Shown: one piece after another, positions 1 to 64,000 of the stretch
Position numbering within the stretch: position 1 is the first letter of the stretch
Layout: each line of letters opens with the position of its first letter
Source of the DNA: Eukaryota sp. TZLM1-RC
Taxonomy: Eukaryota > Protista > Metamonada: BaSk clade
NCBI GenBank assembly: GCA_040285825.1
Contig: JAUPSS010000003.1
Span: forward strand, 1,922,001-1,986,000
Length of the DNA stretch: 64,000 bases
Direction: 5' to 3'
Made by a program: the position numbers and the translations under genes
Notes under the pieces: generated by a model
What the model was told of the DNA's origin: nothing
Database searches by the model: none
Seen by the model: only the letters and a program-made list of their open reading frames with translations

Positions 1-1775
1 TTGTTTTTCAGGAAAACGTTTCAAAAATTCAAAAACGAAATTTTTGCCGCCACCGATGAATGCGGCTTTACACAAATATTTTGATTTGTGAAAATCCAGG
101 CCTTTCAATTCGGTGCTACAAAAAATATGACTACGTAAAAAAGAAGAATCAATATCAAGCAAATTAGCCAAAAATTTTGTTCTTAATTCATTCAAAATTC
201 TGCAAAATTCGAAAGAAATAGATGGTGATGTTGAACGTAAAATATGAGTTAATTTCCCTGAATAACAAATTCTGAGGAAGAAAAATTTAAGATGTTATTC
301 AATATTTAAATCTGAAAGAACCATCAATTCTTCTTCAAAATTATCCAAAAGAGAGGAAAGTTGATTTCGAATTTCATCAAAATTGCCTAAATAACAACCT
401 AAAAAACGAAATCCTGATTCAAAATAATTGATAAAAGGAACAGTTTGATCATCAATAATGAGATCAGCAGGCTCTCTACCAATTAATAAACATTTGGAAA
501 TATTTAGAGAAAGACCAATTTGATAATAGCGATGTTGAACAATCTCAGCAATGGTTCGCAATGAATCAATTGGACCAATTATTGATATGTCATCCATATA
601 AGCAGTTATATGAACATCTGGAAATTCTTGTTTTAATTTACACATTAAAGGATGGATAGCAAGGCAGAAAAAGAAAGGACCTAATGGATCGCCTTGTTTG
701 ACACCAGATGATGATATTAGATTGATTTCCTCATAAACAAGAGTCGACTGTGAGCCATAAAAAATGTAAAAGAACGACTCAGCTTCTGGAAAATGAGTTT
801 GAAGCAAGGGCAAGATGGATGACCTCTTCACTGCATTAAAAGCGTTTTTAAAATCTAAATTAACAATATAATTCGAAGTATTTGAATTAAAAAAGACATC
901 AGAAGAGAGTGCTGCAGAAGATGCACCATCAACTGTTTTAATTCTAAATTGGAAAGGATTAAAAAATTCTTTAGCTTTTTTACCAATCTTGCAAAACACA
1001 GCTGCAGCAAGAATACGAGACAAAGATTCACCAATTGCAATAAGCCGTATTTTTGATTCATTCTTTTTTAAAGCAATTAAGCGTGAACTTGTCATTTCAT
1101 ATGGAAGCTTGATTTTTGTTAAAATTTTGATGAAAAAGAAATCCAAATCATCAATGCATTCAGGACATTAGTTTATCGTGGATTTTAACATGTCAAAAGT
1201 GATCATTGATGGACCAGGCGCTTTTCCAGATGGTAAGTGGTTAATCAATTTAATTAGTTCATCATTAGTTACGGGATTTTGTTCCCAATAACTTACATTA
1301 TTAGGTTTAGGGCATTGAAAATTTTCAACAGGATGGAGACTCTTTAGTTGAGCAATAGTATTTTCATTACATTCAGCAAGTTCAGATGAAAACAGGCATT
1401 GCTTAGCGGAACCATAGCGTCCCTTTAAAGCTAATTTTCGAACAATTTTTTCTTTCTTCATTACTGAAGGACGAAATTTTGATTTCGATGACAATAATTT
1501 TTTATTTTTAAGCAAAAAAAATTTCCATAACGGTGTTACATCCCAAATGCCTTTTTTAAAATTGTTAGTAAATTTTCGAAAACTAATTGAAAAGGGGATG
1601 CAAGAAAGAGGACTTATCTGTGATGGAACATGTATTGGAGGCCTCAAGGAATCAACAGCTTTACATGATTCGCAAAAACGTAATGGTCGGCCAGAAGAAT
1701 TAATGCCCAAATTTTTGGCACAAAATATACACTTATTATTCAGAGAGAGATTTGCTTTAGATTTTTACTCTTTAG
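1..1775 (-). mobile_element. CRE-like non-LTR retrotransposon, 5' part (zinc finger + reverse transcriptase), frameshifted, runs off window edge
   Basis: ORFs 1168-1710 and 295-1146 show CxxC...CxxC (KCIFC...FCESC), GKAPGPS, IRLIAIGE, LDFKNAFN, GVKQGDPLGP, AYMDD and FRFLG; the GGLD thumb motif lies near 100. Confidence 0.9.
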
Positions 1776-1918
1776 ATACGGGATGTTGTGTCTTAAATTG
1801 TTTTTTTTTTGCTAATTTTGAGGTTGATTATTATGTTTATAATTTATCTTTTCTATCCGGTAGCTGCAAACATCTTCTGTCAACAAACCCATTTACTATT
1901 GATTTCACAATGGTTGGA

Positions 1919-1942
1919 GATGTTGAAGCACATCCTGGTCCC
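1919..1942 (+). other. 2A-like StopGo motif variant DVEAHPGP
   Basis: Read directly from ORF 1547-1981; the homologous site in copy 2 reads canonical DVEANPGP. Confidence 0.7.
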
Positions 1943-2157
1943 AGAAAGAGAAGATCTAATTTTAAATCAACTTCTTCATAAAAAATTGATAGAAAAATTG
2001 ATGCGATTATTGACCAATAAACATCAAAGCGTAAGCGAAAAAACAACAACAAAAAGAACTGAACTGAGAAATTTGTATTGAAAATACAATGTTGAATATC
2101 GAGAACAGGAAGATTTTGACAAAGAAACCATTGAAACCGAGTATGGTCACAAACATT

Positions 2158-2982
2158 TGTTGTTGTTGAACTCAAATTGAATTAGTAGGTTTCTTTTTAT
2201 TTTCACTGATGACGTGATACTCGTTTATGAATCACTTTTATTAATAAACTTAGATTTCTCTCTCTCCTTCGTTTGTTCATCTGCCTAACGGCATCAATAA
2301 TTATTGGCCCTTCTTATTTCAGATGACTGTTCCCCCTGTCAACCTCCCGTCTATTTCTTTCATGAAAGTTGAAAGTGTTCTGTTCCTAAGGAGTGGAAGA
2401 TCTATTCTTCTGTGACTCCTAAGAAAGAGCTTGTTCCAGCAAGACTCTTGATCGGTTCTTTTCTGTGAAAGTCCCTATCTCTCCAGAAATCCGACGTCTC
2501 ATCCAGTGACGATGTTCTTCTCAGACATCTACAATCTGTCGTATCGTTCGCCATGTATGAAGATTTTAGTCTGGCTATGTCAGAACTGAAGCTTGATGTC
2601 CGTAATGGTGACGTCCGAGAACGTATGTCCTGAATACCTGCGACGTTTCCTCCAGGTAAAGAATAGGGCTTCCGGACTGAAGTTACCAGACACAGCTTTT
2701 CTGAATCGATTTGCCAGAGGAATTCTTCCCGTAGGTCTCGAACGTTCTCATTCCAACGATGCACCGGAGAATTTAACAAACCCCATATCTTCCGTCTATT
2801 GAGCCAGTACTGTATTTGTCCTCAAAAAAATGGGAAAAAGTAATGTTGTTGTTGAACTCAAATTGAATTAGTAGGTTTCTTTTTATTTTCACTGATGACG
2901 TGATACTCGTTTATGAATCACTTTTATTAATAAACTTAGATTTCTCTCTCTCCTTCGTTTGTTCATCTGCCTAACGGCATCA
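2158..2982 (+). mobile_element. Short non-autonomous LTR element (TRIM-like), 825 bp
   Basis: Identical 139-bp direct repeats at 2158-2296 and 2844-2982 with TG...CA ends; 4-bp TSD CATT; purine tract AAAAAAATGGGAAAAAG just before the 3' LTR; degenerate internal ORF. Confidence 0.93.
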
Positions 2983-5900
2983 CATTGAGCCAAGTTTCAG
3001 TGGCTTCAAGCCTGATTCATTGATTCAATTCAAATCAATGACCCCAAATCAAAATCTTCCCACTGTAATGTGCTTTGATCTTGAAACCAGTCAGGATGGT
3101 TTTCTTTACATTAATGATGGCCAATTTCTGCCTCTTGATGAGATTATCAACAAAGAGAGAAAAGAGGATGCAAATCTTTTGAGAAAGAAAACTGATGAGC
3201 AAATGGGTGGATTTTAGATCAAAAAGTGTTTTTAATTTCGATTGTTATTGCTAAAATTGACTGCCATAATTTCTGTTTGGACAGTAAATATTCACTTATA
3301 TTGAGAATGAGGTCTCAAGTCAGCAGATTACCAGACATTGCTATGGATATTTAGGCAGAAATTTTCTGTGACGAAAAGCCTGGCGTAAGTTCTTGAACCT
3401 TATTGGTAATTCTCAATTCCATTGTTTTCTTAATCAAAATTTAATGCAGTGTGATTTACAGGTTTTAAAAAATAGAATAAATTATCTTGATTTATTATTT
3501 CCAGATAAAACAGTAATTGATGTACTCAATCAACTTTCACCAAGATGACGAGGAGTTGTCATAAGGAAAAGTGGCTTATTTCTGTTAAATGCTTTTGTAT
3601 TTGTTAAAGCATATTAAAATACCCTACGGACATAGATAAAGCAATCTGGCATATAAAATGATAAATGAAATTAAACTGAAACTTCATCAGAAATTTTCCC
3701 ATATTTTGCCAATTGAATGTTTAGCTACTTCTCCTCTGATACAAAATTCGATTCAATATGGGTTTGATCATTGTATCCTTTGTCAGAAACTTCGTACTTT
3801 ATCAGAAAGACAAATTTATTTTATCATCTTATAAAAACATTCAAGCAGCCGTCAACTCAAATGTGTTACTTAAACTGAGATATACCACTGTAAAAATTCC
3901 ACACTTACGTATTCAAACCACATGTTGTCTGAAGCTGAATTTACAATCTTGTTTTGAACGTAATTTAATACCACCACGAATATCTGTCCAATTATATGAA
4001 GCATTAATTGCCAGAATACGTTATATTTCAGTTGAGTATTATGGGCAAACAATGGTGAAACCATAAAGTGCATTTCCACACGATTTTGAAAACTTTGTTT
4101 ATGGTGAAGGAGATTATAGATTATCGACCACCTTTGAACAACAAAAGTTGAACAAAACATTGAGTTATGTAGACCATTTGAAATATTGGTCTGAGCTTTT
4201 TCCACGCTTTCCAATTGATGGATTCGGTAGACCTCCCGAGTACATGGCCCCAGTAATGTTTGCCAACTTTGAGAATAATTTGAAACTAAATAATGAAAAA
4301 CACATTAATCGATTTATTAATGTTTTTTTGATAAACCAGATGTGGAAACTGTGTTAACTGGATTGCACAAGCTGGATGAATACTCAACGTCACTATGTCC
4401 AATTATTTCACTATATAGATTTGGGCTTCGTCAATTCAAAAACTTGTTATTAGTTGATAGAAATTGCTTGAGGTCTTTGTTTCATCATTTTGAAAATATT
4501 TCAGACCTTCTGAATGATGATTTTTTCGATTTATGTGAACAGTATGATATAAGAAATAACGAACTTAGAGACATATTTGAAGGTCTTATTGAGCCATTTA
4601 CTTGTCAAAGTGAGGATTTGGTCACTGACGAGAATTAAGTTGACAACATATTTCCAGTGGGTATACATTTTCTTGCAGAGGCTGTTGAAACAGATCCTCA
4701 AATATTCCTAAAGCAAGCAATTACAATCGCCGAATATATCTCCAGTACAGAGAAAAACTTATCATATTTCTCCTGTTTCAACCACTGTAGGCCCTGGATT
4801 GTTTCCCATTGATACAAGAACAATATAGACAATTGTTAGACAAACATTGATGGACGATTTGTTGCCTGATCAGAGATTAAAAATGGTCAATACACTGGCC
4901 CAAATTACGAGAATCAAACCACCTGAGCAATTTGACCTTTGGTTTCTTGATTTAAACCAACCAATGTTCAAACAGAAGAGCTACAAATTCAACAGAATTA
5001 TCCACACAGATGGATTTAAAATTGCAGTAGAATTTGTTCGTCAGGATTTACAAGGTCAGAAATGTAAGCCAGACAACAAGGCCAGTATTTCGGATATATA
5101 TTGATGACGTTGATGTTGATACTTTTCAAGACAAACGAATTGTTGATTGTGATCCTGGAAAAGGTGATTTATTGTATTTTGGGAGTAAAAAGACTGATCA
5201 AGAATTAGCCATGGTGCCTTACCATGAAACTGAACAACAAAGAAATAGTCGGGTGAAGAATCAAGACGAGAAATTCAAATGGTTGAGAGTGACTCAGATG
5301 TCCTGGTCTTTGAAAAGTAGGATTAATGAAAAACAGAAACGATGCGCGACAAAGTATAGTGAGGTAGATTACGACAGGAACCAAATGATAGAGTGTAACG
5401 AAATGACAATCGAAGATGCAAACACTGAATTATTCGCGCTTGCTGCATATTCGGCAACTATTATGGAGTTCTCAAACTTTGTGGTTGCCAAACTTCGGCA
5501 AGTTTTTTTGACAATTGACTTTTACAGTCTTCACCTGTGGAGCATTCATATAATGCAAGCTTTTATCCACAGGCAAAAGGCTGAAAGTTGGTTGTTAAAA
5601 TACCTTGTTCAGCAGTTTGGCAACCCAAAAGACACTTAAATACTAATGGGTGATTATGGTAAAAAAGGGTCCAAGAATTTGTAACATCATAGACACTTAC
5701 TCGAGGCATTGGATGGATTCGATTTCAGAAAAGAAAGGTATTTGAAGTGTTGATGATTAATGATGCTTTTACTTCAGCAAAATGTCCTGTTTGTTTTGAA
5801 CAGGTTGCTACGCTTTTGTGAGTAACAAATTCCAGATTCTATAGAAGAGAAAAGACTCCAGTTACTACATGTCATGGTTTATTAGCTTGTAATAGTGAGA

Positions 5901-6104
5901 GTTGCAAACTCAGTAACAACGGCTCAACAAAGGTTTTCAATAGAAATAAGATAGTCTGTCTGAACATGCTTGCAATTGCTGAAGCCAGAATGAGTGGTAA
6001 TGATAGACCCCAATTTCTGTGTAGTAGATAGTTTTTGTAATTATTCCGCACGAAAATAGGTCGTGTACATATGGGAATTTTCTCATATACAATTGTTTAA
6101 ATAG

Positions 6105-6258
6105 ACCCAACAACACAACCCAGCAAAGGGGTAAGGCCGGTAGCATTGAAGGTGGAGACAAATACGATGACAGAAAGCCCTCCAAAGAGGACGTATCAGC
6201 TGTCAAACTGATAAGAACAGATATGCACTTGATTTAAGCCATATAGGCGATGACTAAG
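6105..6258 (-). ncRNA. RNU2: U2 spliceosomal snRNA (divergent branch-point recognition region)
   Basis: Minus strand reads GCCTATATGGCTTAAATCAAGTGCATATCTGTTCTTATCAGTTTGACAGCTGATACGTCCTCTTTGGAGGGC..., collinear with canonical U2; stems I, IIa, IIb and IIc all form; ATTTGT Sm-like site; ends approximate. Confidence 0.9.
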
Positions 6259-6898
6259 GAAAGAAGGATTCTTTCCTAATTTGAATGGCTTCACTAGTGA
6301 AGCTATCTAATATAGGATTGAATTCAACTTGTTGCTATCAATTACAAGTGTTCGAAATTCCTCCATGATCGATCTCCAATGCTCTGTGGCAAAATTTCAA
6401 TACTATTACATAACAACATAAGAAATTTTCAGTTCCCAAAATTCCGATTTCCATTTACCAGATTGACCTTTTTGAACGCGCCAAGAACCACTGAGCTTTT
6501 TAAAAAAGAATAACACTTATTTGTTCACCCTCATGATCGAAATGGCAAGTGCTCTTTTTGAACACCGCAGAAACATTTTATAATTTGGAGTGATATTATA
6601 ATCTTTGAGGACAATAAGCATTTTGAGCCTTATTTCTTTGAGGATTGAAACAATGTAATGCGATTTCCTTAATTTGATAAACTGAATTTGTATGGAAAAT
6701 AAGCTTCGTTGTAATAGGAACCTCGATTGTTCATATAATCGTTATTGGACAGTTTTGGTGCCACAAAATGCTTGATAATCCTATAAACGATTATGGTAGA
6801 ATCGATGTGAGCCTATATATAATCTTACCATTTTCAACATTGGAGAACGCTCACTGAGATGAATCAAGTACCTTTGGATAACAGAAAATGCCATTTTA

Positions 6899-8992
6899 AT
6901 GGCTTCCTCATTTATACCCGTTTGTATATGGAAACTTCCCGCTAGTGATGATCCATCTCTCCAGCATCACACTCACAATACATGTGACTTTCAGCTTTCG
7001 ATTGAACGTTTCCTGATATTACTGCGCCGCAGTGTTCCGGGCGTAGTTGTACTCTTCAATTATCCCAATTCACAGGATCCGAACCTATATGATTCAGCAC
7101 GGAGTATCGTTCAACGCATTGTTTCGTCATCTGACAACTTCTTGAGGGCACACTTTTACTCATTCAACAAAGTCACCAAGCAACGGTCATTCAACAAAGA
7201 CAACAAGCAACCGTCATTCTACAAGTCTGTTCCTTATGGCACCCTACGGGATTATTCACTCTCCAAGGCACTAGTGGATTTTCCTCCCGAAATTGGGCGC
7301 TATTATGTTGTTCTTGACAGTGATTTGCATGCTTTAAGGTGGCCAGAACGCAAACCTTACATTAACACACTGTTTCCCGATCAGCCTATGAGTGACCTTG
7401 ATCTATTCACTTATTATTCAGAAAAGGTCCAATCTAAAGACGTACTGCCTGATGTTATGACGACCTCTTATCTTATCCATGACCCCCAATCTCGAGTGGT
7501 AGTTGATATTGGTTTTCGGTTTCGACGAGAGGTTGTCAAGATCTTTCATGAACTCAATAAAGAGAAATTTCATGCTGGAGAAAATGGAATTGCCATCCAT
7601 AGCATGTGCTTTTCAAATGTGGGTACTTCTTCTTTCCCTCGTGTGTTTCAACCAGTAAGACGGAGCAAAGCGCAAACTAATGAAGCTTCGAATATTGTGC
7701 TCAATTTAAAAAAGATTCTTTGCCGAGATGTTTTAGTCGATTACTATCATGATGGACCTCCTGTTGTTGTCAGTATCTCTCAAGGTCAGCGCAATATTGC
7801 GCAAGTTTCTCCAATCACATCTCTTGAGCGAACCCCCAGTACAGACTTGCTCATTGACTTGTTTCAGGAGCTTCCCTATCAACTACTTTCGAGTAGATTA
7901 ATCACTGGTCATAGCTTCGAAAAAGATTTTGGCAAGCGTTTATATTTAGTTCACGTTGTTCGGCTCTTCAATGATCATGAGGAGACTTCAAAGGCTTTAC
8001 TCAAGCAGCTCTGTTCAAAGCAGCTTTTGGCCACCGATTGCTTGAAGTCACATAATTGGTTCGTTGAGCTTAAGCACCTGGAAGATCGTCGTGATGCTGC
8101 ATCTCAGCAAGTCGAAAGACTTCGTGAATACGTAGGTGTAACAGGACAAATGTTGGAAAATGCTGAATATGACAGTGATGATCGGTACTCAAATCGTGAC
8201 CTGGAACAAATGGCAAATAGTCTTTCCAGTGGCGAAGCACTTTTAGAATACCATGAAGCTGAGTATGACTCCATGAATGAACAGTATGACGAGTACCTCT
8301 CTATGTTTAAAGCACATCTGGGTATGGAAGATGATGATTCTCAATTTGTTACCGATGTTTTGTTCACTTTGACTCAACAAATTCCAGAGGATCTACATGT
8401 TTTTGTCCAGTTAATTGACACTTTCATTCTCCGTCTGTATGGACTTTTTCGTGATAGCTATGACAATTTGTTACATCATGCAAACAGTATTGACTTTAAC
8501 GATAGGCTTGGGCAAGTGGAAAACGAAACTGATCACGAACGAGAACAACGAGTCCAATGTGAACAGTTCACTGATCAGTCACATGCTCTTTTAACTGTTG
8601 TAGACGATTTTGTAATGGAGTTCAATAGACGGAACTTAATTAGTCAATTAGACATGGATCACATTGCTTGGCTTCGTAGCAGAATTCATGTTCCCGACCA
8701 CCACTTCGAGATTCAGGATGAATGGGGTAAACTCCACTCTTTTGCAGATAATGCATATGCAGTATTTGAGGGTATTGTCAACTCTCATTCAAAGAACGAC
8801 TTTTACGAGAAGTATCAAAATCAGTATTATGACATTTTTGATGATGTTAATTATTTTTCTGACGATTTTAATTTCTGCTCAAGAATGTCAAAATTATTGC
8901 AAGAATATCCATACTATTCTGATGAAACTGATATTTCTGATCTTGATTCTGATATTTTTGACATCTGTTTTGACGACGATGAGGATTTGTAG
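6899..8992 (+). CDS. Hypothetical 697-aa protein with coiled-coil-like middle and acidic C-terminus
   Basis: Long uninterrupted ORF with host-like composition; no family recognised. Confidence 0.75.
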   Translation: MASSFIPVCIWKLPASDDPSLQHHTHNTCDFQLSIERFLILLRRSVPGVVVLFNYPNSQDPNLYDSARSIVQRIVSSSDNFLRAHFYSFNKVTKQRSFNKDNKQPSFYKSVPYGTLRDYSLSKALVDFPPEIGRYYVVLDSDLHALRWPERKPYINTLFPDQPMSDLDLFTYYSEKVQSKDVLPDVMTTSYLIHDPQSRVVVDIGFRFRREVVKIFHELNKEKFHAGENGIAIHSMCFSNVGTSSFPRVFQPVRRSKAQTNEASNIVLNLKKILCRDVLVDYYHDGPPVVVSISQGQRNIAQVSPITSLERTPSTDLLIDLFQELPYQLLSSRLITGHSFEKDFGKRLYLVHVVRLFNDHEETSKALLKQLCSKQLLATDCLKSHNWFVELKHLEDRRDAASQQVERLREYVGVTGQMLENAEYDSDDRYSNRDLEQMANSLSSGEALLEYHEAEYDSMNEQYDEYLSMFKAHLGMEDDDSQFVTDVLFTLTQQIPEDLHVFVQLIDTFILRLYGLFRDSYDNLLHHANSIDFNDRLGQVENETDHEREQRVQCEQFTDQSHALLTVVDDFVMEFNRRNLISQLDMDHIAWLRSRIHVPDHHFEIQDEWGKLHSFADNAYAVFEGIVNSHSKNDFYEKYQNQYYDIFDDVNYFSDDFNFCSRMSKLLQEYPYYSDETDISDLDSDIFDICFDDDEDL

Positions 8993-9177
8993 TGTTTGTG
9001 TTCATATTTCTTTTCGTTTTGAGGCCAGTCTTTCACTTGTATCGAATAATTGCACGTCTTTGTTGTACATTTTTTGTTTGTTATAAATTCCTTTATTCAA
9101 TCCAAATCGGTTTACAGAGAATTCACTAACAAACCACACTCACACACGACATTTGCTGAGAAATGTGACAAACTTAA

Positions 9178-10162
9178 AAGAAATTCTGTATTTATTCAAT
9201 TTGCACACTTAATTAAATTAACTCATAACTAATGGGACGACTATCATTGAACCAAGATTTCCTCTACAAAATCTTGATCTGCTTGCTGTCTAGCTAAAGC
9301 TTCTCTAATTCGATTGAAAAACCGTGGTAATCTATTAATAATGGCAAATTGAATCCGTGAACGCCATAAAAAAATATCAAATCTTTTCATTGTTTTTTCT
9401 TGCACCATTTTTTGGAAGTCATTCAAAAAAGTTTCTGCTTCAACTGATAATCTTCCATTTATCGAAAATGGGAAAGCAATAAAAACCAGCTGTGTATTTC
9501 TATCGACATTAGCCTCTTCAATATCTTTATCATATTTTCTATGTTTCGCTTTTGCTTTGAAATCCAGAGCAGCCACAGGATTAAGTTTTCTTCTGTGAAC
9601 CAAAGTATCATTTGCAACATTACATGAGACAAAGTCAACAATAGCTTCAGAATTATCAATCCAATCACAGTATACATCACCTCTATCATCAGAACCAAAA
9701 TTATTTAGAGAAAGTGTTTCCTTCAGCAGGGGCTCTTTGATACACGATATCCTTGCAGTTTGTGCCATATTGAAAACAGTGTCTCTAACAGCATCATGTA
9801 ATGAAGAACGATAAGTTATCAATTTAGAGCAATTCAGAGCATGGCGCAAAGTGAGTTGAGGTGAATTCGAACAATTACATTTTTCTTTTGATAATAATTG
9901 ATTAATGGGGATGTTCAAATACAATCACATTTTTGCTACAAATGCTTCATTAGTGGCACACAATCCAAATCTTCGTGGTACAATGGTTACAAAAAGTGAA
10001 GAATCTGACGACTTGTTTTCACAAACATCCTTTTCCAATGACAATGAGTGAAGATCTTGATTTAAAACAGCCGAGCTGCATATATTATTATAAAGATCTT
10101 TTTCATACATTCCAGTCAATCGTTTCTGCAATGTTCGAACAGTGTACTTCAAATTTAAAACA
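9178..10162 (-). mobile_element. 5'-truncated CRE-like non-LTR retrotransposon (family A), CCHC + RLE region
   Basis: CNC..HALNC, RGDVYCD, KHRKY motifs; 12-bp TSD TGACAAACTTAA at 9166-9177 and 10163-10174. Confidence 0.92.
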
Positions 10163-10189
10163 TGACAAACTTAACACACTGTTTTTCTT

Positions 10190-10299
10190 TGTTTGGAAGT
10201 AAATGAATCTTTCTGAAATGAAACTTTCTGAAAAAGAAGTTGAAACTGCAATTTCGTCTTCCATCTGGAAAAGCTCCAGGCCCGTCTGGTATAACTTTT
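10190..10299 (+). mobile_element. Small RT domain-0 fragment of a non-LTR retrotransposon
   Basis: Encodes PSGKAPGPSGITF, matching PSGKAPGPSMITF in the element at 1168-1710. Confidence 0.7.
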
Positions 10300-10442
10300 C
10301 AATAGAAATAAGATGGTCTGTCTGAACATGCTTGCAATTGTTGAAGCCAGAATGAGTGGTAATGATAGACCCCAATTTCTGTGTAGTAGATAGTTTTTGT
10401 AATTATTCCGCACGAAAATAGGTCGTGTACTTATGGGAATTT
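10296..10442 (+). mobile_element. Fanzor family 1 3'-end fragment (RuvC-III tail + conserved non-coding end)
   Basis: Near-identical to 5934-6080, including about 50 nt past the stop codon. Confidence 0.88.
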
Positions 10443-10488
10443 CCAACCAAGTCTTAAATTCATCCTTTCACCAACATTCACTATAACA

Positions 10489-10797
10489 ATGGTCCAAGGC
10501 TCACTTAAACCCGCACATAAACTCAAAAAATCGAAAGGATTACCCAAACTAGCAAAACTCAAGAAGACACAGAAACAGATGTCCAAAGGGCGGGTTAAAA
10601 TCGCTCCTAAGCGCTCCGATGTTTCTCAAAAGGTTCAACAGGCTTTCACAAGGGAGATCAATCGTGATATTGAGGCTACACTTCTCGACAAGGCCCAACA
10701 TAACAAGGAATCTTTCAAACTACTGGGCAAGCAATCACAATCTTCTAAAACCAGTTCCTCCAAGTCAAAGGTTGACGTTTCTGGTCCTGATTCTTAA
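10489..10797 (+). CDS. Small basic protein, C19orf53/L10K (DUF2462)-like
   Basis: Pattern MVQGSLK...KGRVKIAPKR...INRDIE..L..KA...FKLL; 102 aa, Lys-rich. Confidence 0.7.
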   Translation: MVQGSLKPAHKLKKSKGLPKLAKLKKTQKQMSKGRVKIAPKRSDVSQKVQQAFTREINRDIEATLLDKAQHNKESFKLLGKQSQSSKTSSSKSKVDVSGPDS

Positions 10798-11032
10798 CAC
10801 TATTAGTGTGCATAGTCTGTGTTGTTTGTTCCTGCGTAGTTTTTCTTTTAGTTATAGTCATTTTGATGTAAATCTTTTAATTCAAGTGCTGTTTTTAAAT
10901 ATTTGCTTATAAATATAAACCAATAATGATGAATGCATTAAGGAGAAAATCCACCATTTCTCAAAAACTCAGTCCCTCTACATTGCTGTAAAAAGGACAC
11001 TTATTTCATTGTTATAGGCATCATCTGTAACA

Positions 11033-11560
11033 ATGATACATTACACCAGGTCACTCAAGCAACCCCGTGCAACAACGAGAGCAACTCCTCGATACTCTCT
11101 CTCTTCATATTCAAAAACATTTCCAACAATTACCATCACCGAACCTCTATCAGATGATGGTTCTATTGTATCAGATTCGTCTCCGACCATAGAAATAATC
11201 CCCGATGATCTCTCCGCAACGTACAACTTTTCCTCTCCTGATACGGTCATCCATGCTCCTCTTACACCTTCCACCATCGTCACTCCTCTCCTTCAAGCCA
11301 AAAAGCTGACAGAACCCTCGTCAGCTATGCCTTCTCTTATTGTCACTGCATCGCCTATTCATATTGAACTGGATGAAACCCCACCCCCTTCCCCGAAGAT
11401 CAGCCAAGTGGAAACGGATATAGAACAGGAGGAAGAAGTAGAAGATGTACCACCACCACCACTGAATTTTACACACTTTGTTCCTGTGTTGAATGTTCAT
11501 TTACAGAGAGGATATGCAGGAATTCAAGAATTAAGGCCTTTGTTCAAGAATGTTAAATAA
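11033..11560 (+). CDS. Hypothetical Ser/Pro/Thr-rich protein
   Basis: 175-aa ATG-initiated ORF with elevated GC; low complexity. Confidence 0.55.
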   Translation: MIHYTRSLKQPRATTRATPRYSLSSYSKTFPTITITEPLSDDGSIVSDSSPTIEIIPDDLSATYNFSSPDTVIHAPLTPSTIVTPLLQAKKLTEPSSAMPSLIVTASPIHIELDETPPPSPKISQVETDIEQEEEVEDVPPPPLNFTHFVPVLNVHLQRGYAGIQELRPLFKNVK

Positions 11561-11770
11561 TGAATAATTTCACATTAATGCTCTAATGGAACGTTCCCTG
11601 CTTTTCTATGAAGCCTTTTTTCTAATTTGAATAGCAAAATTTCAATTTATTGACTGATTTTCTATCATTTCTGTTAATAGTCAAGTTTTGTTTATTTGGA
11701 TGCATTAATAATTAATTTAATAATTAAGTTCACGGTAATTACTTGCTGTGTATTTTAATTTTGGTGTTTA

Positions 11771-12934
11771 TCAACACTTATAATTCTCTGATAATTTGTT
11801 GGATTTCTTCTTCAGTTTTTCAATTAATTTGAAGTTAATTATAATAGAAGTAGAACTAAAAACAATGGAGCATAAATAAAGACAATCAAAAGTATTAATT
11901 CCTTTGAATTCCAGAGAAAATGCAACCAGTAACCACATTCCAAAAGATAATATCCAAGATAATTTCAATTTTAAAACACAAATTAATTCATCTCTATTCA
12001 CATCAAATAATATTAATGGTAAAATAGCAAAATACCAAGAAAAATATTGCACAGTGTACACTTTTGAAAGAAAAACAAAAACGACAATATGTAAATAAAA
12101 TGCTTTAATAAAGTCGTTATAGTACTTTAAACTAATTGCCAAATGAATAATTAGTTGAATTAAAAGAGAAAACCCATGAATAAGTTTGTTTTGGAGTAGA
12201 AAAGAAGGATGGCAAAGTGTTAAAAAGTTTGATAACCAAAAAATTGAAAAATTATGTCGATAGTCTACAGGTGATCCCGACCGTGTCAGGTGGAAAAGAA
12301 TCGAAAATTTAAAAGAGTTAGGATAAATGATTTCAAAAAGAGTGCATAATAAACAAAAGGTGGCAAAAGAAACCAAAAGAAATAAAACAATGTTAAAAAA
12401 TTTACCAGTTTCGTAATAAATATTGAGGATGACAGTAAGAGCTAGAATCACTGGAAAAATTCTCCAATATACTGCAAAACCAAAAACAAGCCCTGAAAAA
12501 ACTATATTAAGACTTGAAAAGTTTTTGATAAATAAAATTAATAAGAAACAAATCAATGAATCAGCATTGCCTCTAGTCGAGATATTAACCATAATGGGGT
12601 TAAATAAAAACAAATAAACTACAAATTTGGAATCTGGGACAAGTTTCTGTAGAACAAAGGCAGATAGCTGATCGATGCAGCAGAACAGAACCTTCCCAAA
12701 GGAGGGGACCCATATATTAGGGAGTAAGAGCAGAGCTAACAGGGGGGAGTATCTATAAGTAGGATGGTCATAGGGAGAGAGACCTTGTGATATGAGCTGT
12801 GCTCCATGTGTAAATACATTGTAATCAATGTCAGTGTAAGGAACAAGTGAATATTGATCTTGAAAATGTCCAAAGATTAAAACGATTGTGCGAATAAGAG
12901 AAGATAAGAGGAAGATGTTCATTGGATACTGCAT
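11771..12934 (-). CDS. PIGM: GPI mannosyltransferase I (PIG-M/Gpi14)
   Basis: YTDIDY (DxD), YRYSPLLA, STRGNAD, RHNFS and TVQYFSWY motifs; polytopic membrane protein. Confidence 0.95.
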   Translation of the reverse strand: MQYPMNIFLLSSLIRTIVLIFGHFQDQYSLVPYTDIDYNVFTHGAQLISQGLSPYDHPTYRYSPLLALLLLPNIWVPSFGKVLFCCIDQLSAFVLQKLVPDSKFVVYLFLFNPIMVNISTRGNADSLICFLLILFIKNFSSLNIVFSGLVFGFAVYWRIFPVILALTVILNIYYETGKFFNIVLFLLVSFATFCLLCTLFEIIYPNSFKFSILFHLTRSGSPVDYRHNFSIFWLSNFLTLCHPSFLLQNKLIHGFSLLIQLIIHLAISLKYYNDFIKAFYLHIVVFVFLSKVYTVQYFSWYFAILPLILFDVNRDELICVLKLKLSWILSFGMWLLVAFSLEFKGINTFDCLYLCSIVFSSTSIIINFKLIEKLKKKSNKLSENYKC

Positions 12935-13282
12935 GATCCATGAACTGATGATGGCTCCTTTTATGGGATGTCAGTTGTTCTCTCAGCAGCTCTGTGATAA
13001 TGGATTTTTGCTCTTTTTGCCACAACAAAAACTATTCATTGATTCTTCTCGAAGCGTTTTCAAGAAAAAATACTACAACATAAGACATTATTTAACAATT
13101 GGCCTGTTTCCACTGATTGTCTTATTGTTAGCCTGTACTTTCAAAAAATATGGAAAATAGTAATAAAAGCAAGTTGTCGGTTTGTAATAACACAGGTTGT
13201 TTGCATGATGTTGATAATTTTCATATTATCTCTTTATCTCCAACAATTGCTTTCTTTTGGCAGTGATTCTCCCAAGGTATTA

Positions 13283-13404
13283 ATTATTGATTGAATTTGC
13301 ACACTTAATTAAATCAACTCAATACTAATGGGACGACTATCATTGAATCAAGATTTCCTCTACAAAATCTTGATTTGCTTGCTGTCTAGCTAAAGCTTCT
13401 CTTA
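13283..13404 (-). mobile_element. 122-bp 5'-truncated family A retrotransposon insertion
   Basis: Family A 3' end; 13-bp TSD TCCCAAGGTATTA at 13270-13282 and 13405-13417. Confidence 0.92.
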
Positions 13405-13639
13405 TCCCAAGGTATTAGTTTCAAAATGAACCAATAAAGATTTTGAAATGACTGTAAAGAGAAGAACTAGCAGAATTTTTAACAGATTGCTTTGGCAAAA
13501 TAGAATTGTATTTTCTATTTTTAAAGGGATGTTGAAGATAGTATTTCACAAAATATACTTGCAAATCAATTAACTTTGACGCAAACTATTTTCATGTCGG
13601 AAATTCAGTAGAGTCGTCCTGTTAAAAATGAAATACAGC

Positions 13640-13935
13640 TACAAAACTTAAAAGAATTGATAATTCATGAAGCACTTCCTTCCAATAACACTGAACAAAG
13701 CTTTCCTTCTTTGAAATTCATTCAATTGATTACGTCTAACGATGAAAGTTTATCAAAGTCTACCTTATCTCCAACAAAGTTCATTAGTCAAGGTTTAATT
13801 AAATCTGTTAAATTAATCAAGTATGAATTCTTAGTTGAATTATCTTGTTTTCCATGGTGGATTCAGTGTCCAACTGAAAGATTTTTGAATGAAATTTTCA
13901 ATGACTATGTAGATCATGTCATAGATTGTCAATGA
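13640..13935 (+). pseudogene. C-terminal fragment of the RCC1+LRR-like gene family
   Basis: FPSLKFIQL...GLIKSVKLI..EFLVELSCFPWWIQCP matches the C-terminus of 56963-59056. Confidence 0.8.
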
Positions 13936-13945
13936 TAACAAATAT

Positions 13946-14133
13946 AAAATTGTATTTATTGAATTTGCACACTTAATTAAATTAACTCAATACTAATGGG
14001 ATGACTATCATTAAACCAAGATTTCCTCTACAAAATCTGGATCAGCTTGCTGTCTAGCTAAAGCTTCTCTTATTCGATTGAAAAACCGTGGTAATCTATT
14101 AATAATGGCAAATTGAATCCGTGAACGCCATAT
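13946..14133 (-). mobile_element. Short 5'-truncated family A retrotransposon insertion
   Basis: WRSRIQFAIINRLP...FVEEILV plus 3' UTR; probable 8-bp TSD ACAAATAT. Confidence 0.85.
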
Positions 14134-14629
14134 ACAAATATTTGAATAAATTGTTTGACCAATTTTTACCAATACACTACATAATATGCTTTTCAATCAA
14201 ATACTTTCATGTGCCCTTTGATTATCAATCCAATCCATTAAAAGAATCCAAAAATGATTAAGTGACTTTACACAATTCCTATTTTTTGAACAACTTTTTT
14301 CAGTTAAGTGTGTTTTGTGCTTCATATGAAGTTTATGAATGTATGATTCAAGATCTTTTATTTTGTTGGATTGATATAGATGGAGTTGGCTTTACAAAAT
14401 CATTTATTTTGTGTAAAGTTGTTTTTAAACAAACTTTTTATTACAATGAACCACTAAACACAAAAATCAAAATTCTGAATCTTCATATCCCAAATCAGCC
14501 AAGAAGAATGGACTGGAAGTTTTGCCTTCATAAAAGCGAACAAGTGATAATAATGCAGAAGACAACAAGGACAAACCCTTTAAAAATCAAAAATACAATT
14601 CTGTTATGCCGCAACAGTTTGTCAAAAAT

Positions 14630-15200
14630 TCTTCCTGTACGTTGCTTCACAATTGCATTAAAATCATCCAGAAAAGACAAAGCAAGTGGTCCAGGCGTGC
14701 TATGTAAGGAAAAAGCAAATGCACAAAGGACATAATGAGTATGCGATTCAGCTTTTGGATCACAACTTTGCTATATATTGATCAATTTTAGTATTTTCAG
14801 CAACAGACAGAGGATTATTGTATTTTCACTGAGCTAATAGTATAAAAGAATTATTACACACAACAGTTGATCTTACATCAGTAATGATGGTCGTCCCTTC
14901 AAGACCTTCAAGCATTAAATCACCTCTATTACGATTAAAAGAATTCAAAGTATCTTCATCAACAAAACGGGAAAGTAATGGTTCTAAATAGGAAACAATT
15001 CTGTGTGATTTTGACATACAATAGAGTTGATTCCTAACTGCATACATTTTTAGATCAAATTATGAGGCACGTAAACATGCCAAATAAAACAACGAAGGTG
15101 CATTGTACAAGAAAATGTGGTATCATTTAAAAAGAAGACCATAAATTTGAGGAATCTGAGTAATTAAACAGGAAGACGAACTGTTCCAATAACAAGAGGA
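14630..15200 (-). mobile_element. Degenerate CRE-like RLE-domain fragment
   Basis: VRNQLYCM...LEPLL...RGDL...TDV motifs. Confidence 0.7.
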
Positions 15201-15309
15201 TTAAACCAAAGCCAAAACAGTAACGAACCGCTTTGCTTTTTCAAACCTCGTTTTTTCGACCCATATTGCTTAGTTGTTTGAGTCAAAATGGCTAATCTCC
15301 AAATAAAAT

Positions 15310-15560
15310 CTTCTCAAAAATAATCGATACTTTGAACCATTTCTGTGCTCAGGGTTGTTTGTTGTTTGGAATAGAGGTTAGAAGTTAGTGTTGCGTGACC
15401 AGTAGTGGAAAGATATAGAGTTGTACAATGATTGCAGATATTTTCTTGCAGTGTTTCTGTAAGATGCTCCCATACAGCAGAACGTTGGGCACGTGCAGGT
15501 GAAACAGGGTCGTCAACAACCTGGACGACTGCTTGGCTTTGTTGAAGGTTGATAAGGAAG
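15310..15560 (-). mobile_element. Probable internally deleted hAT transposase remnant (BED zinc finger)
   Basis: A minus-strand frame not in the ORF track reads RSAVWEHLTETLQENICNHCTTLYLSTTG, then TTLSTEMVQSI resembling the hAT C-terminal dimerisation tail. Confidence 0.55.
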
Positions 15561-15626
15561 AAGTTGATGTGTGTATCAAAAAGAAATTCGTTTGTGCTTC
15601 AATCGGATTTCAGCAAAATAATTTTA

Positions 15627-16821
15627 GGAAAAACTCCAAAATCCACACGTTTTTCAAAGATAAAACAAAATCCACACTTGCAAAACAAAATCCACACACT
15701 TTCATAGATTCACAACACAATCCACATTTCCTATGAACATTGATCTTAAACGTCTTAGGAACGATGCAACATTGGTGGCAACAGAACACAAGACGTTTGA
15801 GTCGAGATTGGACTTACAGACCTTCTTACATCAACTTGCACTTCAATACAACAAGGAATTCACAGTTGCTCCCAACAATAACAAAACGCGGTATGAGGTG
15901 AGGTGTCCTACTGCCGAATGTCCGTTCAAAATCATAGCTAAGACTCAATATCTTGGTGTTTCCAGGGAACAGATGTGGTCATGTTACCAGCAACATAGTT
16001 GAATGTGTAAATGCGTGCATTGCAGAAGCTCGTCAGCTTCCAATTGTACATATGTTTGAATCGATTAGGTCAATGTTGGCGAGATGGTTTATTACGAGAA
16101 GAAAAGAAGCACGAAACTTATCATCAACTATTGTCTGCAGAGCAAATGATATTCTGAAAACAGAGACTATTACAATCTCGAGATTTAAAAGCTGTGGAAT
16201 TGGACCAAGCTAAATTTGAAGTGAGAGAGAACGGCACTGTATTTACTGTCAATGTGGATTCCAACGAATGCTCATGTGGAGCTTTGGAAAAGAAGGGATT
16301 CCGTGTGTGCATTTACTCGTACTTCTTTCAGCAAAAGGAAGTAGAGGTGTTGAATTGTGTTCTGAACTTCATTCAACACAGAGATTTCTCAAAACTTACA
16401 GTGGAAGAATACTCTCAGTGGACAACATAAAACTTCATTCGGTTGTGAAGCAGACGCTAGAAGACAAGATCGAATCAGATATACTAACTTAACCTCCAAT
16501 TCCTACACCGCGAGCAGGAAGACCAGGAGTCGTTAGGAAGAGGAGAAGTAATGAACCAAGAGGACCCAACAGCCGTAGCGAGAAGTTTACTGATGCAGTT
16601 GAACCAGCGCCCAAACAACGACGCAAGTACACATGTAAAGTGTGTGGTGTCGAAGGACATAACGCAAGAGGATGTCCCAACAAAGATAAAGAATAGCTAA
16701 TAAACAACATTGTGTGGATATTGATGTTTTTGGAGTTTCTGTGTGGATTGTGAAGTCTTTTGATGGAAGTGTGTGGATTTTGCTCCATTTTGAAGAAAAA
16801 TGTGGAAAATGAATTTATCCC
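15627..16821 (+). mobile_element. Mutator-like (MULE) DNA transposon with internal deletion of the DDE core
   Basis: 9-bp TSD ATAATTTTA at 15618-15626 and 16822-16830; imperfect TIRs (GG...CC) with repeated AATCCACAC/GTGTGGATT; MuDR N-domain RYEVRC...CPF, TSNIVE, SWIM finger CSC...PCVH, terminal CKVC..GHNARGC. Confidence 0.92.
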
Positions 16822-16914
16822 ATAATTTTATTAACAAAACCATTTTAGGGGTTTTGACAGAGTGACTCCATTTGACTTTCAATTTCTCAACATATTACTT
16901 TATATTGTAGGGAA

Positions 16915-17575
16915 TATAAAATCATGAAATACACAGCTAAAACTCCACATTCTCAAAATTTGTCTCACCTACATCAGAACAATTAATTGCCAAAGATTCA
17001 GAAAATTTCACAAATGAAGAGAGTGATGAGAAATTAATTTCACCATTCCCTTAAAAACAGAAACACAATCCTGATTTGCAAGTAAACACGATTGAAAATT
17101 CTTCCAGTTCTTTCCTTTACAACTTCAAAAAAATCGTCAAGGAAAGCCATAGCAGCCTTACCCAAAGATTCCAGCAATGAAAAAACAAAGGGACATAAAT
17201 TATATTGGGCATGGGAATTTTCATTTACAGAGGAAATGGGTTTCGCATATTTAGCAATTTTATATCTTTCACCAGCAAAAAAGGGGTTATTTACATCTGA
17301 GTTAATGAAATGTTCGTTAGAAGAATTACAAGGGTCAATGGTCATGGCGTCTAAAATAGAAACACTACCATTTAAACCAGGAACAACTAGATCACCTCTT
17401 GTCAGACCCATAGAAGCTCTGTTGTAACGCGTACTATCAATATTGGGGTCATCAAGAATTAATTTTAATAACAAAGGCTCTAAAAAGGAATCTACTCGAT
17501 ATGATTTGCACATTACATAAATTTGGTCCCTGGCATTATTATGCTCTTTACTTCTAAATGTTATGAAATGTCAAC
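16915..17575 (-). mobile_element. CRE-like retrotransposon 3' fragment (family B, RLE)
   Basis: RGDLVVPG...LDAMTIDPC...KIAKY...FVFSLL motifs; homologous to 36190-36900. Confidence 0.85.
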
Positions 17576-18163
17576 ATTTCATTTTAGTTTTGTCTTTTTG
17601 GTTTAGTTTCGGTTTTGCGGACAAGAAAAATCAAGCTGAATCAAATCACAGAAACAATGAAATCAAAGCAAAGAAATACCCCCACTTCATCATGTAGCTT
17701 GCCTAAAAAAATTTAGAACATTTTGGGAACAATGCAGTTGATCCCATTTTTGTATTCAGTGTACCATAATCAGGATGATACTTGTGCGAATCAGAGACTA
17801 AATTTCAAGTAACCAATTCATCCAATATAGAAACAAATAATGCTACATTCAACTGTAATAAAACGAAAGTAATCCCAATAAATAGAAAAAACTTCTTTCA
17901 TGTCCTCCAAGTTCTCCCTAATATATTGAAATCCCAGCCTTGACAATTTTCAAAAGTTTCGAAGAGGCCAACTTCATGTATGCACTTGATAAAACACATG
18001 AACAACTCAAAGATAGTTGATTTTAACACCTTCTTTTGTAAACAAAGACATTAAAAAATCCACACACTCATTTATAGATCTTATATTCAAGATTCTAGAG
18101 ACAGTTAACTGCTTACGGTTCAAAAAATGACTAATATCCGTTTCTATAGACAATAAAAGCTAT

Positions 18164-18735
18164 TTACTCCTTTTTGCGTCCTTCAGTTTGCTTGTTTCTG
18201 AGAGTCTTGTAGCAAGATTCGGTCTGAGTAGGGAGGGAACCAAGAGTAACAAATTCACGATCAGCTTGAAGTGGCATGACGGTACCGACATGCTGTTGAG
18301 CTTCATGGATGTTGCTGGCCTTCTTCATTGGGAAGACGGTGAGTTTGGAAACGTATTCCTTGAGTCTTTGGGCATTTTGTTGGAGAGACTCTTGACAACG
18401 GTTCACTCTTCTGTGATCGACAGCAATACCGATGGTACGGGCATACTTGGCACTGAGACCAGCTTCCTATGGTGAACTAAACGATCTCAACATACAGCAA
18501 GTTCTTGCATGGTGAAACCGCGACCAAGACGTTGACGAACATTGTACCTTTGAGTGGCACAGTGGACAATGGGACGAAGAGACTCGGTAGGACGAGGGAA
18601 CATACGGGCAGCCTTGGCAGCACGAGCCTGACGACGAGCCTTTTTCTTGGCTGGTTGGTTGAACCACATCTTGGCCAACTCCTTATGCTTCTTCAAGTAG
18701 TGAACATTAGATACAACGTTGTTTCCTGCCGTCAT
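18164..18735 (-). CDS. RPL13: 60S ribosomal protein L13 (eL13), two exons
   Basis: [37 protein letters not shown] motifs; removing intron 18467-18495 restores ELA-EAGL frame. Confidence 0.97.
18467..18495 (-). other. 29-nt spliceosomal intron in RPL13
   Basis: GTATGT...TTCACCATAG; its removal is required to join the two RPL13 ORFs. Confidence 0.92.
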
Positions 18736-20274
18736 GATGAAAGATGTGACTGGTGTTAAGTTATGAATAAATAACCATACGAGAAAAAGAAAGGAAAAAG
18801 GAATTTCTTGACCTCCCAACTCCCAATGTTGAAACAATTATGATTAGCCCGCAAATACCACACATCAATGAGCAGTACTGTAATAAAGAAGACACTATAG
18901 TGTACTATGAGTAAAATTGAGGAAATTCAAATATTACACAATAGTAACTGAAACAATCTTTTGCCAACCATTATCTACAACATCATTATTTATACTGAAC
19001 CAAACTAAATTGTGTTTCAGTAAACACTATTACAAATTACATCAAAAGATTTGATAAAATTTTCCCAATTGGTTCTCATCTACCACATCTATTTACATTT
19101 CGCAACATTTATTAGACAATCTCTGCACCATAAGCTACAGTTCAACCAACGATCCTTTCCCTTATCACTCCTATTGACGAGATATTGTAATTTTTTATGT
19201 ACCGAGTTATTTCTCTCATTAAGTGGAACTCCATGTCGTTACCCACATCTAGTATTTCAGATTTTCATGAAACTGCACTGTCATCTACTACTGATGCTGG
19301 TGTCCTTTCATTAGAAAGCATACTGCCGTTGGTTAACTCATTGTGAGACGTAATGATTTCAAATTTGTCACTGTCGTCTTATTGCTCATAATCGTTGATA
19401 TGGCTTGGTAACAACATCATGTATTTTACTTCAAGTCATGTGTTCAAGTCACAGTGTGATAATGCACCAACAACCTCTACTTGTATGCTTGGTAGTCTAG
19501 TTTCAGGTAGCAGCGCTCTAGCTCACTCTCCATTTTCAGAACTGTCTCACATTGAGCTTCACAAAACCAAATTTGTGGGAGCATTATCTGATACTACATC
19601 TTGCTTTTTTTTTTCATTTTCTACACATGACATCCTTTAACTAACGGTTTGCTGATGTGAAAACCAATTGGAGTGTGTCTAGTTTATTCGGTATTTTTTT
19701 TGTTTTTTGGTGGCTTCAACAGTTACAATTTTTTTCTTGTGAATTGTCAAAAAAGAATAACTGATGGATCTATTCATACAATTTTTGTCAAATTGGTTGG
19801 TGTATAGCTTTTATAGAAAAGAAGTAAATAATGACCTGTGTTAAAAATAATTAATATTTTGATTATTTTTTAAATTGTATCAACTGAATTCAATTAGTTC
19901 TAACAACTGTACAAGAGGCACTTCTTTATAGAGTGTGGTGTGTATGTATGGATGAGGGTTTTGGTCGCCATTTATTTGTGATACGAATCAAAACAAGGAA
20001 TGATGTAATCATGGAAAACATAATTGTAATGAAAATTCAGTTTGTCCCAAAAAACCACCATAGTTGGTTTTCTTGATTTGAATATTAACTCACAAAATGA
20101 TTACAATATATGGAATTTCTCAATATATGGAATTTCTCAAAAAATAACCCTGGAAAATGATCATTGTTAATTTGTTAATGACCATATCTCTTTAATAAAA
20201 GGAATAGATACTGGGTATTCAAACACACGATAAAACAGTTGAAATAACTGTGTTAATAATACAAAAAATAGCAG

Positions 20275-21201
20275 TTAGGCAACATTTGATACCCATATAA
20301 TAGCATTTGTAATGGCTACAGACCCACCAATGGACCAATTCGCATAAGAATTGACAGTACTACTCCAAGGCGGACAATTGAACTCCACGATTCTTCCCCT
20401 GCCAGTATCATGCTTTACAATCAAGGGAGTGTTGCCATTCACTCTTGCAATAACTTCTCCTTGCGTAAGCTGGACACCACTTCGACCATAATTGGTAGAA
20501 ACAGTCTCAAGATTGGAAAACAGAATGTCCGATTCAACCTGTTTCTCCATCAAACATTGCTTTTTTGACTTCTTCAAGAATCCCCATGTGCCACCTCTTA
20601 AGCACAAGTACTCAAACCCCTTGATCCAGAAAGGATTACTACTAAAAAGAACCAGCCCTTTTCCCTCCTCAATGAATTTATTGAGAATCTCACCCACACA
20701 AAAATTGCTAGTGAAAAACACAATAACATCAAACAAAGCAATATCATTATAGTTATCTATACTATTTGTACTACCTATTACATCAAATTCTAATAAACTC
20801 CATTTTGAATTTAATTCTTTTTTGATATTTGATAAAATATTGTTTAAAAATGGTGCATGTTGACAGTATACCGCAATCTTCAACTTCCTTACCACCAGTT
20901 CTGTGCCTAAAATCCGATGTGAAATTTGTGAAAGGTTTTCACTGTTACAAGACGAAAGCAAGAGGTACGTTAACCACGATCGTTTATGAAGAGTTAATTG
21001 TTGAGATAATTCAACATGTGCTAGGAGTGATGCTGGACAGGGTATGATTTCAGGTATAGAAGCGAAGTGATAGTGGTCAATAGCGAGCGAGAACAACCGG
21101 TAATCAGAAGTCTTGACGGCAGTCATCAACAAAGATACAAAATCCAGCGGAGTGTGGCTGGTAATAGATGATGGAGAAATGTCAACCAGGGGGTAAGACA
21201 T
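20275..21201 (-). CDS. Hypothetical protein with possible class-I GATase-like/ThuA-like C-terminal fold
   Basis: ORF from MSYPL; C-terminal GKGLVL, PLIV...GRGRIV, NAIIWV pattern; the fold call is weak. Confidence 0.65.
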   Translation of the reverse strand: MSYPLVDISPSSITSHTPLDFVSLLMTAVKTSDYRLFSLAIDHYHFASIPEIIPCPASLLAHVELSQQLTLHKRSWLTYLLLSSCNSENLSQISHRILGTELVVRKLKIAVYCQHAPFLNNILSNIKKELNSKWSLLEFDVIGSTNSIDNYNDIALFDVIVFFTSNFCVGEILNKFIEEGKGLVLFSSNPFWIKGFEYLCLRGGTWGFLKKSKKQCLMEKQVESDILFSNLETVSTNYGRSGVQLTQGEVIARVNGNTPLIVKHDTGRGRIVEFNCPPWSSTVNSYANWSIGGSVAITNAIIWVSNVA

Positions 21202-21519
21202 GGATACTGAGTGATTGAATAGGTGATTGGTGTTGTGATTCAATTTTAAATAATTTTGTTAACCTCTTCGTATGTTAACTTGCATTCAATTAAATAACTT
21301 GTATTAGAGAAATCTAAACTGTTTTAGTAATGGCACCATCTGATTACTTAGCAATCATTAAAGTTTGAGCGTTTTGATGTAATCTTCATGCTCCTTTAAT
21401 ATCCCCATTTTAATGTCATTATCAATGAAACAAAATTGGTAACAGAACAGATTGCTGAAATTGTTTAATCTACTAATTACAAACAATAATAAGTGAGAAG
21501 CACTGATTCTGTTATACCA

Positions 21520-21880
21520 ATGGCTCAATCAAAATGTAGGGACCCCTTATCTGTTTCCGAAATTGACAGATATAAAGCAAAATTGCTATCCTTGAATGCA
21601 GAATAGCTTACTCATTTTGTTCTCTGTCAATTTGCAGTTTCCCTTCATGGCTCGTTTGGACCTTTTGCTTTATCTTTCTTGGATGATCTTGTTGAAGTTG
21701 TGAAACAATTTACTGGAAGAGTTTTTGGCAAAGCAGAATTGTATTTTCAATTTTCAAAGGTGTTGGTCCCTTATTAACTCCAGCTTTCTTATCTCTTGGA
21801 CGCTTTTATGAAAGAAAATTACCAGTCAATTCTTCTTGGCTGATTTGGGTATTGAAGATATAGAATTTTAATTTTGTCGT
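21520..21880 (+). mobile_element. Degenerate CRE-like RLE 3' fragment
   Basis: FAVSLHGSFGPFALSFL...TGR...WQSRIVFSIFKG remnants. Confidence 0.65.
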
Positions 21881-22605
21881 ATTTTTTTATTGAAAAAAGT
21901 CAAAATTTAAGAAAAAATTTTCAGAAGTTTAAACAAGTGAAAAAGAAGATAAGAGATTTCGGTAACAGTAACTGTTGAAGGCTAAATCGAGCTGATGCTT
22001 CTGACCACTAATAGAGATGCATTGGATAGGCATTTGATATTACTGTGGAAATTAGCAATCAATTTGAAATTGCAATCAGCATGACAGACATCGTGTCAGA
22101 CAACGAGATTATCTTGACTCTTCCTATTCTTCTAACATCATGCAGTGAAACGAAAGAAAGGAGTACATGCTAACGGACCCAATTCCCACCTCCTGCTTTA
22201 TTCTGTTTTTCACAGAACAGCAGAGTTCTTTCTCCCGAACTCGTCAGTCGGGAACTGTCATCCTGCTTCATAGGAATAAACATAAGGTCAGAGCCTCGAT
22301 TTCCTATCGGAATCGTCGTTATGTTCCTTCCGTTGGGGTAGAGTAAACCACTTTTTTGAGTCATCATGTGGGTCATGACATATGTGCTGTTAAATCAGCC
22401 ATTGTCATGATCACCTTATATATGGGATGTTTTTCTTGTTTGTGTTTTGTTTTGAATGGTTATTTTAATGTTTGTGATTTTGTTGTTTTTTTGTCTTTAG
22501 GTACTTTTGCTGTGTACGTGGAATGTTGATTTTGCTTGTGTTTTGTTTTATATTGTTGTTATTGATTTTGTTGATTTTTTTGTTTTAGGTAATTGCAAAT
22601 TGAAT

Positions 22606-23177
22606 ATGGGATGCTGTGTCTAAAATTGTTATTTTGATGATGTTGAATTTGATGATCATGTTTATAATTTATGTTTCCAATCCAGTATCTTCCAACATCA
22701 TTCAACATCAAACCCATTTTCTGTTGAATCAACAATGGATGAAGACGTTGAAGCAAATCCTGGTCCAAAAATGAACAGATCTAATTGCAATTACGAATTC
22801 AAACTAGATTTTGCCTGAAGTTGTCTTTACAGTCCCGATATGAACGCAATTTATTACTACCACAAATATTTGCCTAATTATATGAATCTTTGATGGCCAG
22901 AATTTGTTATGTTTTAGCTGTGCATTATGGGAAAAAAAGGTTAAAACCAAGAAGTGCATTTCCACAGGATTTCAAAGACTTTGTTTGCAGTGAAGGAGTT
23001 TATACTTTAAGAACAACTTTTGAGCAACAAAAATTGAACAAAACATTGAGTTAGCTTGATCACTTAAGACTCAAGCCTGAACAGTTTCCACGATTTCCAG
23101 CTGATGGATTCAGTAAACCACCTGAGTATATGGCCCCAATAATGTTTGCCAATTTTGAGAATAATTTGAAATTAAAT
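22606..23177 (+). pseudogene. Fanzor family 1, copy 2, 5' part (leader + 2A + internally deleted N-terminal region)
   Basis: 22606-22790 aligns to 1778-1960; 22795-23177 aligns to about 3910-4291 (FPRFP.DGF..PPEYMAP.MFANFENNL). Confidence 0.82.
22744..22767 (+). other. Canonical 2A StopGo motif DVEANPGP
   Basis: gac gtt gaa gca aat cct ggt cca, in frame with the ATG at 22606 (one intervening TAA at codon 6). Confidence 0.8.
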
Positions 23178-23182
23178 TCAAT

Positions 23183-26014
23183 TAAATGCAATGAATTTGT
23201 TTTCGTTTTTCAAAGATTTTTGGATCAATTATGTAAAGGAAAGTATGCTATCAATATTATTTGGGAATTTTTGGTTCTTTTTGTCCTCCTTTTGAACAAA
23301 ATTTCGTAAATATTTCCGAAGATTTAACTAATATAGCACCGAGAAATCAGTCATCCGACAAATTAAGTAAAATTTTTGAAAACTAATGTTTTAACAACAA
23401 ATGGTCCAAGGCTTTGTCAGCTTTAAGTCCCGGAGTTAAAGCACCCAACAATGAAAACACAATAGATGAACTAAAAGTACTTCATCCTTATGAAGACCCT
23501 ATAATGGATCAAAATATTTACGGCACATACTGGGAAAATTATCCATTGATGCCATCAGAAGTTTTTTCGGTTATCAAAAAGAGACCACGTGGTAAGTCTG
23601 CTGGACTTTCTGGTACTACTATTGATCATGTAAATGCCGCGATTATTTCTTCAGAAGATTGCCTTTGTTTATTGACCAAATTTTTCACCCAATCATTATC
23701 TGCTCAACTCAAATACCCAGAAGAATTAAGAAGTTCTCGTTTGACTGCACTTGTCAAAAATTCAAAAATGGATTTCGTCCTATTGCAGTCTCTGAGAGCT
23801 TACAGAATATTTATTCTGCGTGTTGCTTAAGCAGGTTAAATGAGAAAGCAAAAAAAATTTTATTACCATTTCAATATGGTATAAATACTGCAGATGGAGT
23901 CTCTTCAGCGATATTTGCTACTACTGTTTTATTTCGCCAAAATGAATCCAATGTTTGCATGTCATTGGATTTTAGTAATGCTTTCAATTCACTGAGTCGT
24001 CGCAGTATCCATGGTGCTCTATTGCAATATATGCCGGAATTAATACCGTATTTTCAATCAACATATTGCACATATTCGAATTTACATTTTGGTAACAACA
24101 TTTTGAGTTCATCAAGTGGCGTAAAGCAAGGAGATCCGTTAGGACCTCTTTTGTTTTGTTTAGCCATCCATCCTATTTTACTGCAAATTCAAAAGATGTT
24201 TCCTTCACTGAAAATGATTGCATATATGGATGATGTTGTGCTTATTGATGATTTATATATTGTGAAACAAGCAACTGTATGTTTTAAAGAAATTGGTCTC
24301 CGACTTAATTTACTTAAATGTGTTTTGTTATCGAATTCTCCAGTTTCCACAATAGTTGATGGTATTGAATTTCAAGCCAAATTATATTCAATTGATGCTA
24401 TTCGTCATTTGGGTTCGTTTTAGGAAATAATGATGAAATTACCAAAAAATTGTTTGAAAAGTTGAACTCAATTTCTGACAAGATTTAGATTTTGTGGAGA
24501 AAATCTTGGTTCAATGATAGTCGTCCCATTAGTATTGAGTTAATTTAATTAAGTGTGCAAATTCAATAAATATAATTTCTGACAAAATTGACAGAATGAT
24601 GAATTTAGATATACAACAACACATCAAATTTACCATTATAAGACTGTGTTTTAGTTCCAATTTTAATCATATATTTCGATCTACAAATCCTCTCGGCACT
24701 AGACCTTTGGCTCAAAAGTTGAATGAGTTACGTGCAAAAGCTCTGTCTCAATTACTGGGATGTAAAATGTTTCAAATTCCAGATCATGCTTACCTTAGTC
24801 CACATTATGGTGGATTAGGGTGGACGAAGGCTTCTATTCTTACCTCGTGTGCTTTTGTTGGTGGATGCAGAAATGCAATCTTTGAGTTTTCCGAAAGATT
24901 TGCAGATTGGGAAGATTTATTGATGACAACGCAAAGTTCCACTGTTTTTGCATTAACTGAACAAATTTCAAGAATTGATGTAGAAAAATGGGGTCGATGT
25001 TTTCCCCAATCATTCAATGGCAATATTCCAGAAAAAAATGTTTTAAATTTGAAGTACACTCTTCGAAAATTACAGAAACGATTGACTGGAATGTATGAAA
25101 AAGATCTTTATAATAATATATGCAGCTCGGCTGTTTTAAATCAAGATCTTCACTCATTGTTATTGGAAAAGGGTGTTTGTGAAAACAAGTCGTCAGATTC
25201 TTCACTTTTTGTAACCATTGTACCACGAAGATTTGGATTGTGTGCCACTAATGAAGCATTTGTAACAAAAATGAGATTATATTTGAACATCCCCATTAAC
25301 CAATTATTATCAAAAGAAAAATGTATTTGTTCGAATTCACCTCAACTCACTTTGCACCATGCTCTGAATTGCTCTAAATTGATAACTTATCGTTCTTCAT
25401 TACATGATGCTGTTAGAGACACTGTTTTCAATATGGCACAAACTGCAAGGATATCATGTATCAAAGAGAGCCCCTGCTGAAGGAAACACTTTCTCTGAAT
25501 AATTTTGGTTCTGATAATAGAGGTGATGTATACTGTGATTGGATTGATAATTCTGAAGCTATTGTTGACCTTGTCTCATGTAATGTTGCAAATGATACTT
25601 TGGTTCACAGAAGAAAACTTAATCCTGTGGCTGCTCTGGATTTTAAAGCAAAAAAGAAACATAGAAAATATGATAAAGAAATTGAAGAGGCAAATGTCGA
25701 TAGAAATACACAGCTGGTTTTTATTGCTTTCCCATTTTCGATAAATGGAAGATTATCAGTTGAAGCAGAAACTTTTTTGGATGACTTCCAAAAAATGGTG
25801 CAAGAAAAACCAATAAAATATTTGATATTTTTTATGGCGTTCACGGATTCAATTTGCCATTATTAATAGATTACCGCGGTTTTTCAATCGAATTAGAGAA
25901 GCTTTAGCTAGACAGCAAGCAGATCAAGATTTTGTAGAGGAAATCTTGGTTCAATGATAGTCGTCCTATTAGTTATGAGTTAATTTAATTAAGTATGCAA
26001 ATTCAATAAATAAA
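23183..26014 (+). mobile_element. 5'-truncated family A CRE-like retrotransposon inserted in Fanzor copy 2
   Basis: RT (AYMDDV), CCHC and RLE motifs; collinear with 48621-51958; 10-bp TSD TAAATTCAAT at 23173-23182 and 26015-26024. Confidence 0.92.
24482..24573 (+). mobile_element. 92-bp family A 3'-end copy nested within a family A element
   Basis: 12-bp TSD AATTTCTGACAA at 24470-24481 and 24574-24585. Confidence 0.92.
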
Positions 26015-26310
26015 TAAATTCAATATTTTTTTTTCTTCCCCCCTTCCGCGTCGAACTTTTTTCCTCTCCATCATGATTGTTGAAAACCTCCCTTTTCACG
26101 GTCCAGGCCCTCCTATTGTTTTCTTAACAATTATTCCATACTGCTCTACGTTGTCTCCCTCTTCTTTGTTGACTCTACTGAATGTTTTTCCATTGATAAC
26201 ATCATCCTTTGAAACATCAATTTGGAGACACATTAGTTCCCTTCTCACAAGCATTTTGTTTCTTGTTCAATTTGACTTGACCATCAGCAGATGTTCGCAT
26301 TTCTCTTCTT

Positions 26311-26547
26311 ATGAAAAGCTTGCTGTCGCCTTTAAACCGCTCTTGGAGCTTCTCAGACGGCCGCTTAGTAATGGAAGCAGAAAGTTTGTGATCTGTTTAC
26401 TGAAAGTTTGAATAGTTGTTCTTGAGATAGAATTCTCACTCTTCTTATTGGATGTTGTTGATGGTTCAAATAATCGTATGTGTGATGAAAAGCTTGCTGT
26501 CGCCTTTAAAACGCTCTTGGAGCATCCCAGACGGCCGCTTAGTAATG
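26311..26547. repeat. Pair of 63-bp direct repeats (26311-26373, 26485-26547) in an unidentified insert
   Basis: ATGAAAAGCTTGCTGTCGCCTTTAAA...CAGACGGCCGCTTAGTAATG occurs twice, 174 bp apart. Confidence 0.9.
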
Positions 26548-26701
26548 TCAATCATGTACTTTTTGGTTTTGTGCTGGTTGTTCAGTGTCTTTTTGGAGTA
26601 TTGACTACTAGTAGTGGAGTAGTTGGATGAGGAATTTCTGAATTGTCGTAGTATTTAGCTCATTTAATAAAAAAAGTCCAAAAAAAATTCAATAAATATA
26701 T

Positions 26702-28471
26702 TATAAAAACCATATTTATGGATTTATTAATGTTTATGTTGACAAATTAGATGTGGAAAATGTGTTAGCAGAAATGCACAAGCTGGGTGAATACTCAACG
26801 ACATTATCTCCAATTACTTCATTATATATATTTAGGCTTCGTCAATTCAAAAATTTGTTCTTGGTTGATGATGGAGTTTGCTTGACTTCTTTGTTTCTTC
26901 ATCCTGAAAATATTGCAGACTTTCTGAATGATGAATTTTTCGATTTATGTGAACAACATGATATTAGTAATAATGAACTTACAGACATCTTTGAAAGTCT
27001 TATGAGGCATTTACTTGTCAAATTGAGAATTTGATCACTGACGAGAATTTAGTTGATAACATATTTCCAGTGTTTATACACTTTCTTGCAGACGCTATTG
27101 AAAAAGATCATCAAATATTCCTAAAACCAAAAACTACAATTGTCCAATTTATTTGCAGTAGTGAGAGAAAACCTTATCATATTTCTCCTGTTTCAACCAC
27201 TGTAGGCCCTGGATATTTTCCTCTTGATACAAGAACAATATAGACAATTGTTGGACAAACTTTGATGGACGATTTGTTGCCTGATGAGAGATTAAAAATG
27301 GTCAATGCACAAGCCCAAATTCTTAGATTCAATCCACCTGGGCAATTCGAACTTTGGTCTAATATTCTCGATTTAAACCAACCATTGTTCAAACAAAAGA
27401 GCTATAAATTCAACAACATAATCCATACAGTTGGATTTTATATTTCAGTAGAATTTGTTCGTCAGGATTTACAAGGTCAGAAATGTAAGCCAGACAACAA
27501 GGCCAGTATTTCGGATATATATTGATGATGTTGATGTTGATACTTTTCAAGACAAACGAATTGTTGATTGTGATCCTGGAAAACGTGATTTATTGTATTT
27601 TGGAAGTAAAAAGACTGATCAAGAATTAGCCGTGGTGCCTCAACATGAAACTGAACAACAAAGAAATAGTCAGGTGAAGAATCAAGACGAGAAATTCAAA
27701 TGGTTGAGAGTGACTCAGATGTCCTGGTTTTTGAAAAGTAGGATTAATGAAGAACAAAAACGATGGGCGACAAAGTATACTGAGGTAGATTACGACAGGA
27801 ACCAAATGATAGAGTCTAATGAAATGACAATTGAAGATGCAAACACCGAATTATTCGCGTTTGCTGAAACTTCAGCAACTTGTACAAATTCTAACTTTGT
27901 GGTTGCGAAACTTCGGCAAGTTTTTTTGACAATTGATTTTTACAGTCTTGACTTGTGGAGCATTCATTAAATGCAAGCTTTTGCTCACAAGCAAAAGATT
28001 GAAAGTTGGTTGTTAAAAAATCTTGTTCAGCATTGTGGCAACCCAAAAGATACTTTAATACTAATGGGTGATTATGGTAAAAAAGGTTCCAAGAATTTGA
28101 AACATCATAGACCTCCACTCGAGGCATTGGATGTATTCAATTTCTGAAAAGAAATGGATTTGAAATATTGATGATTAATGAAGCTTTCGTTTCAGCAAAA
28201 TGTCCTGTGTGTTTGGAAAAGGTTGCTACGTTTTTGAGAATAGCAAATTCCAGATTCTACAGAAGAGAAAAGACTCCTGTTACTACATGTCATTGTTTAT
28301 TAGCTTGTAATAGTGAGAGCAAACTCACTAACAAAGACTCAACAAAGCTTTTCAATAGAAATAAGCTGGCTTGTCTGAATATGCTTGCAATTGCTGAAGC
28401 TAGAATGAGCGGTAATGAGAGGCCTCAGTATCTGCGTAGTAGATGGTTTTTGTTATTATTCTGCATGAAAT
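26702..28471 (+). pseudogene. Fanzor family 1, copy 2, 3' part (WED/RuvC/Zn finger)
   Basis: IVDCDPGKRDLLY, INEAFVSAKCPVC, CHCLLAC, FNRNKLACLNM, RPQYLRS; collinear with 4292-6056. Confidence 0.88.
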
Positions 28472-28572
28472 TTGTTCACAAACACAAAACCACACCCCAG
28501 ATTATATTTCATTAAGACAATTCAGATCTTTCCAGGTACACTTTCTCTCTTTCAGACACTTACACTGCACAT

Positions 28573-29550
28573 ATGACTATTAATTCTCGTCTGGATGAAC
28601 TCCTTGACACCACAAACACCGACCTCGAAGAAGGATCTCCCAACATTGCTTCAGAGAGCGAAGAAGATGAAACAGTTTGACTTTATTGTCCTCTCTCATC
28701 CAAGCAACCGGAACACATGAATGAATTCTATGTAGAAGTGTCTCGTGTAAAATCTTTACTAAACAACATGGCAGAATCCTTAGATGAACTAGGTGCCAAC
28801 TTTGGAACCACAGAAACCTACTATGGATCTATTGACAGTAAGAAGGAGGAGCAAATGCTCGAACAGCAGCGAGAGCAAGTCAACTCTCTCATTGAAGAAA
28901 TTGGAAACATCATAGGCACATGCAAGACCATTTTGAAATCCATGGAAGAGCGCACTGATCAGCTAGTTGAGGAAGAAAACTTGACCTGTCACAACCAAAT
29001 TAGAAGAACTATCCATGGCACTCTTAGCAAGCAATTCTACGACCAAATGCGCAGGTTCCAGGAGATGCAGACTGAACATAGAGACAATCTCAAGCAAGAG
29101 CTTATCCGTCAAGTGTCATGGCAGGAGAACATTGACCTAGATGGTTCTGATTTAGCCCAGTCCCTACTCGATGGTAATGTTTCTGCGAACCTGTCTCTTG
29201 TACAGAGTTCTCTTATTGCTGGGAGTTCCATGGTAGCGAATGACAGACTGCAGAACACATTGGAACGCCACCAGGATGTAGTGAAGATTACGGAAAGCAT
29301 CTCACAACTTGCTGGTCTTATGCAAGACTTTGCTCTCTTAGTCCAGGCCCAAGGTGAAAAGCTTGAGCGATTGGACTCTTACACGGCGGCGTCCGTACGG
29401 TATGTCATTGGAGGTAATCAACAGTTGCAAAAGGCGATAAGATCAAAGAGAAGGTTTAGGAAGAAGGCGTGCTGTTTGCTTTGCTGCTTGACTGTGTTGT
29501 TGTTATTCTTTTTGTTTCCACTGTTGAGTTCTGCTGCTGGTAATGCTTGA
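28573..29550 (+). CDS. Qa-SNARE syntaxin (plasma-membrane Syntaxin1/SYP1-like), two exons
   Basis: Habc helices, ERHQDV...ALLVQAQGEKLERLD SNARE motif, polybasic + Cys + C-terminal TM; intron 28675-28704 joins MTINSRLDEL in frame. Confidence 0.92.
28675..28704 (+). other. 30-nt spliceosomal intron in syntaxin
   Basis: GTTTGA...CTCATCCAAG; contains an in-frame TGA, and removal gives a continuous ORF. Confidence 0.8.
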
Positions 29551-30654
29551 TTGAGAATTTGATTGAAAATTTGACTTATTGATTTTTGTATATATTAAAT
29601 TTTGTAGTGAATTGTTTGTATTAATTTAGTAAAAAAGTTTATGTTTTTCTTGGTTTGAATTGATTCAGGTCCTTATGCACCAATAAGGACCAGTAATTTT
29701 TACAATTGAATATTTGTCCTTGCATTTAAATTGACATCATCATCTGCAGCAGTTGTATGTTCTATTTTACACAATAGAATATGTCTCAAACTTCATTAAT
29801 AATGATGACACATTATAAACATATTATTGACATTTAATCTGTAGCTTCCTCACATCTTTCAGAGACTTCGTTTAAATAGAATGCGTCAAAAATGCTGAGA
29901 ACCGAAACAGATGAGGTGAGTTAGAAACCATCAACATCAATGAATATAATTTATTAAGATTAAAGGATATGATTTAGAATTTTATGTTTTGTTTATTTTC
30001 TCGGTGTATTAAATTAAAAATATTGAAAAAAAAATTAGATTAAAGGAGTGAATTTATACAAACTTCCAGCAAAAAAAGGAAAATGTTTCTGATTTAACCG
30101 TAATGACAGTTGTTCGTATCTTGAATTTGCTAATTCGAACTGGGCTCTGATAGTGTGATCACGACACTGGTGATTTGCTTACATCAGCAACAATGAATTG
30201 AGTCATGATCTTTCCTGTTGATTGTTAACGAATCACCACACCTTTTATTGAAGAGTCCTTACGGTTAGTAACACCAGTAATGTACAAAATAGATCACTCG
30301 GTAGTTTTCAGTCATTGCAAAGACTAATGTATAATGAAAGAATTGTCAGCATTAGACGCATCATGACAATTCATTGTGAAATTAGAAGGTTGTGAATTCG
30401 GGGACACTCTAATTAATAACCACATTGTTGAATTCGAAATCTAGAAAATACTATTTTAATGTACATTTATTCACACATTAATAAATTTATGTTGAGAGTT
30501 TACAACGTGATGATAAATTAAAGAACGAATTAATTTTGGTGATGAAATAGGGAAAAAAAGAATGAAATGAAATCAATAACAATACAATAAGCTACAAACT
30601 TTTGTATAAAGTTTTCTTTTTGATGTAATTTGAATTAAAAACTAACAGAAAAGT

Positions 30655-30815
30655 AAGATAAAAATAAAGAAAACAATTAAAAACAAATGAAAACAAATGA
30701 AAACAATTAAAAACAATTAAAAAAATAAAAACATTCTGGTACTGAAAAACCAAACATGGAGAAAATTGAGAAGAAAAGCCAAGAACTAATTAGACAAAAA
30801 CTAATTAGACAAAAA
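30655..30815. repeat. A-rich short tandem repeats (AAAACAATTA/AAAACAAATG; CTAATTAGACAAAAA x2)
   Basis: Seen directly in the 3' flank of the 855-aa gene. Confidence 0.7.
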
Positions 30816-33368
30816 CTTGGCAAATTCAGAGTCAAACTCCCCTTCAAATGATGATTCAGACTCAAATCCAAGCTTTTTTTGTGTGCATTTAGCATAAAAA
30901 GTGATCAAAGATTGACTATAGGCCAGAATATCGATGAAATTTTGAAATTTTGCAGCTGTCACCTTGACCAAATTTTCATCAAAAGTAGCAATCAATGATA
31001 CAAAATCAAAATAAATAGTCCGCAGTTGTTCATCCTCAAAATTATCTGGATTATATATTAAAACAGAAGAAACTAAATTGAAAAAAGAATTGAGTTGTTG
31101 GGACTTTAAATGGCTATCATTAGTTAAATAGGCCAATGATTTAGAAATTAAACGTTGAGAATTAAATTCTAAAGAGTTTTTGGCGAAGGAATTGCCAAAT
31201 ACTAGCCAACTTAGTAAATTATTAGTTTGAAATTCTGAATTGCAAATATTTTGAATAATGGCATGGACATTGGATTTGGGTTTTAAATAACGACAAAATG
31301 ATTTGGATAATGAAATTTTAGACGAAAATTTCGGAGATGGGTTTGACAAAAAATTTACCACAAAATTGGAAAAACTTGAATCAAAATGAGAAATATGATT
31401 AAAAATACCAAAAGAATCATTTCCAATCCAATCAAAAAATGATTGGATAACCTCATCGTGGTGACTGTTGACGTTTACAGGATTCAATAACACACAAAAG
31501 GCTTTATACAATGGTGTTATTAATTCTTCATTGACTTTTGGAATTAATTCAGCATGGTTTTTCAACAAAATAAATACTGATTTAGTAAATAATTCGATAG
31601 GAAAACATGGGAGAAAACCATTTCGAACAACAGTCTTCAAAAGTCTTCTTGAATTCTGAAGAAATTTGTGGTGATTTATAAAAGAGCTCATGAGACTAAA
31701 ATTTTGGGATGTAATAAAAGTACAAATTTTCATCAAAGAAAACAACAACTCAGGGTGAGAGTAAGTTGAAAAAGAGCTTATTATCAAAGAAAAGAGCTCA
31801 ACATGAGAGTCAATCACGAATGATTGATCGACTTCCAAACAGGAGGTCAAAAATAATAGCAAATTCGACATTCGTGAGCTGTACTTGTCAGGACTCAAAA
31901 TTTTCTGTTTTGATCTCTTTTTTGGTTTGACATTTGCAATTATTGATTTAATTTCGTCTAAAATTAAATTGATGATATGTGTAAATGTGGAATCAGTCTT
32001 TGATTGACTATTTGATTGAGTGATCTGTTCTGATATGATTGTTAAAAATTTGACAGGTGTCAACTTGACATCAGATAATTGAGAACAAAATGAAATAAAA
32101 ATGTTTGAAAATTTTGTTATAAAAGAAGAGCTCAGTTTGTCGTGTGTAAAGATCAACAAAAAAAAGTCTGAAAAATTAAAATATTCATAGCTAAAAGAGG
32201 TCACCACTGATGCTTTGAGTAAAAACGTCATGCTAGAGAAAAATTCGTCCAAATTTTCTACTTCTATAGAATCAAAAATAGAGCTCAACAAAACATGTGA
32301 AAATTTTGGAAGAGAACAGCTCATATTTTCCATCAATTGTTTATCATTAAATATTTGACAAAGTTGACAATTAAATTGATTAAGAATTGCTTGCAAATTA
32401 ATGAATGGAATTTCAAAATTTTCGATAAAAAACATAGCATTCAAAATTGAAAATTTCGTAAATTTTCTTTCAAATAAATCGGAAATTAATGTCGATATTA
32501 TAGAATTGAAAGTAAACTTGGAAAAAAATGGTTTAAATATGGTTAAATTATTGATAATATTACAAACAACCCCAGAAAATTCTTCAAAAGTCAATGAATT
32601 TTGATTTGATGACGTGATCAAATGCTCAAATACAACAAGACTTGAATCAAAAGTATCAGAAAATAATTGATTGAGAATAATAAATGAAGGTAAGGTCATA
32701 ATTATGATTGATAGATCAAAATTGCGAAGAAAAGAGCTGACTACTTGCTGACAATGTGACAGATTGAATTCCGAAATACTTGAATTTTTAAAAATTTCAT
32801 TCAAAACTTGATCCTTCTTTTGAGCTTTTGTTGACGTGATTTGATTGTTTGGGTTGACGATAGTTAACATCAAACAAGAAGGTAATTCATTGATCAGGGT
32901 AGAAATTATCAAATATTCGTCAATCAATTCTTGGGAAAGTGATTCTAAATCAGTAACTTCTTGGTTTAAAACAGAGAAATTGATGAGGATAAATTCAAAA
33001 CATTCCTCAAAGAGAGACAAGACTGTAATAGGTGACCGACTGTTGAAGTAGAAGCTGGCACTAGACCGTTGTGAAGGGTCTTGGGAAAAGGTGAATCGTA
33101 CGAGGTCGACAAATGCGTAAAATCTAACATGAGAGGGAAAGCAAGGTGAGAGTAGGTGAGTGAGAAGGGTAGCATTAGACTGAATTGGAGAAAAGATTGA
33201 TTGAGCGAGAGAGGGGTTGTTTGTAAGGAGTTTAGCGAAGAGCTCGATAGTGGCAGGTTCAGCATGTGGAGAGGAGAGGAGAGTGATGAGCTTTGGTAGA
33301 CATTGAGTTAAGGAATCCAATACATCCTCATAATACATTGAAAAGGTATAAGAACAATTCAACGACAT
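30801..33368 (-). CDS. Hypothetical 855-aa alpha-helical (ARM/HEAT-like) protein
   Basis: Long intact ORF; L/F/S/I-rich helical pattern; start could be MYYED. Confidence 0.75.
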   Translation of the reverse strand: MSLNCSYTFSMYYEDVLDSLTQCLPKLITLLSSPHAEPATIELFAKLLTNNPSLAQSIFSPIQSNATLLTHLLSPCFPSHVRFYAFVDLVRFTFSQDPSQRSSASFYFNSRSPITVLSLFEECFEFILINFSVLNQEVTDLESLSQELIDEYLIISTLINELPSCLMLTIVNPNNQITSTKAQKKDQVLNEIFKNSSISEFNLSHCQQVVSSFLRNFDLSIIIMTLPSFIILNQLFSDTFDSSLVVFEHLITSSNQNSLTFEEFSGVVCNIINNLTIFKPFFSKFTFNSIISTLISDLFERKFTKFSILNAMFFIENFEIPFINLQAILNQFNCQLCQIFNDKQLMENMSCSLPKFSHVLLSSIFDSIEVENLDEFFSSMTFLLKASVVTSFSYEYFNFSDFFLLIFTHDKLSSSFITKFSNIFISFCSQLSDVKLTPVKFLTIISEQITQSNSQSKTDSTFTHIINLILDEIKSIIANVKPKKRSKQKILSPDKYSSRMSNLLLFLTSCLEVDQSFVIDSHVELFSLIISSFSTYSHPELLFSLMKICTFITSQNFSLMSSFINHHKFLQNSRRLLKTVVRNGFLPCFPIELFTKSVFILLKNHAELIPKVNEELITPLYKAFCVLLNPVNVNSHHDEVIQSFFDWIGNDSFGIFNHISHFDSSFSNFVVNFLSNPSPKFSSKISLSKSFCRYLKPKSNVHAIIQNICNSEFQTNNLLSWLVFGNSFAKNSLEFNSQRLISKSLAYLTNDSHLKSQQLNSFFNLVSSVLIYNPDNFEDEQLRTIYFDFVSLIATFDENLVKVTAAKFQNFIDILAYSQSLITFYAKCTQKKLGFESESSFEGEFDSEFAKFLSN

Positions 33369-33859
33369 CTTGGTTCAATAAATTTTGTCTTATCTGCTAT
33401 TCCCTATAAAATGCAAAAGAGTTTTTCGTCTTCAAAAGACTGGAGAAACCAAGTTTTATGAAAAGCATGGCACTTCATCATTTAGACTTCTAATTAGTGT
33501 GAAATGATTCACAAAAGCCAGTTCTGTGTCACCAAAATAGGATTTCTTTTTTCGATTTGGTACTTTCGTTGCACTTGCTATATTATGCAGTTCTTCTGAA
33601 TATGGTCATGTCTGGTAAAGTAATTCTTTATTCTTCTATTTCTGTTTGATCGACTTCCATGTTAACTGTCCAATGATTCACAATTAGATAAATTCGTTGT
33701 TGAATTAGACCAAATTGTACATATGTTTTACCTTGAAAGCTGTCATCAACTAATCAATAAGCAGGTACATAAATAATGTATTGAGTGCAATTTAACACCA
33801 GAAACTGTTCGGATACAAATGTTATTAGAAGGTATTATTATAAAATATTGTACTCACCA

Positions 33860-34430
33860 CAAATGAATTTATTGAACAATTTATAAATCTACATCTAAAC
33901 AATCCATCTCTCCCAAAACAAGACAACTAAATACAACTCTCTCCTAGTGAAATCCGAAACCATCTTCAAAATCACATTAAAAGTAGAAACTTCAATGCTA
34001 TGCTGCCAAAATAAACTATTCTAATTGTTATTTGTTTAACCACATAGTTGTTTAGTTTTTTTCCAAAATCAATTTTTCACACTATAAATCTATTTTCTCA
34101 AACTCCACATCTTTCATGGAAATTTTATGCACAGCGTATTTTTCCTAAAATCTTACTGCTGATAACAATCAGCTAGAATCCAGATCGTACATCCCTTTAA
34201 AAACAGAATTCTATTTTCTGAATTCTATTTTGGCACAAAGTTCGGTCAAAAAATCTTCCTGTTCTACTATTGACAATTGTAGAGCAACTGTTTGAAAAAA
34301 TGCAGCAGTTTTACCCAAGTACCAAATAATGAAAAAGCAACGGGACAAATAAGGTATTAGGTATGCGAGTTGGAATTCAAATTATTGATCTTTTTTCAGC
34401 AGAATACTTGATGTTGTTTTTTCTTCCTCA
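33860..34430 (-). mobile_element. Degenerate CRE-like 3' fragments (two families)
   Basis: GEMD and W..RIEF/NRILFL remnants homologous to other copies in the window. Confidence 0.65.
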
Positions 34431-34579
34431 CCGAAAGTACCATGAAAAGTGACAATATTGAACAAGAAACTACAATTAATTCATTATTCAGATTTGTTAA
34501 TGAATGAACCAAAATCCTTCACTCACACATCCTTACCCTTCTCTAGGACATGTTTTCTTAGCAACACGCACTGTACTAC

Positions 34580-35032
34580 ATGGATCTAGGCACTATATTT
34601 GCTGGCTTCCTCTTCTTGGTAGGTTCCATATTGTTCATACCGTTTCTTCCTCCCTTCTACACTTTGTTGGGATCTTTTTGCTTTCTGCTTGGTTCATTCG
34701 TTGTTTTTTTCATGTCCCAGTCCAGTCCTAACTTATCCTCTTTCACCTCCTCTTGCGCATACGTTCTAGGCAGTTTGTTGTTTTGTTCACCGTCGACAGA
34801 TTGGTTTGGGTCTGTTGTTTTTGCAGTCGGTTGTGTCATCTCTATTTCAGCTTTGGATTCCAAGGTTTCTCCAGCTTTTGTTAGTAATTTTTGTTTTATT
34901 GTAGGATGTTTATTGTTCTTAATCAATGACATTGTTTTCTATTATTTAGCTGTTGGGTTTTTTATCATTGGAAGTTTTCTACTACTGTTTACAGGATATC
35001 AAGCTTCTAAACCACTTGTTATCTCTGTTTGA
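34580..35032 (+). CDS. Small multi-pass membrane protein, YrhK-like repeats
   Basis: Three repeats of F/Y-x-x-G-S/C-x-L-F...G...F-x-x-G-S/C hairpins. Confidence 0.7.
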   Translation: MDLGTIFAGFLFLVGSILFIPFLPPFYTLLGSFCFLLGSFVVFFMSQSSPNLSSFTSSCAYVLGSLLFCSPSTDWFGSVVFAVGCVISISALDSKVSPAFVSNFCFIVGCLLFLINDIVFYYLAVGFFIIGSFLLLFTGYQASKPLVISV

Positions 35033-35825
35033 AGCTGTTTGACACGTCATTACACGTGGCAGTGGTTAATGTGATTTGTTGTTTTCGAGCAGTTGAAGAA
35101 TTGCAGTAGGTATCATCAGTTTCAAGATTATTATCTGCCAACTTTGCTGCAAATATATTTGAATTAAAAGCTGATTTCAGTAACTTAAAAGTAGATGATT
35201 AGTTGGAAGGATTATCACTAACGAGGTCCGATACGATTTCTTGGTAATTGGGTCAAAGCCCATCAGATGTTACTTGATCTTTTGTTATCTTGCTACCCTG
35301 GTGTATGAGAACGGACAAGTTCTATTTGGCATAAAATCGATTACGGTTCAGCATTTCGTTAGAACAATCTCGAAAATTTGAGACAATTTCTTACTTGGTG
35401 AAGGATAGCACATGTAGTACATTTAGTATCTATAAGACGTCCAAAAGGCCACAAATCAAATCTAAATCTCATATTGGTAACCTATACAAAACAGCTCAAA
35501 ACGAAGCAATATTTTTGAGGTAGTTGCATCATAAAGGAAAACAATGGCTTGACACAAATGTGTTGTAAAAATGTACAAAAAGCAGTATCAATAAATTAAT
35601 TGTGAGCAATTCCTCAATAAAAAGAGGGACATTTTCCCAGTAGAACAAATTTTTAAATTGTCTTGTTCAAATGTCCTAAGGAATAAGTGCAAAAAATTCA
35701 AAGGGTGCTTCGTATGAAGCAATGTAGAACAAAGTAATTGTTCAAATAATTGTTTTAAAAATAAATAGAGTGTATCTTCATCATCATCCGAATATTGAGG
35801 AATTTTGATAAAAAATAAAAATTTT

Positions 35826-35897
35826 CTCGGTCACGGGGAATCGAACCCCGGCCTCCCGCGTGACAGGCGGGGATACTCACCACTATACTATGACCGA
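35826..35897 (-). tRNA. tRNA-Asp (GTC)
   Basis: TCGGTCA/TGACCGA acceptor stem, CCCGC-CTGTCAC-GCGGG anticodon arm, GTTCGATTC T loop, downstream T-run. Confidence 0.98.
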
Positions 35898-35944
35898 CTT
35901 CAATAACGGTGATTTTTGTCCCGTCACGTTTCTCTTAGTTTCAA

Positions 35945-37096
35945 TAATATGTATTTAATATTCATTAAAAAACTTATAAATGAACATTTAAATAATCCAT
36001 CTCTCCCAAAACCAAGCAACTAGATACAACTTTCTCATAGTGAGATGCAAGAGAAAGCAAAGCATCAGAAACCAACTTCAACATCCCCTTAACAATAAAA
36101 ATCACAGTTTTATTTTGCCAAAACTATCTTTTGAAATTTCTTTATTTTTTAAAAAACAATATTTTATTCAACAACGAAAATGAAAACATAAAATACACAA
36201 TTAAAACTCCACATCCTCAAAACCTGCCTCCCCTACATCAAAACAATTATTTGCCAAACCAAAAATTCAGAAAATTTCCCAAAAGAAGACTGAATCAGAA
36301 ATCAGTTTTACCATTCCCTTAAAAATAGAAAATACAATCCTGTTTTGCCAGTAAACACGATTGAAAATTCTTCCAGTTCTTTCCTTTACAACTACAACAA
36401 AATCCTCAAGGAAAGCCATAGCAGCCTTACCCAAAGATCCAAGCAAAGAAAATACAAAGGGACATAAATTATATTGGGCATGAGAATTTTCATTAATCGA
36501 GGAAATGGGTTTCGCATATTTAGCAATTTTATATTTTTCGCCTGCAAGAAGAGGATTATTTACATCCGAGTTAATGAGATGTTCGTTAGAGGAATTACAA
36601 GGGTCAATAGACATGGCGTCTAAAATAGTAAAACTACCATTTAAACCGGGAACAACTAGATCACCTCTTGTCAGACCCAAAGAAGCTCTATTGTAACGCG
36701 TACTATCAATATTGGGATCATCAAGAATGAATTTTGATAACAGCGGTTCTAAAAAGGAATCTACTCGATATGATTTGCACATTACATAAATTTGGTCCCT
36801 GACGTTATTATGCACTTTGCTTCTAAATGTAATGAAATGTTTACAGTTCAAAAAATGAGTAAACAAAAGAGGTTTACCACATTTACAAGTTAAATGATTG
36901 GGCAAATTGTTTGGCCACAGAAAACAACGAAAACGCATGTTTGAAAGCCATTCATTGTTTTTTAACAAAAGTCCATAAACAGAGGGAATTTGAGTTACTA
37001 AAGCAACAACAGAGCTATCACGAATATCCTTTAAAAAATTACCGAAAGCAAGTTTTTTAGTTTTGGCCAAGCCAAGTCTTACTTCATAATCCAAGC
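35945..37096 (-). mobile_element. Tandem CRE-like 3' fragments (family C end, then family B CCHC+RLE)
   Basis: CKCGK...HFLNC, RGDLVVPG, KIAKY, WQNRIVFSIFKG. Confidence 0.88.
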
Positions 37097-39014
37097 AATT
37101 TCTGTTAGTTCTTTTGAAAATCATTTCAAAATCTGCCAAAAAACGTATAGCCGTGGGAGCAAGTGAACCAAATAGAGAAAACACCAATGGATACAAATTG
37201 TATTTTACATGCTGTTGATTGGACAATTTAATTAAAGGTTCATTGTATTTTTTGATATTCAAATTTTCAGCATTTGATAGAAGATGATGAATTTCAGAAT
37301 TAACAAGTGTTGGGTTCCACTGCAGTGACCAAAGGAAAAGCTGCATTAATTAACAAAAACAGAATTTAAACTATTGCCACGTCATCACACGTGATTTGAT
37401 GTTATCCAACATCTAACAATACCCCTTCTTCACCTCTCCTCTTTGATGATGGCAAATTCTTTGTTAAAGGATTGAGGACAACTTCAAACGGTTCTTCATT
37501 CGGGGAATCATTATCATGAACAGTCAGCACGTCACCAAGGCGTGATTTAGAACAAGTATTGGTAACTACTTCATTAACAACACAAAGAACAGTGTTCACT
37601 TTTTCTAGTTCTATAACACTGTGAACGTTGGTGGATCTTGTAGCGTCGTGATTCTGGACATTATTATTGTGGGGAGGGCAATTAAGAGCAATATGACCTG
37701 GCATATGACATCTATAGCAATTTTTGGTAGCAATATCTGTATCTCTAAAAGCTGAACGGAAATTTCAAGTATACAGAATTTCTGATTAAACTTTAGATCT
37801 ATCATGGGCAACAATTCCTTTAGTACCGACCTGCACAAGAGTTTTGAAATCAGGAATCAATTGGTCATTAATACGAAAGAGAGGGGATTCAGCAAGTCCT
37901 TTGGGAGTAATACCAGCGGCAAATTGTTTCATAAACACAGAATTAAAAATGACAAGACAGTCAGCCTTTTCCTTTTCCTTCAGAAAGCTTCTGAGGTCAT
38001 CGTTCATTCTTTCTTTGGCACTTGTAATTTTTACGTTCATTTTCAACCGAGACAGGGTTGGAGGTTGTAGTAGGAGGAAAAATTGTTTAGGACTGCAGAT
38101 AGTTGAACAACACACTATCAGAATATTTAATTTTAGGTTCATACAACTCTAACGACTTTGAAATAGAAGAATCTACAGAGAGTCTTAACAAAACCATTTT
38201 AGTGTTATCAGTGACAGACTGATACACTTCAAATTCGCTCAAAAACATTCATACATCTCCCTCGGACAGCGAGGTTAGATAGGGACGGTCGACAGGACGC
38301 ATCTAACGGTTTTACCAAAGGCAGGAACAAGAACATTGACGGTACAGGGACTGGGACAGGGTCAAGAACAAAAAAGTTATTATTGGGTTTTACTGCAGTA
38401 ACCAAAAGAAAAGATTTTATAATTGACAAAAACCGAATTTCAACTATTGCCACGTCATCACCAGTGATTTCATGTTATCCAAAATCTAACACAAGCCTTT
38501 TATTTGAGACATTAGAAGGATCATCAGACATTACATCCAATAAAATGGAGGTTCCATCTAATCTGGGTAATATGACATCACCTATATATTCTTAGAAAAT
38601 CATCATCAGCATCAAACAGGTTTGACAACAAAGTTCCAAAAAGGATTAAATTTTATGAGACCTACACATAAAATTAAATTGGTCTTTGACAGCAACATTG
38701 CTTCTAAGAATAATATGATGTTTACAATTTAACAAATGAGTAAGTATAATTTTTTGAGTACAATTACAAATTGAATTATGAGGCAAATTATGGTGCCAGA
38801 TAAAAGAACGAAGTCTCTTTCTTTTTTCTTTCTGATGCTGAAAATTTCAAAATCAAAAAATACAATGAACCTTTGTCCAAATTGTCCAGTCAACAGCATG
38901 CAAAATACAATTTGTATCCATTTGTATTTTCTTTTTTTGGTTCACTTGCTCCAACGGCTATACGTTTTTTGGCAGATTTTGAAATGATTGTAAAGAGAAG
39001 AACTAACAGAAATT
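37097..39014. repeat. Cassette bounded by about 180-bp inverted repeats of a retrotransposon RLE tail, copy 1
   Basis: Arms at 37097-37273 (minus) and 38835-39014 (plus); paralogous to 61804-63569. Confidence 0.85.
37308..38491 (-). mobile_element. Non-autonomous LTR element family 2 with gag remnant
   Basis: 111-bp LTRs at 37308-37418 and 38381-38491; TSD CTTG; purine tract; zinc knuckle CYRCHMPGHIALNC. Confidence 0.88.
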
Positions 39015-39184
39015 TCGACAGATTGTTTTGGCAAAATAAAACTGTGTTTTTTCTTGTTAAGGGGATGTTGAAGATGGTTTCTGATGCTTTGCTTTCTCAC
39101 TATGAGAGAATTGCATCTAGTTGCTTGATTTTGGGAGAGATGGATTATTTAAATCTTCATTTATAAGTTTTTTAATATTTGAAT

Positions 39185-39768
39185 ATTTATTGAACATTCA
39201 CACTTAATTAAATTAACTCATAATTTATGGGACGAATATCATTGAACCAAGATTTCCTCTACAGAATCTTGATCTGCTTGTTGTCTAGCTAAAGCTTCTC
39301 TTATTCGAATGAAAAACCAAGGTAATCTATTAATAATGGCAAATGGAATCCGAGAACGCCATAAAAAAATATCAAATCTTTTCATTGTTTTTTCTTGAAC
39401 CATTTTTTGGAAGTCATTCAAAAAAGTTTCTGCTTCATCTGATAATCTTCCATTTATCGAAAATGGGAAAGCAATAAAAACCAGCTGTGTATTTCTATCG
39501 GCATTAGCCTCTTCAATATCTTTATCATGTTTTCTATGTTTCTCTTTTGCTTTAAAATCAAGAGCAGTCACAGGATTCAGTTTTCTTCTGTAAACCAAAG
39601 TATCGTTTGCAACATTACATGAGACAAAGTCAACAAAAGCTTCAGAATTATCAATCCAATCACAGTATACATCACCTCTATCATCAGAACCAAAATTATT
39701 TAGAGAAAGTGTTTCCTTCAGCAGGGGCTCTTTGATACACGAAATTCTTGCAGATTGTGCCATATTGA
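39185..39768 (-). mobile_element. 5'-truncated family A retrotransposon, tail-to-tail with a family C 3' end
   Basis: RLE ORF 39239-39763 plus family A 3' UTR. Confidence 0.9.
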
Positions 39769-40389
39769 CAACATTCCTGGTTCTACTTCCAATTAATCAG
39801 CAAAAAATTCTGTTCTCCATGAATTAAAGGAACGTCAAAAATATAATGCTATGAAAAGAGTACAAGATCTCAAAATGTGGGTTATTCGCCCATTATAGCA
39901 AATTTTAAGAATGACAAATTTAATATGTTTCTATAAATCGAAGGAAGAAATTGAATCATGTTCAATTTTCATTTTTGCTAATGGAGCATGTAATTCATTC
40001 AACATTTGCGGCACATTTCCTAACCAGTAACCCAGATTGATAAAAAGACTTAAAAAAATTGACGTTTTTCAATATAATCTGACCATTTTTCCCTTCTTCC
40101 ATCAATGTACATTTTACATTGAATTCTGTATTTCAACAATTTCCAAACAGTTAGTTTTTGCAGATTTGTTTATAAAACAATGATGGCCATGAGACAAACA
40201 ATGGAACTCGAACAATCCTAACAATTCTGTCCTGAGACCAATCCAGGGTTAAAGCGGTTGTTCCTCTGAAATCTTTGTGTTTTAAAAAGCTCATGACGAT
40301 TGAGTGGAATATACTTAAATAAAAAAAGTAATACAAAGTAATGATAAATTTTTGTTAATCAACCAATTTCTTATTTAACAAACAGCGAA

Positions 40390-41170
40390 AAAAACATGAA
40401 ATACACAACTAAAGCTCCACATCCTCAAATTACGCCTCTTTGACCACGAATCAGTTAATTGTCAAAGATTCAGAAAATTTCCCAAAAGAAGAAAGTGAAT
40501 CAAAAATTAGTTTTTGCATTCCCCTATAAATTGAAAACAAAATCCTGTTTTGCGTAAAAAACATGATTGAAATTTCTTTCAGTCCTTTTACTACAACGAC
40601 CATGATTTCTCAAGAAATGCCAATACAGCCTTACCTAAAGTACCGAGCAAAGAATGAAATGAATTAAATTGGACACGATAGTTTTCATTAACAGAACAAA
40701 TAAATTTCGCGTATTTAGCAGCTTTGTATTTTCCTCAACAAGAAGAAAGTTATTGACATCAAAATTAAAGAAATGTTTAGAAGAATTTTAGGGTCATATG
40801 ACATGTCATCTGAAATGGTGAAGCTTCCATTTAAACCGGGAACAACTACTTCACCTCTTGTCAATTTCCATTGAAGCGCTATTGTAATGCGTACTACCAA
40901 TATTGAGGTCATCAAGAATTAATTTTGATAGCAAAGGTTCTAAACATCTACTTCATATAATTTGCACATGACATGAATTGGTCCCTGACATGATTAATTG
41001 TTCATTAAATATGTTGATTCAACCACTCATAAATCAAGATCTACATAATCCCCATATTCGCCAAAAAACACACAATGAGACGCAACAACATTCAAAAGGA
41101 AGCAGTTAATCAGAAACCAACCTCAACATCATGTTGAAAACCAGAAAAACAATTCCACTTTGCCAAATTT
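40390..41170 (-). mobile_element. Degenerate CRE-like 3' fragments
   Basis: RGEVVVPGLNGS and other remnants homologous to family B/C. Confidence 0.7.
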
Positions 41171-41788
41171 ATGATTAATGATTTACTTTTGTACGAAAGT
41201 CAAGCATTGATTCGAAAAAAAAACAAATTGGGCACATTTTCCTGTACGAAACTTTCATTTTGCCCTGTACGTACTGTTTGAATAATAGAAAATAACTATG
41301 ACAATTTATGTAGTTTCATCTGCTTTCAGTATTACAAATAGATTCACTTTAGAAAAAGGTTAATACGTTTGTATTACAGGTATAAGAAGAATTAATATTG
41401 AAAAATGTGAATCATCTCAAGCACACGAACCTTTCTACTGATACACACTGGTTAAAATTGTAACAGAATGTTCTCTTGCAGTTTCTCAAGTCAAGTTGAA
41501 CACAATACTGATGATCTAAATATCTTTAAAAACAACCATAATCAAAACTTTACATGCAAGCAAATATGAAAAAATTCCAGTTGGAATTCGAAAATCGTCA
41601 GGTATACAATCATGTGTTGAAATGTGGACAATTAGTCTATTACATTTATCTGTATACTTCGCTAGTGGTAATCTTTATAAGGTCCAGTGAAATTTAATTC
41701 TCCTTAATCTTGTTAACTTTTGCCTAAAGCATCACATGAGTGAAACAGTTTCTTCTAAATAGAAATAAACCACAATTGAACTACAATG

Positions 41789-43747
41789 TCAACACGTGAT
41801 ATTTCTGAGTGATACGGAATCCATAGCTTTAGGGATAAGAACACACCAGGGGAAAGACGTTAGCAATAGTAATTGGGACCTTTTCAAAATGTAACAAGCT
41901 TCTAGCAATTGATATTTGTTCAAGTATTTTTGCAATCTACAACCATGACTGAAAGAACAAAGACAATATATACATAAAAGTGGAAACTGTTCAGCTCTAA
42001 TAGATGAGAAAATGTTGAATGAAGTTGCAAATTGCTTCAGAGAAGGAAAGACGACGTTCCTACCAATTACGACTTTTGGCTTCAGTTTTAAAGATAATGA
42101 TGTGACTAATGAGGGTAGTAACGTCACTCCTTCAAGAATCGAAGCAGAAACTTCATAATCAAAAACACCTAAAGAACGCAAATTTGTCAATTCAGACAGT
42201 GTTCTTGGAAGTTCAATGCGCACATCAAGTCCCAGTGATAGTTCCACCAGAGTAAAAGGGAGATCACTAACAATACTAGTTGGAAAATCCAAATTCAGGA
42301 ACTTCAATGCTTTGAGATGCTTCAAGTTGAGAACTTTTGTACAATGTAATGGCGCATTAGTCAAGCATAAATTTGGTCTAATGGTTATTGATTGAACATT
42401 GAGAAAGCTGGCAAGCATTCCTTGATGATTATCCAGGTCGTTGGATACAAGTAAAACTTCCTTAACGACTGAATTCTCAGATGGGATGGTGTAGGATGTG
42501 TATGGTTGTATATTTACTCTGGTCAATGTTTCACAATCAAGTATTGAGTAGCAGTTTTGTACAAAACGTTGTGATCCAAACAAGGAAACAACATGACGAG
42601 CCAATGAACGAAACCTCTTGCTTATAGAGAACTTCTGTAAAAAGTGGCACTCAATATAGTGGTGAATTCCTAACAAAGATCTTAACCATTCAAGATGACG
42701 GAGCATTATAGCCTTGATGACATCATTGAACATATGTTGAAGGCCAACTATGGATGTTGTGCCTCGTCCAGTTACCTCTGATCCAAACACTATAACGGGA
42801 ACAGGTTGATGGTCAGAACAACCAAGTCCAAGTTGTCCACACGAGTTCCAGCCACAGCCTAGGATACATTGCTCTGTTACAACAAAGAGAGATTTTGCCA
42901 AAGCAAATACTGCTGAACAGCCATTCTTTAAATAGGTAACTGGTGATATATTAACTTCCTCAGGTAATCCCAGTGTACCTGCTTGATTCCAGCCCCACAG
43001 AAGAACCTGGCCATCATGAGTGAGTGCGACAGAGAAGAATGACCCAGCAGCTACAGCTTTGATCAAAGACAACATTGGCACTTTTTGTGGAGTTTCCATG
43101 TACTCTGTATGCCCAAGACCTAACTGACCATAATTGTTGACACCCCAGCTCCATAAATGACCACCATTATCAACTGCTAGAAAGAAACCTTGTCCTACCG
43201 CAACTGATACAGCACTGAGGTTAGTGATAGATGCAACTGAATCTTGACAATAGGTATACACTGCTTGTTCTTCAGTGATCATAATCACATTATCATCATA
43301 GTTTTCGAGCTGCACAACACCAACGGGGCCTATAGTGTGAAAGTCTTGTTCGTTTCCCCATTTCAGCACTCTTTTGTCTGCAGTTATGGCAAATGAACAA
43401 TATAGTCCTGCAAAAACTCGGCTCACTAAACAAGGCAGTTCGATTGGCGTAGGGCACAATAAGGGATTATCGTGACTCATTGAAAGTTGACCATGATCAT
43501 TCCTTCCCCAACCCAAAACTTCTTTATTAGACGTTATTGCTAGACAGTGGGTTGCACCAGAGGCAATATCGACAATGTTTTCGATGGGAAGTTTCACTGG
43601 TATAACAATCGCTTGGGGCAAACCTGGGATGATTTGGCAGAACCTGTTATCACCACAGCAGTAAACATGGCCTTCCTTGTTTAAAATGAGACTACGATGT
43701 GTTCCAGAAACCCGAATAGTTGCGAGCTCTTGATGAGGATCAGTCAT
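41789..43747 (-). CDS. RCC1-repeat protein with C-terminal LRR-like region
   Basis: GWGRNDHGQL, SWGVNNYGQLGLG, GWNSCGQLGLG repeats; LPFTLVELSL/L..L..L..L repeats. Confidence 0.9.
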   Translation of the reverse strand: MTDPHQELATIRVSGTHRSLILNKEGHVYCCGDNRFCQIIPGLPQAIVIPVKLPIENIVDIASGATHCLAITSNKEVLGWGRNDHGQLSMSHDNPLLCPTPIELPCLVSRVFAGLYCSFAITADKRVLKWGNEQDFHTIGPVGVVQLENYDDNVIMITEEQAVYTYCQDSVASITNLSAVSVAVGQGFFLAVDNGGHLWSWGVNNYGQLGLGHTEYMETPQKVPMLSLIKAVAAGSFFSVALTHDGQVLLWGWNQAGTLGLPEEVNISPVTYLKNGCSAVFALAKSLFVVTEQCILGCGWNSCGQLGLGCSDHQPVPVIVFGSEVTGRGTTSIVGLQHMFNDVIKAIMLRHLEWLRSLLGIHHYIECHFLQKFSISKRFRSLARHVVSLFGSQRFVQNCYSILDCETLTRVNIQPYTSYTIPSENSVVKEVLLVSNDLDNHQGMLASFLNVQSITIRPNLCLTNAPLHCTKVLNLKHLKALKFLNLDFPTSIVSDLPFTLVELSLGLDVRIELPRTLSELTNLRSLGVFDYEVSASILEGVTLLPSLVTSLSLKLKPKVVIGRNVVFPSLKQFATSFNIFSSIRAEQFPLLCIYCLCSFSHGCRLQKYLNKYQLLEACYILKRSQLLLLTSFPWCVLIPKAMDSVSLRNITC

Positions 43748-44541
43748 TGTGATGGGAAGATTTTTCTGTATATTTAGCTGTTCGTTATAAAATGATGCCT
43801 ACAATATACAAAACTTGGTTGTTGGCAGAAATTTAAATACCAGTATAAAACGAAGGGACCTTCTTTGAATGTACCCCAATTACCTTTTCCTATTTGCCTC
43901 ATCTTGCTTGAGTTTTCTTGAATTCATTCTTCTGCCAGTAAGAGTGAATCAATGTAGAACAAGTGGTTGTGATTAGGTCTATTGGTAGGCTTGTTTGTTA
44001 TAGTTGTAGGTGTCATTTTTTAAAGGATTATTATTGATAACATTTGTGAGACACAGAGTAATCATTGAGGATATTCATTTACATTTTTACAGAAGGAAGA
44101 TGTTCAGTGTGTTATATTTTTCCAATTTTGAAGAGTTTATCATTTATTCATTCAAAAACACCAATAAATGCAATGTTCTTACCGAATAGACAAGAAAAAG
44201 GTAACAATAGGTGAAACACATTCACTCAACGATGTCCACTTTGCTTAAAGAATGAATGACTCAAAGTATCCGAATGATTTCTGTTCTTTCAATATAGCAA
44301 ATTATATGTTTTGTCTGGTTTCAAATAATTCAAATCAGTAGTTTTTGTGCAACTGATCAATGCTGCAAAAACTAACAAATTTTATCAAACTACAATTACA
44401 ACACTTACTAAAATTAAATCAGAACTAATGAGACTAAAATCGGTTAACCATGATTTGCTCTACAAAATCATCATCTTTATGTTTTCTTGTTTTAAAAATT
44501 CCAAAACAAAATCCAAAATTAAGAAATTTATTATTTTCAAA

Positions 44542-46626
44542 TCACCTTCGCCCCTCGTAAGCACTAAGTGCATCATTGGCAAAAAACTGCAAAAACTTTG
44601 TCAAATCCTCATTGCTAAACAGACTAATATAGTTATAACTACTACTAGAAATCAAATCAGCGAGCTTCAAGCAATCCGAAAAAAGTCCTTCTGATATTAA
44701 TACTGAATGTAATAAGAAGAACAACTCCACAACATGTCTTTTTCTTATTGATTCTAATTCAGCTATTCTTTCAGACATTACAAAATCATCAACAACATCA
44801 ATTAAAAACCCACCATCAATCAACAAACAAGACTTAATTTGACTAATGAGCTGGTCAGCGGTGACTTTCGAAGACCGCTTTCTCCATTGATTATACAAAT
44901 GGTAGCACTCGGTTAATGAAACCAAACAATGAAATTCATGAAGTCCATTGACTTCATTAGGTTTTTGACCTAATTCCTCCCATAAATGATGCATTAATTC
45001 ATCTGTATCTTCAGGGAGAGTGTGGAGTAGACTTCTGGCGGATTCAAATCTATCATTTTTGATGAGGGATCTGGACATTTGATTGGCAGAAATGATTGCT
45101 TCTCCACGTTGTTTCCGGTCAACAATCAAAAATGAAAGGGCTTCCTGGCATTTTTGAACTGTATCACGAAGCGCCACGTCATCATGGACAACAGTTCTTC
45201 GAAGGTCAACAGACTGTTGACGAAAACCAGCAGCATTTCGAGCGACTGATTGAGCATCCAATTGAAATGACTCTGCCAATTTTAATGCATCTGAACGAAG
45301 ATCAGCAGGAAGAACAGACAAAAATTTACCGAAAATTTGAGATGATCTGGAAGGGACCAGCGATGAAAATTTGGCAATTGAAGTAAACTTCAAGGACAAG
45401 AAATTAACTTTATCTTGTTCATTTTGGGGGTGAATGGTTTTAAATAGGTTCTCAAAATCAGAAACCAGAAAATTCGAATAAAGCTCGCTAATTTCCTCCA
45501 ATTTGTCAACTGAGACGTTTGATGACGTGTCAATCGTACCAGCAAGTGTCATAGTAAGCCCGACACATATACCAAACCGTAGTAAATGACCATAGAGAAC
45601 TGAATCATGACTCAATTCAGAGAGCCATTTAAATAAATAATTAATTATATAAGAGTCATTATTTACCATTATTAAAGTTTGAAATAATATTTGTGGATTT
45701 TTAAGAGCTTTTTTGATAAAAGAATTTGGTGATCTTTCTAATAAATCAATCATTTTTGATACCGAAAATGATGTGGAAGGGGGTAAAAACTCTTCAATCC
45801 CTGCCGAATACCTTCTAAATTTAGAAACATCTTCTCCCATGATTAAATCTGAACAGTTATCAATCAAAACTGATGAAATAGAAAATACACCTTGATAAAA
45901 AGATTCAACAACTTTTAAACAAGGAGTGCAATCACCTCCTAATAAGCCATAAATCGCTTTTTCATAATCATTATTACTCTTCTTACTCAATTGTCGTAAT
46001 GAAAATCTATTAATAATTCTATCGGGATTTCCATAAACACCATCGCCATCAACATGTTCAAGTTGAGTTCCGGTCAGCGAAGCAGCAGCGAGATAGTGTT
46101 CCGAGGATGCAAGGAGAGAGACAGCTTCATCCACTTGGGAAGAGAGGAGAAGTTTCCAGACAGAAAAGTAAATGGAAGAAAGATCGGGATCAGGGGTATA
46201 ACGGTCTTTTGAAGTCAAGAGATATTGAGCCCATGTCTTGACCGTGTTGAGAGTTTGTAATTCCTTGTCTGAGAGGATTCTAGATGTTACCGTTTCAGAA
46301 GGAGATGCGTGAGGAAGTAGAGGTAGATCGGTGGGGGGATTGGAAAGAAGGTATTGCCATAGAAGCCACGTTTCATGCTCTAGTTTAAGAAATGACTCAA
46401 GTTGGGTGAGGTTGTGGATCTGATGGGCTTGTTCTGTGGAAGAAGGTGCGGTTTCGAGTTCAGAGAGTTGGGCCCGTATGCGATCAAGATGTGTAGATGT
46501 TATGTGTACTAAATGTTCAACGAATTCGATGGCTCCAGCTTCATTAGGGGAAGCTCTAAGGGAGAGATTGAGATTGCATACAACTGCTGAAACATCATCA
46601 TGGAGAGACGGCGGCGTTGATGACAT
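44542..46626 (-). CDS. NUP107: Nuclear pore protein Nup107/Nup84
   Basis: LEHETWLLWQYL, W.LL...LAAASL.G, YEKAIYGLLGGD, ELESIRKRHV patterns. Confidence 0.8.
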   Translation of the reverse strand: MSSTPPSLHDDVSAVVCNLNLSLRASPNEAGAIEFVEHLVHITSTHLDRIRAQLSELETAPSSTEQAHQIHNLTQLESFLKLEHETWLLWQYLLSNPPTDLPLLPHASPSETVTSRILSDKELQTLNTVKTWAQYLLTSKDRYTPDPDLSSIYFSVWKLLLSSQVDEAVSLLASSEHYLAAASLTGTQLEHVDGDGVYGNPDRIINRFSLRQLSKKSNNDYEKAIYGLLGGDCTPCLKVVESFYQGVFSISSVLIDNCSDLIMGEDVSKFRRYSAGIEEFLPPSTSFSVSKMIDLLERSPNSFIKKALKNPQILFQTLIMVNNDSYIINYLFKWLSELSHDSVLYGHLLRFGICVGLTMTLAGTIDTSSNVSVDKLEEISELYSNFLVSDFENLFKTIHPQNEQDKVNFLSLKFTSIAKFSSLVPSRSSQIFGKFLSVLPADLRSDALKLAESFQLDAQSVARNAAGFRQQSVDLRRTVVHDDVALRDTVQKCQEALSFLIVDRKQRGEAIISANQMSRSLIKNDRFESARSLLHTLPEDTDELMHHLWEELGQKPNEVNGLHEFHCLVSLTECYHLYNQWRKRSSKVTADQLISQIKSCLLIDGGFLIDVVDDFVMSERIAELESIRKRHVVELFFLLHSVLISEGLFSDCLKLADLISSSSYNYISLFSNEDLTKFLQFFANDALSAYEGRR

Positions 46627-47106
46627 TAGATTTGTATTATATATTATATTACAATCAGATTGCGTTTAAATAAGCTATTTGATAGTTTTTCAACAAATAT
46701 AGTTTTTGACCAAATATAGAGAATTAATTTAGCAGCTTATTCTTCATTACCCCACATTAATACATATAAAGGCACAAAACTACATCGACAAGGACGCTTC
46801 CAAAAAGGTTTGAGTGTAGCCAAACATTTGGAAAGTGCTGTCTCATGAATGAACTATTACAACTTCTTGAGAAAAGGGCGAATGTATTTGAAGGCACTGA
46901 TTGTTGTATGGTACATCAGTATCGTAGCCACACTAGCTAGTTAATAATGAACAATATTTCTTCTGTTAGTGTGGTTATCCAGTACAAAGAAGCAAAATAT
47001 AACTCCCACGACTGTAAAATATACATCAAGAAGTTGTCTGCGGTGATTGTTTTTGACAATAAAAATGCTAATTAAATTGAGCCAGAGCACCAGTCAATAT
47101 CACGTC

Positions 47107-48252
47107 ATGCCTGCCCTTACCACAGTTCTATCTCTGTCAATTTCGACACTCGTGATCCTCATATTGAAGCGCTATTTCACCTACTATCGCTTTCAAATCA
47201 TCTCTGGGTCAAATAAGCTACATGATATTGTGGCAAATTCTGACATCTACCGTAATCAAATCCGTCCACCCATCCACTGTGTTTCCGGCACGCTTCATAC
47301 TCTACATGGTAGCAAAACTAAAGCCCCCGCCCTTGCGTGGAAACGGTTTTACGTGAAGGATGAAGAAGATGATGTTTTTGCCATAGACGAACTGCTAGAC
47401 ACACCTCCTCCTATAAAGTCAAACTACACTCTTCCATCGTCATTAGCACCACTCCGCTCCAACGCACCAGTACTTCTACTACTACATTCCATGGGAGGTT
47501 CTGCAAGGGAGCGCCCTGTTCGACGTATGGCATATCAAGCTAGAATGCAAGGTTTTCGTTGCTTCTGTCTTATTGTTCGTGGATGTGGCAACACTAAGCT
47601 CAACAAACCTAATTTCCGTGGTCTTGCTGGTGTGGACTATAGAGATTTGGATTGTGCTGTTAAGTATCTCAAGAAGCAGTATCAAACCAACCTGTACGTT
47701 TGCGGTTTTTCACTTGGAAGTATGCTGTTGCTAAACTTTTTGACTCGATCCAAGGAAGCCACAAGTGATTTAATTGCCGGTGCTGTCGCTGCTTACACTA
47801 CTTTTGATGCTAGTATTGGACTTCGCTTGTCACCCAAGCAACAAACTTTCTTTGGAAAGTTATTAATTCCTTTTATCAAAAATAATTATGATGTATTGAA
47901 GCAAATTAAGGAAATTAAAGTGGATAAAGTGTTGCAGGAAAAAACACTTATTTCATTTGATGCTAATATCACTGCACCTGCCATTGGTTTTGATTCTCCT
48001 TCAAGTTATTACAATGCTCTAAGCCAAGGAACATTCGAGTACCTCCATCGTGTTTCCGTTCCTTTATTGTTGTATGTAACCCAAGATGACCCCGTAACAG
48101 GACCGCATTGCCCCGATGTCAAGGCGCATATATCTGATAATATTGTTTTGGTTAAGGCTAGTGAAGGTGGACATTTAGGTTCTGTTGTTAGAAACAGCAA
48201 CCAAGATGTCTTCAGTTCTTTGGCGGTTGATTTTATGTCTGAATTGTTATAG
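47107..48252 (+). CDS. Alpha/beta hydrolase, ABHD1/2/3 (YheT/Eht1) family
   Basis: N-terminal TM, LHSMGGS, RGCG, GFSLG nucleophile, DDP, GGHLG. Confidence 0.9.
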   Translation: MPALTTVLSLSISTLVILILKRYFTYYRFQIISGSNKLHDIVANSDIYRNQIRPPIHCVSGTLHTLHGSKTKAPALAWKRFYVKDEEDDVFAIDELLDTPPPIKSNYTLPSSLAPLRSNAPVLLLLHSMGGSARERPVRRMAYQARMQGFRCFCLIVRGCGNTKLNKPNFRGLAGVDYRDLDCAVKYLKKQYQTNLYVCGFSLGSMLLLNFLTRSKEATSDLIAGAVAAYTTFDASIGLRLSPKQQTFFGKLLIPFIKNNYDVLKQIKEIKVDKVLQEKTLISFDANITAPAIGFDSPSSYYNALSQGTFEYLHRVSVPLLLYVTQDDPVTGPHCPDVKAHISDNIVLVKASEGGHLGSVVRNSNQDVFSSLAVDFMSELL

Positions 48253-48444
48253 TGTTTTTGTTTGGGTTTTATAAAGATTTATGTTGCTTGTTTGTTTTAC
48301 CATATTTTTGTTGAACCATAAGAAATCGATGCTTTCCCCAATCACTTAATGGCAATATTCCTGGAAAAAATTATTCGGGTTATTCGAATTTAAAAATACG
48401 TGCTGCGAACATTACAAAAACGAATTACTGAGGTGTATGAAAAT

Positions 48445-48620
48445 GATATTTATTGAGAAAAAAAATCTATCTAGAATTCAATATCCTCCAAAAAAGCGTC
48501 ACTATTACTAAACCTACTCACAGCATTACGTTCAAATTCTACACCAATAGCTAAAAGTGCCTTTTAAATCACTGTTGGAATAGACTTGAAAATGCAAAAA
48601 ATTCTATTTAACCAGAAAGT
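48445..48620 (-). mobile_element. 3' end of the CRE-like element (family D) split by the full-length family A insertion
   Basis: TFWLNRI...FKSIP continues the NSTFW reading broken at about 51960. Confidence 0.8.
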
Positions 48621-51600
48621 TATTAATTTATTGAATTTGCACACTTGATTAAATTAAATCATAACTAATGGGACGACTATCATTAAACCAAGATTTCCTC
48701 TACAAAATCTTGATTTGCTTGCTGTCTAGCTAAAGCTTCTCTAATTCGACTGAAAAACCGCGGTAATCTATTAATAATGGCAAATTGAATCCGTGAACGC
48801 CATAAAAAAATATCAAATCTTTTCATTGTTTTTTCTTTCACCATTTTTTGGAAGTCATGCAAAAAAGTTTCTGCTTCAACTGATAATCTTCCATTTATCG
48901 AAAATGGAAAAGCAATAAAAACCAGCTGTGTATTTCTATCGATATTTGCATCTTCAATTTCTTTATCATATTTTCTATGTTTTTCTTTTGCTTTAAAATC
49001 CAGAGCAGCCACAGGATTAAGTTTTCTTCTGTGAACCAAAGTATCGTTTGCAACATTACATGAGACAAAGTCAACAATAGCTTCAGAATTATCAATCCAA
49101 TCACAGTATACATCACCTCTATCATCAGAACCAAAATTATTCAGAGAAAGTGTTTCTTTCAGCAGGGGCTCTTTGATACGCGATATCCTTGCAGTTTGTG
49201 CCATATTGAAAACAGTGTCTCTAACAGCATCATGTAATGAAGAACGATAAGTTATCAATTTAGAGCAATTTAGAGCATGGCGCAAAGTGAGTTGAGGTGA
49301 ATTCGAACAAATACATTTTTCTTTTGATAATAATTGGTTAATGGGGATGTTCAAATATAATCTCATTTTTGTTACAAATGCTTCATTAGTAGCATACAAT
49401 CCAAATCTTCGTGGTACAATGGTTACAAAAAGTGAAGAATCTGACACCTTGTTTTCACAAACACCCTTTTCCAATAACAATGAGTGAAGATCTTGATTTA
49501 AAACAGCCGAGCTGCAAATATTATTATAAAGATCTTTTTCATACATTCCAGTCAATCTTTTCTGTAATGTTCGAAGAGTGTACTTCAAATTTAAAACATT
49601 TTTTTCTGGAATATTGCCATTGAATGATTGGGGAAAACATCGACCCCATTTTTCTACATCAATTCTTGAAATTTCTTCATTTAATGCAAAAACAGTGGAA
49701 CTTTGCGTTGTCATCAATAAATCTTCCCAATCTGCAAATCTTTCGGAGAACTCAAAGATTGCATTTCTGCATCCACCAACAAAAGCACACGAGGTAAGAA
49801 TAGAAGCCTTCGTCCACCCTAAACCACCATATTGTGGACTAAGGTAAGCATGATCTGGAATTTGAAACATTTTACATCCCAGTAATTGAGACAGAACTTT
49901 TGCACGTAACTCATTAAACTTTTGAGCCAAAGGTCTAGTGACGAGAGGATTTGTAGATCGAAATATATGATTAAAATTGGAACTAAAACACAGTCTTATA
50001 ATGGTAAATTTGATGTGTTTTTTTATATCTAAATTCATCATTCGGTCAATTTTGTCAGAAATTGAGTTCAATTTTTCAAACAATTTTTTGGTAATTTCAT
50101 CATTATTTCCTAAAAATGAACCCAAATGACGAATAGCATCAATTGAATATAATTTGGCTTGAATTTCAATATCATCAATTATTGTGGAAACTGGAGAATT
50201 CGATAACAAAACACATTTAAGTAAATTAAGTCGGAGACCAATTTTGGTAAATAATTCTTTAAAACATACAGTTGCTTTTTTTCACAATATTTAATTCACC
50301 AATAAGCACAACATCATCCATATATGCAATCATTTTTAGTGAAGGAAACATCTCTTGAATTTGCAGTAGAATAGGATGAATGGCCAAACAAAACAAAAGA
50401 GGTCCTAACGGATCTCCTTGCTTTACGCCACTTGATGAAATCAAAATGTTGTTACCAAAATGTAAATTAGAATATGTGCAATATGTTGATTGAAAATATG
50501 GTATTAATTCTGGCATATATTGCAATAGAGCACCATGGATACTGCGACGACTTAGCGAATTGAAAGCATTACTAAAATCCAATGACATGCAAACATTGGA
50601 TTCATTTTGACGAAATAAGACATCAGTAGCAAAAATCGCTGAAGAGACTCCATCTGTAGTATTTATACCATATTGAAAGGGTAATAAAATCTTTTTAGCT
50701 TTTTCATTGAACCTGCTTAAGCAACACGCAGAAAAAATATTATGTAAGCTCTCAGAGACTGCAATAGGACGAACATCCATTTTTGAATTTTTGACAAGTG
50801 CAGTCAAACGAGAACTTCTTAATTCTTCTGGGTACTTGCGTTGACCAGATAATATTTGGTTGAAAAATTTGGTCAATAAACCAAGGCAATCTTCTGAAGA
50901 AATAATCGCGGCTTTTACATGATCAATAGTAATACCAGAAAGTCCGGCAGACTTACCACGAGGTCTCTTTTTGATAACCGAAAAAAACTTCTGATGGCAT
51001 CAATGGATAATTTTCCCAGTATGTGCCGTAAAAATTTTGATCCATAACAGGGTCTTCATAAGGATGAAGTATTTTCAGTTTATCTACTGTATTTTCATTG
51101 TTCGGTGCTTTGACTCCGGGACTTAAAGCTGACAAAGCCTTGGACCATTTGTTGTCAAAGCATTTGTCTTCAAAAATTTTACTTAATTTCTCGGATGACT
51201 GATTTCTCGGTGCTATATTGGTTAAATCTTCGGAAATATTAACGAAATTTTGTTCAAAAGGAGGACAAAAAGAACCAAAAAATTCCCAAATAATATTGAT
51301 AGCATACTTTCCTTTACATAATTGATCCAAAAATCTTTGAAAAACGAAAGCAAATTCATTGCATTTGGTCGGATGAATTTCTTGAGGTATTCTTATGGGA
51401 GGATGGTAGTTATCAACTATGCGGCATTTCAAGCAGCGATCAGAAGTTTTTCCTTTGCATTTTTTCTAAAAGAAATACCACAAGTGTTGCAAGTTTTGTG
51501 CTTCAATCGATTGCTAACTGGTTTTGCAACAACTTGTGGAGCATTATTTATGGGTTCTACCTTAGACTCTTTCCTTCTAATAAATTTTCTTTTACATTTT

Positions 51601-51958
51601 GTTTCAGAATTTGCCGCATCATTTTTTCCAACATTGGGGCATGTTCGAGCATTATGTCCCTGTTGTCGACACTTTGAGCATCTGTAGGAGCGTGGCTTTG
51701 TTTTTGAACAAACTTTTTTTTCATCGTGATTGTCTAAAAATTCTTGATCAGAATTTTTTTTGTCCAAAAATGAAGAGAGAAGAGGTTGAGGAGGAGAGGT
51801 GGAAAGGACGTCTTGAGCATCTTGTTTACTATCGTTCTTTCTTTTGACTCCATTAGAATCAGAAATTGATTCAGGCATCAACAAGAAAGAATAGAAGCAA
51901 TGATCTCGGTTCAGCCAGGTTTTGAGTTAAACGGTTATATGTAGAGGAAGAAAAAACC
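48621..51958 (-). mobile_element. Full-length family A CRE-like non-LTR retrotransposon (3338 bp)
   Basis: 10-bp TSD ACCAGAAAGT at 48611-48620 and 51959-51968; ATG 51878; CSKCRQQGHNARTC knuckle, CxxC..CxxC, RT (RPIAVSE, GVKQGDPLGP, AYMDD), CCHC, RLE; stop 48683. Confidence 0.95.
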
Positions 51959-51968
51959 ACCAGAAAGT

Positions 51969-53040
51969 GGAATTCATTGTTTTACCAGACCTGTTCAGTA
52001 ACAATTTTTTGAAGTTTTCAAAAAAGTGCAACCCTGAAGGTCCAATATTGCCAAAAAGAGAAATTGCAAACGGCACAAACTGATATTTCACATGTTCCAC
52101 TCTACCTAACTGTGCCAAAGGTTCTTCATATTTTTTATCTTCTTTTTTTCGGCGTTAGATAACGGCGAATCAGCGGAATACACTAAACGAGCAGCACAAT
52201 TATTGCAAACATCAACTGAGACAACATCCACAACATTGAGAACACCATCGATCCCTGGAGCTACTAAATCTGCCCTTCTTTTATGAAGGAATCATCAGTT
52301 TGATCTGAAGACAGCTTACGTACTAATATCTAAATAAATGCCTCTATATTGAAAATTTTGCACATAGCATATAACTGATCACGAACAGAGTCATGAACAA
52401 TTGAGATATAAGTTATAAAATATTTGCAGTTTAAAATATGGGAAAGTGTAACCACATTCTTGCAGCGACAAATTAAATTATTTGGTAAAGAACAAGGCCA
52501 TAGAAAACATCTCATTCTCATTGCAGTGGTCCATTAGTGATCATTAAGTAGAAGGCCATAAATGTTGGGAATTTGGGAGATTAGGCAACTTGAGCAACTG
52601 TCTTCAAGATCAATCAAAAAGTTTGCAAAAACGGGATTTTTTCTTTACCCAAGCTAAGACGTAGAACATAATCCAAGTTTTCCAAAACTTTCAAGATCTT
52701 TTTCTGGAATTTTGCAAAAGTCAGTGGTAAGGAAAGCAAGCTTCTTGGAGCAAACTCCACAATATCAGAGGGAAAACATTTAGACCAAATATTTGGTGAA
52801 AGAGTTTCAATTTCCTGTTGCAAAGAAATAAGATAAGAGCTGCCACAGTTTTCAATGATATCAATTTTATCTGAAAAGCGATTCACAAATTCATAAATAA
52901 AATTTTTGCCACCTCCAATAAAGGCAGATTTACAAAGGTAGCTTCATTTATACAAATCAATACCACCAAAATTTGTTCCACAAAAAATGTGGCTTCGTAA
53001 CTGAGAGGCATCAATTTCCAATAATTTTGCTAATTCTGGC
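51969..53040 (-). mobile_element. CRE-like family D fragment (RT thumb, CCHC, RLE)
   Basis: FGGID...AFIGGGKNF, CRCKN...HILNC, FVPFAISLFG. Confidence 0.85.
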
Positions 53041-53044
53041 TGTT

Positions 53045-53950
53045 TGACATCAAGATCTTGATTTGTTGTTATTAGAAAAGGGTGTATTTGATACCGTAGG
53101 TTGGAAAATTGGGTTAAGACAAAGCGAATGAGGAAAAATTGATTTATTTTCTATTCATAACATATAAGCCTTAGGGCGCCAACAGTATGTTAGAATAAGT
53201 CATTAGATTCATCACACTTTGTTACAATTGTCTCGCAAAGGCTTGTATTTGTGGTAAGAAGGAATTTTTTGTAACAAAAACGAGATTATATCTGAATATC
53301 CGTATTGACCTACTTCTATTAAATGGAACTTTTATTTGTTCTGATTCATCACATCTCACCTTATGTCACGCTTTCAGCTGCCCCAAACTGAGAACTTATC
53401 GTTCCTCATTACATGGTCCTATCAGGAACACTGTTGTTAATATTGCAAGAAGTACAAGAATCTCATGTATTAAAGTGCCTTTACTGAGAGAAACACTGTC
53501 ATTAAACAAGTTTGGTTCTGATGATAGAGGTGATATTTGCTGTGATTGGATTGATCAGTCTGAAGTTAAGTGTTGACTTGGGTCTCCTGTAATGTTGCAA
53601 ATGACATTTTGGTTCAAAGAAGGAAACTAATTCCTGTTAAAGCTCTTGAATTTAAAGCTAATGAAAAACATATAAAATAAGGCACAGAGATTGAAGAAGC
53701 TAATGCTGATAGAAATAGACCGTTTGTTTTATTGCTTTTCCATTTTCTATAACCGGAAGACTATCAGTAGAAGCAAGAACTTTTTTGAATGATTTCCAAA
53801 AATTGGTTCAAGAAAAAACAATGAAAAGATTTGATAACTTTTTGTGGTAAATTCAATTTGTTATAATTAATAGATCATTTCGGTTCTTGCGTCTTGTAAG
53901 AAAAGCAATGGAGAGAAATCAAGCAGTTCAGGATTTCGTAGAGGAAAGTT
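53045..53950 (+). mobile_element. Older degenerate family A-related 3' fragment
   Basis: FGSDDRGDICCDWID, QAVQDFVEESL remnants. Confidence 0.8.
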
Positions 53951-54127
53951 TACCATTTACTTTTCTCCTGAACTACTGTATCTGCGAATACTTAATTCCA
54001 TTCAAGAAAAGGTATAAGAAAGGCAAATACTTTAACAACAAACAAACACAATCAAACCCTCGAAAAGATACCTGAAAAACCATCTTTGTATTGACTTTAC
54101 AAACTCTACTATCCCAGCAGCTAGCTG

Positions 54128-56091
54128 ATGAGTCTACTACAACCTGGTACCAAGTACACTGCACCACCTGAAGGGAGGCATACTCTGTTTCACTCCTTCC
54201 AAACTACGGCTAACCTACAACCTGATGAAAGTTGTCTTGGTACAAGAAGAATGAAAAAAACTGATGCAAATTATAAATACGGTGCATATGAATGGCTTAC
54301 CTACGGAGAAGCTCTTTCTAGAGTAGAAACCATCGCTACAGCATTGCATGACCTTGGGATACAGAAAGGCGACAGGGTAGGGATCATGAGCAAAACAAGA
54401 AGAGAATGGGAACTTGCAAGTCTTGCATGTCTGCGTCAGGGATATGTTTTAACTCCACTGTATGATAATGTTGGTATCAACGAAACAGAACATGTAATTA
54501 ACGATGCAGAAATTTCTGTTTTATTTATAGAACCTTCACGAATTGACCTCCTAAACAGCTTAGATCTTTCTCATTTAACAAGGATCATTCTGTTTAACAG
54601 TAATGTACGTGATATTGACAGTATCAGGTCCACTTCCTTACCTGCCAATTGCTGTACTCTTTCGGATATAATGGCCTCCCAATCTGATCCTCCTCCCATC
54701 AAATGCAATGGAGACGATCTTGCATCCATAGTGTACACCTCAGGAACTACTGGCAGAGCAAAGGGTACGATGCTGACCAATAACAACATTATGTATTCGA
54801 TAATAGGACTAAATGAAAGAATGCCTGACAGAATCGACCAGCAAGATGTTTTGATAAGCTTTCTGCCGTTAGCCCACATCTTTGCCTTTGTGGTGGATCA
54901 CCTCTTTTTCGCCCATGGACATGCTATTGGGTATTATATGGGAGATATGAAGGGGATATTGGAGGACGTGCAGGCATTGAAGCCTACGCTATTCGTGGGG
55001 GTACCAAGAGTCTTTTCCAAGTTGACGGAACGTGTGCTTGCTAAGGGGAGACAGTCACATCTGAAAAGCCTGATGTTCACACATGCATTGAGTGTAAGGA
55101 AGCGTTACTTGAGTGGGGAGGGAGGAGCAGTGTTGAACAAATTATATGATCGGTTTGTTCTTATTATATTTCTAATTTCAGGTTGGTATTCAGTAAAATC
55201 AGACGAATGTTTGGTAATCGAATTCGAACATTCTATTCTGGTTCAGCCAAACTTGATCCAAAAGTAGCTTCTCTTATATGTTGCTTCTTTTCAGCTCCCA
55301 TTGCGGAGGGCTATGGCACAACAGAAACCAGTGCTGGAGGTTTCATTGACCATCTTCCAAGGTTTGGGCATGATAATCTCGATACTTATTTCGGAACCGT
55401 AGGTCAGAGCGTTGATGGTATTGAGTATCGGCTATTGGAAGCACCTGAATACGGGTATAGTTATCCCCAAGGTGAACTATGTATCAAAGGGCCTTCTGTA
55501 TTCCAAGGTTATTGGAAGATGGACGACAAAACAAGAGAATCTTTCACTGAGGATGGCTTCTACAAAACGGGAGACATTGCTGAGGTCAATGAGCAAGGCA
55601 AGCTAGTCATTATAGACCGAGTGGGGGCTGTTGTGAAATCGGATAGAGGCGAGTTTATCAATTTGGGTGTCTTGGAAGAACACTTTGAGAGTTGCTCAAA
55701 AGTGGACCATGTATTAGTTGTTGGTGGAAAGACTCCAAAGTTGTTGGCTGTCGTCACACCCTCTGCTGAAAAGATTGAAGAGCTACAACAGTATCAACAA
55801 CAAGGTGAGGAGGCCAAAGTTGAAGAATTTGCACGGGAAATATTGGAAGAATTTAGGGTTATTGCAGAGAGGAAGAGACATCGTAGTTTTGAATATGTTT
55901 GTGACTTAGAGTTAAGCTTAGAGCAATGGACTCCAGATAATGGAATGTTAAGTTCTACGTTTAAAAAGAAGAGGAATGTTATTGTAGGTCGCTACAAGGA
56001 TGATATTGATGCAATGATTTCAAAGGTTAATTCAAAGGAATATGGAACAGATTGTCTTACTCATCTTTCTTGTTTTCAAGTAGCAATGTAG
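54128..56091 (+). CDS. Long-chain acyl-CoA synthetase (ACSL/LACS family), two exons
   Basis: YTSGTTGRAKG, FLPLAHIF, EGYGTTE, YKTGDI, IIDR; intron 55153-55181 joins the two ORFs. Confidence 0.96.
55153..55181 (+). other. 29-nt spliceosomal intron in acyl-CoA synthetase
   Basis: GTTTGT...CTAATTTCAG; removal gives YDRLVFSKIR. Confidence 0.92.
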
Positions 56092-56962
56092 ATAGAGAGG
56101 TTATAATCTAATTTATAAATTAATGGTATATCAGAGTCTATGGATTTGAACTTACATTAGTGAGATAGTAGATCCTGTTTCAGTGTGAAATGAATTTGTT
56201 TTGAAATGACAAAGACGATTTAATTTTTTTCAAAATTATCCGTTGAAAATTTGGTTTTATAGAGGTTCTACAATTTTGCAAAATCAAAGAGTATTGCAAA
56301 AGCTGTATTACCAACACTCCAAACAAGCAAAAATAATGTGTTGTTAATATAATTATCTTGTAAAGGAGAAATCATATTTTGACTCCAATCTTTTTTGAGC
56401 ATTAGTGATCTTTGTGTTCTCGGCATATTGTCAGCATATGATCAGGCCAAATGCTCACTACGTGATCAATAATGACATACTGGTCTTCTGACCAGGGAAA
56501 CTCAATCACTGTGCCTTAAAAGTGTGAAACATGTAAGTTGAATAAAAGGTATAACTTTTTCTACAAAATTATAATTGTGAACAGTTATTCATCAAAAACG
56601 TATTAAATCAGAATTGAAAAATATGTAACGATGGAAGAGCTAATCACTCCATATGTGTTGTTACCGCCACAGAACCAGCTAGTGCTTTTACAGTTTTATC
56701 TAAATGCAAAGAAACAATTTATACACGCAAGGCAACAACGAATAAACATCACGAGATGATTAATTGTGCAGAAAAATGATCAAATTCAGAACCCATTTCA
56801 GCAAAAGAATATTTAATTCTACTTGTAATTGTAATTTTGGGATCGACTGGTCAATAATACTGTTCTTAATTTGAAAACAATTGGTCGTATTGATAGTTGC
56901 ACTACAAGTTTTATTTAAACATAAAGAAATAATAGCATAATTACATGTACATTAACTAGAAA

Positions 56963-59056
56963 TTATTTAAAAACCAGGTCAATAAAAGACCCATAGTTTG
57001 GGCACTGTACCCACCAAGGAAACCAGGATAATTCAACTAAATATTCATTCTCAATGAGTTGAACAGATTTAATTAAACCACTTCCTTTCAGATGTTCCAT
57101 TGGAAAATCAGACTCAATAGATTTTTCACATACTCTGCTTAGGGAAACAAATTTTAAAGAAGGAAAATTATGGTTGGTGATATTGGTAGGAATTTTTCCA
57201 TGGACAATTAACTCCTTCAAGTTGAATAGTTGGATTTCTATATGCAAAACATCGTGAAATCGCATTTCTAAAGTAACAATTGACTGAGGGAGCGGAATTT
57301 GACCATTTGATATTCTTTTCGAAATATAGTCATCACTCAATACCACTAATTCTTTTAATGACGTAAGATAGCTTAAATCAGTAACCTCAATGTCATTGTT
57401 GGTGAGCACTAACTTCACTAGTGAAGTAGGTAATTGTTCTATTTTGAATGGATAATTAAGTTCTAGAGATTTCAGATTTGATAAATGTGTTAGGATTAAT
57501 TTTTGGTAAGAACCTGAAGACCCAACAAGTTTAACAACCTCGACATTCGGGAAAAAAGACAATAATTTTAAATCAAATTCTAAAAACATGTTATAGCAAA
57601 CATCAAGTTTTTTAATTTTGGTATTGATTACTTTGGGACCTGTGTAATCAGTTGATAATCGCAATTGTAAACCACAAATATTTTGATTCAAATTTAAATC
57701 TTGAGGGTCTTTTAAAGTCAAATCAGTTTGAACAGAAAGACCATTAATCACTTCTTGAGCAAATTGAGCCACCCTTTTACTAATACCACACTTGGAGTAA
57801 AATCTTGCTTTAACATATGGATGATTACCAAAGAGCTTTTGCAAACAATTTAAATATTCCCAATAAACAAGCTTGATTAGACCACTAAACATGCTATCCA
57901 AAGGTTTTTTTAGATGACGAAAACTGCCAAGTAGTTCAGACCCAAATACTTTGACAGGTTGTGGTCGATCAATCAAATCACCTGTTCCTAATTGACCTTT
58001 ATCGTTCCTTCCCCAAGCCCAAACAGTGTTTTTGTTGTAGGCAAAAAGAAAGTCATCACCTACAGAAATACCTTCTATATTGGTTAGTGCTTCAATACAA
58101 ATTGGTTCCTTAATATCTTCATAAGCATTACTGATTCTACTCAACTCACCCCAAACAAAAACTTTACCAATGTCATTTAGAGCGGCATAAATACAATCGC
58201 GACCATTAATATAAACAATATTACTCAACCCTGAAACTTTGGTGGGTTTGTTATTGAAACTATATCCCAGATCAAACTTCCAGACATAGCCAATATTACA
58301 AAAAACAAAGAGTTCAAAAGAATCAAATAAAAAACATGATTTCAGAGGAATTCCTGGAGTAATACTACTAGACTCAGGAACCTTGGTAATGCATGTACTG
58401 AAGGTGTCCCTGTAAAAGAAATTATTGTGAGTGTCCATTGCGACAAAGGAATCATAATATAAAGATATAAACTCTATATTATTCAAACCTTTTATTAATT
58501 CAAACGACTTACCCTTTCCCCATTTAACAACTTGACCTTCCTGGGTCAAAGCAGAAGAGAAAACATCACCATAAACTTCCTTAATATTATAAGGAATGTT
58601 AATCAGGGTAATGGGCAGTAAAGTATCGAATGACTTAATGATTTGATTGTCTTCATTGCTACCCCAACCATACAGCTGACCTTGAGAAGAGAAGGCAAGG
58701 GAGTGGTCATTACCAGCTGAAATGGAAGTAATACTGGTGATTGGCAATTTGATTGGCAATATGATTGTTGTGGGTCCATTATATATAACTTGACCATGAG
58801 CATTACACCCCCATCCATAAACCTCACCAGAAGAGGTGAGGAGCAGCGTGTGTGCAAACCCAACGGAGACACATCTAACTCCAAACTGTGGACCTGATGA
58901 GGCGATGTGATGGGAGTTTGCAATAGAACTTAGTGAATGGTTGGTAGAGTGGCAGACTGTGGTATTTAATGGATGACCATCGTGAGCATTGTCACTAGGA
59001 GATAGAGAAACTGGGCACAGATCAGAAGAACTTGAACCCAAGAAATGTGAAGACAT
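56963..59056 (-). CDS. RCC1-repeat protein with C-terminal LRR-like region (paralog of 41789-43747)
   Basis: GWGCNAHGQ, AWGRNDKGQLGTG, LPTSLVKL, FPSLK, FPWW. Confidence 0.9.
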   Translation of the reverse strand: MSSHFLGSSSSDLCPVSLSPSDNAHDGHPLNTTVCHSTNHSLSSIANSHHIASSGPQFGVRCVSVGFAHTLLLTSSGEVYGWGCNAHGQVIYNGPTTIILPIKLPITSITSISAGNDHSLAFSSQGQLYGWGSNEDNQIIKSFDTLLPITLINIPYNIKEVYGDVFSSALTQEGQVVKWGKGKSFELIKGLNNIEFISLYYDSFVAMDTHNNFFYRDTFSTCITKVPESSSITPGIPLKSCFLFDSFELFVFCNIGYVWKFDLGYSFNNKPTKVSGLSNIVYINGRDCIYAALNDIGKVFVWGELSRISNAYEDIKEPICIEALTNIEGISVGDDFLFAYNKNTVWAWGRNDKGQLGTGDLIDRPQPVKVFGSELLGSFRHLKKPLDSMFSGLIKLVYWEYLNCLQKLFGNHPYVKARFYSKCGISKRVAQFAQEVINGLSVQTDLTLKDPQDLNLNQNICGLQLRLSTDYTGPKVINTKIKKLDVCYNMFLEFDLKLLSFFPNVEVVKLVGSSGSYQKLILTHLSNLKSLELNYPFKIEQLPTSLVKLVLTNNDIEVTDLSYLTSLKELVVLSDDYISKRISNGQIPLPQSIVTLEMRFHDVLHIEIQLFNLKELIVHGKIPTNITNHNFPSLKFVSLSRVCEKSIESDFPMEHLKGSGLIKSVQLIENEYLVELSWFPWWVQCPNYGSFIDLVFK

Positions 59057-59441
59057 AAAGCAAGTTACTGAGTTGGCAGAGTACTCATCAATGAGTTCTT
59101 GGGTTTGTTGTGAATTTCACTCATCATGCATTCCCCTGTGAAATTCACTCTTGTTTTCAACTTTCTCAATGTCTACTCACAGGTTGTAAGAGACATGTAG
59201 TGTCATTTGACAAAGACAATCATGATCTTCATCAATGGGCTACCTCACTTAAATACACCTACCGCTTTTACAGAACAAAACCTCGCGACTTGATGTATCT
59301 AAGTGGATCTATCAAATGCTACTAAGGCATTTGTAGGTCGGTCTCAAAAGTTTTTCAAAAAAATTAAAAATTAAATAAAAAACTCAAAATAAAATATCAG
59401 TTTTTCAAAAGTATTTGTTTCTGTATGCTCAGGTTCCCCAT

Positions 59442-60750
59442 TCAGCTCCTCAACAGAGCTTCTGGGCAAATGTATCCTTCCGGCCACAATTCCGCTTTCT
59501 TCTTAATTTGAATATTTTTTGCAGCTCTGTCATAAACTCTTTGACACTCAGTAGGAATACGCATCTGCCATGAGTCTGCTTGAATATTCTCGGCGATGCA
59601 ACAACTGGACAATTTGCTTGTATTAAATTCACTGGTTGACAAGTGCTTCACGTCCTTTTGATAACACAACCATTTTCTGAAAGCGCTTGCTGATATATAT
59701 CGATTGACTTTTCGGCAGTGAGAAGGGAAATCAGCAGAACCCACAGCAAGGTAGAGTTTTTCAGGATGTCCCGCCAGCCTTTGAAATTTGTTGAGGCTCT
59801 CTCGGAACCGTCTCTCTTTTCGTCTGCGGTTATCAAATTTAATTATTTTCCATTCCTGGCGAGTATTTTCCAAGTACACTTTCCTCCTGACCAAATTACA
59901 ATGGTTCAAATATTGGTTGAAATTTTGAACGCAATATTGGTTGGGAGAGTGTTTACTTAGTGAAGGTTTTGTATACAATACATGACAAATACAATGGTAA
60001 ATACCTGTATTATAAATACCTTTGTAATATCATGTACTTTCTGCCAGTTGGGCAAGGAATAACTGCAAATTGATTTTCATTTAAGAAGTAACCACATAAT
60101 CTAGATTGGCCCAGATCAACGCCGATAAGGGGATTTTCAGGTATACTTTCGACTGGATGTCTGCGTGTTGGACGGGGAATTTTTTTAGCATCCTTCAACT
60201 GTATTTCTCTGGTTTTGTTGGCATTAGGGTCACTATTCTCTTCTTCTTTTAATCTTCTTTTTTTCGGTACTTCATCTAGCTCATTTGTGTTTTCTGAGTC
60301 ATTATTTTCACCTTGAAATGTTGGACTTGTACTGAATTCCACCACTCTCTTCCTGGGTGTCCATTCCTCTCCATAGTCAGCTCTTTCACAATCCAACTTT
60401 TCTCTTCTCTTAGACACTGTCAAAATAGTTAATGGTGGAATTGGGTCATCGCATTGTCATGTAAACCAACTCTTTTAAGAATTGTCTGGAGATTAAACCA
60501 TTAGTGGTGCTCAATATCAAGCAGTAATTTGGAAAAACTTATAATGATTTGTTCTGTGTTGAGTTGATTTTTCAGAAAATTCTGGCAACAATTTTCACTG
60601 TTAATTATCATGATGTTTGGGGCACAGTTTCAACTTTTCTGAACATCTTGGTTTGACGCTCAAGTGTTTTTTATGATTATGATGAATTATGATCGGGAGT
60701 TCTTCGTTAAGTTTGCTTTTGTGTACCCAATGGTTCTATTTGTACCTCGT
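59442..60750 (-). pseudogene. Fanzor1-type pseudogene, family 2
   Basis: RuvC-I LIGVDLG, AVGSADF, RuvC-II TSEFNTSKLSSCC, C.RVYDR-AAKNI (RuvC-III with an apparent short deletion), terminal CPEALLRS; frameshifted; 5' limit approximate. Confidence 0.78.
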
Positions 60751-61803
60751 TCCAACAAACAAAACAGCTAATGTAGATATCACGTTGTACAGCTAACCCA
60801 CGTGTACATTTTTAGTACTCAAAAAATTAATAAACATTTTGTTCTATCCAAAACATCTGATACAAACTCCTCGAACGAACATCTATAAAGTTATGCTTCA
60901 TAGTTGAGATGAAGACTGTCTTTACATTTAAACAAGTCCAATGAGACCATTGTATCAAACTAGGCCGAATCGTTGGCTAATCTTCGTTTAAGATTAAGCT
61001 AGCGAAATATAGTTAAGTGTGATACAAAGTGGTACAAATTGAAAAATGTCAGCAAAAGTAGATACTATCAATAGTTAATGCAATGAGGACAGCATTTGAT
61101 TGAGTCAGAAACACAAAAAAGAATTCAGGTAGGGATTAGGTAGGGAAGGGATTACTATTCAACCTAAAATTCAACCACAGTAAAAAATAATAAAGACAAG
61201 CATATCAAATACACAACTAAAGCTCCACGTGCTCACAATCTGCCTCGCCCACATTGAAACTGTTCTATGGACATTGGATTTTCGTTTTCATTATGGAAAT
61301 GGTAAATTCACGCCTCAACGTAAATTCTCCGTTTGTTGACCGATTATAGGTTTGCCTTGCTTTCTTGGTCACCGTGGAACGCAAAGAATCATCATTAGAA
61401 AAATTGTATCCCATGTTTGTAAAAACATTCAATCTAAAAAATACGATTGCAATTACTCATTTGTTTTATTGTAAACATCTTGTGTCCTTTAGAAACAAGG
61501 TTCATGATCTTGTAAGAGACAAAAATTTTGATGTATGTGTTTTTAGATGGTAAAGTAAGTGGTGTAATGGCTTCGTTCAATAACCAAAAATTGGTTCCTG
61601 AAAACCCTACTGATGTTATCACATTAAATATAGTTCGTACAAACCAAGAGGCACTGAACAAGTTTATGTTTTTTTTCGAATCCACCAACTATCGGAGATC
61701 TAACTCCTTTTCTGAAGTCGAAGTATTGCGTGCAATCTTTTCTAGATGCTGAAGATGATTTCCAAAAGAATAACAGAGTTGATATCATGTCATCTGAGTT
61801 AGA

Positions 61804-63569
61804 TTCTGTTAGTCCTTCTCTTTACAATCATTTCAAAATCTGCCAAAAAACGTATAGCCGTTAGAGCAAGTGAACCAAAAAGAAAAAATACAAATAAATA
61901 CAAATTGTATTTTGCATGCTGTTGACAGGACAACTTGGACAAAGGTTCATTGTATTTTTTGATTTTGAAATTTTCAGCATCAGAAAGAAAAAAGAAAGAG
62001 ACTTCGTTCCTTTATCTGGCCCCGTAATTTGCCTCATAATTCAATTTGTAAATGTGCTCAAAAAATTACACTTACTCATTTGTTAAATTATATTATTCTA
62101 AGAAGCAATGTTGCTGTCAAAGACCAATTTAATTTTATGTGTAATTTTCATAGTATTGAATCCTTTTTGAAACCTTGTTGTCAAATCTGTTTGATGCTGA
62201 TGATGATTTTCTAAAAATATACAGGTGATGTCATATTACCCAGATTAGATGGAGCCTCCATTTTATTGGATGTAATGTCTGATGATCCTTGTAATGTCTC
62301 AAATAAAAGGCTTGTGTTAGATTTTGGATAACATGAAATCACTGGTGATGACGTGGCAATAGTTGAATTTCTGTATTTGTCAATTATTAAAGCTTTTCTC
62401 CCGATCACTGCAGTGGAACCCAACAATAACGTTATTGTCCTTGGCCCTGTCCCAGTCCCTGTACAGTCACTGTTCTTGTTCCTGCCTTTGGTAAAACCGT
62501 TAGATGCGTCCTGTCGACCGTCCCTATCTAACCTCGCTGTCCGAGAAAGATGTATGTATGTCTTTGAGCGAATCTGAAGTGTATTAGTCTGTCACTGATA
62601 GCACTAAAGTGGTTTCGTTAAGACTTTCCGTACATCTTTTTATTTCAATGTCCTTAGAGTTGTGTGAACCTAAGGTTAATTCTTCTGATAGTGTTTTGTT
62701 TAACTTTTTGAAGTTCCTGAACAGTTTTCCCTCCTCTGAAGCTTTCAACGAGACGGTGTTTCGGTTGAAAATGAACGTAAAAATTACAAGTGCCAAAAAA
62801 AATGACCGATTACCTCAGAAGCTTTTTGAAGGTGAAGGAAAAGGCTGACTGTCTTGCCATTCTTAATTCTGTGTTTATAAAACAATTTGTCGCTGGTATT
62901 ACTCCTAAAGGACTTGCTGAATTCCTTGTCTCTCGTATCAATGTCCGATTGATTCCTGATTTCAAAACTCTTGTGCAGGTCGCTACTGAAAGAATTGTTG
63001 CCCATGATAGATCTAAAGTTTCACAGAACACTGAACTAGAAAAACTAGAACTAGAACTAGAAAAAGTGAACACTATTCTTTGTGTTGTTAATGAAGTAGA
63101 TACCAATACCTGTTCTAAATCACGCCTTGGTGACGTGCTGAATGTTTATGATAGTGATTATCCAGATGAAGAGCCGTATGAAGTTGTACTCAATCCTTTA
63201 ACAAAGAATTTGCCATCATCAGAGAAGAGAGGTGAAAAAGGGGTAGTGTTAGATGTTGAATAACATCAAATCACGTGTGATGACGTGGCAATAGTTTAAA
63301 TTCTGTTTTTGTTAATTAATAAAGCTTTTCCTTTGGTCACTGCAGTGGAACTCAACACTTGTTAATTCTGAAACTCACAATCTTTTATCAAATGCTGAAA
63401 ATTTTAAAATCAAAAAATACAATGAACCTTTGACCAAATAGTTTTAATCAACAGCATGTAAAATACAATTTATATACATTGGTATTTTCTCTATTTGGTT
63501 CACTTGCTCCCACGGCTATACGTGTTTTGGCAGATTTTGAAATGAATTTCAAGAGAAGAACTAACAGAA
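61804..63569. repeat. Inverted-repeat-bounded cassette, copy 2 (interior flipped relative to copy 1)
   Basis: Arms at 61804-61980 (minus) and 63392-63569 (plus). Confidence 0.85.
62315..63357 (+). mobile_element. Non-autonomous LTR element family 2 (zinc knuckle deleted)
   Basis: 111-bp LTRs at 62315-62425 and 63247-63357, TG...CA; TSD CTTG; purine tract GAGAAGAGAGGTGAAAAAGGGG. Confidence 0.9.
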
Positions 63570-63734
63570 ATTTCAACAGATTGTTTTGGCAAAATAAAAC
63601 TGTGTTTTTTCTTGTTAAGGGGATGTTGAGGATGGTTTCTGATGCTTTGCTTTCTCTTGGATCTCACTATGAGAGAATTGATTTTGGGAGAGATGGATTA
63701 TTTAAATTTTCATTTATAAGCTTTTCAATATTTG

Positions 63735-64000
63735 AATATTTATTGAACATGCACACTTGATTAAATTAATTCATAACTAATGGGACGAATATCATTGAAC
63801 CAAGATTTCCTCTACAAAATCTTGGTCTGCTTGCTGTCTAGCTAAAACTTCTCTAATTCGATTGAAAAACCGAGGTAATCTATTAATAATGCCAAATTAA
63901 ATCCGTGAACGCCATAAAAAATATCAAATCTTTTCATTGTTTTTTCTTAAACCATTTTTTTGAAGTCGTTCAAAAAAGTTTCTGCTTCTACTGTTAATCT
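63735..64000 (-). mobile_element. Family A retrotransposon 3' end, runs off window edge
   Basis: Same tail-to-tail junction with a family C end as at 39185. Confidence 0.9.

Follow-up and report, generated by a model that had tools for sequence, protein, structure and literature searches.

Two decayed Skoliomonas loci as probable copies of a 2A-headed exonuclease-Fanzor1 gene

Introduction

Within the TnpB/Cas12 family, Fanzors are the eukaryotic branch, and work is under way to turn them into compact genome editors. Can such an effector be produced from one open reading frame (ORF) behind a 2A (StopGo) peptide, so that a leader and the effector leave the ribosome as separate proteins? This question is raised by the first kilobases of the stretch analyzed here, a window of 64,000 nucleotides (contig JAUPSS010000003.1, positions 1,922,001 to 1,986,000) to which all coordinates refer unless another locus is named. 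The initial annotation had proposed that a Fanzor family is encoded here in exactly this way. Taking the explanation as a whole, it is likely that the two stretches concerned are decayed copies of a 2A-headed exonuclease-Fanzor1 gene, and that their source was a multicopy element of about 3.9 kb in Skoliomonas litria.

Two broken copies of one element

A blastn comparison confirmed that a mobile-element gene of Skoliomonas is present twice on the forward strand of the window, in two homologous and broken copies. Copy 1 (1770-6100), delimited by blastn against copy 2 and against the loci L004 and L005 of S. litria, has decayed, lacks its 5' end and is split by an insertion, and copy 2 (22304-28477) carries an internal deletion and a retroelement insertion. 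They align in three blocks, namely 1776-1961 with 22604-22786 (78%), 3902-4291 with 22788-23177 (79%) and 4284-6055 with 26694-28470 (88%). A third fragment of the same family (family 1), also on the forward strand, comprises the last codons and the 3' end (10295-10455).

The element was correctly located by the initial annotation at 1778-6080, but its true bounds are wider: the 5' end precedes the ATG by about 300 nt (22304 in copy 2), and the 3' end is near 6100. The 5' non-coding region is present in copy 2 (22304-22605, forward strand) and common to L004 (4949-5155 of that locus); within it, the start of the leader recurs as a diverged tandem duplicate. At 1770 a retroelement truncates copy 1 on its 5' side; a retroelement fragment (1168-1710, minus strand) adjoins. 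The secondary insertion in copy 1 (2158-2982, no strand assigned) is foreign to the element and is framed by identical terminal direct repeats of 139 bp (2158-2296 and 2844-2982). It had been described as an LTR insertion of 829 bp, and its size is 825 bp; compared to the uninterrupted L004 it adds 828 bp, including a target duplication of about 4 bp. With the insertion removed, the distance from 1778 to the stop codon at 6029-6031 amounts to about 3.43 kb or about 1,140 codons, in line with the earlier estimate of about 3.4 kb and 1100 codons. In copy 2 the equivalent of copy 1 positions 1962-3901, the linker and the exonuclease, is gone (junction 22786-22788, forward strand), and a foreign non-LTR retroelement of 3.5 kb (23178-26693, forward strand; RVT_1, E=3.6e-19) has been inserted. 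Stops and frameshifts are abundant in both copies, which are dead pseudogenes.

A search for terminal inverted repeats of the element gave merely chance matches of 6-8 nt, and no transposase gene was seen inside it. The 3' non-coding end (6032-6100, forward strand) is conserved in an alignment of 8 copies; its consensus fold contains a small hairpin ACACG-N9-CGTGT, and it terminates in ..GGGAATTTCC. Covariation at this candidate omega RNA site is weak among the 8 copies (3 of 38 pairs, term -0.79 kcal).

A Fanzor1 part with an altered RuvC-III motif

The C-terminal half of the gene, with REC/WED, RuvC and zinc ribbon, extends over 3902-6031 in copy 1 and 26694-28446 in copy 2 (forward strand, as are the motifs below). 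All motifs listed in the initial annotation were located in both copies: TDG (4997-5017 and 27418-27438), RuvC-I DPGK (5145-5183 and 27566-27604), RuvC-II with CxxC (5756-5794 and 28174-28212) and RuvC-III FNRNK..CLNM, annotated as NRxxxxCLNM (5936-5968 and 28351-28383). The RuvC-I Asp and the RuvC-II Glu are kept, the latter within INEAF..CPVC in copy 2, and IND in copy 1 is a private change. Both copies have the CPVC and C..C pairs of the zinc ribbon (second pair of copy 1 at 5864-5902), and an alignment of relatives (A2) shows no variation in the four Cys columns.

Fanzor1 is the best match in sequence as well as in fold searches. Among all PDB sequences, the window ORF 28168-28512 (115 aa) matches only PpFz1 (7e-7) and SpuFz1 (1.5e-3). 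The related protein P0018 finds the window by tblastn with 3e-64, P0019 matches SpuFz1 with 5e-24 over 418 aa, and the A2 profile matches the three solved Fanzor1 proteins with 5e-71, 8e-69 and 2e-34. A Pfam search with the ORF pieces of the window, which are too short and decayed, gave no match. Because the window copies are broken and cannot be folded, the fold was taken from the relative P0019. Its AF2 model, with a mean pLDDT of just 64, retrieved SpuFz, PpFz and GtFz as the top 7 hits (target-normalized TM 0.60-0.76, of which SpuFz 0.74-0.76; E=1e-22), and Cas12f and TnpB were far weaker. Sequence and modeled fold thus bear out the proposed Fanzor1-type RuvC layout, and the assignment of the C-terminal half to Fanzor1 holds. 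The Skoliomonas proteins share the REC/WED/RuvC/zinc-ribbon layout with SpuFz1 (8gkh), PpFz1 (9cf0) and GtFz1 (9cer), their sole strong matches in both sequence and fold, and the RuvC-I Asp, the RuvC-II Glu and the four Cys align. Like other Fanzor1 genes, the Skoliomonas genes are multicopy, eukaryotic and element-borne.

The catalytic Asp of RuvC-III (NRD) is replaced. Both window copies read FNRNK, every Skoliomonas relative examined, intact ones included, reads WNRN, and NRN thus runs throughout the lineage, in contrast to the HNRD of the nearest outside relatives P0017 and P0035. A pN/pS of 0.31-0.43 between paralogues of Skoliomonas sp. RCL points to recent selection. The term RNA-guided effector has to be qualified by this replacement of Asp by Asn in RuvC-III, with which nuclease activity of the Fanzor part is uncertain.

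A proofreading-type exonuclease fused to the Fanzor1 part

The family was rightly called large. The gene owes its size to a PolB-type exonuclease between 2A and Fanzor, a domain that had been missed. In copy 1, the remnant of this DEDDy 3'-5' exonuclease (3020-3900, forward strand) was mapped with the P0019 and P0028 exonuclease parts as tblastn queries, and its motifs ExoI (VMCFDLET, 3065-3088), ExoII (3432-3458) and ExoIII (3751-3771) lie on the same strand. ExoI (FDLE) is kept there, and decay has affected ExoII (F to C) and ExoIII; L004 has kept all three (DxE, NxxxFD and YxxxD), and copy 2 has lost the domain. Intact relatives match Pfam PF03104 (DNA_pol_B_exo1) with E=3e-16 to 7.5e-7, and a profile of relatives matches the Pol delta exonuclease domain with 1e-10. 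The domain, N-terminal to Fanzor1, stays conserved between families with as little as about 35% identity. On these sequence grounds, it is an exonuclease of the proofreading type of family-B polymerases, naturally fused to Fanzor1.

A leader ending in a putative 2A peptide

Translation and blastn confirmed that the two diverged copies share a leader of about 54 codons. In copy 1 (1778-1942, 55 codons) the ATG is mutated to ACG and the leader ends in GDVEAHPGP; in copy 2 (22606-22767, 54 codons) it starts with MGCC, contains a private TAA at 22621 (codon 6) and ends in EDVEANPGP, both on the forward strand. The core at 1919-1942 is DVEAHPGP, with His in place of the canonical Asn, and that at 22744-22767 is the canonical DVEANPGP. 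Directly after the putative skip site follows a basic patch that resembles a nuclear localization signal (NLS), PRKRRSN in copy 1 (1940-1960, forward strand) and PKMNRSN in copy 2, which is also found in L004 and L005.

The consensus octapeptide (D/G/C/N)(V/I)ExNPGP is matched by copy 2 and by L004 (NVEANPGP), and DVEANPGP occurs in the relatives L002, L003, L011 and L012, the last with two sites. HPGP in copy 1 and NSGP in L005 are private decay, and the RCL-C family reads DVHSNPGP, where His takes the place of the canonical Glu. DVEANPGP is identical at five sites, which belong to four diverged families, and its codons differ synonymously (GTT/GTC, GCA/GCC, CCT/CCA, GGT/GGA and CCA/CCC/CCG). 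The hexapeptides upstream, DLTVDG (L003, L011), DLTTHG (L012) and DLTMDE (L005, family 1), are accompanied by W/F at -16; they conform to the DLTxDG and (R/K)DLTxE classes (PMC12846837) and to the class-B register (PMC12338488), and the second site of L012 fits an L-rich class (PMC12846837). The DLTxDG class has been validated biochemically (PMC12846837). In 200 block shuffles of the window, read in six frames, the 8-residue core never occurred, compared to two observed occurrences at homologous positions. Ka/Ks of the leader within family 1 (about 0.6-1.1) is near neutral and uninformative. The canonical core, the DLTxDG-type context, the synonymous variation between families and the shuffles make a 2A peptide selected as such credible.

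2A peptides are known at the N-termini of non-LTR retrotransposons, and a retroelement fragment adjoins copy 1, so the leader might have come from such a neighbor or arisen by chance, in mere juxtaposition with the Fanzor. This origin is extremely improbable. Leader and downstream sequence are contiguous in copy 1, copy 2, L004 and L005, four loci with different flanks, the leader with its 2A is also found inside uninterrupted ORFs of relatives, and the retroelements of the window lack such a motif. The shuffles speak against chance, and the leader context in four loci and the ORF of L011 refute a juxtaposition. The 2A motif is present in four independent family copies and belongs to the element.

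An interrupted reading frame in family 1

The one-ORF proposal encounters an obstacle in the window's own family. The Lys-rich linker of copy 1 (1961-2157, forward strand) has in-frame stops at 1979, 2018, 2060, 2093, 2117 and 2132. Copy 1 and L004, the only two family-1 copies that retain the interval from 2A to exonuclease, have a stop at one matching codon, 14 residues past NPGP (TAA versus TGA), and four further in-frame TGA codons are common to both; shared stops occur in all three frames of the interval. As a consequence of these stops, and of the three shifts that would be needed to avoid them, the last common ancestor of copy 1 and L004 probably lacked a single ORF here. In a majority consensus of seven family-1 copies, which served for stop counts alone, the Fanzor core is open over 552 codons once private stops are discounted. 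Continuity from MGCC to RuvC finds no support in copy 1 and L004, given the four shared TGAs.

Three ways around the stops were considered and rejected. An alternative genetic code is contradicted by intact relatives of 940-1,500 codons without an in-frame stop and by a local syntaxin ORF that ends with TGA. For an intron across the stop-rich linker, no GT is conserved in the stretch from basic patch to first stop, and a candidate of 32-35 nt (GTATGG...CAG) would leave the upstream TGAs in place. A pair of compensating frameshifts does not suffice, as three shifts are required.

The shared stops may also mean that the leader and 2A of family 1 form a separate upstream ORF of 68 codons, a polyprotein vestige, and that translation of the exonuclease-Fanzor starts separately at an ATG of its own, in which case the 2A releases nothing useful in this family. 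Such an arrangement, which we think rather unlikely, accounts for the conserved stop past NPGP and the four TGAs, and a suitable ATG (3038-3040 in copy 1), which places a Met about 10 codons ahead of ExoI, is kept in L004; elsewhere the ancestral gene was intact. Against it, the interval is informed by two copies only, leader and ExoI share a frame in both, with linker indels of 6, 3 and 3 nt that are all multiples of three, and a 2A with merely 14 residues behind it has no obvious use. An already defective master copy that moved in trans would account for the shared stops just as well; copies with internal deletions do exist (copy 2, L005), and sister families have a continuous ORF.

One reading frame in sister families

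In L011, a near-intact relative (Skoliomonas sp. RCL), an uninterrupted ORF (5929-8709 of that locus) encodes leader, 2A, an Ulp1-like protease, exonuclease and REC. When one 708-nt insertion with terminal inverted repeats and its 8-bp duplication are removed, in a scripted join used for counting stops alone, 1,506 codons are stop-free through WNRN. L012 (S. litria) has two 2A sites, and its 611-codon ORF begins with the C-terminus of the protease, continues with the second 2A, PKKRK and the exonuclease, and extends into REC. The P0033 cluster, with evidence from gene models alone, contributes at least seven models with constant spacing from 2A to RuvC; some RCL models (P0018, P0028) bridge frame changes by 'introns' of 25-30 nt. 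Leader and effector in one ORF, as predicted from these sequences, are thus shown for sister families (L011, L012, P0033 cluster) but not for family 1.

The Ulp1/SENP module (Peptidase_C48) was found in P0018, P0020, P0031 and ORF1 of L003. It is absent from both window copies, and the RCL-C family is likewise without a protease. L001 (P0009) has no 2A upstream, and its different 5' part borders a retroelement. Near the Fanzor relatives L006-L008 no 2A motif was found, and none of the three aligns to the exonuclease part.

A model for 2A-partitioned expression

In the preferred explanation, the ancestral gene would have encoded, in this order, a Cys-rich leader of 46 aa (MGCC...), the 2A (context DLTxDE, core DVEANPGP), the basic NLS-like patch, the Lys-rich linker, the PolB-type DEDDy exonuclease and a Fanzor1 with RuvC-I Asp, RuvC-II Glu, a zinc ribbon and Asn for Asp in RuvC-III. 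By analogy to characterized 2A peptides, one mRNA with one ORF would be translated, and at NPG|P the ribosome would free the leader with its 2A tail and carry on; as it continues past this point, the exonuclease-Fanzor would begin with Pro followed by the import signal and could enter the nucleus by itself. Larger sister elements may use the same device once or twice, adding a leader protein of 200-330 aa and the Ulp1/SENP-like protease. The 2A partition would then take the place of an operon in a eukaryote. Skipping, nuclear import, RNA guidance and the roles of the exonuclease and the Asn-bearing RuvC are what we infer.

NPGP might instead be conserved without any skipping on Skoliomonas ribosomes, as a linker or protease site, and separation, if any, would be left to the Ulp1-like protease. 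The literature contains, as far as found, no StopGo test in any metamonad, many eukaryotic 2A-like peptides lower protein abundance instead (bioRxiv 10.64898/2026.06.17.732966), and the His of the RCL-C core is atypical. Immediately before ExoI, RCL-A carries a SUMO-like QEGG|S. This reading is nevertheless improbable, given the full core and the validated upstream class at five sites with synonymous variation, the complete lack of a protease in the window family and in RCL-C, and the function of 2A in the eukaryotic systems so far tested (PMC12338488, PMC12846837).

A bolder extension of the 2A-partitioned scheme is possible, although we hold it only tentatively. Skoliomonas would possess 'polycistronic' elements in which the Fanzor is an RNA-guided, RuvC-impaired DNA binder, a captured proofreading exonuclease is the working nuclease, and StopGo sets the stoichiometry and separate targeting of leader, SUMO-type protease and nuclear effector.

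Comparison with known systems

Unlike the solved Fanzor1 proteins, those of Skoliomonas carry an N-terminal PolB-type exonuclease, one or two putative 2A peptides upstream, in some families an Ulp1-like protease, and the RuvC-III Asn. The layout of 2A and exonuclease-Fanzor1 was found in no paper, and a literature search gave no natural gene that joins a Fanzor to 2A/StopGo, skipping or Ulp1, in keeping with the initial impression that the architecture was undescribed for Fanzors.

Non-viral N-terminal 2A peptides are known from APE-type non-LTR retrotransposons (L1Tc, Ingi, CR1, L2 and others) and sea-urchin NOD-like receptors (contexts listed in bioRxiv 10.64898/2026.06.17.732966). There, as putatively in Skoliomonas, the main protein would be freed from a short leader. 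The Skoliomonas cargo, in contrast, is a TnpB-family protein of a DNA-type element, which is not among the contexts given in either of the papers on cellular 2A peptides that were compared. Viral polyproteins of the F2A type share the core and the upstream classes, DLTxDG at the leader site and L-rich at the second site of L012 (PMC12846837), and also yield several proteins from one ORF, which is putative for Skoliomonas; here, however, the host of the putative 2A is a cellular DNA element of a metamonad. Exonucleases have been covalently joined to RNA-guided nucleases by engineering, in TREX2-Cas9 and in fusions of TREX1, TREX2 and T5 exonuclease to MmeFz2, and the Fanzor2 fusions impaired editing (PMC12923547). 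The Skoliomonas fusion differs in being natural, N-terminal and of the family-B proofreading type.

A lineage that combines StopGo multi-protein expression, an exonuclease fusion and a RuvC Asn under purifying selection would touch on two questions, the adaptation of Fanzor systems to eukaryotic gene expression and the range of partners to which an RNA-guided scaffold can be joined. The known cellular uses of 2A would then also reach past retrotransposons and NLR-type genes. If the RuvC-impaired binder were real, OMEGA/Fanzor systems would gain a new functional type, and 2A would for the first time be in natural use in a DNA-type mobile element. The short 2A variants of this deep-branching anaerobic protist are open to testing. 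The window holds dead copies alone, and the material suited to further work (L011, L003 and the P0033 cluster) is found in Skoliomonas sp. TZLM3-RCL.

Two decayed copies of a Fanzor1 element

The window is AT-rich (GC ~0.31-0.41) and dense in decayed repeats. Self-comparison revealed positions 1776-6055 (copy 1) and 22604-28470 (copy 2) as two diverged copies of one repeat, with 78% identity between 1776-1961 and 22604-22786, 79% between 3902-4291 and 22788-23177, and 88% between 4284-6055 and 26694-28470. The counterpart of copy-1 positions 1962-3901 is missing from copy 2, and copy 2 is interrupted at 23178-26693 (+) by a 3.5-kb insertion with reverse-transcriptase coding sequence (RVT_1, E=3.6e-19). 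Copy 1 is interrupted at 2158-2982 by an element whose two 139-bp terminal direct repeats are identical and which has a target duplication of ~4 bp; it is a very recent insertion into the dead copy. Stops and frameshifts are abundant in both copies. A third fragment, at 10295-10455, comprises the 3' end alone. The initial annotation had described a leader with a 2A motif followed by RuvC motifs in two copies. Self-comparison, translation and motif positions bear this out, and the motifs TDG, DPG, E/D..TS..CxxC and NR....CLNM were all found where it had placed them. The insertion in copy 1 exists as well; small corrections were needed to its size (825 bp) and to the element boundaries, which comparison with the related locus L004 places ~300 nt 5' of the ATG (22304 in copy 2) and near copy-1 position 6100.

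Searched exhaustively with phmmer, the 201-aa ORF at 5034-5636 matched only 17 proteins. The close matches, at 72-78% identity, belong to Eukaryota sp. TZLM1-RC, a strain of Skoliomonas litria (PMC11603281), where the gene models are fragmentary, and the remoter ones come from Skoliomonas sp. TZLM3-RCL (RCL) and GEM-RC1. The window's family, here called family 1, is also present at L004, L005, L009 (two copies) and L010; these copies diverge from each other by 11-25% and every one is broken. The window yields dead copies only, and the informative near-intact genes reside in RCL.

The assignment to Fanzor1 was upheld by sequence matches, profile and fold search. A 115-aa ORF of copy 2 (28168-28512) matches only two PDB sequences, the Fanzor1 proteins of Parasitella (7e-7) and Spizellomyces (1.5e-3). 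P0019, an intact relative of 940 aa, matches SpuFz1 with 5e-24 across 418 residues, and a profile of 18 relatives retrieved the three solved Fanzor1 proteins (5e-71, 8e-69 and 2e-34), the next matches being family-B polymerases only. The top seven fold matches of the P0019 AlphaFold model, whose mean pLDDT of 64 is modest, are all Fanzor1 (TM 0.60-0.76, target-normalised), with Cas12f and TnpB far below. Judged by these matches, the element is of the Fanzor1 type. Fanzor1 residues are matched at RuvC-I (Asp), at RuvC-II (Glu) and at the four Cys positions of the zinc ribbon. The RuvC-III Asp is replaced by Asn (NRN) in copy 1 (5936-5968) and copy 2 (28351-28383). NRN or WNRN is found in all Skoliomonas Fanzors examined (P0007-P0012, P0018-P0060), including intact multicopy genes, some of them without exonuclease, whereas the nearest relatives outside Skoliomonas (P0017, P0035) have kept NRD.

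The leader and its 2A motif

In copy 2, the leader runs from MGCC over 54 codons to EDVEANPGP, followed by KMNRSN. In copy 1, the ATG has changed to ACG, and a leader one codon longer reaches GDVEAHPGP, followed by RKRRSN. The leader is retained in both window copies, L004 and L005 and belongs to the element, because it is joined to the same downstream sequence in four copies with different flanks. Two independent internal deletions (copy 2, 22786/22788; L005, 8061/8062) begin within ~10 nt of each other, just past the basic patch that follows the 2A motif, and the L005 deletion places the RuvC-I motif behind leader, 2A and basic patch in the same frame.

Block-shuffling the window 200 times and reading it in six frames never produced the eight-residue 2A core. 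DVEANPGP is identical at five sites (family 1; two sites at L012, which represents family 2 of S. litria; and the RCL loci L002 and L003/L011) in four families whose identity elsewhere is only ~35-55%, with synonymous codon changes at five of its eight positions. The leader-type sites are preceded by the hexapeptides DLTVDG, DLTTHG or DLTMDE and carry Trp or Phe at -16. The upstream classes DLTxDG and (R/K)DLTxE matter biochemically for StopGo, and an expanded core (D/G/C/N)(V/I)ExNPGP has been described (PMC12846837); the hexapeptides and core at these sites fit both. The Skoliomonas sites also match the Trp register of 'class B' 2A peptides (PMC12338488), and the second L012 site, LKQQLLTEHG plus DVEANPGP, falls into the Leu-rich class. 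An Asn-to-His change in the core left some activity in tested peptides (PMC12338488); in copy 1 this substitution is moot, the copy being dead.

An exonuclease domain between 2A and Fanzor

A family-B-polymerase 3'-5' exonuclease domain, absent from the initial annotation, lies between the 2A motif and the Fanzor part. Relatives match Pfam DNA_pol_B_exo1 with E=3e-16 to 7.5e-7 and the exonuclease domain of Pol delta with 1e-10. The motifs ExoI (FDLE), ExoII (N...FDL) and ExoIII (Y...D) are retained in L004; copy 1 has ExoI at 3065-3088 with ExoII and ExoIII decayed, and the domain is deleted from copy 2. The gene is large because this exonuclease is fused to the Fanzor.

Members of the RCL-A family, whose Ulp1-like protease is tandem and which lack a second 2A, display a SUMO-like ..STQEGG/SCS.. 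eight residues ahead of the ExoI Asp (P0009 309-325, P0060 933-948), which could, speculatively, be a protease cleavage site.

Reading frames in the window's family and its sisters

Stops in the Fanzor core of family 1 are mostly private to one copy. A consensus by majority over five to seven copies, built solely for stop counting, is open over 149 + 402 codons of this core, and its single leftover stop, which two copies have as TGG, corresponds to a Trp in the relatives. The Fanzor core of the progenitor was therefore intact. The copies of this family do not show one open frame from MGCC through the linker between 2A and ExoI. Only copy 1 and L004 still have the interval from basic patch to ExoI, and both have a stop at the identical codon 14 residues past NPGP (TAA versus TGA) and four additional common TGAs. 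Since the remaining two frames also hold shared stops, an open path would need three separate shifts. These stops can be read as the mark of a family that spread from a master already defective in the linker and mobilised in trans; non-autonomous derivatives did exist, as the internally deleted copy 2 and L005 demonstrate. The common stops would also fit a leader-2A turned into a separate short upstream ORF, but this appears unlikely given that leader and ExoI share one frame in both copies and that the linker indels between them measure 6, 3 and 3 nt. The family-1 2A site has a leader-type upstream context, yet has a basic patch behind it, as the second L012 site does; from this arrangement, the protease was possibly lost by recombination between two 2A-coding repeats.

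The proposal of a single ORF, which the shared linker stops leave unsupported for family 1, stands for the sister families. At L011 (family RCL-B), an uninterrupted ORF (5929-8709), whose translation is identical to gene model P0020, encodes leader, 2A, Ulp1-like protease and exonuclease and continues into the Fanzor REC region. The sole disruption of this gene is a 708-nt miniature element at 8710-9425; its terminal inverted repeats read TAGGGTTGGCGGC...GCCGCCAACCCTA, and 8 bp of target sequence (ATTCATTC) are duplicated. When this insertion was removed computationally, again for stop counting only, 5929-8709 and 9426-11165 formed an open frame of 1,506 codons with NPGP at codon 54, ExoI at 570, DPGK at 1244, DERYTSS at 1425 and WNRN at 1478. 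L003 is 98-99% identical to L011 and has a single frameshift. Of the two 2A sites at L012, one lies between a leader ORF of ~330 codons and the protease. The other is inside a 611-codon ORF that begins in the C-terminal part of the protease, continues with PKKRK and the exonuclease and reaches into REC. RCL-C, a cluster of 17 members with at least 90% identity around P0033, with KAL0227463.1, KAL0228040.1 and KAL0212261.1 among its genes, follows the same plan as the window's family as far as its gene models tell: leader, the 2A variant DVHSNPGP, 67 residues and ExoI, with the protease absent. At least seven of these models keep a constant distance of 810 aa between 2A and RuvC-I and of 1,055 aa between 2A and WNRN. 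The RCL paralogues have a pN/pS of 0.31-0.43 and were therefore recently under purifying selection.

Comparison with the literature and proposed mechanism

A literature search did not find a natural gene in which Fanzor is combined with 2A/StopGo, ribosomal skipping, NPGP or Ulp1. Cellular 2A peptides are known from ORF1p/ORF2p of non-LTR retrotransposons, NLR-type and a few other host proteins (bioRxiv 10.64898/2026.06.17.732966), and the surveys of cellular 2A peptides searched do not mention Fanzor or TnpB. 'Fanzor' and 'exonuclease' occurred together only in engineered fusions, as of TREX1, TREX2 and T5 exonuclease to MmeFz2, which impaired editing (PMC12923547); unlike these, the exonuclease-Fanzor described here is natural.

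Homology, domains and motif conservation are observed, as is ORF continuity in relatives. The most probable mechanism beyond this is that StopGo at NPG/P would free the leader and leave an effector beginning with Pro beside the basic patch. The effector would be imported into the nucleus, and its guide might be an RNA derived from the conserved 3' end. There, eight copies have a small hairpin and a ..GGGAATTTCC terminus in common, with weak covariation.

Element ends and neighbouring features

Neither inverted terminal repeats nor a transposase gene were found in the element. A comparison of ends (window 6032-6100, 28447-28477 and 10394-10455; L003 8824-8877; L011 11166-11219) showed similarity across families, namely a short hairpin at the 3' side and, after it, ..GGAATTT..TCC(ATC). 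The word TTCC or TTTCCAT recurs at, or just beyond, the 5' end. A diverged tandem duplicate of the first leader codons (..MGCFSCLCFVLNGYF..) lies just 5' of the MGCC start (window 22356-22605, L004 5081-5160) and forms a 57-codon upstream ORF in copy 2.

The non-LTR retroelement fragments at 1168-1710 (-), which truncates copy 1 on its 5' side, and 23178-26693 (+), inside copy 2, belong to the same family, other copies of which in the S. litria assembly reach up to 98% identity. A U2 snRNA gene at 6104-6257 (-) (Rfam RF00004, 55.3 bits versus a gathering score of 46) has its 3' end 4 nt from that of copy 1. An intact syntaxin-type t-SNARE ORF (28717-29550, +; Pfam Syntaxin 2e-12, SNARE 3e-8) lies 240 nt 3' of copy 2, and a tRNA-Asp(GTC) gene is located at 35826-35897 (-).

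What the first reader, a model, noticed from the sequence alone, without database searches (positions are those of the whole stretch)
6105..6258. U2 snRNA whose 'invariant' branch-point pairing sequence GUAGUA is changed to GCAUA
Seen: the minus strand reads AAGTGCATATCTGTTCTT where canonical U2 reads AAGTGTAGTATCTGTTCTT (one substitution and one deletion at 6222-6228). The rest looks selected rather than decayed: stem I GCC/GGC, stem IIa TATCAG/CTGATA and stem IIb GTCCTC/GAGGGC form, and a rewritten IIa loop TGACAG has an exact downstream complement CTGTCA (compensated stem IIc). Established: GUAGUA pairs with the UACUAAC-type branch site and is nearly universal. Inference: this spliceosome may select the branch A with minimal U2 pairing. 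Only G:Y and A:U pairs flanking the bulge would remain, matching the T-n-A-Y seen in this window's introns.
Basis: partly seen in the sequence, partly recalled or inferred. Interest (0 to 1): 0.88.

Follow-up and report, generated by a model that had tools for sequence, protein, structure and literature searches.

The report
U2 snRNA with altered branch-site pairing
This is a real U2 spliceosomal RNA gene of the free-living anaerobic flagellate Skoliomonas litria in which the almost universal branch-site pairing sequence GUAGUA reads GCAUA, but I could not show that this copy, rather than another U2 gene elsewhere in the genome, is the one the cell uses.

Summary
Rfam finds one U2 snRNA on the minus strand at 6104-6257 (55.3 bits, threshold 46). 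At 6222-6228 it reads GUGCAUA where canonical U2 reads GUGUAGUA. The flanking core AUCUGUUCUUAUCAG is canonical, and stems I, IIa, IIb, a IIc-like complement and a 3' hairpin all pair.

The contig is JAUPSS010000003.1 of GCA_040285825.1. Its length equals the published N50 of Skoliomonas litria, a metamonad sister to Fornicata.

The three well-supported annotated introns in the window are 29-30 nt and read Y-T-N-A-Y at -10 to -6, with the A fixed at -7. Two introns of Skoliomonas sp. RCL do the same. The altered U2 keeps the G and the A that would face the two constrained positions. It does not gain pairing: the base before the branch A is never G.

I could not test whether this copy is the working U2. 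No sequencing run was listed, and no other U2 copy or relative's U2 could be fetched. Earlier scan notes name further U2-like loci, two of which may carry the canonical sequence.

Odds:
- real, used U2 with relaxed pairing: about 0.5
- variant or silent copy: about 0.33
- variant used alongside a canonical U2: about 0.12
- assembly error: about 0.05

The scan had noted this same stretch before as s1-656339.

The parts
6104..6257 (-). U2 snRNA gene as aligned by Rfam. The mature 5' end is probably at 6251 (AUCGCC...).
   Evidence: RF00004 at 55.3 bits against a gathering score of 46, model positions 1-192. It is the only family that fits.
6222..6228 (-). Altered branch-site recognition sequence: GUGCAUA instead of GUGUAGUA.
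   Evidence: Read directly. The Rfam alignment shows U to C plus a one-base gap.
6231..6235 (-). U2/U6 helix Ia segment reading AAAUC instead of AGAUC, so the helix Ia core GAUC is AAUC.
   Evidence: The partner in U6 could not be examined because there is no U6 in the window.
6238..6248 (-). Shortened stem-loop I: GCC-UAUAU-GGC.
6194..6213 (-). Stem-loop IIa: UAUCAG, loop UUUGACAG, CUGAUA.
6177..6192 (-). Stem-loop IIb: GUCCUC, loop UUUG, GAGGGC.
6168..6173 (-). CUGUCA, the exact complement of UGACAG in the IIa loop. This is a IIc-like pairing in a register shifted from the usual one.
   Evidence: A 6-nt complement of the loop occurs in 1.2% of shuffles.
6158..6163 (-). Atypical Sm-like site, AUUUGU.
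   Evidence: Aligned to the Sm region of the Rfam model at low posterior probability.
6104..6150 (-). Single 3' stem-loop, aligned to stem-loop IV of the model. Stem-loop III is absent.
55153..55181 (+). 29-nt intron of the acyl-CoA synthetase gene. It ends CTAAT-TTC-AG.
   Evidence: The annotated gene is 29 nt longer than its 644-aa product needs. One GT..AG removal restores the frame. Sequence read.
18467..18495 (-). 29-nt intron of the RPL13e gene. It ends TTCAC-CAT-AG.
   Evidence: A second GT..AG solution 4 nt downstream also restores the frame, but it lacks the GTATGT donor.
28675..28704 (+). 30-nt intron of the syntaxin gene. It ends CTCAT-CCA-AG.
5604..6081 (+). It ends 23 nt beyond the U2 3' end, convergent with U2.
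   Evidence: Repeat copies at 28022-28470 (88% identity) and 10296-10442 (98%). The alignment loses identity after about 6081.

Best explanation
This is a genuine U2 snRNA gene of Skoliomonas litria. Its branch-site recognition sequence has drifted from GUAGUA to GCAUA because this lineage places the branch adenosine mainly with a ruler, not by extended base pairing.

Shown:
- The gene and its sequence.
- Introns here are 29-30 nt, with the A fixed at -7 from the 3' end inside Y-T-N-A-Y.

Inferred:
- In the U2/intron helix, the G of GCAUA still faces the Y after the branch A, and the A still faces the T two bases before it.
- The new C faces the unconstrained N.
- The G that would have paired with the Y at -3 is gone.
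- So U2 would contribute about two pairs around the bulged A. Proteins of the U2 particle and the nearby 3' splice site would do the rest.
For: - Rfam calls it U2 and nothing else.
- All five helices pair, and the universal flank AUCUGUUCUUAUCAG is intact. Random decay heavy enough to hit the 6-nt core twice should also have broken a stem (inference).
- GC is 45% against about 35% in the surroundings, as expected for a maintained RNA gene.
- Three annotated introns in the window and two in Skoliomonas sp. RCL all read Y-T-N-A-Y at -10 to -6.
- Eight independent earlier notes from other parts of this genome describe the same -7 ruler (unchecked leads).
- Other notes describe re-tuned U1 snRNAs (unchecked leads).
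- There is a precedent for a working U2 without GUAGUA in trypanosomatids (PMC4950102).
Against: - There is no expression data and no raw reads. No sequencing run was listed.
- No other U2 copy of this genome and no relative's U2 could be fetched.
- Earlier notes list other U2-like loci. One is a 'GC-rich island carrying the U2 branch-site-recognition sequence' and another an 'expanded U2'. Either could be a canonical working U2.
- The change lowers pairing with the intron consensus rather than restoring it.
- The three departures from universal positions, in helix Ia and the branch core, all sit at the most critical sites. That pattern also fits a disabled copy.
- Diplomonad U2 RNAs, the nearest studied relatives, keep branch-site pairing (PMC6679479).
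- The gene lies in repeat-rich DNA.
Confidence: 0.5

Rival explanations
1. This is a variant or silent copy. S. litria has several U2 genes, the working ones keep GUAGUA, and this copy acquired disabling changes in the branch core and helix Ia. It is then little used or not used at all.
For: - Earlier notes list at least four other U2-like loci, two described in ways that suggest a canonical branch-site sequence.
- All three changes hit essential positions.
- The change reduces complementarity to the Y-T-N-A-Y consensus.
- A broad survey found GUAGUA strictly retained, apart from a few substitutions in two sponges (PMC13685798).
- The neighbourhood is full of mobile elements.
Against: - All stems are intact, and about 40 flanking universal positions are unchanged.
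- A young copy with only about three mutations would rarely place all of them within 12 nt. By my estimate that chance is about (12/154)^3. An old copy should show broken pairs.
- None of the other loci was seen by me.
Confidence: 0.33
2. There are two working U2 classes. A canonical U2 and this GCAUA variant are both expressed and serve different intron subsets, for example ultra-short ruler introns against longer or trans-spliced ones.
For: - The copy looks maintained, which suggests selection.
- Earlier notes hint at structurally different U2-like RNAs of 144-154 nt and of 361-377 nt.
- Giardia snRNAs show mixed U2/U12 character and some trans-splicing (PMC6679479).
Against: - I saw no second intron class. 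All five introns examined share one motif.
- There is no match to U12 or to any other snRNA family at this locus.
- This reading is entirely indirect.
Confidence: 0.12
3. It is an assembly or polishing artefact. The true sequence is GUAGUA, and the nanopore-based consensus is wrong at this spot.
For: The assembly is nanopore-based with Illumina polishing, and U2 is multicopy, which complicates polishing (PMC11316075).
Against: - A substitution plus a one-base deletion in a context with no homopolymer is not a typical residual error at 41x nanopore and 206x Illumina coverage.
- Mis-mapped reads from paralogues would pull the consensus towards the majority form, not away from it (inference).
- The flanks are unique sequence.
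Confidence: 0.05

Closest known systems
Canonical U2 snRNA (Rfam RF00004)
   Same: - 5' sequence AUCGC...
- GCU of helix Ib
- AUCAAGUG and AUCUGUUCUUAUCAG
- stem-loops I, IIa and IIb
- a 3' hairpin
- score above the Rfam gathering threshold
   Different: - GUAGUA is GCAUA.
- Helix Ia GAUC is AAUC.
- Stem I is cut to 3 bp.
- There is no stem-loop III.
- The Sm site is AUUUGU.
- The RNA is about 148 nt rather than about 190.
Diplomonad U2 snRNAs (Giardia, Rfam RF02492; Spironucleus, PMC6679479)
   Same: - Metamonad relatives.
- Reduced 3' domain with a single long hairpin.
- Introns with the branch point fused to the 3' splice site at a fixed distance.
   Different: - They keep a branch-site pairing sequence that bulges the A. 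The Giardia model consensus reads GUGUAGUUACUG.
- They keep the GCU and GAUC of helix I.
- Their introns carry a strong CTAAC or CTRAC motif, whereas Skoliomonas has only Y-T-N-A-Y.
Trypanosomatid U2 snRNA
   Same: It is a working U2 whose GUAGUA is replaced (UUAUAA in Leishmania major) and whose Sm site is atypical (PMC4950102). That shows the spliceosome can do without the canonical pairing core.
   Different: - The lineage is unrelated (Discoba).
- Its splicing is mostly trans-splicing.
- The regions flanking the core are also divergent, whereas here they are canonical.
Variant U2 gene copies and pseudogenes of multicopy snRNA families
   Same: It is one of several U2-like loci in a repeat-rich genome, with changes at essential positions.
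   Different: It has no scattered substitutions and no broken stems. Membership cannot be judged without the other copies.

Membership tests
U2 spliceosomal RNA (RF00004) | Covariance-model score at or above the curated gathering score | tested here: met
   55.3 bits against 46, full model span 1-192.
U2 spliceosomal RNA (RF00004) | Branch-site recognition sequence GUAGUA | tested here: not met
   It reads GCAUA at 6226-6222. The family still applies on the model score, so this is a departure within the family.
U2 spliceosomal RNA (RF00004) | Stem-loops I, IIa and IIb, and the conserved single-stranded core around them | tested here: met
   All three helices pair. AUCAAGUG and AUCUGUUCUUAUCAG are identical to the consensus.
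U2 spliceosomal RNA (RF00004) | Helix I partners for U6 (GCU and GAUC) | tested here: inconclusive
   GCU is present. GAUC reads AAUC. U6 is not in the window, so a compensating change could not be looked for.
U2 spliceosomal RNA (RF00004) | Sm site RAU(3-6)GR followed by stem-loops III and IV | tested here: inconclusive
   The site reads AUUUGU. Only one 3' hairpin is present, and model positions for stem-loop III are deleted. Studied metamonad U2 RNAs show a similar reduction.
U2 spliceosomal RNA (RF00004) | Transcribed and assembled into the U2 particle | not testable with these tools
   No sequencing run was listed for this DNA, so no reads could be laid.
U12 minor-spliceosome RNA | Match to the U12 model and a branch-pairing sequence of the U12 type | tested here: not met
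   Only U2 is reported for this stretch, even at E up to 10. Where overlapping matches belong to one clan the tool keeps only the best, so a weaker U12 match would not be listed.
U2 with a replaced branch core (trypanosomatid type) | The organism's only, expressed U2 lacks GUAGUA | not tested
   The other U2 loci of the genome could not be read.

The most novel reading that the evidence does not exclude
Skoliomonas litria, and perhaps the whole skoliomonad group, splices ordinary cis-introns with a U2 snRNA that has lost the GUAGUA core. That would make it the first such case outside trypanosomatids. Branch choice would be set almost entirely by a 7-nt ruler from the 3' splice site plus two flanking pairs (U:A and Y:G). 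A matching C-to-U change in U6 helix Ia is predicted.
Probability: 0.45. Interest if true: 0.75.

Novelty: new variant of a known kind. Interest (0 to 1): 0.55.

Why it matters
Pairing between U2 and the branch site is one of the most conserved RNA-RNA contacts in eukaryotes. A recent survey still found GUAGUA strictly retained, even in ciliates whose branch sequences vary widely (PMC13685798).

A free-living, culturable organism with about 30-nt introns, a rigid branch-to-3'-splice-site ruler and a U2 lacking that core would be a natural experiment. It would show how much of branch selection rests on RNA pairing and how much on proteins and geometry. It would also show how snRNAs and intron signals drift together in intron-reduced lineages.

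If the copy turns out to be silent, the finding is an ordinary snRNA gene variant.

Tried and rejected
1. Reads. The look-up of sequencing runs listed no run, so read laying could not be used. Neither expression nor the assembly was checked.
2. Synteny. The neighbouring 697-aa gene has no homologue in the protein collection other than itself. The PIG-M orthologue locus of Skoliomonas sp. RCL (L002, 21 kb) holds no snRNA. A JGI metagenome contig with a PIG-M homologue (L003) encodes a mitochondrial carrier, so I took it for an unrelated, mitochondrion-bearing eukaryote and did not pursue it.
3. Pattern scans for the variant core (AAGTGNATATCTGTTCTTATCAG) gave 0 hits in metagenome, genome and viral contigs.
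4. A scan for the IIa-loop version found one contig (L004). It is a full-length canonical U2 (131 bits) of an unrelated organism. It was useful only in showing that the loop UUUGACAG is not lineage-specific.
5. I asked whether the repeat ending next to U2 targets U2 genes. Its two other copies in the window have unrelated flanks and no U2, so I rejected the idea. Pfam gave nothing for ORF 5034-5639, so I did not confirm the Fanzor label.
6. I tried to sample more of the genome through a repeated 174-aa product. It has only one exact place, so the look-up was wasted.
7. De novo intron finding by open-frame logic was too noisy, because of frameshifted mobile-element genes. I used annotated gene lengths instead.
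8. Two further annotated 'introns' (26 and 34 nt, in L007 and L008) and the 88 nt of extra annotated length in a 142-aa gene (at least two introns) lack the donor and branch motif and lie in repeat-derived genes. I set them aside as doubtful predictions.
9. Duplex energies of U2 against the introns were weak for both the variant and the canonical core, and were uninformative.
10. A search for a shared promoter word upstream of U2 found nothing elsewhere in the window.
11. The earlier-findings index would not take sequence words, off-window coordinates or sequence look-ups.

Exons were joined only inside scripts, to locate intron borders.

Full report
**What is there**

Reading the minus strand of 5900-6500 shows a sequence that begins like every U2 snRNA (AUCGCC...GGCU...AUCAAGUG) and continues with AUCUGUUCUUAUCAG. 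Between these two blocks it reads CAU where canonical U2 reads UAGU. Rfam's U2 model (RF00004) matches 6104-6257(-) over its whole length at 55.3 bits (gathering score 46, E 3e-8 for the window). It aligns GUGCA-UAUCU to GUGUAGUAUCU.

No other snRNA is in the window. No other family fits the stretch at relaxed thresholds.

**Anatomy**

- Stem I is cut down to GCC/GGC.
- Stem IIa (UAUCAG/CUGAUA) and stem IIb (GUCCUC/GAGGGC) pair perfectly.
- The IIa loop UUUGACAG has an exact 6-nt complement, CUGUCA, downstream of IIb. That happens in 1.2% of shuffles.
- The register of this IIc-like helix differs from the usual one. In the canonical metagenomic U2 found, which has the same loop, the downstream partner complements CAGUUUGA instead.
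- The model's stem-loop III is deleted, a single 3' hairpin remains, and the Sm-like site is AUUUGU.
- One more universal position differs. Helix Ia GAUC, which pairs with U6, reads AAUC.

**Whose genome**

The neighbouring gene's product sits on NCBI contig JAUPSS010000003.1 of GCA_040285825.1, which is 3,724,615 bp long. That length is the N50 reported for the 16-contig, 31.9-Mb, 35.8% GC assembly of Skoliomonas litria (Williams et al. 2024, PMC11316075). The closest PIG-M homologue, at 42% identity, is from 'Eukaryota sp. TZLM3-RCL', the strain that paper calls Skoliomonas sp. RCL.

Skoliomonads are free-living, anaerobic, soda-lake metamonads, and together with barthelonids they are sister to Fornicata. 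The assembly is nanopore-based (41x) and polished with 206x Illumina.

**The introns this U2 would have to recognise**

I fetched the NCBI gene calls for the window and compared each gene's span with its product length. Three genes with ordinary products carry one extra stretch of 29-30 nt. In each case a script found the GT..AG removal that restores an open frame of the annotated length, and I read the sites back.

| Gene | Window position | Length |
|---|---|---|
| acyl-CoA synthetase | 55153-55181(+) | 29 nt |
| RPL13e | 18467-18495(-) | 29 nt |
| syntaxin | 28675-28704(+) | 30 nt |

For RPL13e a second solution 4 nt downstream also restores the frame, but it lacks the GTATGT donor.

Positions -10 to -6 of these introns read CTAAT, TTCAC and CTCAT. 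Two introns of strain RCL (L002) read CTCAT and TTAAT. So all five have Y-T-N-A-Y with the A exactly 7 nt from the intron's end. Eight earlier notes from other contigs describe the same ruler. They are unchecked leads, but they agree with what I tested.

The joining of exons was done only inside scripts.

**How the altered core would meet that motif (inference)**

With canonical GUAGUA, the partners of intron positions +1, -1, -2 and -3 relative to the bulged A are G, U, A and G. With GCAUA they are G, C, A and U.

- The two partners facing the constrained Y(+1) and T(-2) are kept.
- The partner of the free N changes.
- The G that would pair with the conserved Y(-3) is lost.
- The base at -1 is A, C, C (and C, A in RCL), never G. 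The new C therefore does not create a pair.

The change fits relaxed constraint, not compensatory co-evolution. Duplex energies are weak with either core.

**Is this the working U2?**

I could not decide this.

For:
- Every helix is intact, and about 40 universal flanking positions are unchanged.
- Neutral decay would either leave too few mutations for three to cluster within 12 nt, or enough to break a stem.
- The rigid ruler offers a reason why the core could drift.
- Trypanosomatids show that a U2 without GUAGUA can work (UUAUAA in L. major, PMC4950102).

Against:
- The three departures sit at exactly the positions whose loss would disable the RNA.
- Diplomonad U2 RNAs keep branch-site pairing and helix I (PMC6679479).
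- A 2026 survey found GUAGUA retained almost everywhere (PMC13685798).
- Earlier notes record other U2-like loci in this genome: a 144-nt sister copy, a U1-U2 cluster, a 361-nt 'expanded U2', and a 377-nt 'GC-rich island carrying the U2 branch-site-recognition sequence'. I could read none of them.

**Attempts to reach other copies or relatives all failed**

- No sequencing run was listed.
- There is no synteny with the RCL genome.
- Pattern scans found no variant U2 in metagenome, genome or viral contigs.
- The one IIa-loop hit was an unrelated canonical U2.

**Assembly error**

This is unlikely on general grounds. The difference is a substitution plus a deletion away from any homopolymer, the flanks are unique, and short-read polishing is deep. 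It remains unverified.

**Verdict**

- The identification as a U2 with a changed branch-site core is sound.
- The mechanistic reading (ruler-based branch choice with minimal U2 pairing) fits the introns but rests on an untested premise.

If true, it would be the first such U2 outside trypanosomatids, and in an organism with ordinary cis-splicing. That makes it a new variant of a known kind, of real interest to splicing specialists. If a canonical U2 is expressed elsewhere, it is an ordinary variant copy.

The scan had noted this same stretch before as s1-656339.

Noticed in passing
window 5604-6081 (+), with copies at 28022-28470 and 10296-10442: A repeated element, which first-stage notes call a Fanzor, ends about 23 nt beyond the U2 3' end and is convergent with it. 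If its 3' end encodes a guide RNA that reads into the flank, that flank runs antisense into the U2 3' end. The other two copies have unrelated flanks, so there is no sign of U2 targeting. Pfam found nothing in ORF 5034-5639.
   Followed up: partly
window 6258-6323 (-), upstream of U2: Directly upstream of the U2 start lie two perfect palindromes, GGAAAGAA-TCC-TTCTTTCC (about -2 to -20 from 6257) and CTTCACTAGTGAAG (about -32 to -45), plus a TATATTAGATAG box further up. The start context TCA|TCGCC resembles a Trichomonas-type initiator (from my own knowledge). I could not compare it with the '26-bp snRNA promoter' of note s1-656584.
   Followed up: no
L002 (Skoliomonas sp. RCL, JAUPST010000008.1) 9402-9432 (+) and 11659-11690 (-): The RCL strain has 31-32-nt introns in RPL17 and a glutathione-synthetase-like gene, with the same Y-T-N-A-Y-NNN-AG ending. 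The ruler therefore predates the split of the two Skoliomonas lineages, whose PIG-M proteins are 42% identical.
   Followed up: partly
L004 795-988 (+) (metagenome contig PJEL010209407.1): A full-length canonical U2 (131 bits) from an unidentified eukaryote in a metagenome. It shares the IIa loop UUUGACAG with the Skoliomonas U2 but pairs it in the usual IIc register (CAGUUUGA/UCAAACUG).
   Followed up: partly
window about 24596-25866 (+) (L007 17503-18773) and beyond the window end (L008 1218-1920); also window 37786-38302 (-) (L006 18325-18841): Several annotated 'introns' in repeat-derived genes (26, 34 and 88 nt of extra length) lack the GTWTG donor and the -7 branch motif. They look like gene-prediction patches over frameshifts in decayed mobile-element genes.
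   Followed up: partly
window 41789-43747 (-) and 56963-59056 (-): Two paralogous RCC1-repeat proteins of 652 and 697 aa lie 13 kb apart. Reverse-transcriptase genes and an acyl-CoA synthetase gene sit between and around them.
   Followed up: no
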